From: an uncultured bacterium
GTDB lineage: Bacteria; Acidobacteriota; Thermoanaerobaculia; Multivoradales; JAHZIX01
DNA: 64,000 nt
Direction of reading: 5' to 3'
Assembly (NCBI GenBank): GCA_965368975.1
Contig: CBDUPA010000005.1
Location: forward strand, 249,099-313,098
The notes under the pieces: generated by a model
Database searches by the model: none
What the model saw: the letters and a program-made list of their open reading frames with translations, nothing else
Told to the model about the DNA's origin: nothing
Position numbers and translations under genes: made by a program
Part shown: positions 1 through 64,000 of the stretch, piece by piece
Numbering within the stretch: position 1 is the stretch's first letter
How the letters are laid out: every line of letters starts with the position of its first letter

Positions 1-2187
1 CACCACCAGGTCTTCGCCCTGCTCGACCACAAGCGCCTCGCCGACGTCCACCGCGACTTCGGTCGTCGTCTCAACCCCTTCGAGGTCTACACCCGCGCCA
101 TCCTCAGCTTCGAGCTGCTACAAGAGCGGCCCAGCCTGGCACGCCAAGCCGTCGAGGCCGGCATCGACCTGCTCGTGGTCGACGAAGCCCACCACCTCAA
201 GCGTCCGCCCAAGCACAGCGGCAACCTGCTCTATCGCGCTGTCCAGCGCATTACCAAGCAGGGCAATCACGTGCTGCTGCTCTCCGCCACACCGCTGGAA
301 GAAGACGCCCACGGCTTCTTCCGCCTGCTGCAGATGCTGCGACCGGAAGAGTTCGCCGAGTCCTCCAGCTTCGAGAAGCGTCTGCGGGCACGGCGCCCCC
401 TGCCGCCTTGCACCAGCGCTACCCGCCGCCGCGACATCGGCGGCCTGCCGCCGCGCAAGGCCTTCCCGGTCAACCTGCGCAAAGTCGACTGGGCCCCCTG
501 GTCGCGCATCGAACTCGAACTCCGCCGCCTGACGGCACGCAGTCCCACGCAGCGCAAGCGCCGCCTCGAGCAGCTCGAGCGCTCCCTGTCCTCTCCGGCG
601 TCCCTGCTCAACCTGTTGGACATCGAAGAGATCAAGGAACCGGTCGATCCGAAGGCCGAGGACGGCAAGAAGAACGGGGACAGCAAGAAGGTCGAAACGC
701 CCGCGGAGGCGCCCGTCGCAGCAGCCGCACCGGCACCGCCGACCAAGCGCATCGGCAGACCCAAGGGCACGGCGATCGACGAAGAAGAGTACCCCGGCGA
801 AGGCAAACCCCCGAGCCGTCGTGGCCGGGCCGCCCGCGGCCGTGGCCGCTGGCGCCGCCGCCGGGGCCGTGGAGAGGAGGGGGGCGTCAATCCGGTCGAG
901 ATCGAGACCAAGGTCGCCGAACTGGCGCGTGACCTGCTCGACGACAACGACGCCGCCGATCCCGAAAAGGATCCCCGCCTCGCCTGGCTGCTCGAACAGC
1001 TGCCGCAGTGGCGCAAAGACGGCGACAAGGTCCTGCTTTTCGTCGCCTGGAAAGACAGCATGGACGCGCTCAAGAAGGCGATCGAGTGGCACGGCCAGAC
1101 CCGCGTCAGCCTGTTTCACGAAGAGCTTTCCCCTGAGCGCCGCGACCTCGAAGTCGCGCAGTTCCGCCTGCCCGAAGGCCCCACCTTGCTGCTCTCCACC
1201 GAGTGTGGCGGCGAGGGTCGAAACTTCGAGTTCTGCCGCCGCCTGGTGCTCTACGATTTGCCCCTCGATCCCGCCAAAGTCGAGCAGCGCATCGGCCGTC
1301 TCGATCGCATCGGCCGTAAAGTGCCCACCGAGATCGTCTACTTCCGGCCACCCCGGGGCCTCGGCCGCGTCGCCGTCGAGTTGTACGAGAAACTCGGCGT
1401 CTTCCGCGAACCGCAAAGTGGCATGGTGCGCGAACTCGATCGCATCGCCGAGCGTCTGCGCGACATGGCTCTGGCCAAGCGTCCCCCCGAGCCCGACGCC
1501 TTTGACGATCTCCTCGACTCCGCACGAAAGAGCCGCAACCGCATCCGCCGTGCCGCCTACCACGAGCTGCACCGCGCTCCCTACCGCCGCCGCATGGCCA
1601 AGGACATCCTCCAGCGCGTGCCACCCGACCTCGACGAACTCAACGAAGACGTCGTCCTGCGCGCCGCCGCCCGCTTCGGCTTCAAGATCGAGGAACGTCG
1701 CGGCCCCCGCGCCAACTACATCGAACTAGGCTCCGAAGCCCTGGTCGACCGCCTCCCCGGCGTCAAACCCGGCTCCCGCTTCCTCGGCACCTTCGACCGC
1801 GAATTCGCCGTCGAAGACGAAGGCATGGACTACTTCGCCTCCGGCCACCCCCTGGTCGAGGGTGTCCTCGCCGAACTCGAAGACGGTCCCCGCGGCCGCT
1901 CCGCGGTCTTCCGTCTGGACGGTGACGAAGAAACCTTCGGTCTGCTCGCCCTCTACAAGAAAGGCCCCGAGTTCGAGGCCGTCGCGGTCGATAGGGAAGG
2001 CAACAAGCGTCCCGACCTGGTGCAGATCATCCTGGAAGGCGAACAGAAGGTCCATCGCGTCGATGCCCCCAAGTGGACCGGCCAAGCCGGCTGGAAGCCA
2101 ACCCTGGAGCGCATCGCCAAGTACCTGCCGCACGATCGTCCACAAGCGGTAGCGGCGTTCCGCGTCAAGAAGGTGACCGGGGACTGA
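1..2187 (+). CDS. rapA: RapA/HepA-like SNF2-family helicase/ATPase (5' end outside window)
   Basis: Frame 1 is open from base 1. Motifs VVDEAHH (DEAH), LLLSATP, STECGGEGRNFEF and YDLP..EQRIGRLDRIG; C-terminal GTFDRE.A..DE...F...GHPLV matches RapA_C. Low-complexity Pro/Ala/Arg/Gly insertion at about 625-890. Confidence 0.85.
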   Translation, partial: HHQVFALLDHKRLADVHRDFGRRLNPFEVYTRAILSFELLQERPSLARQAVEAGIDLLVVDEAHHLKRPPKHSGNLLYRAVQRITKQGNHVLLLSATPLEEDAHGFFRLLQMLRPEEFAESSSFEKRLRARRPLPPCTSATRRRDIGGLPPRKAFPVNLRKVDWAPWSRIELELRRLTARSPTQRKRRLEQLERSLSSPASLLNLLDIEEIKEPVDPKAEDGKKNGDSKKVETPAEAPVAAAAPAPPTKRIGRPKGTAIDEEEYPGEGKPPSRRGRAARGRGRWRRRRGRGEEGGVNPVEIETKVAELARDLLDDNDAADPEKDPRLAWLLEQLPQWRKDGDKVLLFVAWKDSMDALKKAIEWHGQTRVSLFHEELSPERRDLEVAQFRLPEGPTLLLSTECGGEGRNFEFCRRLVLYDLPLDPAKVEQRIGRLDRIGRKVPTEIVYFRPPRGLGRVAVELYEKLGVFREPQSGMVRELDRIAERLRDMALAKRPPEPDAFDDLLDSARKSRNRIRRAAYHELHRAPYRRRMAKDILQRVPPDLDELNEDVVLRAAARFGFKIEERRGPRANYIELGSEALVDRLPGVKPGSRFLGTFDREFAVEDEGMDYFASGHPLVEGVLAELEDGPRGRSAVFRLDGDEETFGLLALYKKGPEFEAVAVDREGNKRPDLVQIILEGEQKVHRVDAPKWTGQAGWKPTLERIAKYLPHDRPQAVAAFRVKKVTGD

Positions 2188-2197
2188 GAGCGTCCTG

Positions 2198-2983
2198 GTG
2201 GACGAAAAAACGAGGCGCGCCCTCAACGCCATCAACCGCCACTTCTACCAGCACCACGCTGAGCGCTTCAGCGAGACTCGCTCGAAGCCTTGGCAAGGTT
2301 GGGATTACGTCGTGCGTCGCTTGCTGGAACGCTCGGTAGGGAAACCGGCGGAGCCTTTGCGCGTGCTGGACGTGGGCTGTGGCAACGGGCGGTTCGGGGA
2401 GCTACTGCACCAGAAGTTCCCGCGGGCCGTCGAGTACCTCGGCATTGACTCCAGCGCGCCGCTCCTGGAGCACGCGCGCGCGCGACTGCAGGGGCGAGGG
2501 GACTGGGATGTCGAATTCGTCCAGCACGACTTCGTGGAAGCTGGGCTGGCAGAAGTGGTGGGCGAGCGATTCGACCTGGTGGTGCTGTTTGGCGTGCTGC
2601 ACCACATACCGGGTGCCGAGGTGCGACAGCGCTTGGTCGGAGAGTTATTGGGGAGCCTGGCGCCAGGTGGGGAGGTGGTGCTGTCGGTGTGGCGCTTTGC
2701 GGAGGACCCGCGGTATGAGCGTCGCGTGGTGAGCTGGGAGGAGCACAACGCGTGGGTGCGGGAGAGCGGGGTGGGCGTCGAGATGCTGGTGGATGCTGGG
2801 GAGGTCGAGGAGGGGGATGTGTTGCTGCGGTGGGGTGGGAGGGAGTCGAGTTGGTGGCGGTATTGTCATGCGGTGGGGGAGGGGGAGTTGGGGGAGCTGG
2901 TGAAGCGGGGTGGTGGGATTGTGGTGGAAGCGGGGGTGGGGGATGGGGGGAATGGGTACTGGTGGGTCAAGTTGGAGAGTTGA
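2198..2983 (+). CDS. Class I SAM-dependent methyltransferase (N-terminus resembles Trm9/ALKBH8-type MTases)
   Basis: VLDVGCGNG motif I, GIDSS, FDLVV..GVLHHIP, L.PGG; N-terminal FY...A..FS.TR..PW. GTG start 10 nt after the rapA stop. Confidence 0.85.
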   Translation: MDEKTRRALNAINRHFYQHHAERFSETRSKPWQGWDYVVRRLLERSVGKPAEPLRVLDVGCGNGRFGELLHQKFPRAVEYLGIDSSAPLLEHARARLQGRGDWDVEFVQHDFVEAGLAEVVGERFDLVVLFGVLHHIPGAEVRQRLVGELLGSLAPGGEVVLSVWRFAEDPRYERRVVSWEEHNAWVRESGVGVEMLVDAGEVEEGDVLLRWGGRESSWWRYCHAVGEGELGELVKRGGGIVVEAGVGDGGNGYWWVKLES

Positions 2984-3022
2984 TAGCGGTCAGAAGAGCG
3001 GTGCGAGGTCGGCTGGGGTGCC

Positions 3023-3051
3023 TTGACACCTCGGAGGTAGATGACAATACT
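3023..3051 (+). promoter_or_regulatory. Candidate sigma70 promoter of the TA operon
   Basis: Perfect TTGACA (3023-3028), 17 nt spacer, AATACT (3046-3051). Followed by a TCTTAC direct repeat (3054-3059, 3065-3070) and CTGAG-GG-CTCAG inverted repeat (3070-3081), a plausible autorepression operator. Confidence 0.5.
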
Positions 3052-3102
3052 GGTCTTACCCGCTTCTTACTGAGGGCTCAGCCCCTGACAGAGGACTCAA
3101 CC

Positions 3103-3366
3103 ATGTCGAGCATACCCGCCACCACCCGACTCTCCACCAAAGGTCAACTCATCATCCCTAAAGACATCCGTGACCGCCACGGCTGGCGTGCCGGAAGTGC
3201 GTTGATCGTCGAAGACCGGGGCACAGAAGTCGTATTGCGGTCGCCTCTGGAGATCCCGGAAACGACCTTGGAAGACCTGGTGGGCTGTACCGGCTATTCC
3301 GGTCCAAGGCGCTCACTCGAAGAGATGGAAGAGGCGATCGCGAGGGGGGCGAGGGAGCGGAGATGA
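3103..3366 (+). CDS. vapB: AbrB/MazE/SpoVT-family antitoxin (VapB-type), 87 aa
   Basis: ATG 3103 with GAGGA RBS at 3091; TRLSTKGQLIIPKDIRDRHGWRAGSAL is an AbrB fold signature; ATGA overlap with the downstream PIN gene. Confidence 0.9.
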   Translation: MSSIPATTRLSTKGQLIIPKDIRDRHGWRAGSALIVEDRGTEVVLRSPLEIPETTLEDLVGCTGYSGPRRSLEEMEEAIARGARERR

Positions 3367-3770
3367 TCGGGCTCGACACGAATGTCCTAGTGAGAATCGT
3401 GACGCGTGATGATCCCGAACAGCTTCCTGCCGCTATGGCAGTCATGGAAGCTGCCCGGCTTCATGTCACCAAAACGGTGCTGCAAGAGCTGGAGTGGGTG
3501 CTGCGCTATAGCTACCGCCTCGGACGCGAAGAGATCAGCCGGGCCTTGGTGGGTTTGCTGGGACTACGGCGCCTGGAAGTGGAAGATCGGGAAGCAGTCG
3601 TCAGGGCATACCAGGGATACCAGGTCGGAATGGATTGGGCAGATGCACTCCACTTGGCTTCGAGACCAGCAGGTGGTTCGTTGAGCCGCTTTGCCACGTT
3701 CGACCGAAAACTGGCCAAGACGGCGGAAGGTGTCGAGGCAATGCCAGAGGTCGAGCTGCTCGGAGCCTGA
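3363..3770 (+). CDS. vapC: PIN-domain toxin (VapC-type)
   Basis: IGLDTNVLVR, E in VLQELEWVL, D.ADALHL, ATFDRKL: conserved PIN acidic residues; coupled to the antitoxin. Confidence 0.9.
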   Translation: MIGLDTNVLVRIVTRDDPEQLPAAMAVMEAARLHVTKTVLQELEWVLRYSYRLGREEISRALVGLLGLRRLEVEDREAVVRAYQGYQVGMDWADALHLASRPAGGSLSRFATFDRKLAKTAEGVEAMPEVELLGA

Positions 3771-3786
3771 TCGCCTCGGTGTTAGC

Positions 3787-5217
3787 TCATCCCGGCAGCT
3801 TTGACGCGTCCACATCCTCCGGCACCGCATCCCCTCGACCCTGCAACCACTTGCGGAACGTATCCTTGTCCAGCGCCTTCTCTAGCCCATCCAGGGGATC
3901 CGCCGTCCCGGCTTCGACGAGCTTCTTCAGGCTGTCATCCATCGCCACCATGCCGACCTTGCGGCCGCCGGAGATGACGTCGGGGATCTGGTGGGTCTTG
4001 CCTTCGCGGATGGCGGAGGAGAGGGCGGGGTTGCGCAGCAATACCTCGACGGCGGCGACGCGGCCTCCGCCTTTTCTGGGCAGGAGCTGCTGGGCGACGA
4101 TGCCTTGGATGACGCTGGAGAGCACACCGCGGATCTCGTCGATGCGGCTGGCGGGGAAGACGCTGACGATACGGTCGACGGTCTTGGAGGCGGAGTTGGT
4201 GTGCAGGGTGCCGAAGACGAGGAGGCCGGTGTCGGCGGCGTTGAGGGCGATGCCGATGGTTTCGACGTCGCGCATTTCGCCGACCAGGACGGCGTCGGGG
4301 TCTTCACGTAGGGCCATTCTCAGGGCGTGGGAGAAGCTGGGAGCGTGAGCGCCGATCTCGCGGTGGCTGATGACGCTCTGCTGGTTCTGGTGCACGAACT
4401 CGATGGGATCCTCGATGGTGATGAAGTGCATGGGACGCTTCTGGTTCATCTCGTGGATCATGGCGGCCAGGGTGGTGCTCTTGCCGGAGCCGGTGGGGCC
4501 GGTGACCAGGACCAAGCCTGAGTTCAGGCGGGTGAGTCTGCGCAGGACGCGCGGGAGCTTGAGATCATCGAGGGTGAGAATCTTGCTCGGGATGATGCGG
4601 AAGACGGCGCCCATGCCGCGCTCTTGCTGGAAGAGGTTGACGCGGAACCGGGCGAGGCCGGGGACCTCGTAGGCAAAGTCCATGTCGCCGGTGGCGCGGT
4701 AGCGCGACCACAGTTCCGGCGGCGTGACGGGGCGCATCAGGTTTTCGAAGTCGCGGTCGTCGAGCACACGGTAGCGGATGGGCTCGATACGACCGGAGAG
4801 GCGCAGCATGGGAGGACGGCCGGCGCTCAGGTGCAGATCGGAGGCGCCGCGGTCTTGCATCAGCTTGAGGAAGCGGTCGATGCGGTTGGTGCGGTGCTCG
4901 GTCTCGACGCTCACGGCGGCTGGCTGGGCTGCTTGTTGAGCTGGCGCCGCGGGTTGAGCTGGTGCCGCGGGCTGGGCCGGTGCTGGCTGAGCTGCGGCTG
5001 GCTGGGGTGCGGGCGAGACCGGTGGGGGCGTCGGCGCCGCGGGAGCGGGCGAAGCAGGGGATTGAGTCGCCGGTGCCTGGGGAGCTGCCGGTGCCTGGGG
5101 AGCTGCTGGGACCTGCGGCACTGCTGGTGCTGGGGGAGCCGGTTGGGTTGCAGCTGCGGGGGCCGTGTCGTCGGGTGGCAGGTCGATGACTCTTGGCGTC
5201 TGTGGGGTGTCGCTCAT
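3787..5217 (-). CDS. pilT: PilT/PilU-family ATPase with about 100-aa Pro/Ala/Gln-rich N-terminal extension
   Basis: ASDLHL, RFRVNLF, Walker A GPTGSGKSTT, TIEDPIEF, ALREDPD.VLVGEMRD, GTLHT. Confidence 0.9.
   Translation of the reverse strand: MSDTPQTPRVIDLPPDDTAPAAATQPAPPAPAVPQVPAAPQAPAAPQAPATQSPASPAPAAPTPPPVSPAPQPAAAQPAPAQPAAPAQPAAPAQQAAQPAAVSVETEHRTNRIDRFLKLMQDRGASDLHLSAGRPPMLRLSGRIEPIRYRVLDDRDFENLMRPVTPPELWSRYRATGDMDFAYEVPGLARFRVNLFQQERGMGAVFRIIPSKILTLDDLKLPRVLRRLTRLNSGLVLVTGPTGSGKSTTLAAMIHEMNQKRPMHFITIEDPIEFVHQNQQSVISHREIGAHAPSFSHALRMALREDPDAVLVGEMRDVETIGIALNAADTGLLVFGTLHTNSASKTVDRIVSVFPASRIDEIRGVLSSVIQGIVAQQLLPRKGGGRVAAVEVLLRNPALSSAIREGKTHQIPDVISGGRKVGMVAMDDSLKKLVEAGTADPLDGLEKALDKDTFRKWLQGRGDAVPEDVDASKLPG
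4920..5160 (-). repeat. Low-complexity coding repeats (PAAPQA/PAQPAA) in the PilT N-terminus
   Basis: Tandem 18-nt units such as cggtgcctggggagctgc x2 and repeated PAAPAQ units. Confidence 0.7.
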
Positions 5218-5227
5218 ATCTGGATGC

Positions 5228-7705
5228 TCATGCGTTGGGTTCCTGCTGGCTGAGGAAGCCGGGATCGCACATGGGGGCGAAGGTGGCGGGCTTGTCGGCA
5301 GCCTTCCAGGCGGTCTCGGGGGAAATCAAGTCGGCTTCGACAAGGTCCATGAGGCTCTGGTCGAGCATGCGCATGCCGATCTGGCGACCGATCTGCATCA
5401 GGCCGGGAAGCTGGAAGGTCTCGTCGCGGCGGATCGTCGAGCCGACGCTCATGGTGCCCTTGAGGACCTCGAAGGCGGCGACGCGGCCGTGGCCGCTCTT
5501 GTGCTGGAGCAGACGCTGGCAGACGATGTACTTGAGCGATTCGGACAGTGCCATGCGCACCTGGGCCTTCTCATCGGCCGGGAAGCTGTCGACCAGGCGA
5601 TCGATGGTCTGGACGGCATTGGTGGTGTGCAGGGTGCCGATCATGAGGTGACCGGTCTCGGCGGCTTCGAGCGCCATGCGGATGGTGTCGGTGTCGCGCA
5701 GCTCGCCCACCACGATGATGTCCGGGTCTTCACGCAGGGCGGCGCGCAGGCCGCTGGCGAAGGCCTTGGTATCGCGGCCCACTTGACGCTGGTTGATCAA
5801 GGCCTGCTTGGGTGGATGGACGAACTCGATCGGGTCTTCCAGGCTGATCAGGTGCGACGGCTTGGTCTCGTTGATCAGGTTGATCAGCGCGGTGAGGGTG
5901 GTGCTCTTGCCGCAGCCGGAAGGGCCGGAGATGACGATGACGCCCTGGTGGAAGTCGAGCAGTTCCTTGAGCTGTTCGGGCAGGCCGAGTTCGGCGAAGC
6001 TGGGCGGTCGGTTGGGGATGACGCGGAAGGAGGCGCACAGGCCGAGACGTTGCTCGTAGGCGTTGGCGCGGTAGCGGCCGACTTCGGGGATGGCGTGGCA
6101 GAAGTCGAGGCCCTTCTCTTCCTCCAGGGTCGCCCACTGCTGGTCGTCGAGGGCAGCGCGCAGGTAGGCTGCGCTCTGTTCTGCGGTGATCGGCTTGAGG
6201 TGGTCGAGACGGTAGAGGACGCCGTCGCGGCGTACGACGGGCGGCTCGCCGACGCTGATGTGCAGGTCGGAGGCTTCCATGTCGCGGATTTGCACGAGCA
6301 GCCGGTCGAGCGGGTTGGAGAGCTTGCTAGTGTCGACCTTCGGGCCGCCTTCGCCTTCCTGGTGTGCGACCTGGAACAGCTCGTTCATGCCGCGTAGCAC
6401 GTCGTTGGCGCGCAGGCGTACGTCGGCGTCGGGGTCGCGGTCGCGGACTTGCTTGAGGATGCTGAGCAGACGCCGGTCGTTGAACTTGGAGAACGCCTGC
6501 AGCACCTCCATGCGTACTTCCGGTCGCGGGTCGCGCAGCAGTTGGCTCAGCGGCTGCAATGACGAGACGGCGCCGATGTGGGCCAGCGCGTCGACGGCGG
6601 CCCAGCGGGTGTCTTCATCTTGCAGCATGCGCACCAGATGCGGCACGGCGCGCTCGTCCTTGAGGTTGCCGAGCACTTCACAAGCGGTGACGCGCAGCCA
6701 CCAGTCCTTGTCTGCCAGCAGCTTGCAGAAGGGCTCGACGAGACGTTTGTCGTTGAAGCCTTCGGCCAGCATCAGCGCGGCGGTACGGATCTCGGGTGTC
6801 GGATGGCCGAACAGCTTGACGGCGGCGCGCAGCACCGGCTCGCCGCCTTCGCGCAGGGCCTCGTGGATGCGCAGGCGTAGCCAGCCGGCCATCTTGTGGC
6901 CAAGGTTCAGGATCTCGGTAACGGCCTGCTCCGCACTGCTGGAGTCGATCAGGATCTTGATCGCGCTGCGCCGGGTCTGCTCGGTGCCGCGGGGCAGCAG
7001 GTCGAGCAGCGAGCGGCGCAGGACTTTCGGGTTGGACTCGAGTTCGCGCCGCAGGTAGCTCTCGGCGATGCGTCGGCTGGCGTCGTCGCCGTCGGCCAGA
7101 CGGTCGAGCATCAACTCGAGGACGCGCGAGTCGGGAGACGTGGACAGCGCCTTGAGCGCGACCTGGGCCAGCTGCAGGTCTTTGTCGCGGCCCAGCTTGA
7201 GCAGCATGTCGAGACGTGCGTCGGGCGGGCTGGTCTCGAGGATCTCGCTCAGCGCCTTGTGACGCATCGCCGCCGGTGCCTCGAACACGGCGCGATCGAG
7301 GTAGGACGCCCGGATACTGCCGGGCAGCGCCAGGGCGACTTCCCAGGCGGTGCGCCGCGCTTGCAGGTCGTCGCTGGTCAGCAACTGCTCCATGGCGCCA
7401 TGGACGGCCGCAGCAGGCAAATGCTCGACCAAGGGCAGCAAGCCCTCGCGCATTTTGGCCGACTTGGTGCCCAGCTCGGTGACGAAAGCTTTGACGCCCT
7501 CGGCGTCGGCGCCGCTGACGAATAGCTGGGTGCCGCTCTGGCGTACCGCGCTGTCCTGGTGCACGACCAGCGGCACTAGCTCTGCGCTTTGCTTGGGCGG
7601 GCTCTGCTGCAGCTGGGCCAGCAGGGCGTCGCGCTCTGCTGGGTCGCCCCAGCCGCTGGCGGCGAGGGTCTGGACGGGCGTCTTCTTGCTGCCGAAGAGG
7701 GCCAT
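5228..7705 (-). CDS. HEAT-repeat-PilT ATPase fusion protein (825 aa)
   Basis: N-terminal about 450 aa of HEAT/PBS-type repeats (LLADKDWWLRVTACEVLG, LLRDPRPEVRMEVLQAF). C-terminal PilT domain: ASDLHI, GPSGCGKSTT, EDPIEF, LREDPDIIVVGELRD, TGHL.IGTLHT. Confidence 0.9.
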   Translation of the reverse strand: MALFGSKKTPVQTLAASGWGDPAERDALLAQLQQSPPKQSAELVPLVVHQDSAVRQSGTQLFVSGADAEGVKAFVTELGTKSAKMREGLLPLVEHLPAAAVHGAMEQLLTSDDLQARRTAWEVALALPGSIRASYLDRAVFEAPAAMRHKALSEILETSPPDARLDMLLKLGRDKDLQLAQVALKALSTSPDSRVLELMLDRLADGDDASRRIAESYLRRELESNPKVLRRSLLDLLPRGTEQTRRSAIKILIDSSSAEQAVTEILNLGHKMAGWLRLRIHEALREGGEPVLRAAVKLFGHPTPEIRTAALMLAEGFNDKRLVEPFCKLLADKDWWLRVTACEVLGNLKDERAVPHLVRMLQDEDTRWAAVDALAHIGAVSSLQPLSQLLRDPRPEVRMEVLQAFSKFNDRRLLSILKQVRDRDPDADVRLRANDVLRGMNELFQVAHQEGEGGPKVDTSKLSNPLDRLLVQIRDMEASDLHISVGEPPVVRRDGVLYRLDHLKPITAEQSAAYLRAALDDQQWATLEEEKGLDFCHAIPEVGRYRANAYEQRLGLCASFRVIPNRPPSFAELGLPEQLKELLDFHQGVIVISGPSGCGKSTTLTALINLINETKPSHLISLEDPIEFVHPPKQALINQRQVGRDTKAFASGLRAALREDPDIIVVGELRDTDTIRMALEAAETGHLMIGTLHTTNAVQTIDRLVDSFPADEKAQVRMALSESLKYIVCQRLLQHKSGHGRVAAFEVLKGTMSVGSTIRRDETFQLPGLMQIGRQIGMRMLDQSLMDLVEADLISPETAWKAADKPATFAPMCDPGFLSQQEPNA

Positions 7706-7781
7706 GCTCTACCTTCCCGCTAGGGTTCCAGTGTTTGAAGTCCTCGTGACTGGTGGTTGCCTATCCGAGGGTGAAGAAGCA

Positions 7782-8321
7782 CTATTCCAGCGTGAAAAGG
7801 GGATCGCCGCCGTCGACGTTCTGCCCCGGTTGCACGTGGAGCTTGGTGACCGTGCCGGCCTGCTCGGCGACGATTTCGTTCTCCATCTTCATCGCCTCGA
7901 GCACCACAATGCCCTGGCCTGTCTCGACCTCCGCACCCTCTTCGATGAGCACCGCGACGACGCGTCCGGGCATGTAGGCGGTGACTTCTTGCCGGCCGCC
8001 AGTACCCGCGCCGGCGGCGGCTTCCTGGGCCAGGAAGGTCAGCGGGTCGGTGACGGTGGCCAGGCCGTGGCCGCAGTGGCCATTGCTCGGGCTCAGCTGA
8101 TAACGACCGCTCCCCTGGGGGTGGACGGCGACCTCGAACTGCGACTCGACACTGTGGTTGTCGGCGGTCTCGACGCGCGTACGCAGGCTGTGCAGGTGGG
8201 CGCCGATGCGCACCGCGTCGACGTGGTAGCTCGCCTCGCCGACGCGCACTTGCCAGCCATCGCCGACACGTTCGGCGTTCACCCGCTCCTGGCGGCCATC
8301 GAAGGTGACGATCAGCTCCAT
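7782..8321 (-). CDS. Biotin carboxyl carrier protein of an acyl-CoA carboxylase (179 aa)
   Basis: Start re-assigned to ATG 8321 (GAGGAG RBS, overlaps the biotin carboxylase stop). MPGRVV and the EAMKMENE biotinylation motif. Confidence 0.9.
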   Translation of the reverse strand: MELIVTFDGRQERVNAERVGDGWQVRVGEASYHVDAVRIGAHLHSLRTRVETADNHSVESQFEVAVHPQGSGRYQLSPSNGHCGHGLATVTDPLTFLAQEAAAGAGTGGRQEVTAYMPGRVVAVLIEEGAEVETGQGIVVLEAMKMENEIVAEQAGTVTKLHVQPGQNVDGGDPLFTLE

Positions 8322-9853
8322 GGGTCTCTCCTCAGACTGGTGCTGCGGCCGCTCTGGCGCCAGTAGGATCGGTACGCGCCGGCACCCTCGGCGGGTACGG
8401 ACGCCAGTCGTTCGCTGTCTTCGGCGAAGGCCAGGGCGGCGGCGATGAAGGGCAGGTCGGGCAGGTCGTTGCACTCGGTGGGTTGCAACTCGCCAGCCGC
8501 CAGCTTGCGCTCGAGCATGTCGTTGTCGAGGTTGCCAGCCAGGAAGTCGGCGTCGTCGAGCAGTGCACGGTAGAGTGGGATGGTGGTGCGGATACCCTCG
8601 ACGCGCATCTCGGCGAGCGCCCGGCCCATGCGTTGCACGGCCTGCTGGCGGTCCTCGCCGAAGAAGATCAACTTGGCGAGCATCGGGTCGTAGTAAATCG
8701 GGACCTCGGCGCCTTCGTAGACGCCGGCATCGACGCGAACGCCCGGACCATCGGGCCAGCGCAGCATGCGGATCAGGCCCGGTGAAGGGGCAAAGCCGCG
8801 GTAGGCGTCCTCGGCGTAGAGGCGTAGCTCGATGGCGTGACCGCGCGGTTCGACATCGTCATACCGCGCGTCGAGAGCTTCGCCCCGGGCGACCGCCAGC
8901 TGTGCCGCCACCAGGTCGAGGCCGGTGACCATCTCGGTGATCGGGTGCTCGACCTGCAGGCGGGTGTTGACCTCGAGGAAGTAGAAGTCCTTGCCGTTGG
9001 CGTCGAGCAGGAACTCGACGGTGCCGGCATTGGTGTAGCCGACCGCGGCGGCGGCGCGCACGGCAGCTTCGCCCATCCGCTTGCGCAGGTCGGCATCGAC
9101 CACCGGCGACGGTGCTTCTTCGACCACCTTCTGGTGCCGGCGCTGCAGCGAGCACTCACGCTCGCCGAGCGAGACGATCTTGCCGTAATGGTCGCCCAGC
9201 ACCTGGATCTCGATGTGGCGCGGGCGGACGACGAACTTCTCCATGTAGACGGCGTCGTCGCCGAACGAGGCTTTGGCTTCCGAGCGCGCGGTGCGGAACG
9301 CCTTGGGCAGTTCCTCGGCCGAGGGCACCATGCGCATGCCCTTGCCGCCACCGCCGGCCGCCGCCTTGAGCATGACCGGGTAGCCGATCGTCTCGGCTGC
9401 AGCGACAGCGGCGTCGACGTCGGGCAGCGGGTCGCGGCCGCCGGGAACCACTGGAACGCCGGCGTCGATCATCATGCGGCGGCTCTCGACCTTCGAGCCC
9501 ATCGAGGCGATCGCCGACGGCGGTGGTCCGATGAAGATGACGTTCGCGTCGGCGCACATCTGGGCGAATTCGGCGTTCTCGGACAAGAAGCCGTAGCCGG
9601 GGTGGATGGCATCGGCGCCGATTTTCACCGCCAAGTCCACGATCGCCTGACCGCGCAGATACGACTCGCTCGAGGGCGCCGGCCCGATGCAATAGGCCTC
9701 GTCGGCCAGCAACACCGGCAGCGCTTCGCGGTCGGCTTCGGAGTACACCACCGCCGCGCGGATGCCCTGGTCGCGCAAGCCGCGCAGCACCCGCACCGCG
9801 ATCTCTCCGCGGTTGGCGATCAATACCTTCTGGATCGTTTTCGTCTCGCTCAT
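8312..9853 (-). CDS. accC: Biotin carboxylase subunit of acetyl/propionyl-CoA carboxylase
   Basis: KVLIANRGEIA, HPGYGFLSEN, GGGGKGMR, RECSLQRRHQK, FLEVNTRLQVEH, YYDPMLAKLI. Confidence 0.93.
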   Translation of the reverse strand: MSETKTIQKVLIANRGEIAVRVLRGLRDQGIRAAVVYSEADREALPVLLADEAYCIGPAPSSESYLRGQAIVDLAVKIGADAIHPGYGFLSENAEFAQMCADANVIFIGPPPSAIASMGSKVESRRMMIDAGVPVVPGGRDPLPDVDAAVAAAETIGYPVMLKAAAGGGGKGMRMVPSAEELPKAFRTARSEAKASFGDDAVYMEKFVVRPRHIEIQVLGDHYGKIVSLGERECSLQRRHQKVVEEAPSPVVDADLRKRMGEAAVRAAAAVGYTNAGTVEFLLDANGKDFYFLEVNTRLQVEHPITEMVTGLDLVAAQLAVARGEALDARYDDVEPRGHAIELRLYAEDAYRGFAPSPGLIRMLRWPDGPGVRVDAGVYEGAEVPIYYDPMLAKLIFFGEDRQQAVQRMGRALAEMRVEGIRTTIPLYRALLDDADFLAGNLDNDMLERKLAAGELQPTECNDLPDLPFIAAALAFAEDSERLASVPAEGAGAYRSYWRQSGRSTSLRRDPWS

Positions 9854-9854
9854 G

Positions 9855-9885
9855 GGACCGCCGATGTTAGCACCATCGGCGGTCC
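9855..9885. promoter_or_regulatory. Perfect 12-bp inverted repeat abutting the accC start codon
   Basis: GGACCGCCGATG-ttagcac-CATCGGCGGTCC; 1 nt from the accC ATG and 13 nt downstream of the small peptide stop. Confidence 0.6.
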
Positions 9886-9898
9886 TCCGGACTCCGAG

Positions 9899-10033
9899 TC
9901 AGTCGGTCTCGTTGCAGGTACCAATACGCCGTGTCGGAAGTCCGCCCGCGGCTTCGGTCAACTCTTGTTCGGCCAGTTGCTGCAGGGTTTCGCGCTTGAG
10001 TTCGAGCTTCAGTTTGTGCTTCGCGAGTTTCAT
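9899..10033 (-). CDS. 44-aa double-glycine-leader RiPP precursor-like peptide (not in the ORF track)
   Basis: Hand translation: MKLAKHKLKLELKRETLQQLAEQELTEAAGG-LPTRRIGTCNETD*. Strong AAGGAG RBS 7 nt upstream; KLxLxRETLxxL and ELxxAAGG leader motifs. Confidence 0.8.
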   Translation of the reverse strand: MKLAKHKLKLELKRETLQQLAEQELTEAAGGLPTRRIGTCNETD

Positions 10034-10125
10034 GCATCTTCTCCTTTATAGCAGGTTAGGGGGGCGATGGTTGGAAGATACCATCGTGCGGAGCACCTTG
10101 GTATCCTGCCTGGATGCACGATCCA

Positions 10126-11391
10126 ATGCTCGATCTCGATTATGTCCGTGGACAATTCCCAACCCTGAGTGCCCACCCTGACTGGTCCTTCATGGACAAC
10201 GCCGGTGGCAGTCTACCGCTGCGCGGTGTGATCGACGGTGTGGCGGACTGCTTGGCTCGCTGGCCGGTGCAACTGGGTGCCAGCTACGAGGTCAGTGCCG
10301 AAGCGACACGGCGCTTTGCCGAGGCGCATGCGACGATGGAAGCGTGGATTGGTGCCGCGCCGGGATCTGTCGTTCTCGGCCCGTCGACGACGCGCAACCT
10401 GCACATGCTCGCGGCGGCGCTACGGCCGCTGTGGCGAGAGGGTGACGAGGTGATCGTCACCAACCTGGACCACGAGGCCAACATCGGGCCCTGGCGGCGC
10501 CTGGCGGCGACGGGGATTGTGGTCAGGGAATGGCGTGTGCATCCCGAGTCCGCGCGCTTGGAGCTCGACGACCTCGACGCCCTGCTCAGCGAGCGCACAC
10601 GCCTGGTCGCCTTGACGCATTGCTCCAATATCGTCGGTGAGATTGTCGACATCGCCGAGGTCGCGCGCCGGGTGCACCAGGCGGGGCCGTCGGGGGATGG
10701 TGTCTCGGAAGATGGGGTGATGGCTGGTGCGAAGGTGTGCGTTGACGGGGTCGCCTACGCGCCACACCGTTGCCTTGATGTGACCGTTTGGGACGTCGAC
10801 TTCTACGCCTTCTCTCTGTACAAGACCTACGGCCCGCACCTGGCGCTGCTCTACGGCAAACCCGAGCTGCTGCGCGCGGCACGCAACCAGAATCACTTCT
10901 TCTACGAGGAAGACCAGGTGCCGGGCAAGTTCGAGCCGGGCAATGTGAGCCACGAGCTGGTGGCGGCGTTGCCGGCGATCCCGCACTACTTCGAACAGCT
11001 GGCGTCACGGCATGGACTCGCCGGAGCCGGCGGCGCCGACACGCTGATTCGCAAGCACGAAGCACAGCTGGCGTCGAGGCTGCTCGACTTTCTGACGTCG
11101 AGGTCCAATGTGCGCGTCCTCGGCCCGACGACAGCCGATCCGGACGTCCGAGTGCCGACCCTTGCCTTCCTCCTCGAGGATGCTGCGGGTAGAGCGAGGA
11201 AGTCGAGCGACATCCCGCCGCTGCTCGACCGCGAGCACATCGCTATCCGCTGGGGTGATTTCTACGCCCGCCGCCTGATGCAGGATCTGGGCTTGCTCGA
11301 GCAGGATGGTGTGGTGCGCGTCAGTCTGGTGCACTACAACACGCTGGACGAGGTGGACCGTCTCGTCGAGGTGCTGGAGCGGGTGCTGTAG
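10126..11391 (+). CDS. Class V PLP-dependent enzyme (cysteine-desulfurase-like, lacking the SufS/IscS catalytic Cys)
   Basis: VRGQFP.L, FMDNAGGS, LDHEANI.PW, VDGVAYAPH, FSLYKTYGP (PLP Lys), VRVSLVHYNT. IRWGDFYA replaces SufS RAGHHCA. Start 10126 or 10114. Confidence 0.85.
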   Translation: MLDLDYVRGQFPTLSAHPDWSFMDNAGGSLPLRGVIDGVADCLARWPVQLGASYEVSAEATRRFAEAHATMEAWIGAAPGSVVLGPSTTRNLHMLAAALRPLWREGDEVIVTNLDHEANIGPWRRLAATGIVVREWRVHPESARLELDDLDALLSERTRLVALTHCSNIVGEIVDIAEVARRVHQAGPSGDGVSEDGVMAGAKVCVDGVAYAPHRCLDVTVWDVDFYAFSLYKTYGPHLALLYGKPELLRAARNQNHFFYEEDQVPGKFEPGNVSHELVAALPAIPHYFEQLASRHGLAGAGGADTLIRKHEAQLASRLLDFLTSRSNVRVLGPTTADPDVRVPTLAFLLEDAAGRARKSSDIPPLLDREHIAIRWGDFYARRLMQDLGLLEQDGVVRVSLVHYNTLDEVDRLVEVLERVL

Positions 11392-11595
11392 CTGGCTCTC
11401 CAGGGCACTGGCAGACCGTTGCGTTCATGATAGTTTGGGGCGGTCTATGCCGGCGGCGTCCGGGTTGCTTCCCAAGACTCCAGTCCCGGTTCTGCGGTTG
11501 GGCTGCACAAGCCATGGTAGAGCGTTCCGGACTCTTCAATGAGTTCGTCTTGTTTTGCTTTGATCTCTGATTACCCTTGAGGAGAGCAGACTTCT

Positions 11596-14500
11596 ATGGA
11601 GTTCGCGACCCTGCTCGACGTCCTGCGGGCGCGAGCTGATTCCTATTCGCAGCAGGAAGCATTTGTATTCCTCGCCGATGGTGAGGAGGTCGGTGAACGG
11701 CTCACCTTCGGGCAGCTGGACCGCGACGCGCGTGCACTCGGGCACCGGATGCGCGCACACGTCGGTGGTGGGCTGGCCGGGGAGCGTGTGCTCCTGGTGT
11801 ATCCACCGGGGCTGGATTTCATCCGCGCCTACATGGCTTGCTTCTACGCCGGGGCCGTCGCGGTGCCGGCGTATCCGCCGCGCTTCAACCGGCCGCAGCC
11901 GCGACTGCGCTCGATCCTGCGCGACGCGCGACCGAAGCTGGCACTGACGGTCGACAGTATCGCGCGCCGCGTCGACGCGCTGGCGCGTCACGTGCCGGAG
12001 GCTGCCGCGCTGGAGTGGTGGTCGACGGACGACGGCTGGCTGCAGGGCGCCGACGCGGACGCCGCCGCGCAGAGCTGGGTGCATCCCGATCTGGGGGCCG
12101 GTGATCTGGCGTTCCTGCAGTACACGTCGGGCTCGACGTCGCTGCCCAAGGGCGTCATGGTCAGCCATGGCAACCTGATCCACAATGAGACGCTGATCCG
12201 TACCGCCTTCGGCCACGACGCTCTTGGTGAAGGGCCGGCCGGTGAGGGGACGGCGACGCGCGTGGTCAGCTGGCTGCCTCTGTACCACGATATGGGCCTG
12301 ATCGGCGGCATCCTGCAACCGCTGTTTCTTGGCACCACGTGCGTGCTGATGGCGCCGATGTCGTTCCTGCAGAAGCCGCTGCGCTGGCTGCAGGCGATCA
12401 GCGACTGGGGCTCGAAGCTGGATCTGGACACGACGTCCGGTGGTCCCAACTTCGCCTACGAGTTGGTGGCGCGACGCGCGACCGCGGAGGACCTGCAGGG
12501 ACTCGACCTGTCGCGTTGGCGCGTGGCGTTCAACGGCTCCGAGCCGGTGCGCGCGTCGACGCTGCGCCGTTTCGCCGAGGTCTTCGAGCCCTGTGGGTTC
12601 GACCCCAAGGCCTTCTTCCCGTGCTACGGCCTGGCCGAGACGACGCTGTTCGTCACTGGCGGTGTGCCGGAGCGGGGGCCGGGTGGACAGGGTGCGGTGA
12701 TCGAGAGTTTCGACGACGTCGAGCTGGGCAAGGATCGGGCGGTCGAACTGGCGGAGGCCGAAGGTGGACGGCCGCTGGTCGGCTCAGGGCGGACCTGGCT
12801 GGATCTGGATGTCGCTATCGTCGAGCCGGACAGTCGGCGCCGAGCGGCACCGGGCACCGTGGGGGAGATCTGGGTTCACGGACCGAGTGTGGCGCAGGGG
12901 TACTGGGCCAACCCGGAGCGGACGCGCAACGACTTCCACGCCACCATTGTGGGTGAGGACGCGACCCGGCACTATCTGCGCACCGGCGATCTGGGCTTCT
13001 TGCATGCCGCGAGCCACGGCCGTGCCGGTGCCCAGCTCTATGTTACGGGTCGTTTGAAGGACCTGATCATCCTGCGCGGGCGCAACTACTACCCGCAGGA
13101 TATCGAGCTCACCCTCGACGACGCACACCCGGCGATCCGTGCCGGCTGCGGTGCCGCCTTTGCGCTCGAGGTCGAGGGCGAGGAGCGGCTGGTGGTGGTG
13201 CAGGAGCTGGAGCGACGGCAGGAAGCCGACGCCGATGGCGCACTGGAAGCGGTGCGTCACGCGGTGTCTGAGGCGCACGAGCTGGCCGTCTACGAGGTGG
13301 TGCTGCTGCGCGCCGGCACGCTGCCCAAGACCACCAGCGGCAAGATTCAGCGCCACGCCGCCCGCCGTGGATACCTGGAGGAGTCCCTGCACATCATCGC
13401 CAGGAGTGGTGCCGCGGAGGCGAGTAACGCTGTCTCGCATGGCAGTGGCGATGTCCAGTGGGAGGCGCTGAGTCGCCAGGCTCTCGACGGTCTCGATCTC
13501 GACGCCCAGCGTCAGCTACTGGAAACGTACCTCGTGCACGCGGCGGCGCGCGCCTGCGGCCTCAAGGCCGAGCAGGTGACGACGGATCTGCCTCTGCCGC
13601 GCCTGGGGCTCGACTCGTTGGCGGCGGTCGAGCTGCAGCACCGTGTCGAGGGTGATCTGGAGTTGGAACTCGAACTGGCGCCGCTGCTCGAAGGCGTGAC
13701 GCTGGGCGAACTGGCGTTGCGCCTGGCCAAGCAGGCGGCGCGGCCAAGGACGGCGACCGCGGCCGCCGCCGAGGTCGAGATGGAAGTGCCGGCGGAGACG
13801 GCGTCGCAGGGGCAGCGTTCTCTGTGGTTTTTGCAGCGTTTGGCGCCCGAGAGCGGCGCCTACCACATCGCGGCGGCGGCACGCCTGGTGGCCAATCCCG
13901 CGGGTGCCGGCTTTGGTGGTGTCGACCTCGATACGGCCGCCTTGCGCTGCGCTCTGGCGGCTCTGGCGTTGCGCCACGGCGAACTGCGTGCCAGCTTCCC
14001 GGGTGTCGATGGCGAGCCGCGCCGACGCCGGCACGAGGACCTGGTGCCGGAGCTGCTAGAAGAACCGGTCGCCGCGGCCCAACTGGTCGATCTGGCGGCG
14101 CGCCTGGCCCTGCTGCAGGAGTGCGTCAGTCGCCCCTTCGACCTCGAGCGCGGTCCTTTGCTACGCCTCTTTGTTCTTCGGCCGCAGGCCGCGACGAACC
14201 AGGTCGAAGAGAGCCAGGCAGCGATCGCGCTGCTGGTCGTCCACCATCTGATCGCCGACTTCTGGTCGCTCGGTGTGCTGGCACGCGAGCTCGACATCTT
14301 GTACCGGCACGCGCTGGAAACCCCGGAGCGTTCGGCGGCTGACCTCGCCGCTGTGCTGGCACCGCTGCCGGCGAGCTACGACGATCACGTGCGCTGGCAG
14401 GCGCAGTTGCTGGCGGGGGCCAAAGGCGAGGCGCAGCTGCGTTACTGGCGGCAGCAGCTCGACGGTCTGCCCGTCCTCGACTTGCCAACCGACCGTCCGC

Positions 14501-17500
14501 GGCCGGTGGTGCAGAGCTGGGCTGGCGACACGCGGCCCATGCGGCTCGGGTCGGCACTGTCCGAGCGCCTGCACAGTTTCTCGCGCGACCGCGGAACGAC
14601 TCTCTTCGTCACTCTCTTGACCGCCTGGCAGTCGCTGCTCAGTCGCTTGTCGGGGCAGCACGACATCGTGGTCGGAGCCCCGACGGCTGGTCGCCGTCAA
14701 GCCGAGCTGGCGGGGGTTGTTGGCTACTTTGTCAATCCGGTGGCGCTGCGCGCCGACCTGCGGCCGCCACGCCAGACGAACGGCACGCCCAACGGGGCCC
14801 CTCCGGGCACTTTGTCCTTCGGTGAGCTGGTGCGCGAGGGCCACGTGCGTTTGCTCGAAGCCTTCGCCAACGCCGACTATCCGCTGGCCTTGCTCGCAGA
14901 ACACCTGCAGCCGCAGCGCGACCCGGCCCGACCACCACTGTTCCAGGTCATGTTCGTGTTGCAGCGGGCGCAAAAGCCGGAGGAGCAACCGCTCGGTGCC
15001 TTCGCGCTCGGTCTGCCGGGCGGCCGGCTGCGCCTGGGCCCGTCGGAAGTCGAATCGCTGGCCTGGCGCGAGCCGTACACGCCCTTCGACCTGGTGTTGC
15101 GCAGCGCCGACCTGGTCGATCCCGAGGGGCACCGCCAGCTCGGCGTGTCGCTGCAGTTCAATCGCGACCTCTTCGATGGCACCACGATCGAGCGCTGGCT
15201 GCGCCTGTGGCGGCGTTTCCTGGTGGCTGCTGCTGCCGAGCCGTCGCGGCCAGTAGAGAGTCTGAACCTGCTGTCGCCCACCGAGCGTCACCAGCTGTTC
15301 ACCGAATGGACCGACACTGGCGCACCCTACCCACGGAACGCCAGCGTGCCGGCACGTCTGGCCGAGGTTGCCGCGGTGCGGCCCGAGACGGTAGCGGTGG
15401 TCGGTGGGCGTATGCACTTGAGCTACGGCGAGTTGGTGCGTCGTGCCAGTGGTCTGGCTGGCGAGTTGCAGCGACGCGGTGTGCGTCCCAGCAACCTGGT
15501 GGCGGTCTCCACCGAACGTACGGCCGACCGCGTCGTCGCTCTGGTGGCGATCCTGTGGAGTGGTGCCGCGTACCTGCCACTCGACGCCCGCCTACCCGCC
15601 GCGCGCCTGAACCTGCTGTTGCGCGACGCCCGCCCGGTGTTGTGCCTCGCCGACGCCCGCTCGCGCGCCGTCTGGCCCCGCGAGGAGATCACCGAGGATG
15701 TCGAAGCGGCGGACCTCGAAGCCCTCATCACCGGCAGCCAGGGTGCCGAGACCGCGGGTACGAGCCTGCAGCAGGCCGTCGGGGGTATCCGGGCCGACGC
15801 CGAGCAACTGGCCTATGTCCTTTACACCTCCGGTTCCACCGGCACCCCCAAGGGTGTCGCGGTAGCGCACCGGTCGATCTTGCGCCTGGTCACGGCGTCC
15901 CTGGGCGGCGACGCCAACTATATGGACTTCACGCCGCACGACACCTTCCTGCAGCTGTCGTCGCTGTCCTTCGACACCTCGACGTTCGAACTCTGGGGCT
16001 CCTTGCTCAGCGGCTCGCGCCTGGTCATGCTGCCTGGCCATGGTGCACCGGTGCTGACCGAGCTGCGCCGCGAATTGACGCAGCAGCAGGTCAGCGCCCT
16101 GTGGCTCACCGCGGGTCTGTTCCACCAAGTGATCGAGGAAGACGTCGCGATGCTCGCCCGCCTGCGTGTGCTGATGTCGGGTGGCGACGTGCTGTCACCG
16201 CCTCACCTGCGCCGCCTGCTGGCCGCCTTCCCTGGCCTGCGCATGGTCAACGGCTATGGCCCGACCGAAAATACGACGTACACCAGTTGCCACGTGATGA
16301 CGGGGGGCCCCGAGGCCATTCCGCCGGGGTCGGTGCCGATCGGTCGCCCGGTGGCCGCGACCACGGCGGTGGTGGTCGATCACGCCGGCCGTCCGGTGCC
16401 CCTGGGCGTTGCTGGCGAGTTGTGGACCGGTGGCGACGGTGTGGCGGTCGGGTACTACGCGCGACCGGCCCAGACGGCTTCGGTGTTCGTGCCGGATCCC
16501 TTCGGCGCCTCGGTGGCAGTTCCCTCCCAGGGCACCCACAGCGGGGTGCCCCTACAGGCGGGATCTCTGGCGCCCGACGGCGGGGCCCGTCTCTACCGTA
16601 CCGGTGACCTGGTGCGCTGGCGTGCCGACGGCGTGCTGCAGTTCTTCGGCCGCATCGACCGCCAGGTAAAGATTCGTGGTTTCCGCATCGAGCCGGGCGA
16701 GATCGAAGCGGCGCTGAGCCAGCATCCGGCGGTGCGCGAGGCGGCGGTGGTGGTGCTGCGACCCTCTGGCGGCGCCATTCTTGTTGGTTGCCTCGTGTTG
16801 GAAGACTCGGAACTGGAGAATGGCCAGCAGCTCGCGGACGGTGATCTGCGCGAGCACCTGGGAGGGCGCCTGCCCGAGTACATGGTGCCGTCGCGCTTCG
16901 CTTACTTCGATGTTCTGCCGCTCAACACCAGTGGCAAGGTGGATCGCAACGAGCTGGCCCGCCGTCTGCCCGCGCTGCTCGCCGAGCAGGCCCCGGCAGA
17001 GGGGGATGCACCGCGCACCCCGACCGAGAAGCTGATCGCCGAGCTGATGGCGGAGTTGCTGGAGCACGGCACCGGCGGGGCCACGCTGGGCCGTGACGTC
17101 GACTTCTTCGCCCTCGGCGGTCACTCGCTGATGGCCACGCGCCTGATTTCCCGCCTGCACGCCGCGCTCGGCGTCGAGATTCCGCTGCGCCTGCTGTTCG
17201 AGGCTCCGACGCCGGCTCGTCTCGGCACTGCCGTCGACGCGCAGGTGAAAGCGCAGGGCGGTAGCGTCCTGCCAGCGCTCGAACCGGTGGCGCGACCCGA
17301 GCGGCCCGCGCTGTCGCCGGCCCAACATCGCCTGTGGCTGCTCGACCGTCTGCACCCGGGCAGTCCCGCCTACAACATTCCCGGGCGCCTGCACCTACGC
17401 GCCGAGTCGACCGTGGCCGGGCGGAGCTCTGGCGGGCTGGATGTCGAGAAGCTGGAAGCGGCTCTGCGTCAGATCGTCGAACGCCACGAGGTCCTGCGTA

Positions 17501-20500
17501 CCGTGTACCCGACGGGTGACGACGGCGAACCCTGGCAGCAGATCCAGCCGCGCGTCGAGACCGCGCTGCCGGTGCTCGACCTGAGCCACCTCGCTGCGGC
17601 TGATCAGCAGCGCGAAGCCGGACGGCTGGCGCGACAGGAGGCGCTACGGGCCTTTGATTTGGTCGCGGGACCGGTGGTGCGGTGGCTGTTGGTGCGGCAA
17701 GACGCGGTGGGGCAGGATCTCCTGCTGACGCTCCACCACATCGCGGGTGACGGCTGGTCGCTGGGCGTGCTCGTACGCGAGCTGGAAGCGCTCTATCGGG
17801 GCGACGACCTGCCGCCGCTGCCGGTGCAATACGTCGACTTTGCCGCCTGGCAGCTGGATTGGCTGCAAACCGGCGCAGCGGTGGCGCGCGACCTGGCCTG
17901 GTGGCGCGACGAGCTGGCTGGTGTCGAGGCGCTGCCGCTGCCCACGGATCATCCACGACCGGCGACGCCGAGCTATCGTGGCGGCGCCGTGCCGATCGCG
18001 CTGGATAGCGAGCGGGGAGGGGCTGCTAGTGCTCGCCTCGACGCCTTCGCGCGGGAGCGCGGCGTGACTGCCTTCATGGTGCTCAGTGCCGTCCTGCAAG
18101 TCTTGCTCGGCCGGCTGGCCAACCAGGCGGACGTGCCGCTGGGGACGCCGGTGGCGGGTCGTGCGCATCCGCGGACCGAGAGCCTGATTGGTTTCTTCGT
18201 CAACACCCTGGTGCTGCGCGCCGACCTGGGCGGGGATCCGACCTTCGGCTCGTTGCTGGAGCAGGTGCGACGGTCGACGCTGGATGCGCTGGCGCACCAG
18301 GCGGTGCCCTTCGAGCAGCTGGTCAATGAACTGACGGGTACGGCAGCGTCGCGGCGCGATCTGGCACAGACACCTCTCTTCCAGGTCATGCTGGCGCTCA
18401 ACAACGCGCCGTTCCGCGCGCCTGTGCTGCCGGGCCTGGACGTCGAGGCGAGTGCCGTCGAGGCAGCAACGCAGAAGTTCGACCTGACGCTGTCGCTGGC
18501 CGAGACGCCCGGGGGTGGGCTGCGCGGCGCTCTGGGCTATGCCAGTGACCTCTTCGAGCGCACCACTGCCGAGCGCTGGGCCGCTCATTTCCAGCGTCTG
18601 CTGGCGGCCGCCCTGGCGCATCCGGAAACCCGTCTTTCCGAGCTGCTGATGCTGAGCGACAGCGAGCGCCGCGAGATCCTGAGCTGGTCCGCCGAGGCGT
18701 CGACCGCGGACGTACCGGCCGAAGACGTACCCGCCGCCGAGAACGCGACCGTGCCGGCGTGGATTGCCGCCCAGGCCGTGCTGACGTCGGAGGCTCCGGC
18801 CGTGCGCTTGGTGGGTGGGGACGCGGTGCTGAGCTACGCCGAGCTGGACGCGCGCGCCGCGGCGCTGGGGGCTCGTTTGCGCGCCTTGGGTGCCGGTCCT
18901 GAGAGCGTCATCGCGGTGCTGGCCGAACGGGTGCCGGCGGCCCTGGTGGCGTTCCTGGGGGTGTGGAAGGCCGGTGCCGCGTTTCTGCCGCTCGATCCGG
19001 CGGACCCCCACGAGCGGTTGCGCTTCGTGCTGCACGACGCCGCGCCGCTGGCGCTGGTGGCGGCGGGGGATGTCGCCGAGATCCTGGCGGCCCTGGAGAG
19101 TGAGGTGCCCGTCGTCGAGATCGAATCCGAGGTCGGGGCTCCCCACGGTGGAGGCTCTCCGGACGCCTCCGCCCAGGACGGTTCCTCTGCGCTGATCGAA
19201 CGGGATCACCTGGCCTACGTCCTCTACACCTCGGGTTCGACCGGTCGACCCAAGGGAGCGGGCATCCACCACGGTGCCCTGGCCGACTACATGGCGTGGG
19301 CGAAACGCGAGCTGCTGGAGGGTGTTACGGCGATTCCGGCGACCACGCGCTTCAGCTTCGACGCGGCGTGGAAGCAGCTCTTCGGGCCGCTGCTCGGCGG
19401 TGGCTGTGTGCGTCTATGGCCGTCCGAGCTGGTGCAGGACCCGCCGCGCGCGCTCCAGGCGCTGGCGAACGGCACCGACACCGTGGCTTTCAATGGCGTT
19501 CCGTCGTTGTGGCGAGCGCTCCTGCTGGCCGCCGAAGCCGGCGACGGTCCGGTGCCGACACACCTGCGGCGTCTGCTGTTGGGTGGCGCAGCGTTGCCGA
19601 TCGAGTTGGTGCGCCGCACCCACGCTTTGCTGCCCGGAGTCGACATCGTCAACCTCTACGGGCCGACCGAGACGACGGCGAATGCGTCGGCGTCGAGAGT
19701 GACGGCCGATGCTCGCTCGGTGACCCTCGGTCGCCCCGCCGCGCGCCTGCGTCTCCACGTACTGCGCCTCGCCGGTGCGGCCGTGCCGCTGGCCGAGCCG
19801 CTGCCGGAGGGTGTGCCAGGTGAGCTGTGCATCGGTGGCTCAGGCGTTGCCCGAGGCTATCTGGGTCGCCCTGGCCTGACGGCCGCGCGCTTTGTGCCGG
19901 ACCCGTTTGTGGGCACTGGATCCCGGCTCTACCGTACCGGTGATCTGGTCCGCTGGCGCTGCCGCTCCGAAGACCAACACGCCAGTGGAGGCCCCGCCGA
20001 ACCGGAGTTCCTTGGCCGTCTCGACCACCAGGTCAAGATCCGCGGACTGCGCCTGGAGTTGGGCGAGATCGAAGCCCAGCTGCAATCGCACCCGGCGGTG
20101 CGTGCGGTGGTGGCACTGGTGGCCCGACGCGAAGAGGGCAGTTCGGACCAGTTGGTCGCCTTCGTCGAGGCGCCGGAGCTGGCGGCACGACCGCCGCAGC
20201 AGATCGACGCCGAGGCCGCTGTACTGCGCGACTTCCTGCGCGGCCGTGTACCGGAAGCGGCGGTCCCGTCGGCGCTGTGGATTGTCGATGCCCTGCCGCG
20301 TCTGGCGGGAGGTGCCGGTGGCAAGGTCGACCGCCGAACGCTGGCGGCCGAGGCGCCGTCGCGCCTGGCTGAGACGACGGCGGCGATCCAGACGCACGAA
20401 CTGAGCCCGGCTGAGCAGATCCTGGCCGGAATCTTCGCCGAGGTGTTGGGCGTACCCGTCGAGAGTGTTGGAGCTCGGGACGATTTCTTCGAGCTCGGCG

Positions 20501-23500
20501 GCCACTCGCTGCTCGCCACGCAGGTGACCTCGCGCATCCAGAAGGCGTTCGGTGTCGACGTGCCGCTGCGCCGCCTGTTCGAGGCGCCGCGCCTGAGCGA
20601 GCTGGCGACGGCGGTGGAAGCCGAGTTGCGCGAAGGCCGTCCGGCTCCGCCGCCGCTGGTGCGCGTTTCGCGCGCTGGGCGTCTACCGCTGTCCTTCGCC
20701 CAGCAACGTCTATGGTTGCTCGATCACCTGAATCCCGGTTCGCCGGCCTACAACATCCCGATCGCGGTGGCGCTCGAGGGGGATCTCGACGTCGAGGCCC
20801 TGGAGGCTGCGCTGGTCGCCCTGGTGGTCCGGCACGAAGTGCTGCGCACGCGCTTCCCGGTGGTCGTCCGTGAGAACGGGACGGAGCAGCCGTACCAGGA
20901 GATCTGTGAGCCGGCCTTTGAGTTGGAGGTCGTCGAAGCCAGAGCCCAGGACGTCGCGGACATCGTGCGCGAAGAGGGTCGCCGGCCGTTCCACCTGGCG
21001 ATGGGGCCTCTGTTGCGGGGGATGTTGGTGCGGGAGAGCAAGACGTCCGGGAGCGCCGTCCTCCTTCTCACCCTGCACCACACCGTCGCCGACGGCTGGT
21101 CGACCGGTATCTTGCTACGCGAGCTGCAGGCCCTCTATGCGGATGCCTCCTCGGAAGCACTCTCTGAAGGGCGCGCCAAGCTGCCACCGCTGCCGGTGCA
21201 GTACGCGGACTTCGCAACCTGGCAACGCGGCTGGCTACAGGCCCAGGATCTGGAAGAACGCAGTGTCCTGGACGTCCAGATCGACTTCTGGCGCCGTCAG
21301 CTGGGGGATGCGCCGGCCCTCGACCTACCGACCGACCGACCACGGCCGGCGGTGCGGGCCCTCGCGGGGGCGACGCTGCCGGTGCACTTGCCGGCGACGC
21401 TGGTGCGGGGGCTGGAGGCGCTGGCAAGGCACCAGGGAGCGACTCTCTTCATGGTGCTGCTGGCGGGCTTCCAGGCCCTGCTCAGTCGCTGGGTCGGCCT
21501 GATGCGCGACGCCGACGCGCCGGTCAACGTCGGTTCGCCGGTGGCCGGTCGGCGGGTGGCGGAGACGGAGGGGCTGATCGGCCTCTTCGTCAACACGCTG
21601 GTGCTGTCGGGCGACCTCGCCGATGGTCCGGACTTCGTCGAGCTGCTGGCGCGCACCCGGCGTGTGACGCTGGATGCCTATGCGCATCAGGATGTGCCGT
21701 TCGAGAAGCTGGTCGAGGCGCTGGTGCCGCGGCGCGACACGGCTGTCACGCCGCTCTTCCAGGTGCTGCTGGCGCTGCAGAACGCGCCGATGCCGGCACT
21801 CGAATTGACGCGGGAAGGCGAGCACGGTGCGCAAACCGTGACGCTACGGCCCCTCGATCCGGACACCGCGACGTCCAAGTTCGATCTCAGCCTGCTGCTG
21901 CGGCCGGAGCGTTCTGGAAATGCAGACGCGGCCAAGCGTGGACTGAGCGGTGGCCTGGAGTACGACACGGCGCTGTTCGATGCCACCACCATGCTGCGTC
22001 TGTGGCACGCCTTCGAGCGCCTGCTGCACGGCATTGTCGCATCGCCGCAATCGGCGGTGGCGACGCTTTCGCTGTTCGGCCGCGCCGAGCGCCACCACCT
22101 ACTCTACGAGTGGCCGCCGGGTGCCGCGCTGCCTGAGCGTCTGGACGGTCCGCCCTCGACCCTGCACGAGCTGGTGCTGGCGCAGATCCAGCGCACGCCG
22201 GACGATACCGCGATCCTGACCGCGCAGCGGCCGGAGAGCGGTGGTACGCAGACGGACAAGGCGAAGAGCCCGCTGATCCGCTGGAGCTACCGTCGCCTGG
22301 ACGCTGAGTCGGCTCGCGTCGCGGCGCACGTGCGGCGTCTCGGTGTCGGGCCAGAAGTGACCGTCGGTGTCAGCATGCGGCGCACTCCGGCGCTAGTGGC
22401 GTCGATCCTCGGCATCCTGCGTGCCGGCGGCGCCTACGTGCCGCTCGATCCGGCCTATCCGCCGGAGCGCCGCGCCTTCATGCTCGAAGACGCACAGATC
22501 TCGATGCTGCTCACCGAGCGTGACCTGCAACCGCCGGCCGACCTGGCGTGTCCGCTGATCTTGATCGAGGACATCCTGACGCCGTGGCAGGCGCCGGAGG
22601 TGGAAGCGGGGACGCCGGAGGCGGACACCCACCCACCCACCCAGGGCACCCACATGGGGGTGCCCCTACCCAGATCCGGTTCCGACTCCCGTGTAGGGGC
22701 GGCTCCCGAATCCCAGCTGGCGCACATCTTCTGCACCGACGTCTGTCCCGACAACCTGGCGTACTCGATCTACACTTCCGGTTCCACCGGACGTCCCAAG
22801 GGCATCGCGATCTGCCACCGTACGGCGGTCAACATGCTGCGCTGGTCGTACACGGTGTGGTCGAAGGAAGAGCTGGGCGCCATGTTCGCCGGCACCTCGA
22901 TCAATTTCGACATCTCGGTGTTCGAGACCTTCGCGCCGCTGACCACCGGCGGCATCATGACCATCGGCGACGATGCGCTCGACCTGGCCGGTCACCCGGC
23001 GGCTGATCGCATCAAGCTGGTCAACACAGTGCCCTCGGCGGTCGCCGAGCTGGTGCGCCTGCAAGCGATCCCGCCGTCGGCGACGACGGTCAACCTGGCC
23101 GGTGAGGCGGTGCCGAGAAAGCTGCTGCGGCAACTGGAGAAGCTGCCCAACACGCCGCGTGCAGTCAACCTCTACGGCCCGTCGGAAGACACCACCTACT
23201 CGACCTGGGCGATCATCTCGGACGTGCGGCACGGCGTGGTCAACCGCGAAGACGACACCTCGGCGGTGTCGGTAGGACGCCTGATCTCGGGCAGCTACGG
23301 CTACCTGGTCGACCGCCGCGGACAGCTGGTGCCGTTGGGAGTGCCCGGCGAGCTGTACATCGGTGGTGGCGGTGTCACGCGGGGCTACCTGCAGCGTCCG
23401 GCCCTGACCGCCGATCGCTACATGCCCGACTGGGTGACGCCGGCCAGTGCTGCCAGTGCCACGACGACGGCACAGGGCGGTGCCCGCCTGTACCGGACGG

Positions 23501-26500
23501 GTGACCTGATCCGCTGGCGCACCGACGCCGAACTCGAGTTCCTCGGCCGGATCGACCACCAGGTCAAGATCCGTGGCTTCCGCATCGAGCTGGGCGAGAT
23601 CGAGTCGCAGCTCGACTTGCACCCGGGCGTCTCCGAGTGCGTGGTGGTGGTGCGCGAGACCTCGTCCGGGGACCGTCGCTTGGTGGCCTACGTGGCGCGT
23701 CAGCTGGTGGTCGAGGCGAGCGTCAGCGATGGCTCGCAGACCGGCATCTTCCAAGGACTGCCCGACGCCGACGAACTGCGCCGGTACCTGCGCGCGCGGC
23801 TGCCCGAGGCGATGGTGCCGTCCCTGTTCCAGTTCCTCAGTGCGCTGCCGCGCAACCCCAATGGCAAGGTTGACCGGCGCTCGCTGCCGGCACCCGAGTG
23901 GAACCTGGCGGCGGTGCACACCGATGGTGAATACGTGGCGCCGCGCACGCCGATGGAAGAATTGCTGGCGTCGATCTGGGCCGAGACGCTGGGGCTCGAC
24001 CGGGTCGGCGTCGAGGATGACTTCTTCGCCCTCGGCGGCCATTCCCTGCTGGCTACGCAGGTGATGTCGCGCGTGCGTCACTCCTGCCGCGTCGACCTGC
24101 CGTTGGCGCGTTTGTTCGAGGCGCCGACGGTAGCGCGCCTGGCGCGCGAAGTGGACGCCGAGCGCAGTGTCGGCCAGCTGTCCGCGGTGAGCATCGAGCC
24201 GGTACCGCACGAGGGACTGCTGCCGCTGTCTTTCGCTCAGGAGCGGTTGTGGTTCCTCGACCAACTGCAGCCGGGCGACTCGGTCTACAACATGCCGTTG
24301 GCAGTGCATCTGGAGGGCGACCTGGCCGTGCGTTCACTCAGCTGCACGCTGGGCGAGATCGTGCGGCGCCACGAGGTGCTGCGCACGTCCTTCACCGAGC
24401 ACGACAGCACTCCTATGCAGGAGGTGCAGCCGCTGCAGCCCTGGCAGCTGCCGATGATCGACCTGCACGCTCTCGGCGAGGTTCCCGCGCTGGTGCGCTC
24501 GCTGGCGTACACGGAGGCACGCCGTCCGTTCGACCTGACGCGGGTTCCGATGCTGCGCGGCGTGCTGGTGCGCACGGCCAGCGATCACGTGCTGCTGCTC
24601 AACATGCATCACATCGCCTCCGATGGTTGGTCGATGGGCGTGCTGCTGCGCGAAGTTGCCGCGCTCTACGGCGCCTACCGGGAGGAGCGGTCGTCGCCGC
24701 TGCCGGAACTCGGCCTGCAGTACGCCGACTTCGCCGTCTGGCAGCGCAAGCACCTGCCGGGGGAAGTGTTCGACGCGCAGCTGGCCTACTGGAAGAAGCA
24801 GCTCGCTGGCCTGCGTGAGGTGCCAGACCTGCCCTACGACCGCCAGCGCCAGGCGCTGCAGAGCAGTAACGGTGCCGCTTGCTCCTTCGACCTGGACGCC
24901 GCCTTCGTCGCGGAGCTGCGCCGCCTGTCGCGGGAGCAGGGCGCGACGCTGTTCATGCTCCTGGCCACTGCCTTCCAGGTGCTGCTCTACCGCATCACCC
25001 AGAGCGCGGACGTTGCCTTCGGCATGCCGATCGCTGGTCGCAACCGGCGCCAGCTCGAAGAGTTGATCGGCTTCTTCGTCAACACCTTGGTTCTGCGCAC
25101 CGACCTCAGCGGTGCGCCCAGCTTCAACGACGCTCTGCACCGCGTGCGTCAGGTGGCGCTGGACGCCTACGCCCACCAGGATCTGCCGTTCGAGCGCTTG
25201 GTCGACAACCTCAAGCCGTCACGGGATCTCAGCCACCAGCCGCTGTTCCAGGTCATGTTCGCCTACCAGAACGCGCCCATGGGCGTGCTGGAGTTGCCCG
25301 ACCTGCGGCTGTCGACCTTGGAGATCGAATCGCAGATCGCCAAGTTCGATCTCAGCCTGGGGATCGAAGAGCGCGGCGAACGGCTGACCGCGGTGCTCAG
25401 CTACAACACCGATCTGTTCGATGGTGTCACCGCCCGCCGCCTGGTGCGCGGTCTGCGCCGCCTGCTCGAGTCGGCGGTCGTCGAGCCGACGCGGGCGGTC
25501 ACCGCACTCGACCTTGTGGACAAGGCCGAGCGGCACCAGATGGTGCTGGAGTGGAACGATACCCACACCGACTATCCGCGCCAGACGCCGATCCACCATC
25601 TGGTGGAGGTCGGTGCTACCAACCAGCCGCACAACATTGCCCTGGTGCTGGACGATGGCGTGACCGGCACCGAGTGGTTGAGTTACGGTGAGCTCGATCG
25701 CCGGGCCAATCGACTGGCGCGCTGGCTGCGGAGCGTCGGCGTCGGGCCGGACGTGCGCGTCGGCGTGCTGATGGAGCGCTGCCTGGAGCTGGTGATCGGC
25801 CTGCTGGCGATCCACAAGGCTGGCGGTTGCTATGTACCGATGGGGCCCGACTATCCGCCCGAGCGCCTCAGCTTCATGCGCGACGACTCGCGCATCTCGG
25901 TGCTGTTCACCCACGAGGTGCTGCGCGACAAAGTGCCGCCGGGTACCGACATGCCGGTCTTCTATATCGACTCGGACTGGCACCGCATCGAGTCGCTCGA
26001 CGACTCGCTGGTCCGTCACTGGTGCCACGCCGACAACCTCGCCTACATCATCTATACCTCGGGCTCGACCGGTCGGCCCAAGGGCGTGATGGTCAACCAC
26101 CGGTCGGTCGTGCGCTTGCTGCGCAAGACCAACTACCTCAACTACCACGCCAATCACATCTACATGTTCTCAGGTCCGGCGGCCTTTGACGTTTCGACGG
26201 TCGAGATCTGGGGACCGCTGGTGCACTGCGCGACGCTGGTGGTATTGGCTGGCCAGCAGGTGACGGTCGACTTCCTGGCCACTGCCATCCTGCGCCACGA
26301 GATCAACACCGCCTGGCTGGTCACTGGCCTCTACCACGCGATGGTCGACGAGAAGCTCGACGTGCTGGCAAATCTACGCTGCATCGAGACCGGCGGCGAC
26401 GTGGTACGGCCCGGTAAGTCGCGCCAGCTGCTGCAGCGTGCCGACGAGGCCTTCGAGCACAAGTTGACGCTGATCAACTCCTACGGTCCCACCGAGGGCA

Positions 26501-27567
26501 CCGTGCTGGTGACCCGCTATGCCGTCACCGACGCCAAGCAGATCGGTACCCAGGTGTCGATCGGGCGGCCGATTTCCAACTCGCACGCCTACATCGTCGA
26601 CCGCCGCCTGCGGCCGGTGCCGCTGGGTGTCGCCGGTGAGCTGTGCTGCGGAGGTGACGGCGTCACCCGCGGCTACCTCGATCGTCCCGGCCTGACCGCC
26701 GAGAAGTTCATCCCTGACGCCTTCAGCGGACAGGCGGGCGAGCGCATCTATCGTACCGGCGACCTGGTGCGCCACCTGCAAGACGGTCGCCTCGACTTCA
26801 TGGGGCGTATCGACTTCCAGGTCAAGGTGCGCGGCTTCCGCATCGAGCTGGGGGAGATCGAGGCCAGTCTGAGCAAGCATCCGCACGTGCGCGAGGCGGT
26901 GGTGATCACGCGCAAGGACGTGGCGGGTGACAACCGCCTGGTGGCCTACGTTGTGTTCGATGCCGAGCGGCCGGCGCACGAGCTGCCCGCCGGGCCGCGC
27001 GAGCTGCGCACGGTGATGCAAGAATTCCTGCGCGCGACGCTGCCCGACTACATGGTGCCGGTCGATTACGTGCACCTGACCGAGATGCCGCTGTCGTCCA
27101 ACGGCAAGGTCGACCGCCGCCGTCTGCCCGAGCCCGAGCTGCCCGGCGGCAGCAGCGACGAGGGATACGTGGCGCCAGCCAACGAACTGGAGCAGGTGAT
27201 CGCGGGCGTCTGGCAGGAGGTGTTGCAGGTCGACCGCGTTGGCACGCGCGACCACTTCTTCGAACTGGGCGGCAGCTCGCTGCTCATCGCGCGCTTGCGC
27301 AGCCGGCTGCAAGCCGTGCTCGAACGCGAGATCCCGCTGGTCGAGCTGTTCAAGCATCCGACCGTGGCGGCGCAGGCGCAGGCGCTGAGTGCCGGTGGCA
27401 GCATCGAACCGGCCGCCGCCGAACGCTCGCGTGCGCGCTCCCAGACGCGCCGCGACTCCATGCGCAAACTACAGGAGCGGCGCACGCGCCGTGGTGATCG
27501 CGGCCCGCGCGGTGGTCGTGGCGGCCGGGGTCGTGGTGGTCGCGGTGGGCCGGACGACAAGACCTGA
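11596..27567 (+). CDS. NRPS 1: FAAL-ACP-C-A-T-C-A-T-C-A-T-C-A-T (lipoinitiation plus 4 modules, 5323 aa)
   Basis: FAAL ([34 protein letters not shown]), ACP LGLDSL; C motifs [36 protein letters not shown]; four A domains (YTSGSTG.PKG, YGPTE/YGPSE, YRTGD); PCPs GGHSL x3 and GGSSL. GAGGAG RBS. Hand-read codes: A1 DTFWMGGTYK (Val-like aliphatic), A2 DAKNLGLANK (unclear, possibly acidic), A3 DIFNNALTYK (Ala), A4 DVVWEGSVLK (unknown). Confidence 0.95.
16530..16555 (-). repeat. GTAG-type REP hairpin inside the NRPS 1 coding sequence
   Basis: Minus strand reads GTAG-GGGCACCC-cgctgt-GGGTGCCC; 28/30 nt identical to 22640-22669. Confidence 0.75.
19132..19157 (+). repeat. Degenerate REP copy inside NRPS 1 (A2)
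   Basis: gtcg-gggctccc-cacggt-ggaggctc, roughly 19/26 matches to the REP above. Confidence 0.4.
22644..22707. repeat. GTAG-type REP hairpin (minus, 22644-22669) plus an opposed partial copy (plus, 22693-22707) inside NRPS 1 (A3)
   Basis: Minus strand GTAG-GGGCACCC-ccatgt-GGGTGCCC, then GTAGGGGCGGCTCCC on the plus strand 23 nt away. Confidence 0.75.
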
Positions 27568-27701
27568 GAGCGAAACGTTGCTAAGCTCGGAGGGAGCGCC
27601 GCCCGTGGGCGTCGTTCCTCGCCTGCAACTACCCTCCCTCCTGAGCTTGAACCTGAACTGCTAGCTACCTCGGCCCCTGAGCCGAGTATCTCGGAGATCC
27701 C

Positions 27702-30700
27702 ATGAGCGACTACGAGCAAGGCGCCACTACGGAAGCCAGTATGGACACAAGCGCGGAAGGCATCGCCATTATCGGCTTGGCCGGCCGTTTTCCCGGCGCC
27801 CGCGATATCGAGGCCTTCTGGCGCAATCTACGTGATGGTGTGGAGTCCATCACCTTTTTCACGCCCGAGCAGCTGCAGGAAGCCGGCCTCGACCCGGCGA
27901 TCCTGGAGCAGCCGAATTTCGTGGCCGCCAACGGTATGCTCGAAGACATTGATCGCTTCGACGCCGCCTTCTTTGGCTACACGCCGCGGGAAGCACAACT
28001 GATCGATCCGCAGCAGCGCCTGTTCCTGGAGTGCGCGCAGCACACGCTCGAGCACGCCGGCTACGATCCGGCACGCTTCGACGGCCGCATCGGCCTGTTC
28101 GGCGGTGCCGGCGCCAACTACTATCTGCTCGGCAACCTGGTCAACAACCGGGCGCTGATCGAAGAGATCGGCGTGCTGCAGATTCTGCTGGCCAACGAGG
28201 GGGACTACCTGTGCTCGCGCGTTTCCTACAAGCTCGATCTACGCGGCCCCGTGGCCCTGGTGCAGAGCGCGTGCTCGACCGCCCTGGTTTCGGTGCACAT
28301 GGCCTGCCAGTCGTTGCTCACTGGCGAGTGCGAAATGGCGCTGGCCGGCGGTGTCTCGATCGGCCTGCCGCAGGACCAGGGCTACTTCTACACCGAGGGC
28401 GGCATCCTGTCGCGCGATGGCCATTGCCGTAGCTTCGACGCCAGCTCCACCGGCACGGTCAACGGCAACGGTGTCGGCCTGGTGGCGCTCAAACGGTTGG
28501 AAGATGCACTCGAAGACGGCGACGTCGTGCACGCCGTGCTCCTGGGCTCGGCGATCAACAACGACGGCGCTTCTAAGGTCGGCTTCACGGCGCCCAGTGT
28601 CGAGTGCCAGAGCGAGGTGGTGGGCGAGGCCCTGGGAGTCACTGGCGTCGACGCCGAGACGATCGCCTACATCGAGACCCACGGCAGCGGTACCGCGCTC
28701 GGCGACCCGATCGAGGCGCAGGCACTGATCGACGCCTACGCCGACCACGCCGAGACCAGCGGCTACTGCGGTATCGGCTCGGTCAAGTCGAACATCGGCC
28801 ACACCAACGCTGCCGCTGGCGTCGCCGGCCTGATCAAGGTGGTGCAGGGGCTCGAACACGGAGAGATCCCGCCCAGCCTGCACTTCGAGCAACTCAACCC
28901 CGAGATCGACTTCACCGACACGCCCTTTTTCGTCAATGCCGAGCTGCGTCCGTGGCCGCGCCTCAAGGATCAGCCCCGGCGCGCCGCCATCAGTTCCTTC
29001 GGCCTCGGTGGTACCAACGCGCACGCCATCGTCCAGGAAGCACCGGCCGTCGAGCCGTCGGGCCCGTCGCGCGGTCATCAGCTGCTGCTCGTCTCGGCAC
29101 GTAGCGAGGCGGCGCTGGACGCGGCGACGCGCAATCTCGCCGACCACCTGCAAGCACATCCGGACCTGAAGCTCGCCGACGCCGCCTTCACGCTGCAACT
29201 CGGTCGCGCCGAGATGGACATGCGGCGTGCCGTGGTGGTGCGCGACGATGGCGGTGAGGCCGGCAAGAAGGCGGCCATCGAAGCGCTGCGCGCCGAGCCG
29301 GTGGCCACCAAGGTGGACAAGGACACGCGCCCCGTCGTCTTCTTGTTGCCTGGCCTGGGTGACCACTACGTGCAGCTGGGGCGCCGTCTCTACGAGGACG
29401 AGCCGACCTTCCGCGAGGACTTCGACGCCTGTGCCGAGGGCCTGCTCGAACCGTTGGGCGTCGACATCCGCGAGATCCTGTTCCCGGGCGCTGCGCCGCC
29501 CGAGCCGACAGACGAAGAAGCCGCCGCCGGCACCGACTTCAAGGCCCTGCTGCGCCGCGGCGGCGGTGAGGTCGACGAGGCGACCGCGCGCCTCAACCGC
29601 ACCGTGCACGCGCAGCCGGCGCTGTTCGCCGTCGAGTACGCGCTGGCACGGCTGCTGATGGATTGGGGCCTCGAGCCTTCGGGCCTGATTGGCTACAGCC
29701 TCGGCGAGTACGTCGCCGCCTGCCTGGCCGGTGTGCTCGAGCTCGACGACGCGTTGGCCCTGGTGGCCAAGCGCGCGCGCCTGATCGACGATTTGCCCGA
29801 GGGTGCCATGCTGGCGGTGCCGCTGCCTGAGAGCGAGCTGCTACCCAAGCTGAAGAAGCACCCGGACCTCGACCTGTGTGCCACCAACGGCCCCAACCTG
29901 AGCGTCGCGGGCGGTCCGGTGCCGGCGGTCGATGCGCTGGAACAGGAACTGCAAGCGGCCGGTGTCACCTGCATCCGCCTGACCACCACCCACGCCTTCC
30001 ATACGCGCATGATGGCGCCGGTCGCCGAGGCGCTGACTGAGCTGGCTAGCGGTTTCGAGCTGCAGACGCCCGAGATCCCGCTGCTGTCCAACGTCACCGG
30101 CACCTGGCTGAGCGACGCCGATGCTACCGATCCCGCCTACTGGGCGCGTCACCTGTGCGGCACCGTGCGCTTCGCCGAGAGCCTGAGCGAGCTGCTCAAG
30201 GACGCGCGCCGCTTGCTGATCGAGTTGGGACCGGGCAACGCTCTCGGTACCCTGATCAAGCAGCACCCGAGCGTCAAGCCGGAGCAGGTGGTGATCTCGG
30301 CCTTGCGCCACCAGAGCGAGCGCCGTTCGGACGTCGCCCACTTGCTGCGCGCCCTCGGCCACGCCTGGCTGGCCGGCGCCCGCATCGACTGGCACGGCTT
30401 CTATGCCCACGAGACACGCCGCCGTGTCGTGCTGCCCGGCTATCCCTTCGAGCGTCGGCGCTACTGGATCGATCCCAACCCGGCCGAGAGCGGTGCTGCC
30501 GGCAAGCGCGGCCGTGCGGGTTCCGGAGGCGGCCAGGTCGGCATCGCTGAGATGCGCAAGGGCAAGTTGCCGCTGGCCGACTGGTTCTATCTACCATCCT
30601 GGCGCCAGACGCCCACCCGCCTGCCGGCCGACGGTCGCGCACCCGAGGACGCCATGGAGACCGGCCGCTGGCTGATCTTCCTCGAAGCTGACTCTGACGC

Positions 30701-32648
30701 GCACGGCGTCGGCGGTGACCTTCTGCGCCGCCTGCGTGCCGCGGGTCATGACGTCATCGGTGTGCGAGCTGGCGACGCCTATGCCGCCGCGTCCGAAGGG
30801 GGAGCCGAAGGCGATGGGGTCTTCACCGTGCGTCCGTCTGAGCGCGGCGATTACCTCAGCCTGCTGCGTCAGCTCAAAGAAGATGGGGAGCTATCCCATC
30901 AAGAGCTGCCCAGCCGTATCTTGCACCTGTGGAGCCTGACCGAGGAGCACCCGTCGTTCGACGTGGCGCAAGCGCACGGGCTGCACAGCCTGATGGCCCT
31001 GGTGCAGGCCTACGCCGACATCGACGCTGGTGCTCCGCTGCGCCTCGGCGTGGTCGGCAACCGGTTGCAGGATGTCGCCGGCGGCGAGGGCGTCGAAGCG
31101 GAGAAAGCTCCGCTAGTCGGTGCCTGCAGGGTGATTCCGCAGGAATTGCCGCACGCCTGGGCCGCCGCCATCGACGTCGTGCTGCCGCCGCCCGAAGGCC
31201 AGAACCGGCGTCGCCGGCTGGTCGATCAGCTGCTGGCCGAGATGACCGTCGCGCCGACCAGTGCCGATGCGGCCTGGTCAACGCCGGTGATTGCCCTGCG
31301 CGGTCCGCACCGCTGGGTGCAGGACTTCGAGCCCGTGCCCCTGCCGCCCGCCACGGGCAAGGCAGGCAGCGCTACTGGCGACCAGCCACCACGCCTGCGC
31401 CAGGGCGGTAGCTACCTGGTTACCGATGGCACCAGCGAGCTGGGCCAGGAGTTGACCGAGTTCCTGCTGCGTCGTTTCGGCGCCCAGGTTACCGCGGTGC
31501 TGCCTCCTGGCTGGGGCGAAGATGCCGGTAGCGATGAAGGTGCAGAGCCCCAAGCTGGTGAAGCCCAGCAAGCGATGGCCGCGGCGCTGCGTGAGCGCCA
31601 GGCGCGGGCTCGCGCCCGGCTGGACGGCCTGGCCGAGGAGTTCCCGTCGCTGGTGCTCGAACACCACGATGTCACCGACGCGGCGGCCGTGCGTCAACTG
31701 GTCGACGGCGTGCGCCAGCGCCAGGGTGGCTTGCACGGCGTCCTGCACACTGCCACCGACTTCTCGGGCGGCCTGATCCAGGTCAAGACGACCGCCGACC
31801 TGACCGCCGTCCACGGCGCCGTGGCGCGCGGTGCCCTGGCCTTGGAAGAGGCTCTGAGCGGCGCCGCCGCGGACACGGCCGTTCCGGACTTCGTGTTGCT
31901 GTCCTCGACCTCGACCGCCGTCACTGGCGGCCTGGGTCAGCTCGACCTGTGCGCCGCGGGTTCCGTCCTCAGCGCCCTGGCCGACCGCCGCGCCGCCGCC
32001 GGCGACAGCCATTGGTTGACCGTCGGCTGGGGTTCCTTCGCCTGGGACCAGTGGGGCTTGCCGGGCATGATGGCCAACCCCGAGCTGCAGAAGCAGGTGC
32101 GCGAGAATCTCGAGACCTACGGTGTCTCGGCCGGCGAGAGCGTCGACGTCTTCCAGCGCGCCCTGGCCAGCCGTCAGCCGCGCCTGGTGGTGTCGACGCA
32201 GGACTTGCACACCGTCATTGCCAACACCACCGCGGTGACCGCCGAGAGCCTGCTCGAACAGGTGTCACAGACCACCGAGTTGCACCCACGCGGCGACTTG
32301 TCCGTGCCTTACGAGGCGCCGACAGACGACGTCGAGGCGCAGCTGGCGGTCATCTGGCAGCGCCTGTTCGGCATCGACAAGGTCGGCATCCACGACAACT
32401 TCTTCGAACTCGGCGGCTACAGCCTGCTGGGCATCCAGATGGTGACCCAGGTGCGCCAGACCTTCGACTTCGAAATCCAGATCACCGAGCTGTTCGACAC
32501 CCCGACCGTCGCCGGCCTGGCCGGGCGCATTCGTGGTGACGAGAGCGAACCGGAACTGGACGAGGACGACATGGCCGACCTGCTGAGCCAGGTCGAAGGC
32601 ATGAGCCCCGAAGACATGGCGGCGCTGCTCGCCGAGAGCGACGGCTGA
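27702..32648 (+). CDS. Type I cis-AT PKS module: KS-AT-KR(degenerate)-ACP (1648 aa)
   Basis: KS VQSACST (Cys), ETHGSGT, NIGHT (hybrid-type KS); AT GYSLG and HAFH (malonyl type); KR fold with DGTSELG and GQLDLCAAG; carrier FFELGGYSL; acidic C-terminal docking helix. GGAG RBS. Confidence 0.93.
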   Translation: MSDYEQGATTEASMDTSAEGIAIIGLAGRFPGARDIEAFWRNLRDGVESITFFTPEQLQEAGLDPAILEQPNFVAANGMLEDIDRFDAAFFGYTPREAQLIDPQQRLFLECAQHTLEHAGYDPARFDGRIGLFGGAGANYYLLGNLVNNRALIEEIGVLQILLANEGDYLCSRVSYKLDLRGPVALVQSACSTALVSVHMACQSLLTGECEMALAGGVSIGLPQDQGYFYTEGGILSRDGHCRSFDASSTGTVNGNGVGLVALKRLEDALEDGDVVHAVLLGSAINNDGASKVGFTAPSVECQSEVVGEALGVTGVDAETIAYIETHGSGTALGDPIEAQALIDAYADHAETSGYCGIGSVKSNIGHTNAAAGVAGLIKVVQGLEHGEIPPSLHFEQLNPEIDFTDTPFFVNAELRPWPRLKDQPRRAAISSFGLGGTNAHAIVQEAPAVEPSGPSRGHQLLLVSARSEAALDAATRNLADHLQAHPDLKLADAAFTLQLGRAEMDMRRAVVVRDDGGEAGKKAAIEALRAEPVATKVDKDTRPVVFLLPGLGDHYVQLGRRLYEDEPTFREDFDACAEGLLEPLGVDIREILFPGAAPPEPTDEEAAAGTDFKALLRRGGGEVDEATARLNRTVHAQPALFAVEYALARLLMDWGLEPSGLIGYSLGEYVAACLAGVLELDDALALVAKRARLIDDLPEGAMLAVPLPESELLPKLKKHPDLDLCATNGPNLSVAGGPVPAVDALEQELQAAGVTCIRLTTTHAFHTRMMAPVAEALTELASGFELQTPEIPLLSNVTGTWLSDADATDPAYWARHLCGTVRFAESLSELLKDARRLLIELGPGNALGTLIKQHPSVKPEQVVISALRHQSERRSDVAHLLRALGHAWLAGARIDWHGFYAHETRRRVVLPGYPFERRRYWIDPNPAESGAAGKRGRAGSGGGQVGIAEMRKGKLPLADWFYLPSWRQTPTRLPADGRAPEDAMETGRWLIFLEADSDAHGVGGDLLRRLRAAGHDVIGVRAGDAYAAASEGGAEGDGVFTVRPSERGDYLSLLRQLKEDGELSHQELPSRILHLWSLTEEHPSFDVAQAHGLHSLMALVQAYADIDAGAPLRLGVVGNRLQDVAGGEGVEAEKAPLVGACRVIPQELPHAWAAAIDVVLPPPEGQNRRRRLVDQLLAEMTVAPTSADAAWSTPVIALRGPHRWVQDFEPVPLPPATGKAGSATGDQPPRLRQGGSYLVTDGTSELGQELTEFLLRRFGAQVTAVLPPGWGEDAGSDEGAEPQAGEAQQAMAAALRERQARARARLDGLAEEFPSLVLEHHDVTDAAAVRQLVDGVRQRQGGLHGVLHTATDFSGGLIQVKTTADLTAVHGAVARGALALEEALSGAAADTAVPDFVLLSSTSTAVTGGLGQLDLCAAGSVLSALADRRAAAGDSHWLTVGWGSFAWDQWGLPGMMANPELQKQVRENLETYGVSAGESVDVFQRALASRQPRLVVSTQDLHTVIANTTAVTAESLLEQVSQTTELHPRGDLSVPYEAPTDDVEAQLAVIWQRLFGIDKVGIHDNFFELGGYSLLGIQMVTQVRQTFDFEIQITELFDTPTVAGLAGRIRGDESEPELDEDDMADLLSQVEGMSPEDMAALLAESDG

Positions 32649-32744
32649 GGGACACGCCCGACTGAGTACCCTGAGCACCCTGTATCCAACACTGACTGAA
32701 GAACTCGACCCCTAGATCGTCGGAAGACCCACAAGAGGACCGCC

Positions 32745-36221
<3,477 letters not shown>

Positions 36222-36342
36222 GGCTTCGCTCGTATCGGCCGCCACGGGTAAGAAACAGCTGTCCCGATCCCAGACTTCCCGAGCACTGTATTTCTGAGGA
36301 GTTCGTATCGCCGGTCAGGATGAAGTAGGGTCTACCTTTCCT

Positions 36343-38715
36343 GTGGATTTACAATTCAAAAAAGCGCTGATCTATTGCGCGTTGTCGTGCCTGGCTTGCG
36401 GGGCTGCTACGGTGCAGGCCGAACTTGGAGACGTGGTGCAGGCACCGGCGCCCGAGCCGGCGGTGGAAGCGGCTCGGTTGGAGGAGGAACTGGCCGGGAT
36501 CGAGGGACGCGAGCGTTTGCGTTTGCTCGCGGACCTGGTGGCGATCTACCGTTGCATCGCGCCACATCGAGCCCTGGAGCACGGCGAAGAGGTCCAGGGG
36601 CTGTTGGTACAGCAGGCGCTGACACCCCAGGTCGAAGTGCGATTGCTGACGGACCTCAGTGACAGCGCGTACATCACAGGTCAGAACGATGTCGCGCTGA
36701 ATTGGGCCTACTTTGCCCTGCGTGCGGCGCGGCAGGCCGGGTACGAGTGGGGACGAGCGCAGGCGCTCTGGCGCATGGCGCGCATCCATGGGACAGATCT
36801 GGATTTTGAGCCGGCGATGCAGACGCTCGAAGAAGTGCAGGCCATCGCGCAGCAACTTCAGTCGCCGGAGCTGCTGTCAGCGTACTACTCGACGTTGGCA
36901 TTGACGCACGATTACCAGGGGCACACCCTGGATTTCCGCGAGGCGCTCTACGAGAGCCTGCAGCAGGCACGTCTGGGAGGCGACGAGTTCCAGCTCGGGC
37001 TGGCGCTGCTCAACATGGGTTTCGATTACTCGACTCAACAGAACCCTGATGCCGCGGCAGATTACCTAGAGGAGGCGCTCGCGATCTTCCGCCGCCGCGG
37101 CGATATCTTCTATATCGCGGCGACGATGGAAGTGTTGGCCGGTGTGCTGCACGCGCAGGGCAAGTCGGGGCAGGCCCTGATGACGGTGACCGAGGCGGAA
37201 CGCCTGGGGCGCAAGTTGGGGCACAGTACGGTCGTCGGACGGGCGTTGCTGCAGCTGGCAGAGATTCAGCACGACCTCGGTCTCTCGGAGTCGGCGCTCG
37301 AGACGATCGAAGGCGGACTGGACCATTGGCGGCGCACAGAGAGTGAGCCGTGGCTCGGTGCGGGGCTGGTGAGCAAGGGGGAATACCTGATCAGCTTGGG
37401 ACGCCCGCGCGAGGCGTTGGAGATCCTGCAGCAAGCTCGAGAGATCTTGGAACGGCTCGACCGCAGGGAGACCTTGTTGTTGGCGATCGAGGTGACGGCG
37501 CGCGCCTATGAGGCGCTGGGTCAGTACGGGGAAGCTCTGGATTCCTACCGGCGCTTCGGGGAGCTGCGGACAGAGCAGGCCGAGGAGGGGAGTCAGGAAC
37601 ACATCGAGGAGCTACAGGCCCGCTTCGAGAGCGCCGAGAAAGATCGCGCCATTGCTGATCTCGAACTGACCCGCGTGCTCGATAGCTCCAAGCTGGCACG
37701 GGAGCGTGGGTGGCGGCGAGTCCTGGTGGGGTCTGCAGTGTTGCTGCTGGGCACGGCCCTTGCGGTGATCTTCGCCTACCTGCTACAGCGTCGTGGACGC
37801 GTTGAGCTGCAGGAGGCTTATGGTCACCTGGATACCGCGCACAAGTCGCTGGAGGCGCACAGCTCGGAGATCCGTGAGCTGGTGCGTGAGAAGGAGGAGC
37901 TATTCGCCCTCGCCGCCCACGATCTACGAGCGCCCGTGGTCAGCATTCGCGAGGTGTCACAAGATCTGCAGGAAGACTTGCGGCAGGTACCAGATGCGCT
38001 GGAAGCGCTGGCTTCGGCAGGGTTTCCAAGCGAGGCCGAGGCCAGCAACGAGGATCGCCAGCGACTGCTACGGCTCGTCGGTGATGAGATGCCACAGGAG
38101 TTGGGGAAGATCCGCGAAGCGACGGGACGCCTGGAGACCCTGGTCGACGGTCTGCTCAAGTTGTACCGCTTGAGCCGCAACGCGCTGGAAGCGATGCATG
38201 TCGACGTGACGGAGTTGGTCGAACGGGTCGTGGCTTCCTACAGTTTCGAGATCGAGCAGGCGCGAGCCGTGGTTCGGATCGCCAAGTTGCCGGTGGTGGT
38301 GGCGGATCGCACGGCTCTAGAGACGGTGTTTGGCAACCTCTTGCACAATGCCATCAAGTACCTGGACCCGGAGCGCCCGGCGGAGATCGAGGTGAGCTGC
38401 GAGCGCCGCCGCGGCGAGACGGTGTTCCACGTCCACGACAACGGACGTGGCATCGCGGCCGACGACGTGGAGCGCGTGTTCAAGGTCTTCGCTCGCGTCG
38501 GGTCGCAGGACCAGCCAGGGGAAGGCATCGGCCTGGCGGCGGCGCGCACGCTCGTTCGCCGTCACGGAGGGTTTCTGTGGTGCACTTCACGGGAGGGTGA
38601 GGGCAGTACCTTCAGCTTCAGCCTGCCCGATGAGCCGCGACACGCGACGATCGCCATCCCTCGACCGAGACGGTTGGACACCGGTTCCTGGGAGGTCCGC
38701 GGTGCTGCGAGCTGA
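36343..38715 (+). CDS. Membrane sensor histidine kinase with extracytoplasmic TPR domain (paralog 1)
   Basis: Signal peptide (..AATVQA), TPR-like helices, one TM (VLVGSAVLLLGTALAVIFAYLL), H-box AHDLRAP, NLLHNAIKY, DNGRGI, GEGIGL, GSTFSF. Confidence 0.9.
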   Translation: MDLQFKKALIYCALSCLACGAATVQAELGDVVQAPAPEPAVEAARLEEELAGIEGRERLRLLADLVAIYRCIAPHRALEHGEEVQGLLVQQALTPQVEVRLLTDLSDSAYITGQNDVALNWAYFALRAARQAGYEWGRAQALWRMARIHGTDLDFEPAMQTLEEVQAIAQQLQSPELLSAYYSTLALTHDYQGHTLDFREALYESLQQARLGGDEFQLGLALLNMGFDYSTQQNPDAAADYLEEALAIFRRRGDIFYIAATMEVLAGVLHAQGKSGQALMTVTEAERLGRKLGHSTVVGRALLQLAEIQHDLGLSESALETIEGGLDHWRRTESEPWLGAGLVSKGEYLISLGRPREALEILQQAREILERLDRRETLLLAIEVTARAYEALGQYGEALDSYRRFGELRTEQAEEGSQEHIEELQARFESAEKDRAIADLELTRVLDSSKLARERGWRRVLVGSAVLLLGTALAVIFAYLLQRRGRVELQEAYGHLDTAHKSLEAHSSEIRELVREKEELFALAAHDLRAPVVSIREVSQDLQEDLRQVPDALEALASAGFPSEAEASNEDRQRLLRLVGDEMPQELGKIREATGRLETLVDGLLKLYRLSRNALEAMHVDVTELVERVVASYSFEIEQARAVVRIAKLPVVVADRTALETVFGNLLHNAIKYLDPERPAEIEVSCERRRGETVFHVHDNGRGIAADDVERVFKVFARVGSQDQPGEGIGLAAARTLVRRHGGFLWCTSREGEGSTFSFSLPDEPRHATIAIPRPRRLDTGSWEVRGAAS

Positions 38716-41068
38716 TCTGCCGTCGGCGGTTCTGCTGATGGTGGTGTCGGTCGTTGTCGTCGCCTCGCAGACCTCCCCGGAAATTCAGCCACTGTCCGTC
38801 CCGGCGGCGCCCGCCTTTCCCTCGGAGACCTTGCCAGACGGGTTGTCAGAGGTGCCTGATGTACCGGACCTGGACATCCCCGAACTCGAGGCGCAGCTCG
38901 AGGACACAGAGGGTGTGGAGCGATTGTGGGCGCTGGCCGATCTGTTGACCGCCTATCGGCGCTTGGCGCCGCAGAAGGGGCTGGTCTACGGCGAAGAGGT
39001 CGAGCAATTGCTGGCTGCGCTTCCCGCCGGTGACACCCCGTTGTCGCCTCCGCGCATCAACCGCTTGCTCAATGACCTCAGCGACATGGCCTTCATGACC
39101 GGTGACTACGAGAGCACGGTACATTGGGCGCGTCGCGCTCTGGAAGAGGCGGAGGGGGCGAACTATCAGAAAGGGATCGCGCAAGCGCTGTGGCGCGTGG
39201 CGGTCATCCAGGGAATGAACGTGGAGTACGAGGCTGGGCTGTCGACTCTCGAACGAGTGCGCATCATTGGCACGGCTCTCGACGACCCGGACTTGCTCTC
39301 TGCCTACCACTCCGCCGCTTCGGTGGTGTACAGCTACAAGGGCCGGCTGCTCGACGCCAGCGAAGCGCAGGTCGCCAACCTGGAGTACGCCCGTCAGGGT
39401 AAGGACTCGTTTCAGCTCGGGCTGGCGCTGCTCAACATGGGGATCGAGTACGGAAGCAAGGAGCCGGAGCGGGCTGAGGACTACCTGCGCGAGGCCCTGC
39501 AGGTCTTCGAGCGACGGCGGGAGGTCTTCTACATCGCGCTGGCAAAGGAGTTGTTGGCGGGAGTGCTGCACGACCTGGGGCAGTCGCAGCGAGCCTTGGA
39601 GCTGTTCGCCGAGGTCGAGCGCTACAGCCGGCAGCTGGGAGACAGCGAGGTCATGGGGCGGAGCCTGCCGTCGCTGGCCGAGGTCTATTTCGATCTCGGT
39701 CGCGGCGACGAAGCGCTACGCGCTCTGGATGAAGGGATCGCGCTCTGGCGGCGCCTGGGCAACGATACTTGGGTGAGTTCCTGCACGGCGATGAAGGGTT
39801 GGTACCTGCTGCAGCTCGAGCGGCCCCGGCAGGCTTTGAGCGCCCTGGAGGATGCTCGCCAGATCATGGAGGAGCAGGGAGACGCCTACGCCTTGCCGTG
39901 GGTCTACTCGGCGCTGGCAGATACCGAGGAAGCACTGGGTAACTATCCGCAAGCCGTGACCCGGTATCGTCGCTTCCTGCAATTGCAGGCCGAAGCCGAA
40001 GCCCGCGATGCTCGAGTGCGCCTCGAGGAGCTACAGGTGCGCTTCGAGAACGCGGCCAAAGACAGTGAAATCGCCGACCTGGAGCTGCAGCAGGCGTTGC
40101 GTCAGGCCGAGTTGTCCCGCGAGCGCTGGCTTGTTCATAATCTGTTGGTGTTCGCGGCCTTGCTGCTCGTCCTGACGGCCGTGGTGATATCTGCCTACCG
40201 GGTGCAGCGCAGGCGCCGCTTGGAACTGCAGGATGCCTACTCGCGGCTGGATGCTGCGCACCGGACGCTGGAAGCGCACAGTGAAGAGATTCGCGAACTG
40301 GTGCGCGAGAAGGAAGAGCTCTTTGCACTGGCAGCGCACGATCTACGGGCACCTGTGGTCAATATTCGGGGCTTCTCCGAAGAGCTGCGGCGCAGCCTCG
40401 AGCAGATACCCGAGGTATTGCGAGAGTTGCCGCCCGACGAGGTCAAGTGGCAGCAAACCCTGGACCTGGTGCGCGAAGAAATGCCGGAGGATCTGCACCA
40501 TGTCTGCTTCGCCACCCAGCGCCTGGAATCTCTGGTCGAGGGCTTGCTCAAGCTCTATCGATTGAGCCGCAACGAGCTCGAGCCGGTGCCGGTGGATGTG
40601 GGCGAGTTGACGTCCGACCTGCGGACGGGCTTCGCTTTCGAGATCCAGCGAGCACGGGCTGAGGTGCGCGTGCAACCGATGCCGGTGGTGACCGCCGACC
40701 CCGCGGCGCTCGAGACCATCTTCAGCAACCTCCTGCACAATGCCATCAAGTACCTGGACCCGACGCGTCCGGGCGTGATCGAGGTCAGCTGTGAGCCGCG
40801 TCACGGCGAGATGGTGTTCCACGTGCAGGACAATGGTCGCGGCATTGCGGCTGAAGACCTGGAGCGGGTGTTCAAGGTTTTCTCGCGGGTCGGGCCGAAA
40901 GAGGTTGCCGGCGAGGGGATCGGTTTGGCGGCGGTGCGCACTTTGGTGCGTCGCCACGGTGGCTTCATCTGGTGCAATTCGAAGTTCGGGGAAGGCAGCA
41001 CTTTCAGCTTCAGTCTGCCCGACGATCCACGGCACACGGCGGTGACGGTGCCGCTGCGCCAAGTCTGA
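38702..41068 (+). CDS. Membrane sensor histidine kinase with extracytoplasmic TPR domain (paralog 2, 788 aa)
   Basis: Start re-assigned to GTG 38702 (GGAGG at 38691), giving a hydrophobic signal peptide; colinear with paralog 1 (FQLGLALLNMG, EIRELVREKEELFALAAHDLRAPVV, NLLHNAIKYLDP). Confidence 0.88.
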   Translation: MLRADLPSAVLLMVVSVVVVASQTSPEIQPLSVPAAPAFPSETLPDGLSEVPDVPDLDIPELEAQLEDTEGVERLWALADLLTAYRRLAPQKGLVYGEEVEQLLAALPAGDTPLSPPRINRLLNDLSDMAFMTGDYESTVHWARRALEEAEGANYQKGIAQALWRVAVIQGMNVEYEAGLSTLERVRIIGTALDDPDLLSAYHSAASVVYSYKGRLLDASEAQVANLEYARQGKDSFQLGLALLNMGIEYGSKEPERAEDYLREALQVFERRREVFYIALAKELLAGVLHDLGQSQRALELFAEVERYSRQLGDSEVMGRSLPSLAEVYFDLGRGDEALRALDEGIALWRRLGNDTWVSSCTAMKGWYLLQLERPRQALSALEDARQIMEEQGDAYALPWVYSALADTEEALGNYPQAVTRYRRFLQLQAEAEARDARVRLEELQVRFENAAKDSEIADLELQQALRQAELSRERWLVHNLLVFAALLLVLTAVVISAYRVQRRRRLELQDAYSRLDAAHRTLEAHSEEIRELVREKEELFALAAHDLRAPVVNIRGFSEELRRSLEQIPEVLRELPPDEVKWQQTLDLVREEMPEDLHHVCFATQRLESLVEGLLKLYRLSRNELEPVPVDVGELTSDLRTGFAFEIQRARAEVRVQPMPVVTADPAALETIFSNLLHNAIKYLDPTRPGVIEVSCEPRHGEMVFHVQDNGRGIAAEDLERVFKVFSRVGPKEVAGEGIGLAAVRTLVRRHGGFIWCNSKFGEGSTFSFSLPDDPRHTAVTVPLRQV

Positions 41069-41211
41069 GCCGGGTCGCTGAACCAATGTACGGGCTGCCA
41101 GCCCGATGTTGTCTCGCCCAACGACGACGGGTAGACTGAACAGTCAGCATATGCCTTCGTCTTGCTGGTGTTTTGGTTCTTGGAACCTTTGTTTCGAGCA
41201 GGGAGATTCTC

Positions 41212-44200
41212 GTGAAGCAGCCTTCCCATATCGAGGACGTCTATCCGCTCTCGCCCTTGCAGCAGGGCATCCTCTTTCACTGTCTGGAGTCGCCGCTCGC
41301 TGGTGTCTACTGCGAGCAGGTCGCCGCCGAACTGGTGGTGAGGCCGAGCGAAGCGAAAGCTTCCGCGGACGCGCCCGTCGCCGTGCCGGTCCTGGCACAC
41401 GCCTGGAAGCAGGTGGTAGAGCGGCATGCCGTTTTGCGGACCGGCTTTCTCTGGCGTGGTCTCAAAGAGCCCGCCCAGGTCGTGCATCGCCGGGTGCGCC
41501 CGGAAGTCGACGTGATCGATCTGCGCGGCTTGGCGCGGACGCACGTCGAGACTCGCTTGGGCGAACTCCAGGACGCCGACCGGCGTCGCGGCTTCGACTT
41601 CGAGCGGCCGCCGCTCTTCCGGCTCTCCGTTGTGCTGTTGGACGCGCGCCGCTGTGTTCTGGTGTGGACGTTTCATCACCTGCTGCTCGACGGCTGGTCG
41701 ATTCCGCGTGTGCTGGCCGAGGTCTTTGGCACCTACCGGGCCCTGCGCAGTGGACAGGCGGCCCCGGAGTGGCCGTCGCCGCCGCCGTACAAGCGCTACA
41801 TCGGCTGGCTGCGCAAGCGTGACCGTGCCGCCGCCCAGGAGGTCTGGACGCGTCAGCTCGCCGGCCTCGGTGCGCCGACGCCACTGCCTGCGCCGGTTCC
41901 GGCGGCGCACGCGCGCCGGTCCGAGGAGGCGTCCGAGCTGCGCTACCGCACGCGTGTGATCAAGCTGCCACCGAGGCTCGGGCCGGCGTTGCAAGCGCAC
42001 TGTCGCCAGCTCGGTGTCACCCTGGGTACGCTGATGCAGGGCATCTGGGCCGTGCTCTTGCGCCGCTACAGCGGTCGTGACGACGTCCTCTTTGGGCTGG
42101 TCAACAGTGGTCGTCCACCAGCGCTGCCGGGCGTCGAGACGATGATCGGTCTGTTCATCAACACCGTGCCGGTGCGCGCACGCTTCGCGCCAGGGATGTC
42201 GTGGGCGTCGGCGTTGCGGCAGCTGCAGGCCGAGAGTGCCGAGTGGCAGCCGCACTCCTACGTGCCGCTGGCCGACCTCCAGGGCTGGAGTGACGTACCG
42301 CGCGGCCAGCCGCTGTTTGAAAGCCTACTGGTGGTCGAGAACTACCCGCGCAACCCCGCCTCGGCGTCTCAGGGCTTGGGTTTCGACGTCCAGCTGCGGC
42401 CACAGCAGCTGACTACCAGCTATCCCTTGACCCTGGCGGTGTTACCGCAGGAAGACTTCTCGGTCTTCGTGGTGCGTGATCAGCGTCGTTTCTCGGACAC
42501 CTTTGCCCTGCGTGTACTGGAGCATGTGCGGACGCTGCTGGAAGCGGTCGCCGGACTTCCCGCCGAGACTTCCGGCGAGACCTTGGCGCTCGAAGCGTTG
42601 CCACTGCTGACTCGAGGGGAGCGCCAGCAGTTGGTGGTGGAGTGGAGCATCGGTGGTGCTGCGCGCTCGATCGAGATGGAGCTGCTCGACGCAGGAAACG
42701 GCACGCTCGACGGGCGTGTTTTTGCTCGTGCCGCGAAGAGGCCGGAGGCCATCGCGGTGGTCGATGCCGGGGACCGACACGCGCACTGGCTGAGCTACGG
42801 TGAGCTGGCGCGGCGGGCAGAGCGTGCCGCCGACGTGCTACACCGGCAGGGAGTGCAGCCGGATCAGCCGGTGCCGGTCGAACTCGACGCTGAGCGGCCG
42901 CGCAACGTCGAGCTGGTGATCCAGCTGCTCGCCATCCTGCGCGCCGGCGGTGCGTACTTGCCGATCGATCCAGGGCTGCCGGAAGAACGACGGCGGTGGA
43001 TGCTGGCGGATGCGGTTGCAGACCTCCAGCCTTTCGCTCAGGGCTGCCTTGCGGCGCAGCCGCATTCAGGTTCCTTGTCGCTCGCTTACCTTCTCTACAC
43101 CTCTGGTTCCACCGGCCGTCCCAAGGGCGTCGCGGTGCCGCATCGCGCCGTCTTGCGGCTGGTCGACCAGCATGCGCGCGCACTGCGATCCAGTGCTACG
43201 GACGTCTACCTGCAACTGGCGCCGATCGAATTCGACGCCGCTACGCTGGAGCTTTGGGCACCACTGACGGCCGGTGGGCGCCTGGTGCTCTATCCCGGTC
43301 GAACCCCCGACCTCGACCGCTTGCAAGCCGTGCTATGCGAGCAACGCGTCGATACGCTGTGGCTGACTGCCGGCTTCTTCCAGCAGCTCGCCGAGGAACG
43401 CCCCACGCTGCTGCGTGGGGTGCGTCGGCTGCTCACCGGCGGCGACGTGGTGCCGCCGGGGGCGGTGCGTCGACTGCGCCGGGTACTGCCGGGCGTGCAG
43501 GTGATCAATGGCTATGGACCGACCGAGAACACGACCTTCACGACCTTCCAGCCGTTCTCCGACAACGACCTACGAGAGGCCGAGCAGGGCGCCCCGCTGT
43601 CGATCGGCCGGCCGCTTGACGCCACCACCGTCTATGTCCTGAGTCATGACTTGCGGCCCGTTCCCGCGGCCGTGCCGGGGGAGCTGTTCACCGGCGGCGA
43701 GGGGTTGGCGCGTGGCTACCACGGCCTGCCGAGCCGCACCGCGGTCAGCTTTGTGCCCGATCCGTTCGCCGACGCAGAGGGTGGTGGTGGGCGCCTGTAC
43801 CGGACGGGCGACCTGGCGCGCTGGCGTGGCGATGGCCGGCTCGACTTCCTCGGGCGTCTCGACAACCAGGTCAAGCTGCGCGGCTTCCGCGTCGAGCCGG
43901 GGGAGATCGAGAGCGTGCTGGCGTCCCATCCGGCCGTCGAGACGGCGGCAGTAGTGGTGGCGGGCCAGGGAGCGTCGGGCAAGCGCTTGCTAGCCTGGGT
44001 CGTGCTGGCGGATGCAGGGGAGCCAGACGGGATTCTCGACTTCTTGCGGGCTCGCCTGCCGGCGCCGCTCGTGCCCTCGGCTCTAGGCGTCCTCGACGCC
44101 TTGCCGCTGACCAGTCGCGGCAAGGTCGACCGCCGCCAGCTGGCGCGGCGACCAGCCCCGGACGCGTCGAGCCTGGCCCGGCGCCCGCCATCGACCGCCA

Positions 44201-47200
44201 CTGAGCGGCGGTTGGCGGCACTGTGGAGCGAGCTGCTGGAGGTCGAAGAGGTGTTCGCCGACGATGACTTCTTCGAACTCGGTGGCCACTCGCTGCTCGC
44301 CATGCGCTTGGTGGCGCGTCTGCGGCAAGACCTCAAAGTCGATCTGCCGGTCGGTGTCCTGTTCGAGACGCCGACCGTGGCGGCATTGGCCCTGCGCGTC
44401 GATCAGCAACAAGCCGACGCCGAGCGCGCGGCACTGCCGCCGCTGCACGCGGTCGAGCGCACCGAGACGGAGGACAGTGAAGCGGTCCTGCCCCTGTCCT
44501 TCGCCCAGGAACGTCTGTGGTTCCTGGCCCGTCTCGAGCCGCACAGCCCGGCCTACAACATCCCGCTGCCCCTGCTGCTGCGTGGCCAGCTGCGGCCTGC
44601 GGCCTTCGAAGCCGCCTGGCTCGACCTGGTGCGTCGCCACGAGGTGCTGCGCACGCGCTTCGACGAGCAGGACGGCCGTGCCGTACAGCGCATCGGCGAT
44701 CCGTCGCGGCCGGCACCGTGGTGGTTGCAGCTGGTGTGGATCGACCTGAGCGCTCTCGACGCGGCGGCCCGTCGGCGCCAGGTGGTGCGTCTGGCGATCG
44801 CCGAGACGTTGCGCCCCTTCGACCTGCGCACCGGTCCCATGGTGCGCGCGGTGGTGCTGCGCGGCGAATGTTCGGCAGGTGGGGGCATCCGTGAGCATGC
44901 CTTGCTGCTCAACCTGCATCACATCGCGGGCGATGGCTGGTCTTTGGGAGTGCTGGTGCGGGAATTAGCGGCCCTATACACGGCGCGGGTGGAGGACACT
45001 CACTTGGGAGCGTCTTTGCCCTCCCTACCCGTCCAATACGGCGACTTCGCCGTCTGGCAGCGTGGCTGGCTGACCGGCGAGGTGCTCCAACGTCAGGTCG
45101 AGTACTGGCGTACCCAGCTTGCCGATCTGCCGCCCCTCTTCGAGTTGCCGACGGACGGACCCAGACCGGCCGTGCAGAGCTTGCGCGGTGCGACGCTGCC
45201 GGTGCGTTTCGGTGCGGCGCGCAGCACGGCTCTGCGACAGCTGGCGCAGCGCCACGGTGCGACGCCTTTCATGGTGTTGTTGGCACTCTTCCACCTGCTG
45301 CTTGGCCGCTGGGCCGACCGCCGCGACCCGGTTGTCGGTTCGCCGGTCGCCGGTCGGCGGCATCCGGCAGTCGAGGGGCTGATCGGCTTCTTCGTCAACA
45401 CCCTGGTGCTGCGCGGTGATCTGAGCTCTGCTGAGGACGGTGAGACCCAGACCCCCACCGAGCCGAGCTTTGCCGAGCTGCTGCGCCGTGCCCGCCGCCA
45501 GGCCCTCGACGCCTACGCGCACCAGGATCTGCCGTTCGAGAAGCTGGTCGACGAGCTGCGCCCCGAGCGCAGCCGTGCCTACTCGCCGGTGTTCCAGATC
45601 ATGCTCGGCCTGCAGAATGCGCCGGTGGGCGACGCAGAACTGCCCGACCTGGAGCTGCGCCCGCTGATCGAGGCGGTCGGCGGCAGCGTGCCCCAGGGTG
45701 TGATCTCCAAGTTCGACCTGTCGCTCATGTTGGGCGAGGCCGGAGCCGATTCGGCGCTCGGGGCCGGCAGTTTCCACGGCGAACTCGAGTACTGCGTCGA
45801 CCTCTTCGACGTCACCAGCATGCAGCGTCTGCGACGCCAGCTCTTCGCCTTGCTCGATGCCGCGACCGAGGCACCCGATGTGCCAGCCCGCAGTCTGTCG
45901 ATTCTCGACGCTGCGCAGCGCCATCAGCTGCTGCGAGAGTGGAACGACACGGCGCAGATGTGGCCGGCCCCAGCGACCTTGCCGGCCGTCCTGGCGGCGC
46001 GGGCGGCTAGCCAGCCGGGAGCCACCGCGGCATGGCTGCCCGCATCGGAGCCGGACCCTGCAGGGCTCGACGGCGAGGACTTGCTGGCGGAGACGCTGAG
46101 CTACGGCGACTTGCAGCAGCGCGTCGTGGTGCTGGCCCAACAGCTGCACCGCCTCGGTGTCAGCACCGAGACACGCGTCGCTTTGAGCCTCGAGCGTGGT
46201 CTCGAGATGTGGGTGGCCATGCTGGCCGTTCTCGCCGCTGGTGGTGCCTATGTGCCCCTCGACCCCGCTTTCCCGGCGCAGCGGCGCAGCTTCATGCTGC
46301 ACGACTCGGGGGCTCGCTGGCTCCTGGTCGACGACCCGCACGGCACGCAAGAGCTAGAGCTGCCACCGGGAGTGCGCGTCTTGCCGCTGGCGGAGCTCTT
46401 GGTGGATCCCGAGACCGAAGCGGGTGGGACGCAGCTGCCGGTGATCGATCCGGACCAGCTGGCCTACGTGCTCTACACCTCAGGTTCTACCGGGCGCCCC
46501 AAAGGGGTTCAGATCAGCCACGGCAGCCTGCTCAACTTCCTGCGCAGCATGGCGCGGCGTCCCGGCCTGGCCGCGTCCGACCTGCTGCTGGCGGTGACCA
46601 CGATTTCCTTCGACATCGCGGGCCTGGAACTCTATCTGCCGCTGGTGTGCGGTGCGCAGCTGACGGTCGTGCCGCGCGAGGTAGCGATGCACGGGGATCG
46701 TTTGGCCCGCCTGCTGAGCGCCGCCTCCAACCGCGTGGCCCTGGCCAGTCCGCCGGGCAAGGTGGTGGTCCAAGCCACGCCCGCGACCTGGCGGCTGCTG
46801 CTCGACAGTCGCTCGACGACCGGCGGCGAGTGGCTCGGCTTGCCCGAGGGGCGTAGGCTGCTCGCCCTGTGCGGCGGTGAAGCACTACCGGTCGAGCTGG
46901 CGCGACGCCTACGGCAGCGCGGCGCCGAGCTGTGGAACGTCTACGGTCCCACCGAGACGACCATCTGGTCGACCCTCCATCCCCTCGGTGGACCGCTGGC
47001 ACACGTGGAAGGACGCACCGCCGATGCGGCGCCGCGTTCCGGTACGGCCTCTCTCGGTAGGCCGCTGGCCAACACCGACGTGCATCTGCTCGACGCCGCT
47101 CTGCGCCCCGTCGCTCCCGGTGCCTGGGGAGATCTCTACATCGGTGGTGCCGGCCTGGCACGCGGCTATCTCGGCCGTCCGGCGCTGACTGCGGAGCGTT

Positions 47201-48042
47201 TCATCCCCAACCCGTTCTCGAACGCTTCTTCTGTTCCCGCCGCGACGCGCCTCTATGCGACCGGTGACGTCGCCCGCCGGCGTGGGGACGGCGATCTCGA
47301 ATTTCGCGGCCGGCGCGACACACAGGTCAAGGTGCGTGGCTTCCGTATCGAGCTGGGCGAGATCGAGGCACGGTTGGCGCAGCTACCGGGGGTGTCGCGA
47401 GCCGTGGCGCACGTCCACACCGGGCTTGCCGGTGGTACGCAGCTGGTGGCCTACCTGGTCCTCGATCCACTCGATGAACGGGAGGCGACCCCACCCGCCG
47501 AAGAATCTGTGCGGGAACACCTGCGCCAGCACCTCCCCGACTACATGATTCCGGCTGCGGTCCTGGTGCTGGACGCCCTGCCGCTGACCCCCAACGGCAA
47601 GCTCGACCGCCGTGCCCTGCCGGCGCCAGAGTTGCCGGAAGCCGCCTACGAGCCACCGGCAGGCTGGAAGGAAGAAGCTCTGGCCGCTGCCTGGATGCAG
47701 GTGTTGCAGGTAGAGCGCGTGGGTGCCGGAGACGCTTTCTTCCGTCTCGGTGGCGACTCGATCCTGGTCCTCCAAGCAATTGCCGCGGCGCGCGAAGGGG
47801 GCCTCGCCCTGGAGCCAGGCTGGTTCTTCCAGTACCCGACGCTGCGCGAGCTGGCCGAGCGTGCAGAACCGATGGAGTCGATCGATACCGTCCCCGCCGG
47901 CTCGACTGCGAGCGAGTCCAGGGCCACTTTGGGGGCTGACGGAGTGGGGCCGAGGGACGACGAGGACGACGAGGACGATTTCGGCTGGAGCGACGACGAC
48001 TTCGACGAACTCAGCGACGCGGTCGACGAGATGCTTGGCTGA
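41212..48042 (+). CDS. NRPS 3: C(DCL-like)-A(Val)-T-C-A(Gly)-T, no TE (2276 aa)
   Basis: GTG 41212 with GGGAG RBS; IEDVYPLSPLQQGILFH, HHLLLDGWS and GLFINTVPVR are DCL-type signatures; A codes DALWLGGTFK (Val) and DILQLGVIWK (Gly); PCPs GGHSL and GGDSI; ends in the FGWSDDDF tail. Confidence 0.95.
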   Translation: MKQPSHIEDVYPLSPLQQGILFHCLESPLAGVYCEQVAAELVVRPSEAKASADAPVAVPVLAHAWKQVVERHAVLRTGFLWRGLKEPAQVVHRRVRPEVDVIDLRGLARTHVETRLGELQDADRRRGFDFERPPLFRLSVVLLDARRCVLVWTFHHLLLDGWSIPRVLAEVFGTYRALRSGQAAPEWPSPPPYKRYIGWLRKRDRAAAQEVWTRQLAGLGAPTPLPAPVPAAHARRSEEASELRYRTRVIKLPPRLGPALQAHCRQLGVTLGTLMQGIWAVLLRRYSGRDDVLFGLVNSGRPPALPGVETMIGLFINTVPVRARFAPGMSWASALRQLQAESAEWQPHSYVPLADLQGWSDVPRGQPLFESLLVVENYPRNPASASQGLGFDVQLRPQQLTTSYPLTLAVLPQEDFSVFVVRDQRRFSDTFALRVLEHVRTLLEAVAGLPAETSGETLALEALPLLTRGERQQLVVEWSIGGAARSIEMELLDAGNGTLDGRVFARAAKRPEAIAVVDAGDRHAHWLSYGELARRAERAADVLHRQGVQPDQPVPVELDAERPRNVELVIQLLAILRAGGAYLPIDPGLPEERRRWMLADAVADLQPFAQGCLAAQPHSGSLSLAYLLYTSGSTGRPKGVAVPHRAVLRLVDQHARALRSSATDVYLQLAPIEFDAATLELWAPLTAGGRLVLYPGRTPDLDRLQAVLCEQRVDTLWLTAGFFQQLAEERPTLLRGVRRLLTGGDVVPPGAVRRLRRVLPGVQVINGYGPTENTTFTTFQPFSDNDLREAEQGAPLSIGRPLDATTVYVLSHDLRPVPAAVPGELFTGGEGLARGYHGLPSRTAVSFVPDPFADAEGGGGRLYRTGDLARWRGDGRLDFLGRLDNQVKLRGFRVEPGEIESVLASHPAVETAAVVVAGQGASGKRLLAWVVLADAGEPDGILDFLRARLPAPLVPSALGVLDALPLTSRGKVDRRQLARRPAPDASSLARRPPSTATERRLAALWSELLEVEEVFADDDFFELGGHSLLAMRLVARLRQDLKVDLPVGVLFETPTVAALALRVDQQQADAERAALPPLHAVERTETEDSEAVLPLSFAQERLWFLARLEPHSPAYNIPLPLLLRGQLRPAAFEAAWLDLVRRHEVLRTRFDEQDGRAVQRIGDPSRPAPWWLQLVWIDLSALDAAARRRQVVRLAIAETLRPFDLRTGPMVRAVVLRGECSAGGGIREHALLLNLHHIAGDGWSLGVLVRELAALYTARVEDTHLGASLPSLPVQYGDFAVWQRGWLTGEVLQRQVEYWRTQLADLPPLFELPTDGPRPAVQSLRGATLPVRFGAARSTALRQLAQRHGATPFMVLLALFHLLLGRWADRRDPVVGSPVAGRRHPAVEGLIGFFVNTLVLRGDLSSAEDGETQTPTEPSFAELLRRARRQALDAYAHQDLPFEKLVDELRPERSRAYSPVFQIMLGLQNAPVGDAELPDLELRPLIEAVGGSVPQGVISKFDLSLMLGEAGADSALGAGSFHGELEYCVDLFDVTSMQRLRRQLFALLDAATEAPDVPARSLSILDAAQRHQLLREWNDTAQMWPAPATLPAVLAARAASQPGATAAWLPASEPDPAGLDGEDLLAETLSYGDLQQRVVVLAQQLHRLGVSTETRVALSLERGLEMWVAMLAVLAAGGAYVPLDPAFPAQRRSFMLHDSGARWLLVDDPHGTQELELPPGVRVLPLAELLVDPETEAGGTQLPVIDPDQLAYVLYTSGSTGRPKGVQISHGSLLNFLRSMARRPGLAASDLLLAVTTISFDIAGLELYLPLVCGAQLTVVPREVAMHGDRLARLLSAASNRVALASPPGKVVVQATPATWRLLLDSRSTTGGEWLGLPEGRRLLALCGGEALPVELARRLRQRGAELWNVYGPTETTIWSTLHPLGGPLAHVEGRTADAAPRSGTASLGRPLANTDVHLLDAALRPVAPGAWGDLYIGGAGLARGYLGRPALTAERFIPNPFSNASSVPAATRLYATGDVARRRGDGDLEFRGRRDTQVKVRGFRIELGEIEARLAQLPGVSRAVAHVHTGLAGGTQLVAYLVLDPLDEREATPPAEESVREHLRQHLPDYMIPAAVLVLDALPLTPNGKLDRRALPAPELPEAAYEPPAGWKEEALAAAWMQVLQVERVGAGDAFFRLGGDSILVLQAIAAAREGGLALEPGWFFQYPTLRELAERAEPMESIDTVPAGSTASESRATLGADGVGPRDDEDDEDDFGWSDDDFDELSDAVDEMLG

Positions 48043-48083
48043 CGGTGAAGCTGATGTTCGGCGTTTGGTGTTCGGCGGAGGCG

Positions 48084-48722
48084 TCAGCCGCTGAAGTCGC
48101 GCACCGGTGCGAAGGTCTCGGTCTTCTGCAACATGCCATCGCGGAAGCGGTAGGCGCGGCCCAGCTCGAAGTACCACCAGGTCTCTTCTTCGAAGCCGTT
48201 GCCGGGGTTGATCTCGATCTTGCCCGGATGCCCGACCTCGTTGTAGATGCGCCGCTCGTCATCGGTGTCGAGACGCTCCTGGAAGCGGCGCAGCGAGTGC
48301 AGGAACGTGGTGTCTTCGAGCACCACGGGCGTCACCACCGGGCCCGAACCCTTGGTGCGGTCCGTGACGTCGATCTCGTGCAACTGGTGCAGGATGTCCT
48401 TGCCGTCCTCGCGCACCGGCACGCCGAAGCGCAGACGGAAGTAGTTGTGGAAGTCGTCCCACGACCACTTGACGGTGTAGTTGCCGTTGCCGTCCGTGCG
48501 TGTGTTGAGGCGGAAGGTGTCCTCGGTGACCTTGCGGAACTTGCGGAAGTCGAACTTGCGGCGCGTCGCTTCGAGCACCACGTAGACGTCGGCCAACGGC
48601 GTGCCGTCACGGTCGGTGACCATGCCGGTGAATTCGACCTGTTCGCCCTTTTCGTAGGCGTGAGCAGGCGCGGCAAGAGGAAGGAGAGAGAGGCAGAGGA
48701 GCAGGGGCAGGATGTGTTTCAT
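48084..48722 (-). CDS. Secreted hypothetical protein with carboxypeptidase-regulatory-like (prealbumin-fold) N-terminal domain
   Basis: Signal peptide MKHILPLLLCLSLLPLAAPAHA; G.VTDRDGTPLADV.V...TDGNGNY pattern; C-terminal G.P......ETWWY motif. Confidence 0.7.
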   Translation of the reverse strand: MKHILPLLLCLSLLPLAAPAHAYEKGEQVEFTGMVTDRDGTPLADVYVVLEATRRKFDFRKFRKVTEDTFRLNTRTDGNGNYTVKWSWDDFHNYFRLRFGVPVREDGKDILHQLHEIDVTDRTKGSGPVVTPVVLEDTTFLHSLRRFQERLDTDDERRIYNEVGHPGKIEINPGNGFEEETWWYFELGRAYRFRDGMLQKTETFAPVRDFSG

Positions 48723-48792
48723 GGTGATCGAGGATATCAAGATCTGGACAACCGGATGCGGCGAACGCCGCCGAACAGACTGATCCAGCTGC

Positions 48793-49419
48793 TCAAGGTT
48801 CTTGCCACGCCACGTCCGCTGGCGGCGTGAACATCGAGCGGTCGGGCAGCCGGCGGTAGCCGGAGAGTTCGAAGCGGGTGACGTTGCCCTCGGCGTCGCG
48901 ATACTCGAGCTGCGACAGGCGTAGAGACCCGGCTTCGATGTGCAGGGTGGCTTCACGGATGTCGCTGGTCTCGGAAACCGGGGAGAGCTTGACCTCGATC
49001 TTGCCGTCGCGCTCGCGTGCCTCGGCACGGTAGCGCAGGCGCAGGTCTCTGGTGTCGAGCAGCAGCAGGTCGAGGCCCGGTTCGGCGGTGCGATCTACCT
49101 GGTAGCGCTCACCGGTCTTGTCTTCTGGGTTCCAGGTGTGGACGATGTTGCGACACAGCAGGAAGCGCTTGGGGAAGGGCTCTTCGTAGTCCCAGCGCAG
49201 GCAGTCCGGTAGCTCGACGAAGAAGCGGCCCGACTCCCGCTCGCCGGACTGGAAGCCGGCTGGCAGGTAGAGCTGCACGAAGCGCGCCTCGGTGGCGCCA
49301 TCGCTGGTCAACGCACGGCGCATCTGGTCGAGGGTGTCCCAGGGGTTCTGCGCTTGGGCGGCGGTCGCCAGCGTGCACAGCAGCAGTGCTGCCGCGGTCC
49401 GAGTCAACGTCTTTCGCAT
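48793..49419 (-). CDS. lolA: LolA-family outer-membrane lipoprotein carrier
   Basis: ATG 49419 with AAGGAG; signal peptide; ARFVQ, ESGRFFVELPDCLRWDYEEP, D..GNVTRFEL, FTPP. Confidence 0.7.
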   Translation of the reverse strand: MRKTLTRTAAALLLCTLATAAQAQNPWDTLDQMRRALTSDGATEARFVQLYLPAGFQSGERESGRFFVELPDCLRWDYEEPFPKRFLLCRNIVHTWNPEDKTGERYQVDRTAEPGLDLLLLDTRDLRLRYRAEARERDGKIEVKLSPVSETSDIREATLHIEAGSLRLSQLEYRDAEGNVTRFELSGYRRLPDRSMFTPPADVAWQEP

Positions 49420-49478
49420 ACCTGTCGCTCCTTCCACAGTGTGTACTACGCGCAATGTAGCTCGTTTGATTCGTGCGC

Positions 49479-51047
49479 TCAATGCCTGAAGTGCCGGCGG
49501 CCCGTATGCAGGAGCGCGATACCGTGCTCGTCTGCCGCCTCGACGACTTCGCCGTCACGCTTCGAGCCGCCCGGCTGGATGATCGCCGTGACGCCAGCCT
49601 CGGCCAGCACGTCGAGGCCGTCGCGGAAGGGGAAGAAGGCGTCCGAAGCGGCGACCGTACCGGTCAGCGACAGCTCGGCCTTGTCGATCGCCAATCTACA
49701 GCTGTCGACGCGGCTCATCTGGCCCGCGCCGATGCCGACCGTCTGGACTTCGTTGGTGATCACAATGGCGTTGGACTTCACGGCGCGGCCGACCTTCCAG
49801 GCGAAAGCCAGGGCGCGGCGCTCGCTGTCGCTGGGCTGGCGGCGGGTCGGGCAGGTCCAGGCTTCGGGCTGGTCGGGGCCGGCGTCGAGTTGCTGGGCCA
49901 GGAAGCCGCCGCCGATCGAGCGCAGGTCGAGGTCCGCCGCCCCCCAGGCTCCGGACGCGGCAGGCGCCTGGAACATCGGACACTCGAGCAGTCGCAGGTT
50001 CTTCTTCTTGCCCAGCAGCGCGCGGGCGCCGGCCTCGAAGCCGGGGGCCACGATCACCTCGACGAAGAGCTTGGCCAGCAGCGCCGCGACGGCCTCGTCG
50101 ACCGGGCCGTTGAGGGCGATGATCGAACCGAAGGCGGAGGTCGGGTCCGTGGCCAGAGCGCGCTCGTAGGCCTCGGACAGGCTGGCACCGATCCCGATGC
50201 CGCACGGATTGTTGTGCTTGACGATGACCACCGCGGGTGACCCGTCGAACAGCGCCACCATGCGGCGGGCAGCATCAGCGTCGAGAAGGTTGTTCCAGCT
50301 CAGCTCCTTGCCCTGCAACTGCTCCATGCCGTCGAACAGGCCGCTACCGTTGCCATGGCGGTAGACCGCCGCACCTTGGTGCGGGTTCTCGCCGTAGCGC
50401 GGCTCGAACTCCTTGACCAACTCGATGCGCAGCCGCGCGGGGAACGCCGAGGTGTCGCGCTCGTTCGCCTCGGCTTCCAGCCACTCGGCGATGGCGCTGT
50501 CGTAGTCGCGGGTGTGGCGGAAGGCCGCCAGCGCCAGCCGCCGCCGCAGATCCTGGTGCAAGTCGCCTTCCTGGTGCAGGGTCTCGAGCACGGCAGCGTA
50601 GTCGTTCGGATCGACCACCACTGCAACGTTAGCGTGGTTCTTGGCCGCCGCCCGCACCATGCACGGGCCACCGATGTCGATCATCTCGATGGTTTCGTCG
50701 TAGCTGGCGCCCTGGGCTACCGTTTGCTCGAAGGGGTAGAGGTTGACCACCACCAGGTCGATGCCGGTGATGCCGTGGGCGTCGAGCTGCTGGCGATGTT
50801 CTTCCAGGCGCCGGTCGGCCAAGATGCCACCGTGGATCTTCGGATGCAACGTCTTGACGCGGCCGTCGAGGATCTCGGGAAAGCCAGTGACGTCGGCGAC
50901 CTTGGTCACCGGGATGCCGTGCTCGGCGAGGTGCCGGGCGGTGCCGCCGGTGGATACCAGTTCTACACCCAGCTCGTGTAGGCCCCGGCCGAAGTCGGCG
51001 AGGTGGGTCTTGTCGGAAACGGATAGCAGGGCACGGCGGATCGGCAC
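49479..51047 (-). CDS. purH: Bifunctional AICAR transformylase/IMP cyclohydrolase
   Basis: GTG 51047 with AAGGAG; RRALLSVSDK, STGGTA, GRVKTLHP, IDIGGP, RYGENPHQ, KHNNPCG, GAGQMSRVDS, SDAFFPF, QPGGS, RHFRH. Confidence 0.97.
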   Translation of the reverse strand: MPIRRALLSVSDKTHLADFGRGLHELGVELVSTGGTARHLAEHGIPVTKVADVTGFPEILDGRVKTLHPKIHGGILADRRLEEHRQQLDAHGITGIDLVVVNLYPFEQTVAQGASYDETIEMIDIGGPCMVRAAAKNHANVAVVVDPNDYAAVLETLHQEGDLHQDLRRRLALAAFRHTRDYDSAIAEWLEAEANERDTSAFPARLRIELVKEFEPRYGENPHQGAAVYRHGNGSGLFDGMEQLQGKELSWNNLLDADAARRMVALFDGSPAVVIVKHNNPCGIGIGASLSEAYERALATDPTSAFGSIIALNGPVDEAVAALLAKLFVEVIVAPGFEAGARALLGKKKNLRLLECPMFQAPAASGAWGAADLDLRSIGGGFLAQQLDAGPDQPEAWTCPTRRQPSDSERRALAFAWKVGRAVKSNAIVITNEVQTVGIGAGQMSRVDSCRLAIDKAELSLTGTVAASDAFFPFRDGLDVLAEAGVTAIIQPGGSKRDGEVVEAADEHGIALLHTGRRHFRH

Positions 51048-51162
51048 GGTGGACTCCTTGAGTTGCGGATCAGAAGGTTGCTGACGAGAGCGAGTGTGAC
51101 GGAATGGCGGGTCGGTTCGAAGGGACGCCGGCCGGTCGCTGCTGGCTGGTCCCAGGTGGATC

Positions 51163-51963
51163 TCAGCGGGCGCTGACCGGCTTGGGTCGCGGCACGAGCA
51201 CCACCATCTCACCTCGGCGTGGCACCCGGCGTGGGTCGGCGCCGCCGGCTTTGAGCCAGACGAAGCGCAGTGCTTCCGCGACATCCGAGACGGCATGGCT
51301 GAACGACAGCGAGGCGACGCCGAAGGCCGTCGAGCGGTCGTCGAAGTTGCTGCGGCCGGAAGCCCAGCCAATGCGCCTGTACTCCTGGCCTAGCAGGGGG
51401 TAGAAGCGCCGTCCGCGTTCCAGTGCCTGCGCCACCAGGGCGGAAAGGTCGGTTGCGGCTTCCAGCTCCGGTCGCAGACCGTAGAACACCGGTTGGAAGC
51501 GCGGCGCCGCGCTCTCGACGTAGCTGGCGTAGTCGGCGAAGTAGCGCCCCTCCTCGCTGTCCCCGGCGGAGGTGTTGAGCGGGTTGCCCGCGTCGGCCAC
51601 GTAGTGCGCCACCACGCCGAGGCGGTAGACGATTTCTTCGAAGGGCCGGTACGCCTGGATCGCCTGCACCGCACCGTTGATCTCGTAGGCGATCACTGCT
51701 TCCAGCTGGCCGCTGCCGTCCGGATTCTGGACGTGACGCAGCGCCTCACCGTCGCGGAAGGGAGCGAGCACGCCACGCTGGAACTCCAGGCGGTGCTTGG
51801 CGATCTGGCGCACCAAGTCGGGTGGCGCCAGCTGCGCCGCCGAGACGCCAATCTCGACCTGATTGCGTGGTGTCCACGCCTGGGCTGGCGAGACGGCCCA
51901 GCAGAGCAGCGCAGCGACAGCGAAGGGAAAGAGGCAGAGGTGGTATGCGGGCTTGCGGTGCAT
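51163..51963 (-). CDS. Secreted protein, Zn-dependent phospholipase C / S1-P1 nuclease-like fold (degenerate metal ligands)
   Basis: Signal peptide ending AQA followed by mature Trp1; LG..AHYVAD...PLN motif. Confidence 0.55.
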   Translation of the reverse strand: MHRKPAYHLCLFPFAVAALLCWAVSPAQAWTPRNQVEIGVSAAQLAPPDLVRQIAKHRLEFQRGVLAPFRDGEALRHVQNPDGSGQLEAVIAYEINGAVQAIQAYRPFEEIVYRLGVVAHYVADAGNPLNTSAGDSEEGRYFADYASYVESAAPRFQPVFYGLRPELEAATDLSALVAQALERGRRFYPLLGQEYRRIGWASGRSNFDDRSTAFGVASLSFSHAVSDVAEALRFVWLKAGGADPRRVPRRGEMVVLVPRPKPVSAR

Positions 51964-52114
51964 GGCCGTATTGTAGCGCTCCGCGACGGTTTGCGCTGCC
52001 CAGAGTGCTCGGATGCGGGGGGTCTGATAGATCCCTGACGGCGCACGGGCAGAATACCTTGGCTCTTTCGAGCGCAATTCCGCGCCGAGATGTCTTCCCA
52101 TGGTGGTGATTCAA

Positions 52115-53713
52115 ATGCTGGGAGTTCTTCGTCTTGCCCGACAACACCTTCTCTCCCTGGCCATGACCCTGGCCGTGGTCCTGGTCCTGGCTTTCTCGCA
52201 TGCCGGGGCCGCCCAGCTCCGGGAGCCGGCCGCCTCACCGTTGCACGGTGTCGCTACGGACAAGGCTGGTGGTACCAGTCTGACCTGGGCCAATGCTGGC
52301 TCCGGCGGCTGGGGCAACGCGGTCAACTGGTCGCCAGTGCAGGTCCCGGCCAGTTGCGATGCCGTCACCGTCGCCAACGGCGGCACCGCGCGACTGGTGA
52401 CCTCGACCGGCGCTGCCGCCGACACCACCGTTGGCCCGGTCGGTGGTACCGGTACGCTCGAAGTCACCAACTCGACCTTCGACGTCTTCGGCGCGCTGCA
52501 GCTCGCCTACGGTTCCGGCAGCGTCGGCGATGCTACCGGTACGCTGGAGATTACCGACTCGACGACCAACGTCACCGGTGCCTTCTCGCTCAGCGTCGTG
52601 GATGGCGTGCCGTCTTCGGGCAGTGGCGTATTGGCCGCCAGCGCGACGATCAGCGGCGGTTCGTTCGAAGTGGCGGGTGATCTCGAAATGCTGGAATACG
52701 CCATCAATGGCACCGCCAGCGTCACCGGCACCGCGTCGCTGACCGTCAGTGGCCTGACGCGCTTCGCGGTGGTCGGTGACTTCGACATCGCCGACTATGG
52801 CAACGCGGGCGGCACCAGCAGCGGCAGTGCGACGCTGGTGGTCGACGATGTCGCCGACTTCCGGGCTCGTGAGTTTGAGTTCGGCAGCTACGAGGGCGAT
52901 TCCCTGCAGCCCGTGTCGGTCAGCGTCGATGCCACCATTACCGACACCACCATGGTGCTGCTCGAGGACATCGAGTTGGCCGAGATCACCGGTGATGCCT
53001 TGGCACGTGTCACCGAGACCGTCAGCCTGACTCTGGAACGCACCGCGCTCGACCTCGGACAGGGTTTCCTGGTCGGCCTAATCGACGCGCCGTTCCTCGA
53101 TGCCGCCAGCGCGGTCGACGCCACCCTGATCCTGCGCGACAGCCGCGCCACCGCCTCGGAGATCGCCGTCGGCATCCTGTTGGACCCTTCGCCGGGCAGT
53201 GTGCGCGGTCGTCTAGAGCTGGAGCGTAGCTTCATCGAGATCTCGGATTCCTTGGTCTGGCCCTATATCGGCGAGCTCTACCTATTCCCGGACAGCGAAC
53301 TGGTGTTCCACATCGAGGGAACGACCCGTGCCAGTGCCGCCAACGTCGCGGGGCCGAACGGAGTTCCCGGCACGGGGCTCTACAGCGCCATCGACTTCCA
53401 GGACGCACCCTTCTTGCTGCTCGGTGGGACGCTCGAGCTGGTGATCAACGACACCGGCGTCCAGGTTGGCGACACCTACGACCTGATTCGCAACATCGGT
53501 ACGCCCGGCTTCATCGAGGGCTTCACCGAAGACTTCACCGAAGTGATCATCTCCGGCCTGTGCCGTGGTGTCGAGGTCGCGGTGGCGCCGGCCACAGACG
53601 TGGACAGCAACGTGGTGCTGCGCGCCACGGTCACCGCGGCTCCAATGCCGTGCGAGATCTTCAGTGACGACTTCGAGCTGGGCAATCTCGATTCTTGGAC
53701 CATCTTTCCTTGA
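52115..53713 (+). CDS. Secreted acidic beta-rich surface protein with IFxDxFE-type C-terminal motif
   Basis: Signal peptide; W.....GGW....NW....VP motif; Gly/Thr/Val-rich beta repeats; ends CEIFSDDFELGNLDSWT. Start uncertain (52100, 52115 or 52163). Confidence 0.7.
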   Translation: MLGVLRLARQHLLSLAMTLAVVLVLAFSHAGAAQLREPAASPLHGVATDKAGGTSLTWANAGSGGWGNAVNWSPVQVPASCDAVTVANGGTARLVTSTGAAADTTVGPVGGTGTLEVTNSTFDVFGALQLAYGSGSVGDATGTLEITDSTTNVTGAFSLSVVDGVPSSGSGVLAASATISGGSFEVAGDLEMLEYAINGTASVTGTASLTVSGLTRFAVVGDFDIADYGNAGGTSSGSATLVVDDVADFRAREFEFGSYEGDSLQPVSVSVDATITDTTMVLLEDIELAEITGDALARVTETVSLTLERTALDLGQGFLVGLIDAPFLDAASAVDATLILRDSRATASEIAVGILLDPSPGSVRGRLELERSFIEISDSLVWPYIGELYLFPDSELVFHIEGTTRASAANVAGPNGVPGTGLYSAIDFQDAPFLLLGGTLELVINDTGVQVGDTYDLIRNIGTPGFIEGFTEDFTEVIISGLCRGVEVAVAPATDVDSNVVLRATVTAAPMPCEIFSDDFELGNLDSWTIFP

Positions 53714-53831
53714 TATAGGCCATGGTCGATGTGCTTCAGTCGCTGGCATACCTGGTCGAGGTGGGGAATAATGGGGATCTAGAGAAACCTCGCCTTTTCA
53801 ATATCCCATTTCTCGTATCAGGATGGCCGAC

Positions 53832-56800
53832 ATGACTGCTCCCCTGCGTTTCGCCTGTTCCAGCGTCGTCACCCCGGCGGTCTCGCTGACTCTGGCCCTG
53901 CTACTGACCCTGGCTGTAGTGCCTGCCCAGGCGCAGCCGTCGTTCAGCAAGGTCTTCTCTCCAGACACGATCGGTCCAGGAAGTGTTAGTACGCTGACGT
54001 TCACGATCGACAACTTCGGTGGTGGGCCGGTGACCGATCTGGCCTTCACCGACGTGCTGCCAGCCGGAGTGACGCTGGCATCGCCTTTCGGCGAGCACAA
54101 TTGTGACGATGGCGTGGTGACTGTAGTGCCAGGCGACACGATCAACTTCATGGATGGAGAAGTGGGACCAGGGGACTCTTGTACCGTCAGCGTCAACGTC
54201 ACGAGTGGCTTTGCCGGTGTGTACACCAATACTTCCGGAGATCTGACGTCCTCGGCCGGCAACAGCGGCATGGCCACTGACGATCTGATCGTCGTGACCA
54301 CTCTGCCGGGGTTCTCCAAGAGCCTTGCGCCCAGCGCGATTTCCTTCGGTGGTCGCAGTACGCTCACCTTTCTCATCGACAATACGCTCAACCCAGGGTC
54401 GGTAGATAATGTCGACTTCACGGACAACCTGCCGGTTGGGATGGTGGTCGCCGATCCGCCCAATGCCTCGACGACTTGCGGCTCTGCCGTTCTTCCGGCC
54501 ACGCTCACCGCCGCTGCCGGCAGCAGCACCGTCACACTCGATGCCAACGGAAACTTCATCTTTCCCGCGCTAGCGGCTGGCGCGACGTGTTCCGCCACCG
54601 TCGATGTGACAGCAACCGGCATCGGCATGCTCGACAACGTGTCGAACGATCTACTGGCGAACTTCGTCGCCGCCGGCAAGGCAAGCGATGTCCTCGATGT
54701 CACGATAACCCCGCTCGCCCTGGTCAAGTCCTTCACGGACGATCCAGTGGCGCCCGGCGACATGGTGACGCTCGAGTTCACCATCCAGAACCTGAGTCCG
54801 TCGGACAGTGCTTCGGCCGTCACCTTTACCGACGATCTGGCGCTCGTCCTACCCGGCGTGCCCGACTTGACCGCCATCGGCCTACCGCTGGTCGATCCCT
54901 GCGGAGCCGGATCGACGCTCAGTGGCTCGGCTGGCGATACCCTCCTGACCCTGACTAACGGCAGCATTCCGGCGCGAGATGTCTGTACGTTTAGCGTCAC
55001 CCTGCAAGTGCCTGCCACGGCGGTTGCTGGCGCCTATCCGAATACCACCAGCGCCGTTTCTGGCACCGTTGGCGGCGGGCCAGTCGTAGGCAACATGGCT
55101 TCCGACACGCTGTTCGTCGATCCTGCGCCTGTGCTCACCAAGAGCTTCACCAACGATCCGATCGGTGCTGGGGGCACGGTGACCTTGGAGTTCACCATCA
55201 CAAACTCCAGTCCGGGCCTGATGGCCACCGACATCGCCTTTACCGATGAGCTCACCACTTTCTTGCCGTTCCCGCTGTCTGTCGTGTTACCAGTGGCGCC
55301 TTGCGGCGGGACAATGGGGTTCATTTTTCCCGATGTCGACCGGCAGGCCCTCTCGCTCACCGGCGGTACCCTGGCGGGAGGTGCCTCTTGCACCTTTAGT
55401 GTGGACATCAATCTCCCCACCGATCTACCGGCTGGCAACTACCTCAACGTCACCAGCGATGTCACCGCCCTGGTCGGTGGTGTGCCCTCGACCGGCAGGC
55501 CGGCGATGGACACTCTGACGGTCGTGGCGGCGCCGCGGCTGGCCAAGGAGTTCACCGACGATCCAGTGATGCCTGGAGACACGGTGATGCTGGAGTTCAC
55601 GCTGACCAACTTGGACACGGTCAACTCGGTAGACATGATCGGCTTTACCGATGACTTGAATGCAACCTTGACTGGCTTGTCGGCGATCGGCTTGCCGGCC
55701 AACAACGTGTGCAACGGCACCGGTACGCTCAGTGGCACCACCAGCCTGACCTTCAGTGGCGGCACGCTGGCGCCGGACTCCTCCTGTACCTTCAGCGTCA
55801 CGTTGCAGGTTCCGGGCGGTGCGATCCCGGGGATCTACAGCAACACAACAAGTAACGTCACTGCCACGATCGCCGGTGTTGCGGCGACGCGGTCGCCAGC
55901 CACAGACGACCTGGTCGTGACCAACGTGTCCTTCACCAAGGAGTTCATCGACGATCCTCTGATTCCTGGCTCAAACGGCATCCTGCGCTTCACCATCGAC
56001 AATCAGGGGCCCACCGACGCCACCGGCATGCTCTTCTTCGACACGCTGAGTGCGGTTTTGCCTGGGCTCGCTGCGGTGGGGCCCTTGCCGACGACCCCTT
56101 GCGGAGCAGGCTCGACGATCTCGGGTACCACGAGCCTGACTTTCCTCAACGGCAATCTACTCGCCGGCACCTCATGTACTTTCGATGTCACCGTGGCGGT
56201 GCCCGGAGCTACTCTGGACGGTACGTATGGCAACCTCACCTCCAACCTCTTCGCCACCCTCGGGGGCACCTCTGTGTCGCTGCCTCCAGCCAACGACACC
56301 CTGACCGTCACCTCGACGTTGCTGCAGTTGACCAAGGCCTTCATCGGCGATCCTGTCGCCCCGGGTGACATGGTGACGCTGGAGTTCACGCTCACCAACG
56401 TGGACCCCGCTGACCCAGCTGACATGCTTGCGTTTACCGATGATCTGAACGCTGCTCTCACTGGCTTGGCGGCTGTTGGGCTACCGGCCAACAACGTGTG
56501 CAACGGCACCGGCTCGATCACGGGTACCACCAATCTGACCTTCAGCGGCGGCACGTTGGCTGCCGGGGCGTCGTGTACCTTCTCGGTGACCGTCCAGGTA
56601 CCCGGCGGCGCAGCAGCGGGGACCTACACCAACACCACCAGCGCGATCACAGGTGAAATTACCGGCTTGCCGGTCAACGGTACGCCAGCGTCCGACGACC
56701 TGGCGGTCTCGGTGGTCAGTCTGAGCAAGGCATTCGACGGGCCAACCGTGCCTGGTGGCACCGCGGTATTGACGTTCACCATCGATAACCTCGGCGGCAT

Positions 56801-57950
56801 TGCGGCGAACGACCTCGAGTTCTTGGACGATCTCAACGCCGTCATCCCAGGCCTGTCGGCGATCGGTCTGCCACTGGTCGATCCCTGTGGTGCCGGCTCG
56901 CAGGTCAGTGGCACTTCGCTGATCAATTTTGGCGGCGGTAGCCTGGGCGCCGGTGGCATGTGCACCTTCGACGTTACCGTCCAGGTGCCGGCGGGGGCCA
57001 CGCCCGGCAGCTACCTCAACACCACCACCAACCTGTTCGAAGCCGGCCTCTCCGTAGCCGATCCCGCCACCGCAATGCTGGCCATCGAACCGCCGCCGCT
57101 GTTTTCGAAGCTGTTTGCGCCGGACCTGGTTGTCGTCGATGCGCCGAGCACACTGACCTTCACGATCGACAACACGGGCAGTGCAATTGCTGCAACAGGT
57201 CTCGATTTCACCGACAATCTGCCGTTGGGTTCCGTTGTTGCAACGCCTGCGAGCACTTCGACAACCTGTGGCGGCACGGTTACCGCCGTTGCTGGTAGTG
57301 CCAGCATCAATTTCACGGGTGGCACTGTGGCTGCGGCGGCTTCCTGCACAGTCAGTGTCAACGTCACCAGCAGCACCCCGGGGAGCTATCTCAACGTCAC
57401 GGGGGATTTGACCTCGACTTCCGGCAACAGTGGTACGGCGAGCGATACGCTCGAAGTCATTTCACCGCTGGTGCTGACCAAGGTCTTCATTCCGGCGACG
57501 GGACAACCCGGTCAGACGCTGCAGCTCGAGTACACCCTAGACAACCCGTCACCGCTGGCGTTGAGCAACATCGCCTTCACTGACGACTTGGACGCCGTGC
57601 TGACGGGGCTGGCGGCTACGGGACTTCCGCTTACTGATGTCTGCGGCTTTGGCTCGCTGATCACCGGTACAGGGTTGCTGACGTTCACTGGTGGTAGTTT
57701 GGGCGCAGGTGCCTCCTGCACCTTCAGTGTCAACGTCGTGATTCCTGCCGATGCGGCCTCCGGTAACTACCCGAGTACCACGAGCGACCCAACTGCCGAT
57801 GCGGGAGTTGCGCCAGTCGTCGGTGCCGCTGGCACGGCCAATCTGATTGTGCGTGCCGATGTGCTGGAGATCCCGACGCTGGACGAGTGGGCTCTGCTGT
57901 TGTTGAGCAGCCTGTTGGCCCTGCTCGCTGTTGCCCGAATGCGACATTAG
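53832..57950 (+). CDS. Large secreted DUF11-like Ig-repeat protein (10 repeats) with IPTL-CTERM sorting signal
   Basis: Signal peptide ..PAQA; ten units of about 130 aa (K.F..LTFTI.N..FTD.L..C..CT.SV.V..Y.N.T); C-terminal IPTLDEW-TM-RMRH. Start placed after a conserved AGGA (alternative 53823). Confidence 0.9.
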   Translation: MTAPLRFACSSVVTPAVSLTLALLLTLAVVPAQAQPSFSKVFSPDTIGPGSVSTLTFTIDNFGGGPVTDLAFTDVLPAGVTLASPFGEHNCDDGVVTVVPGDTINFMDGEVGPGDSCTVSVNVTSGFAGVYTNTSGDLTSSAGNSGMATDDLIVVTTLPGFSKSLAPSAISFGGRSTLTFLIDNTLNPGSVDNVDFTDNLPVGMVVADPPNASTTCGSAVLPATLTAAAGSSTVTLDANGNFIFPALAAGATCSATVDVTATGIGMLDNVSNDLLANFVAAGKASDVLDVTITPLALVKSFTDDPVAPGDMVTLEFTIQNLSPSDSASAVTFTDDLALVLPGVPDLTAIGLPLVDPCGAGSTLSGSAGDTLLTLTNGSIPARDVCTFSVTLQVPATAVAGAYPNTTSAVSGTVGGGPVVGNMASDTLFVDPAPVLTKSFTNDPIGAGGTVTLEFTITNSSPGLMATDIAFTDELTTFLPFPLSVVLPVAPCGGTMGFIFPDVDRQALSLTGGTLAGGASCTFSVDINLPTDLPAGNYLNVTSDVTALVGGVPSTGRPAMDTLTVVAAPRLAKEFTDDPVMPGDTVMLEFTLTNLDTVNSVDMIGFTDDLNATLTGLSAIGLPANNVCNGTGTLSGTTSLTFSGGTLAPDSSCTFSVTLQVPGGAIPGIYSNTTSNVTATIAGVAATRSPATDDLVVTNVSFTKEFIDDPLIPGSNGILRFTIDNQGPTDATGMLFFDTLSAVLPGLAAVGPLPTTPCGAGSTISGTTSLTFLNGNLLAGTSCTFDVTVAVPGATLDGTYGNLTSNLFATLGGTSVSLPPANDTLTVTSTLLQLTKAFIGDPVAPGDMVTLEFTLTNVDPADPADMLAFTDDLNAALTGLAAVGLPANNVCNGTGSITGTTNLTFSGGTLAAGASCTFSVTVQVPGGAAAGTYTNTTSAITGEITGLPVNGTPASDDLAVSVVSLSKAFDGPTVPGGTAVLTFTIDNLGGIAANDLEFLDDLNAVIPGLSAIGLPLVDPCGAGSQVSGTSLINFGGGSLGAGGMCTFDVTVQVPAGATPGSYLNTTTNLFEAGLSVADPATAMLAIEPPPLFSKLFAPDLVVVDAPSTLTFTIDNTGSAIAATGLDFTDNLPLGSVVATPASTSTTCGGTVTAVAGSASINFTGGTVAAAASCTVSVNVTSSTPGSYLNVTGDLTSTSGNSGTASDTLEVISPLVLTKVFIPATGQPGQTLQLEYTLDNPSPLALSNIAFTDDLDAVLTGLAATGLPLTDVCGFGSLITGTGLLTFTGGSLGAGASCTFSVNVVIPADAASGNYPSTTSDPTADAGVAPVVGAAGTANLIVRADVLEIPTLDEWALLLLSSLLALLAVARMRH

Positions 57951-57973
57951 TTGGGCTTCAAGGTCGTGTGTGA

Positions 57974-58013
57974 CCATCCGACTGGCGCCATAGAGTGGCG
58001 CTTGTCGATGGTC
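57974..58013 (+). terminator. Imperfect stem-loop between the two IPTL-CTERM genes
   Basis: gaccat..cgac..gcgcca / tggcgc..gtcg.atggtc pairing; no clear U-tract. Confidence 0.3.
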
Positions 58014-58128
58014 CCGTCGAGTACGGGCTGGGCGAGTAGCGCCGGGTTGGAGAATCGTGGATAATAAAGCGCCTTGGAACACCGGCGCCCATCATCTCGA
58101 TTCCCTTTGCTCGACTAGGATGACTCAC

Positions 58129-61100
58129 ATGCAGACCTCCCTTCGTGTTCTCCGTTTCGCCCTGCCTGCACGCGACTTGCCTGTACCGACACTGGTTGCT
58201 GCGCTCGTTCTGAGCCTGGCGCTCGCCGCGACTCCGGCACAGGCTCAGCCTAGCTTCAGCAAGGTGTTCACCCCGGACACCCTCGCTTCGGGAAGCGTCA
58301 GTACCCTGATCTTCACGATCACCAACGGTTCCGGTGTGCCCGTGACCAACCTGGCCTTCACGGACAATCTTCCTGCAGCCGTGTCCGTGGCGACACCGGC
58401 AGCTGTGACGTCTACGTGCCCTGATGCAGTTGTGACGGCCGGCGGTGGCAGCATCATGATGACGGACGGTGAAGTGGCGGCTTTCGCGTCGTGTACCGTG
58501 AGCGTCGACGTGACGAGTTCGACTGTGGGCACCCACACGAATACCAGCGGAGATCTCACCTCGAGCGCCGGCAACAGTGGTACGTCGACTGACGACCTGA
58601 CAGTGGTCACGAATCGGCCCGCCTTCTCCAAGGCCTTCGCTCCATCCACGATCGACTTCGGTGAGCGCACCACGTTGACCCTGACGATCGACAACAGTGT
58701 CAACCCGGGGTTCGCTACGGCTCTGTCTTTCACCGATGCCTTACCGAGTGGGCTTGTCATTGCCGATCCGGCCAACGCGTCGGCGGATTGTCCGGGGGCG
58801 TTTTTGACCGCGATGGCCGGTGGTGGCACGATCTCGATCTCCAGCGGTCTCTTGCTCCCCGGCCAGACGTGCACGGTAACCGTCGATGTGGCGGGTTCCG
58901 CCATCGGTAGCTTCATCAACCGAACTGAGCTCTCCTCGACACCGGGCGGTCCCTCGGTCTCCAGTGGCTTCGCGACGGCCCAACTGGACGTCACCTTGGA
59001 TCCGGATCTGCACATCACCAAAGGTTTCGTCGGGAACCCCGTGGCACCAGGGAACACGGTGGTGATGGACTTCACCATCCGCAACCAGAGCCCCTCGGAC
59101 AGTGCGACCGGTGTGACCTTCACGGATGATCTCAGCGCCACGCTCGCTGGCCTCGTGGCAGTAGGACTGCCTGCCAACGACGTGTGTGGCGCCGGCTCGC
59201 AGCTGACGGGCACAGGCCTCCTGACCCTGACTGGGGGCAACATCCCTGCGCGTGATGTGTGTACTTTCAGCGTGACGTTGCAAGTACCTGCCGGGGCAGC
59301 CGTGGGCAACTACCCGAACACGACCAGCGCAGTGTCAGCCACCGTGGGCGGTAGCTCGGTCACGGGAAACCAGGCCACCGAGATCCTGTATGTAAGTCCA
59401 GTGCCGGTGCTCACCAAGACTTTCTTGACCGATCCGGTGGGTGCAGGTGGTACGACGACAATCGAGTTCACCATCACCAACTCGAGCCCGACGGCTGCGG
59501 CCACCGATCTTGGTTTCGCTGACAACCTCAGCGCTTTTCTTTCTGGCTCCGTCTATACGAGCGGAATTCAGAACAACATCTGTGGCGCTGGCTCTGTGCT
59601 CACTACCACGCTCAACAATGGACAGACGTTCTTGACCTTGTTCAGCGGTAGCCTCGCCGCAGGCGCTTCCTGCACGTTTACCGCGGACGTGCAGATTCCG
59701 GCAGGCGGTGCGCCCGGCACTTACGTCAATACGACGTCGGACGTCACGGGAACCATCGGTGGTTTGCCGGTCTTCGGGCCGCCCGCCAGTGACACCCTGG
59801 ACGTGGTGGTCGGGCCGTTGCTGACCAAGGAGTTCACGGACGATCCCGTAGACCCCGGCGACATGGTGACGCTCGAATTCACGCTGACGCACGACGCCGC
59901 CGAACCTGCTGACGCCACCAACATCGCCTTCACCGATGACCTGAACGCGGCGCTGGTAGGCCTCAGTGCGATCGGCTTGCCCCTCAACGATGTCTGCGGC
60001 ACGGGCTCGCAAATCTCCGGTACCACCAACCTGAGCTTCACCGGTGGAACCCTGGCTCCGGGGGCTTCCTGTACCTTCAGCGTGACGCTGCAGGTGCCGG
60101 TGGCGGCGCTGCCGGGTACGTACACGAATCTGACCAGCAACGTGTCTTCCACGGTAGGTGGGGTCGCAGCCAGCCGAGCCGGTGCCCAGGACAACTTGCT
60201 GGTCGGCGGACTCTCCTTCACCAAGGAGTTCATCGACGATCCGCTGCTGCCTGGCGGAACGGGTACGCTGCGCTTCACGATCGACAATCAGAGTACCGTC
60301 GATGCCACCGGGATGTTCTTCACCGACAATCTCCCGTCCGCGCTCACGGGTCTGACGACGACCGGGGCTCTGCCGGCGAATCCTTGCGGCGCCGGTTCCG
60401 TTCTGAGCGGCCCCTCGTTCCTGATTCTCGTTGGTGGCAATCTCACAGCTGGTACCTCCTGTACCTTCGACGTCACCGTGGACGTTCCAGGTGGAGCTGC
60501 CGATGGGGGGTACCTCAATACGACGAGCAACTTGACGGCAACATTAGGTGGTAGTGGGGTGACCGTCCAACCTGCTGCCGATCAACTGACCATCGATTCC
60601 ACTCGCTTGGCTCTGACCAAGACCTTCACCAACGATCCGGTCCAACCCGGGGGGTCGCTCATCCTCGAGTTCACGATCACCAACGACGACATGGCGAATG
60701 CCGCGTCCGGAGTCAGCTTCACGGACGACCTGGACGCAGCCCTCTCGGGTCTGGTCGCCGTTGGTTTGCCGCAGAACGACGTCTGCGGTGCCGGTTCTCT
60801 CCTCTCCGGGGCGGGCCTGCTGACCCTGACCGGTGGCAGCTTGGCCGCGGATGGCTCGTGTACCTTCTCGGTCGGCCTACAGGTTCCCGGCGGCGCGGGG
60901 TCTGGTGTCTACACCAACACGACTTCAGGTCTGACCGGCATGATTACCGGCCTTTCGGTGACGGGCCCCGCGGCTTCGGATGACTTCGTCGTCTCCGTCA
61001 TCAACTTCGACAAGGCTTTCGATGGGCCCACGGTCGCCACTGGCACCGCGGTTCTCACCTTCCTGATCGAGAACCTCAATGCCACCGATGCCAGCGGCCT

Positions 61101-63039
61101 CGAGTTCACCGACGATCTCGATGCCATGATTCCTGGCCTGGTCGCCGTCGGTCTGCCACTCAACGATGTTTGTGGCACTGGATCACAGCTGACGGGAACT
61201 TCGGTGATCAGCCTGACGGATGGCACCGTCCCCGGTAGTGGCACTTGCATGTTCGACGTCACCGTGCAGGTCCCTGCCGGTGTCATGCCCGGGGCCTACC
61301 TGAACACCAGTGATCCGCTGTTCCAGAATGGTCTGCAAGCCGCGGAGCCAACCACAGCTTCGTTGACCATCGATGCGCCACCGAGCTTCAGCAAGGCCTT
61401 CGATGGTCCGACCGTCGCCACCGGTACCGCGGTTCTGACCTTCACCATCCAGAACAACAGCGCACGAGCGATCGACAATCTCAGCTTCACCGATGATCTG
61501 GCTGCAGCGATCCCCGGTATGGTGGGTACGGGTCTTCCGCTGAACGATGTCTGTGGCACGGGCTCGCAGATCAGCGGCACCTCCGCGCTCAGCTTCACTG
61601 GTGGCAGCCTGGCTGGCAACGCCAGCTGCATGATCGCTGTCACCGTCCAGGTGCCAGCAGGCGTTACCCCGAGCAGCTACCTCAACACCACCAGCGACCT
61701 GCTGCGCAATGGCCTGGCGCTGTCGCCGCCGGCCAGTGCCAACCTGACGATCGACGCACCGCCGACCTTCAGCAAGGCATTCGACGGTCCGACGACAGCC
61801 ACTGGCACTGCCGTGTTGACCTTCACCATCCAGAACAACAGCACGCGAACTTTGAGTGGCCTGAGTTTCACCGACGACCTGGATACGGCGATTCCGGGCA
61901 TGGTCGGTACGGGGCTGCCGGTCAACGACGTCTGCGGTACCGGCTCACAGATCAGTGGCACCTCGTTGCTCAGTCTCACGGGCGGCAACTTGGCGGGTAA
62001 CGCTACCTGCATGGTTCCGGTCACGGTCCAGGTGCCTGCGGGAGTCACCCCAAGCAGCTACCTCAACACCACCAGTGATCTGCTGCAGAACGGTCTCGTG
62101 CTGTCGCCGCCAGCCAGCGCCAACCTGGTCATCGAGCCGCCGCCGACCTTCTCCAAGATCTTCGTGCCGGACGTCATCGTGACCGATACCGTCTCGACCC
62201 TCACCTTTACGATCGACAACAGCGCAAGCACGCTGGCGGCCAACAACCTCGCCTTCGTCGACAACTTGCCGACCAACGTCGTGGTGGCGACGCCCGCGAA
62301 CAGCATGACGACGTGCGGCGGCACCGTCACCGCCGTCGATGGGACTGCGTCGATCAGCTTCACCGGTGGCACCGTCGGTGCGGGAGCAACCTGCACCGTC
62401 AGCGTCGATGTGACCAGCAGCACGGTGGGCAGCTACACCAACCTGACCCTGGACCTCACCTCGACCTCCGGCAACAGTGGTACCGCCACTGCCATGCTCG
62501 AGGTCGTGCCGCCGTTGATGATCAGCAAGCGCTTCGTCCCGGCGTCCGTGCTGCCGGGCCAGGTCGCCCAGCTCGAGTACACCCTGGACAACCCGTCGAC
62601 GCTGGACCTGACCAACATCGCCTTTACTGACGATCTCGGCACCGTCCTGCCGGGCCTGGCTGCCAACGCGCTGTCCTTGCCGGCTGACGTTCCGGCCGGA
62701 CCGCTCGATATGGTCATGCTCACCGACATTTGCGGCCTCGGCTCGCAAATCAACGGCACCAACCTCCTGACCTTCACCGGCGGTAACCTGTTGGCGGGTA
62801 CGTCCTGCACCTTCAGCGTCGACGTCACCATCCCGGCCAATGCGGCGGTCGGTACGTACCCGAGCACCACCAGTGATCCCACCGGTGATGCGGGGGGCGT
62901 TCCGGTCGTTGGCGCGGCGGGTGCCGCCAGCCTGATCGTCCGCGCCGATGTGTTGGAGATTCCGACCCTGGACGAATGGGCTTTGTTGTTGCTGATCGGT
63001 TTGCTGGGTGCCGTCGCGGTGGCGCGGATGCGGTTCTGA
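58129..63039 (+). CDS. Large secreted DUF11-like Ig-repeat protein (12 repeats) with IPTL-CTERM; tandem paralog
   Basis: Colinear with the upstream paralog (PAQAQPSFSKVF..., ...RADVLEIPTLDEWALLLL); same 5' context ctcg..aggatg....acATG. Confidence 0.9.
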   Translation: MQTSLRVLRFALPARDLPVPTLVAALVLSLALAATPAQAQPSFSKVFTPDTLASGSVSTLIFTITNGSGVPVTNLAFTDNLPAAVSVATPAAVTSTCPDAVVTAGGGSIMMTDGEVAAFASCTVSVDVTSSTVGTHTNTSGDLTSSAGNSGTSTDDLTVVTNRPAFSKAFAPSTIDFGERTTLTLTIDNSVNPGFATALSFTDALPSGLVIADPANASADCPGAFLTAMAGGGTISISSGLLLPGQTCTVTVDVAGSAIGSFINRTELSSTPGGPSVSSGFATAQLDVTLDPDLHITKGFVGNPVAPGNTVVMDFTIRNQSPSDSATGVTFTDDLSATLAGLVAVGLPANDVCGAGSQLTGTGLLTLTGGNIPARDVCTFSVTLQVPAGAAVGNYPNTTSAVSATVGGSSVTGNQATEILYVSPVPVLTKTFLTDPVGAGGTTTIEFTITNSSPTAAATDLGFADNLSAFLSGSVYTSGIQNNICGAGSVLTTTLNNGQTFLTLFSGSLAAGASCTFTADVQIPAGGAPGTYVNTTSDVTGTIGGLPVFGPPASDTLDVVVGPLLTKEFTDDPVDPGDMVTLEFTLTHDAAEPADATNIAFTDDLNAALVGLSAIGLPLNDVCGTGSQISGTTNLSFTGGTLAPGASCTFSVTLQVPVAALPGTYTNLTSNVSSTVGGVAASRAGAQDNLLVGGLSFTKEFIDDPLLPGGTGTLRFTIDNQSTVDATGMFFTDNLPSALTGLTTTGALPANPCGAGSVLSGPSFLILVGGNLTAGTSCTFDVTVDVPGGAADGGYLNTTSNLTATLGGSGVTVQPAADQLTIDSTRLALTKTFTNDPVQPGGSLILEFTITNDDMANAASGVSFTDDLDAALSGLVAVGLPQNDVCGAGSLLSGAGLLTLTGGSLAADGSCTFSVGLQVPGGAGSGVYTNTTSGLTGMITGLSVTGPAASDDFVVSVINFDKAFDGPTVATGTAVLTFLIENLNATDASGLEFTDDLDAMIPGLVAVGLPLNDVCGTGSQLTGTSVISLTDGTVPGSGTCMFDVTVQVPAGVMPGAYLNTSDPLFQNGLQAAEPTTASLTIDAPPSFSKAFDGPTVATGTAVLTFTIQNNSARAIDNLSFTDDLAAAIPGMVGTGLPLNDVCGTGSQISGTSALSFTGGSLAGNASCMIAVTVQVPAGVTPSSYLNTTSDLLRNGLALSPPASANLTIDAPPTFSKAFDGPTTATGTAVLTFTIQNNSTRTLSGLSFTDDLDTAIPGMVGTGLPVNDVCGTGSQISGTSLLSLTGGNLAGNATCMVPVTVQVPAGVTPSSYLNTTSDLLQNGLVLSPPASANLVIEPPPTFSKIFVPDVIVTDTVSTLTFTIDNSASTLAANNLAFVDNLPTNVVVATPANSMTTCGGTVTAVDGTASISFTGGTVGAGATCTVSVDVTSSTVGSYTNLTLDLTSTSGNSGTATAMLEVVPPLMISKRFVPASVLPGQVAQLEYTLDNPSTLDLTNIAFTDDLGTVLPGLAANALSLPADVPAGPLDMVMLTDICGLGSQINGTNLLTFTGGNLLAGTSCTFSVDVTIPANAAVGTYPSTTSDPTGDAGGVPVVGAAGAASLIVRADVLEIPTLDEWALLLLIGLLGAVAVARMRF
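61000..62142 (+). repeat. Three tandem 381-bp coding repeats
   Basis: Units start at 61000, 61381 and 61762, each encoding KAFDGPT.ATGTAVLTF...NDVCGTGSQ..GTS...YLNT. Confidence 0.85.
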
Positions 63040-63072
63040 GCTGCGGGATAAAGCCGAGAAGCGAGGTACAGC

Positions 63073-64000
63073 GTGGGTGATCTGAGATGGGGCATCGTCG
63101 GGACCGGTCTGATCGCGGAAGTGATCGCCGGTTCCATTGGCAAGGCCCAGAACGCGACGCTGGCGGCGGTATCGAGTCGAGAGCAAGCCAAGGCCGACGC
63201 CTTCGTCGCCCAGCGTCCGGACACGGCGGCGGTCGAAGGCATCGAGGCCTTGGTCACCCGGGACGATGTCGATGTGGTCTACGTCGCGACGCCGACCTGT
63301 GCCAAGGAGCCCATTGCCCTGGCGGCCATCGCCGCCGGCAAGCACGTCCTGGTCGACAAGCCCTATCTCGACACTGCTTCCCTCCAGCGCATGACAGATG
63401 CAGCGGAGCAAAAAGGTGTCGTCTTCATGGATGCCACCCACCTCTCGCACCACCCACGTACGCGGACGATCCAAACCGCGACGGCGGAGAAGCTCGGTGC
63501 TACTCGCTCCTTGCACACCGCCTTCTACTTTCCGTTCGCCGACCGCGACAACATTCGCTACGATCCGAGCCAAGAGCCGATGGGGGCGGTTGGCGATATG
63601 GCCTGGTACTCAGTCCGCGCGATCGTCGAGTTCCTGCAGCCGGTCGGAGAGCTGACGTCCGTGATGGCCCGTTCCGAGCGGGACACCGAGACGGGGGCAG
63701 TGATTCGCGCTTCCGGCTTCCTCGCTTTCAACGGTGGCCAGACCTCCACATTCGACGTCGGGTACACCGCCGGCACCATGGTTCAAGAGCTGCAGCTCCT
63801 CGGCACGGAGGGCATGTTCCAGCTCGACGACTTCGTGCTCGACTGGACGCAGAGTTTTGCTTTCCAGAATCCCGACATCAAGACCGGCTACCTCCACCGG
63901 ACCGGTATGGCGACACGGAAGGACTACCGGTTCGTCGAGGCGCCTTCGTCCAAGGCCGCGGATGTGTGGATGATCGAGAACTTCGGGCGTCTGGTGGTGG
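63073..64000 (+). CDS. Gfo/Idh/MocA-family oxidoreductase (3' end outside window; missing from the ORF track)
   Basis: Hand translation from GTG 63073: MGDLRWGIVGTGLIA..VDVVYVATPT..AGKHVLVDKP..NIRYDP..GAVGDMAWY; GAGG RBS. Confidence 0.88.
   Translation, partial: MGDLRWGIVGTGLIAEVIAGSIGKAQNATLAAVSSREQAKADAFVAQRPDTAAVEGIEALVTRDDVDVVYVATPTCAKEPIALAAIAAGKHVLVDKPYLDTASLQRMTDAAEQKGVVFMDATHLSHHPRTRTIQTATAEKLGATRSLHTAFYFPFADRDNIRYDPSQEPMGAVGDMAWYSVRAIVEFLQPVGELTSVMARSERDTETGAVIRASGFLAFNGGQTSTFDVGYTAGTMVQELQLLGTEGMFQLDDFVLDWTQSFAFQNPDIKTGYLHRTGMATRKDYRFVEAPSSKAADVWMIENFGRLVV

Follow-up and report, generated by a model that had tools for sequence, protein, structure and literature searches.

The window analysed here, a 64,000-nucleotide stretch of DNA, is the end of contig C5 in the genome assembly of an uncultured, probably Thermoanaerobaculia-like bacterium of the Acidobacteriota (7.13 Mb, 65% GC, 59 contigs, denoted below by C and a number). 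Close to position 10,000 it carries a 44-codon ORF on the reverse strand (Table 1). The translation of the ORF, MKLAKHKLKLELKRETLQQLAEQELTEAAGGLPTRRIGTCNETD, is identical to that in a preliminary description of this DNA, which had pointed out the ORF and its strong ribosome-binding site; the frame and the AAGGAG sequence were reproduced exactly. That description called the ORF hidden. It was indeed missing from the ORF track used there; however, the exact 44-aa protein is already public, without a name, in a protein collection drawn from NCBI, Logan and ENA.

Table 1. Features of the peptide locus (window positions) and of the stand-alone export modules (contig positions)
Feature	Position	Strand	Detail
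Biotin carboxyl carrier-like protein gene	7782..8321	-	next in the accC operon; Pfam Biotin_lipoyl, 69 bits
Biotin carboxylase gene (accC type)	8312..9853	-	downstream neighbour; Pfam Biotin_carb_N, CPSase_L_D2, Biotin_carb_C
GC-rich hairpin, perfect 12 bp, 7-nt loop	9855..9885	-	between peptide stop and accC start
Precursor peptide gene, 44 codons plus TGA stop	9899..10033	-	ATG at 10031-10033; TGA at 9899-9901
Core, residues 32-44: LPTRRIGTCNETD	9902..9940	-	one Cys (C40), three Thr (T34, T39, T43)
Leader, residues 1-31: MKLAKHKLKLELKRETLQQLAEQELTEAAGG	9941..10033	-	read directly off the sequence
Shine-Dalgarno sequence AAGGAG	10041..10046	-	7 nt upstream of the peptide ATG
Class V aminotransferase / cysteine desulfurase-like gene	10114..11391	+	divergent neighbour; Pfam Aminotran_5, 169.7 bits
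NRPS gene, first of the cluster	11596-27567		aminotransferase gene stands between it and the peptide gene
Two paralogous stand-alone HlyD-HlyD-PCAT modules	C13:~119100-124470; C8:~192190-197650		loci L153, L154; no precursor nearby

The accC-type gene follows the peptide gene on the same strand after 45 nt, and its product scored 645.7 bits against NCBIfam NF006367 (cut-off 597). Because this score and the Pfam domains identify the ATP-grasp protein as a genuine biotin carboxylase, a RiPP ATP-grasp ligase as neighbour was ruled out. The intergenic hairpin has a minimum free energy of -32.7 kcal/mol (z = -3.3), equalled by one of 200 shuffles, and no T-run follows it. Its end is 1 nt from the accC ATG, and the sequence GGAGG is found on the reverse strand in 9886-9898, just 5' of the hairpin. 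Since no Shine-Dalgarno sequence was seen adjoining the accC ATG, it may be that the hairpin, once folded, moves the remote GGAGG into the vicinity of the accC start. On the other side, the product of the divergent aminotransferase gene reached 331.5 bits against TIGR01976, under the cut-off of 352. Farther along the reverse strand are two neighbouring genes for T2SSE/PilT-like ATPases (3787-7705), the second of which (825 aa) has a long N-terminal HEAT-repeat region.

GC content at the three codon positions of the peptide ORF is 0.64/0.40/0.67 and that of the long genes of the genome 0.70/0.48/0.81; the high-low-high phase is the same and GC3 is lower in the ORF. Between 9500 and 10500 the sigma-70 promoter scan gave no site, and the single terminator-like site, inside the ORF on the opposite strand, is within chance expectation. 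No Rfam family matched 9500-10400.

A dispersed family of precursor genes

The leader contains the motif LxLxRx5L (L10, L12, R14 and L20) and ends in a double glycine (G30-G31). The only NCBIfam match to the peptide at E ≤ 10 was NF038153 (lant_leader_L1a), which aligned with residues 7-31 at 14.7 bits (E = 0.026), below its curated cut-off of 22; there was no match of the Nif11/NHLP type. When the whole genome was scanned with NF038153, 36 places were found at E ≤ 1. The cut-off was passed by 16, and the peptide was the weakest of the 36 with 13.8 bits. However, the two precursors adjacent to the LanB gene of this genome also score low (21.3 bits for one, no match at E ≤ 0.01 for the other), so that the score of the peptide is weak evidence against membership. 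Two relatives from its subfamily, P0004 and P0007, scored 22.4 and 28.8 bits.

A leader HMM was also made from the sequences of the genome itself, leaving out the peptide and its closest paralog. With this HMM the peptide had E = 2e-8 (36.2 bits) and ranked 27 among 112,005 six-frame segments, whereas the best of the reversed sequences used as control had E = 0.18. A profile made only of the nine precursors located beside a LanB, LanC or C39 transporter gene (four from this genome and five from metagenomes) gave the peptide E = 1.3e-6 (30.3 bits) against a best reversed control of E = 0.51. Several of these maturase-linked leaders read KKLELxRETL, like that of the peptide. The 44-codon ORF is a real small gene and no chance frame. 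Its leader had been likened to those of class I lanthipeptide precursors, and it is indeed of the LxLx(K/R)x5L...GG type. Walker 2020 reports class I LanAs from Bacteroidetes whose LxLxKx5L leaders often end in GG and whose gene clusters include C39 proteases (PMC7268733).

A protein search of the genome with the peptide as query returned 23 leader-like places, and a profile made from the genome's own hits extended the set to 52 frames at E < 1e-3. They are distributed over 19 contigs and 36 loci, 25 of which are singletons, and some members stand in tandem groups of two to four; sites of the family include C11:197981-199391, C3:15693-16587, C16:153-612 and C10:227235-229002. The common form is M(K/R)K..KLxLxRETLxxL....GG/GA; the core after it is hypervariable and mostly Cys-rich, with medians of 25.5 residues and 3 Cys. 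The core of the window peptide, 13 residues with 1 Cys, is among the shortest. Single-Cys cores occur in seven of the 52 members; the other six measure 12 to 31 residues, and one directly adjoins a LanC gene.

A Shine-Dalgarno core at -18 to -4 was present in 49 of the 50 ATG-started members, compared with 71 of 443 random ATGs. The 3' flanks of the members fold more stably than either control: their mean is -28.0, while shuffled sequences average -21.6 and windows taken at random from the genome -23.8. Several members have hairpin-plus-T-run terminators. These features (Shine-Dalgarno sequence, ORF and structured 3' end) mark the family members as self-contained cassettes. Upstream of 50 members no k-mer was common beyond the level of shuffles, that is, no shared co-regulation motif was found.

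Most precursors are orphans: for 48 of the 52 the nearest LanB, LanC, LanM or PCAT gene is over 10 kb away, and for four it is within 10 kb. The orphan members are flanked by unrelated, often housekeeping genes, such as rpoC, ribosomal protein genes, groES/EL and pantothenate genes. Since the family is scattered in this way, the place of the peptide gene near the NRPS gene and upstream of accC looks incidental. The preliminary description had connected the gene with the NRPS-PKS cluster 1.6 kb away; no result links the two, and the proposal that the peptide is a ligand of the TPR histidine kinases in that cluster has no support. In annotation of the window, the peptide gene should be set apart from the adjacent NRPS cluster.

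Maturation and export genes

Contig C5 gave no match to LanB (PF04738), LanC (PF05147) or the C39 domain, so the preliminary description was right that LanB, LanC and PCAT genes are missing from the window. They are present elsewhere in the genome. On C13, two precursors of the family are located between two LanC genes on one side and, on the other, the gene for a 1159-aa LanB (C13:48594-52070), which matches Lant_dehydr_N at 558 bits and Lant_dehydr_C at 223 bits. This is the only full-length class I LanB of the genome, and its relatives at about 50% identity are mostly from Thermoanaerobaculia or Acidobacteriota. Dehydratases of class I work with glutamyl-tRNA (PMC9993889). Two more precursors adjoin solitary LanC genes at C1:561 kb and C13:186 kb, and three larger proteins also hold a LanC domain.

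The genome encodes three C39 ABC transporters (PF03412). Two of these PCATs are 58% identical to each other and 50-59% identical to the precursor-adjacent PCATs of metagenome loci L117, L128 and L133. The 16-kb LanBC locus on C13 contains no PCAT gene, so this genome must in any case rely on something acting in trans. Near the C13 copy of the HlyD-HlyD-PCAT module are genes for an MvdD-type pre-ATP-grasp protein (C13:115477-116541) and a sigma-54 activator. The third PCAT, more divergent, is encoded at C13:97270-99534; about 10 kb from it there is a 44-aa ORF (C13:109017-109148; L152:17018-17149) whose double-glycine leader is of another kind (…ELNDEALEDVAGG) and whose short core contains Cys.

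Other lanthipeptide-type enzymes were also found. A split LanB is encoded at C12:117003-121000 (L151:9003-13001), with an elimination domain of 367 aa and a glutamylation domain of 921 aa. Ahead of it stands a 40-aa Cys-rich ORF whose short leader is of another kind (MNKSKKPVSLNLELETVES...); this is a separate RiPP locus. A class II LanM of 1166 aa (DUF4135 plus LanC-like) is encoded at C18:296-3796 (L150), at the very start of its contig; the gene falls below the GC3 threshold of 0.70 used in gene calling. No L1a precursor is within 10 kb of this LanM gene at the contig edge, and the precursor of the LanM itself may be off contig C18.

The same type of leader is linked to such enzymes in metagenomes. 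Four closer sequences served as queries for a metagenome scan, which gave 37 loci with the leader. The flanks of 15 loci were scanned: a LanB, LanC and/or C39 ABC transporter gene adjoins the precursor in five of them, with KLELxRETL-type leaders, and unrelated genes, mostly on short contigs, were found in the other ten. Loci L119, L126, L130, L143 and L148 hold a recurring precursor subfamily with long Gly/Cys-rich cores (…TCACTDxCxxxCGxGxCGCGGS…SGCATNC); in L119 and L130 this precursor is adjoined by genes for an ECF-type sigma factor and a VWA/YfbK protein, with no maturase gene.

The preliminary description had named a genome free of leader homologues, RiPP maturases and C39 transporters as speaking against its reading. 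All three are there: 52 leader homologues, LanB, LanC and LanM genes, and three C39 transporter genes. Because leader homologues, class I maturases and C39 transporters all occur in this genome, modification of a dispersed precursor in trans, as had been proposed, is the best reading, and it is from these genes that we infer maturation.

The core, its relatives and alternative readings

The closest paralog of the peptide is encoded on C12 (C12:60846-60998, reverse strand; L013:8847-8999) and has 51 aa with the core LPTTPIGTCSDAEACMSTVY. Identity between the two is 61% in the genome search and 50% over the full alignment, and the likeness of the two loci at the DNA level is limited to the ORF. 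The C12 gene is about 160 nt upstream of a single-copy gene for a type-2 IleRS and divergent from an ABC_tran plus ABC2_membrane pair; a 12-bp hairpin follows it.

When 1.84 billion representative proteins were searched exhaustively with HMMER, 115 matches had E ≤ 1e-3. Among the 30 sequences inspected, a conserved core, LPTTPIGTC(S/T)DxExCMST, stands after GG/GA in P0002, P0004, P0005 and P0007, and P0009 has LPTTPLGSC; the C12 paralog carries this core too. The P-series relatives are singletons on short metagenome contigs, unnamed or called 'hypothetical'. The peptide keeps L-P-T-x-x-I-G-T-C, which is common to the C12 paralog, P0004, P0005 and P0007. T34 stands six residues ahead of C40, and this Thr...Cys spacing, conserved in the LPTxxIGTC subfamily, is compatible with a ring.

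The distribution of the peptide is narrow. A word-indexed protein search with the peptide returned only the peptide itself, no orthologue was found in five genomes of the same family or 35 of the same order, and a pattern scan with peptide and paralog over 185,579 species genomes gave 238 pattern matches, none of which was confirmed. Upstream of accC, a leader-type ORF was found in none of 80 loci at E ≤ 1, including orthologues with 72% (an uncultured Acidobacteriota MAG), 70% (a Thermoanaerobaculia MAG) and 67% identity (another Acidobacteriota MAG). NF038153 itself matched none of the five same-family genomes at E ≤ 1e-3 and five of the 35 same-order genomes, such as G007, where the matches are mostly in tandem on a single contig, and G030, where they are spread over eight contigs. 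Since few same-order genomes are positive and no orthologue of the peptide was found, the family is patchy and the window copy lineage-specific. We also considered self-resistance, as the two peptide genes precede accC and IleRS, both of them targets of antibiotics. This idea was rejected, since the IleRS gene is single-copy and the accC orthologues of 67-72% identity lack the ORF.

Beyond the TC of the shared motif, N-E-T-D-stop in the peptide corresponds to S-D-A-E-A-C in the paralog, so the peptide has no second Cys. At least two Cys are present in ten of the 12 aligned subfamily members, and the peptide and P0027 have one. Because the core stops where its relatives carry the Cys of a second ring, it could be a truncated derivative. 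The main rival explanation is a decaying copy: a truncated duplicate of an LPTTPIGTC(S/T)DxExCMST precursor that has lost its second ring. Translation of such a copy may continue, but its maturation to an active product would have ceased. The residues before the stop that replaces Ala-Cys still align conservatively (NETD versus SDAE), and the lowest NF038153 score of the 36 places, the failure to find an orthologue elsewhere and a GC3 of 0.67 under the genome norm of 0.81 are consistent with decay. On the other hand, the start codon, the Shine-Dalgarno sequence, the full leader and the GG site are intact, the N-terminal ring motif L-P-T-x-x-I-G-T-C is kept, and six other members, including the one beside a LanC gene, also have a single Cys. 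Compared with the paralog, dN is 0.45 and dS 0.93 over 44 codons, and 0.36 and 1.5 for the core; these are rough values from few sites, and the constraint that dN < dS would imply is only suggestive. We consider decay unlikely, although no other alternative comes as close.

The second rival explanation is export without modification. The double-glycine leader would then serve only for cleavage and export by a PCAT, and the product would be a linear 13-mer acting as a signal or a bacteriocin-like peptide. In the consensus of double-glycine leaders, hydrophobic residues occupy -15, -12 and -7, Glu occupies -8, and GG occupies -2 and -1. The leader of the peptide fits this consensus, and the stand-alone HlyD-HlyD-PCAT modules have no adjoining maturase gene. 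However, LanB or LanC genes physically accompany leaders of this type in four cases in this genome and five in metagenomes, and the conserved Thr...Cys spacing of the subfamily is what a ring requires. Thus export of an unmodified peptide appears improbable. That there is no such peptide gene at all, the frame being a regulatory uORF, an accC attenuator or a chance frame, is very hard to believe: the short distance to accC on the same strand, the strong hairpin ending next to its ATG and the lack of a sigma-70-like site in 9500-10500 would suit such an element, but the frame has a highly significant match to a 52-member family sited beside unrelated genes, the 80 accC loci of other genomes have no such upstream ORF, and Rfam was blank over 9500-10400.

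Proposed maturation and comparison with known systems

From the evidence above, we think it probable that the ORF is a precursor gene, one of about 52 cassettes, which functions now or did so until recently, that its product is matured in trans and that its position is incidental. With its L1a-like double-glycine leader and Thr/Cys core it would be of the kind employed in class I lanthipeptide systems of Gram-negative phyla. The following pathway is proposed for it. The transcript would be short, covering this cassette, and its translation would start at the strong Shine-Dalgarno sequence. The LanB encoded on C13, the sole full-length one, would recognise the leader (KLELKRETLQQL...) and dehydrate Thr34, possibly also Thr39 and Thr43. 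A stand-alone LanC would then add Cys40 to the dehydrated Thr34, yielding one methyllanthionine ring spanning 7 residues. Ring C of nisin has the same span. Finally, one of the HlyD-HlyD-PCAT modules (C8, ~192 kb, or C13, ~122 kb) would cut after Gly31 and export a 13-residue peptide with a single ring.

Taken alone, the peptide adds little to a leader family that is already known. The precursor family, on the other hand, appears to be an unusually large and dispersed class I set whose arrangement resembles that of the class II prochlorosins. As a tentative extension, it is possible that this genome holds a class I counterpart of the prochlorosins, in which one full LanB, a handful of LanCs and two HlyD-HlyD-PCAT exporters would serve about 52 independently transcribed cassettes; the window peptide would be a minimal single-ring member (LPTxxIGTC). 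In the literature searched, we found no description of a dispersed class I precursor library. A 2026 survey on BGC-rich Acidobacteriota, in the part of its text available to us, characterised only class III and class II-like clusters (PMC13083261). In Walker 2020, cluster mining set a distance limit of seven genes between precursor and LanC (PMC7268733). Mining limited by distance would overlook 48 of the 52 precursors of this genome.

If the orphan precursors are matured in trans, one dehydratase would give rise to a combinatorial library of class I lanthipeptides, a principle known for the class II prochlorosins. Peptide engineering would gain a leader/enzyme pair from such a system, which would also allow one to study how several LanCs divide diverse cores among themselves.

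Among known systems, the class I LanAs with L1a leaders (NF038153; the Bacteroidetes LanAs of Walker 2020, the family of the pinensins) are similar to the peptide in the basic N-terminus, the L-x-L-x-(K/R)-E-T-L-x-x-L motif, the GG end and the Thr/Cys core, and leaders of this type stand beside LanB, LanC and C39 transporter genes both here and in metagenomes. The peptide differs from them in having Arg for the Lys of the motif, a score under the curated cut-off and a very short core with one Cys. Its host is an Acidobacteriota MAG and not a member of the Bacteroidetes, and its contig holds no maturase gene.

The double-glycine leader peptides of class II bacteriocins and lanthipeptides, which are cut by PCATs, share with it the GG end and the ELxxxxGG spacing, and the genome has three PCATs. 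The peptide gene, however, has no adjacent PCAT gene, and its cleavage is predicted from the sequence.

The prochlorosins of marine picocyanobacteria (ProcA and the class II enzyme ProcM) resemble the family in that both comprise many precursors whose leader is conserved while the cores are hypervariable, and most of these are encoded far from the synthetase. Many prochlorosin precursors are distant from their LanM (PMC7268733), and here the same holds for the 48 of 52 precursors more than 10 kb from any maturase gene. In contrast to the prochlorosins, the leader here is L1a-like and not of the Nif11/NHLP type, the linked enzymes, known here from their genes, are class I LanB and LanC and not LanM, and several LanCs stand in place of one promiscuous enzyme.

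Follow-up and report, generated by a model that had tools for sequence, protein, structure and literature searches.

Putative E-less COM-like docking tails on two consecutive NRPS subunits and a possible acceptor beyond the window

Two consecutive subunits of the assembly line described here, NRPS 2 and NRPS 3, end in the same eight-residue core, FGWSDDDF, and no thioesterase (TE) follows the second one in the window, that is, in the whole 64-kb stretch of DNA that was analysed. Where would NRPS 3 deliver its chain? The reading preferred here (rough probability, 0.45) is that the FGW tail would act as a donor docking peptide for an N-terminal, DCL-like condensation domain, named C*, and that the chain of NRPS 3 would be passed in trans to another synthetase starting with C*. 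Judged from sequence, the tail/C* pair is best filed as an E-less T/C docking junction resembling those of the COM type, used twice in succession and implying an acceptor outside the window.

Layout of the assembly line

The source genome (G000) is a 7.1-Mb draft in 59 contigs, and the features of the window are listed in Table 1. Both TPR/HATPase_c genes (36343..41068) are located between NRPS 2 and NRPS 3. Public annotation gives NRPS 3 a length of 2276 aa, matching a start at 41212, and a translation was also made from 41173. The genes 3' of NRPS 3 comprise a hypothetical gene, a LolA-like gene and purH on the opposite strand, and two DUF7933/DUF11 repeat proteins are encoded beyond purH. 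For the window ORFs without a name, no family was returned by Pfam or NCBIfam.

Table 1. Positions of the assembly-line features, numbered from the first letter of the window; the window itself is given by its contig coordinates.
Feature	Position	Strand	Basis or remark
Window	G000:C5:249099-313098		last 64 kb of 313-kb contig
NRPS 1: FAAL-ACP and four C-A-T modules, basic C-terminal tail	11596..27567	+	Pfam on two halves, motif map, C-terminus
PKS module KS-AT-KR-ACP	27702..32648	+	Pfam
NRPS 2: N-terminal docking helix, C, A (DILQLGVIWK), T (GGDSIL), tail	32745..36221	+	Pfam, translation, hand-read code
NRPS 2 tail, 39 aa after carrier domain	36102..36218	+	FGWSDDDF core 36159-36182
Two paralogous TPR and HATPase_c histidine-kinase-like genes	36343-38715, 38447-41068	+	Pfam, NCBIfam
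NRPS 3: C*-A(Val)-T-C-A(Gly)-T-tail	41212..48042	+	Pfam, translation, hand-read codes
C*: NRPS 3 N-terminal DCL-like condensation domain	41212..42651	+	solved relatives, own clade in tree
NRPS 3 terminal carrier domain, GGDSIL type	47707..47856	+	nearest database carriers precede E domains; AF2 pLDDT ~94
NRPS 3 tail, 61 aa: low-confidence acidic linker, then helix	47857..48039	+	core 47980-48003, predicted helix 47992-48036

As the preliminary description had stated, no TE follows NRPS 3. Neither NRPS 2 (C-A-T) nor NRPS 3 (C-A-T-C-A-T) contained a TE, R or E domain by Pfam, no TE, R or terminal C domain was detected by Pfam and NCBIfam in the 64-kb window, and the thioesterase family PF00975 gave no match on contig C5 and 17 matches in the whole 7.1-Mb genome. 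A 261-aa ORF at 48045-48830 was considered as a coupled release enzyme and rejected, as no family was assigned to it and its composition is that of a shadow ORF.

Translation reproduced exactly the C-termini that had been quoted for NRPS 2 and NRPS 3, each consisting of a GGDSIL carrier and a like, acidic tail. The A domains ending the two subunits share the hand-read code DILQLGVIWK, and the first A domain of NRPS 3 reads DALWLGGTFK; the identical code upholds the earlier placing of one kind of A domain before both tails, while its reading as Gly, like that of DALWLGGTFK as Val, is a presumed assignment.

FGW tails and the C* acceptor type

Six-frame translation of the whole genome placed FGWSDDDF at exactly two sites, the tails of NRPS 2 and NRPS 3, where all eight residues (8/8) are identical, giving the consecutive subunits a like putative docking peptide. 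The two DNA copies of the core show 2 synonymous differences per 24 nt, and the terminal domains of the two subunits share 56% (A) and 59% (T) identity. A core kept at 8/8 next to such flanking identities indicates that it is old and conserved, and excludes a recent copy. The search of the genome for FGWSDDDF-type tails that the preliminary description had proposed thus returned these two cores, plus a related tail on a PKS-NRPS hybrid of contig C17.

The closest database relatives of the GGDSIL carriers of NRPS 2 and NRPS 3 are carriers located before the LTPIQxWF starts of E domains, and we take the GGDSI(L) carrier to be what is labelled the 'T_E type'. Among the 65 megasynthase ORFs of the genome, 20 GGDS-type carrier domains were counted, the rest of which precede E or special C domains. 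A carrier followed by an FGW tail was found in 3/32 carrier-ending megasynthase ORFs (NRPS 2, NRPS 3 and the C17 hybrid); since 7 megasynthase ORFs run off their contig at the 3' end in this 59-contig draft, more tails may be hidden.

AF2 modelling of the NRPS 3 T-tail region gave a folded T domain, a linker with pLDDT ~45 and a helix over the last 15 residues with pLDDT 75-79. Over ~18 residues, the tail gave a gap-free alignment with a ...DFPLA..L.Q..LD.LL element, hydrophobic positions 2, 4, 12 and 15/16 being kept in this comparison, which was made without a statistic. In the source genome, the element closes E domains ahead of DCL-type C domains; it also joins GGDSIL carriers to DCL-type C domains in cis (P0030) and terminates split subunits (P0236, G227 and G228). 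A truncated E domain as the origin of the tail was rejected, as no LTPIQxWF start is present. From sequence and structure prediction, the FGW tail of NRPS 2 and NRPS 3 looks like a docking peptide for the donor side of a junction, with a predicted amphipathic helix, and its earlier description as a docking tail feeding NRPS 3 can be worded as "very probably" a donor docking element, on the grounds of sequence, co-occurrence and gene adjacency.

On the acceptor side, NRPS 3 has only ~6 residues ahead of the first C-domain core motif. The best solved relatives of its C* are McyB C1 (8hlk, 327 bits), PvdL, SrfA-C, TycB and BacC, matched from the first residues. When the 192 C/E-like domains of the source genome were placed in a tree, 13 of them formed the DCL clade: 6 of these are internal and come after E domains, and 6 are N-terminal and form a group of their own, C* (support 0.84). 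The C* of NRPS 3 falls in this clade alongside the post-E C domains, in agreement with its initial assignment as a DCL domain and likely acceptor. The further claim that it is the sole cognate acceptor in the window stands, it being the only DCL-like C domain there, and does not carry over to the whole genome, where five more synthetases start with C*. Each of the six C* sits at an N-terminus, and for five of them no NRPS lies within ~14 kb upstream. A complex prediction of the NRPS 3 C* with the NRPS 3 T-tail, run without controls, scored below the mark and gave no verdict for or against binding.

COM (communication-mediating) donor/acceptor pairs operate at NRPS E/C junctions, as in TycA/TycB, SrfA-B/SrfA-C and BacB/BacC. 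In the account of PMC12402864, the COM acceptor is carried by the C domains of SrfA-C, TycB and BacC, the donor is pictured as an amphipathic helix, and cis-COM linkers are likely ancestral to trans-COM pairs. The window junction resembles such pairs in its putative acceptor, which is N-terminal in a C domain of the DCL type with homology to SrfA-C, TycB and BacC, and in the C-terminus of NRPS 3, a short acidic helix predicted to be amphipathic. A likeness of its tail to the cis E-C junctions of the genome may be a further parallel, judged over ~18 residues and without a statistic. It differs in the position of the donor: the COM donors described in that source come after an E domain and co-occur with E domains (PMC12402864), whereas here the donor follows the carrier of a Gly module, and no E domain (a third Condensation-like match) lies past the last T of NRPS 2 or NRPS 3. 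The core differs as well, being FGW... here and ...DFPLA... at COM-type junctions. In-cis junctions from T to DCL/dual-type C domains (P0030 and P0125) and a split form of them (P0236) combine a GGDSIL carrier, no E domain, a ...DFPLA..L.Q..LD.LL linker and a C domain starting with ...YP(L/V)xP(L)Q.GM; compared with P0030 and P0125, the window junction is split between proteins, its linker has diverged to FGW..DF..IS, and it is found on two successive subunits.

Tails and candidate acceptors outside the window

The third tail of the source genome belongs to a lone PKS-NRPS hybrid (G000:C17:35197-43662; KS-AT-KR-ACP-C-A-T-tail) without an NRPS neighbour, whose architecture equals the window PKS module and NRPS 2 fused together and whose terminal A code is DMTQLGVVWK. 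Relatives of the same family carried one tail each in G001 and G004, ending in ...FGWSRSEGDAILEKL and ...FGWSDEEGDAILEKL, respectively. Across six genomes of the family, a small sample of kin, the tails numbered 3, 1, 1, 0, 0 and 0, and the C* matches above 580 bits numbered 6, 1, 1, 0, 0 and 0 in the same order; tail and C* thus occurred together in 3/3 genomes having either one, and neither was found in the remaining 3. In G001, the tail-bearing hybrid shares a cluster with a C*-start NRPS, another gene lying between them. The single C* of G001 branches outside all six C* of the source genome, indicating that this lineage has expanded the junction, which numbered about one pair at first and now counts three tails and six acceptors.

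In the wider order, 85/300 genomes searched gave a match, and 5 of the 10 full-length tail-like ends listed from other families were inspected. In 3/5 of the inspected ends (G227, G228 and G079), the tail was followed within a few bases by a gene whose product begins with a DCL-like C domain, and in 2/5 (G021 and G271) a KS came next instead of a C domain. The donor module reads Gly in 7/8 tail bearers (NRPS 2, NRPS 3, G001, G004, G227, G228 and G079), the exception being the C17 hybrid.

Broader searches added no tail bearer. The back-translated FGWSDDDF pattern was absent from 60 relatives; a looser pattern hit at least 118 stretches in other species, and none of the 101 motif matches listed comes after a carrier domain, these being chance matches such as the C-terminus of a metallopeptidase. 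A T-tail profile run against 1.84 billion representatives had just two full-length matches, NRPS 3 and the C17 hybrid, and multi-carrier giants dominated the ranking; this search says nothing about how the tail is distributed. Word-indexed T-tail searches, which were confined to set length bands, needed shared 5-residue words and missed the C17 hybrid itself, returned 27 matches for NRPS 2 and 95 for NRPS 3 without a further tail bearer.

Among the C*-start synthetases, the best candidate acceptor for NRPS 3 would be a four-module NRPS (G000:C5:208686-222539) on the same contig and strand as NRPS 3, the two starts being ~81 kb apart and the candidate upstream. It is chosen because its C* is the sister, i.e. 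the closest paralogue, of the NRPS 3 C* (support 0.96), because no loading module was found within 14 kb upstream, where a B12-radical SAM gene is located, and because translational coupling links it to a free-standing C domain of LCL-like type downstream, at C5:222542. The absence of a loader is not specific to this candidate, since the four other C*-start giants are also without a visible donor, and some lines may therefore use C* as a starter. At its C-terminus, the candidate has a basic tail like those located ahead of KS in the window and in G001, and so it may not be the terminating enzyme. About 38 kb separate it from NRPS 1, including homologues of the housekeeping genes plsX, fabD and accBC.

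Proposed route of the growing chain

The proposed junction would be a COM-like E/C junction minus its E domain. Its donor would be an acidic, disordered linker followed by a short helix of amphipathic character, fused straight onto an epimerase-type carrier loaded with glycine, and the partner of the tail would be the N-terminal face of the DCL-type C*. A DCL-type acceptor would call for a D-configured or achiral donor, and the E domain would be dispensable because the donor Gly is achiral, leaving the junction element directly on the carrier. NRPS 2 would then pass a lipopeptidyl-polyketide-Gly to the C* of NRPS 3, which would extend it by Val-Gly and present Gly again on a like carrier and tail. 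With Gly on this carrier and tail, a C* acceptor would be needed once more, leaving the chain unfinished in the window, and the assembly line probably continues on an enzyme encoded elsewhere in the genome.

It is unlikely that the line truly ends with NRPS 3. In that case ...Val-Gly would be released from it, and its tail would be either a relic of a duplicated A-T-tail unit or a means of recruiting a release enzyme in trans, e.g. a thioesterase or a C domain encoded on its own. Such partners could be supplied by a free 295-aa ORF on contig C4, which is the best PF00975 match of the genome, or by the free-standing C domains at C5:222542 and C1:87642; many giant NRPSs of the source genome finish in T without a TE, and the stand-alone C17 hybrid has a like tail and no NRPS neighbour. 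A vestigial tail, however, would not be expected to hold an 8/8 core at 56-59% flanking identity, and the set of Gly, T (GGDSIL) and tail is otherwise tied to a DCL-like C domain downstream.

Docking of the NRPS 3 tail on the C* of the same or another NRPS 3, with lipopeptide-Gly-(Val-Gly)n as the main products, is a doubtful route, even though the feeder NRPS 2 shares the tail core with NRPS 3 and both donors present Gly, the same residue, at the donor site of C*. Like C-terminal docking peptides on consecutive subunits are linked to iterative or flexible use and product ladders in the rhabdopeptide/xenortide (RXP) system as covered in PMC6195595 and PMC9113145, and NRPS 2 and NRPS 3 are likewise consecutive with like C-terminal peptides; the same sources give self- and cross-docking with iteration in rhabdopeptide NRPSs, and skipping after COM swaps, as precedents. 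In RXP systems, the partner of a C-terminal SLiM is a beta-hairpin docking domain at the N-terminus, and the terminal C domain stands alone, whereas NRPS 3 has neither this docking fold nor any other docking domain before its C domain, and the window has no terminal C domain. The window also holds no release function for an iterating line, and five alternative C* acceptors exist in the genome.

The known COM pairs treated in PMC9113145 are promiscuous, making skipping possible, and COM swaps there skip SrfA-B. By these and the rhabdopeptide precedents (PMC9113145), the earlier proposal that a shared donor tail allows iteration or skipping holds in principle; obligatory (Val-Gly)n iteration fits less well than the second alternative of that proposal, a remote acceptor with possible skipping, given the five further C* synthetases. 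Trans hand-off to another C* synthetase is accordingly favoured, from the sequence comparisons, over self-iteration and over skipping of NRPS 3. As the core is common to both tails, bypass of NRPS 3 and re-entry into it would be chemically allowed, and self-iteration and skipping are possible as side routes.

An independent initiator role for NRPS 3, in which C* would be a starter C domain acylating Val and NRPS 2 and NRPS 3 would deliver separate Gly-ended chains elsewhere, is very unlikely: the N-terminal position of all six C*, five of them without an NRPS upstream within ~14 kb, the two regulator-like genes between NRPS 2 and NRPS 3, and the presence among the nearest solved relatives of PvdL C1, which presumably follows an acyl-loading module, agree with it, but the same C type lies beside or clustered with a tail-bearing donor in G001, G227, G228 and G079, and NRPS 2 would be left without an acceptor in its own cluster.

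Trans hand-off through the tail and C* could also be part of something wider. It is conceivable, if improbable, that the FGW tail and C* form a shared, promiscuous docking code that was multiplied in this lineage, from a single tail and a single C* as seen in the sister genus to three and six, respectively, and wires separate lines combinatorially in trans. If so, NRPS 2 or NRPS 3 would feed NRPS 3 again, the NRPS at C5:208686 or the C*-start giants, and the products would include ladders with zero, one or several Val-Gly units and chimeras of multiple clusters, amounting to a natural E-less COM network.

In PMC12402864, the tie of COM-type junctions to E domains is presented as unexplained and as limiting their engineering use. 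A COM-like donor placed directly on a carrier after glycine, if true, would reveal the minimal donor element, provide a portable T/C split site and account for the Gly ends of both NRPS 2 and NRPS 3. For genome mining, the cluster would extend past the window, and tail and acceptor types could be used to connect distant NRPS genes in a genome very rich in NRPSs.

Megasynthases and neighbouring genes of the genome

The source genome (G000) carries a very heavy megasynthase load: 119 Pfam matches to Condensation were obtained across the whole genome, and 65 NRPS/PKS-like ORFs of at least 600 aa were counted, among them stop-to-stop frames of 12957, 13272 and 14804 aa.

Positions of features in the window and on other contigs of the source genome. 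C*, clade of N-terminal DCL-like condensation domains.
Feature	Position	Details
Cysteine desulfurase-like class-V aminotransferase	window 10114-11391	same strand as NRPS 1; TIGR01976, 331 bits, slightly below cut-off
TPR + HATPase_c histidine-kinase-like paralogue pair	window 36343-38715; 38447-41068	inserted between NRPS 2 and NRPS 3
DUF7933-repeat + DUF11 protein, 1375 aa	window 53823-57950
DUF7933-repeat + DUF11 protein, 1660 aa	window 58057-63039
Giant NRPS	C1:44371-61584	C* start
Free-standing DCL-like C domain	C1:87642-89370	C* profile, 488 bits
Giant NRPS	C12:193716-220571	C* start
Stand-alone KS-AT-KR-ACP-C-A-T-tail hybrid	C17:35197-43662 (L003:9198-17642)	minus strand of L003
Giant NRPS	C25:1286-45697	C* start
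5'-cut ORF	C33:3-4946

In the window, the desulfurase-like gene lies 200 bp 5' of the FAAL start of NRPS 1, and the frames of the two TPR + HATPase_c genes overlap by ~270 nt. Long ORFs with ends resembling those of this pair adjoin another NRPS, at C17:67593. Both DUF7933/DUF11 proteins contain 10-12 DUF7933 repeats and an IPTL-CTERM sorting signal. The C17 hybrid, with the A-domain code DMTQLGVVWK, is surrounded by glycosyltransferase genes and has no neighbouring NRPS gene.

Altered condensation motifs and chance tail matches

The C domain of NRPS 2 (window 32745-36221), whose donor should be the PKS ACP, reads HHIVNDW where HHxxxDG is usual. The motif is replaced by SHLVVDA in the free-standing C domain of contig C1, and the C-terminal tail of this protein is basic.

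Loci L047, L058, L081, L087 and L108 of other species were among the listed matches to the loose pattern for the acidic NRPS tail. These are chance matches unrelated to NRPSs: the pattern meets a C-terminal segment, ...HELAHHFGWSD(D/E)DV..IDRWWE, that is conserved within a small family of metallopeptidase-like proteins.

C-termini of the giant synthetases

The giants of contigs C1, C12 and C25 and the 5'-cut ORF of C33 all terminate in a GGHSM-type carrier domain followed by a short acidic tail, and no TE was found at these four ends. Because a carrier domain resembling the GGHSM type sits before a TE in cis in G001, a relative of the same family, the sequences suggest that these four C-termini are split T|TE ends.
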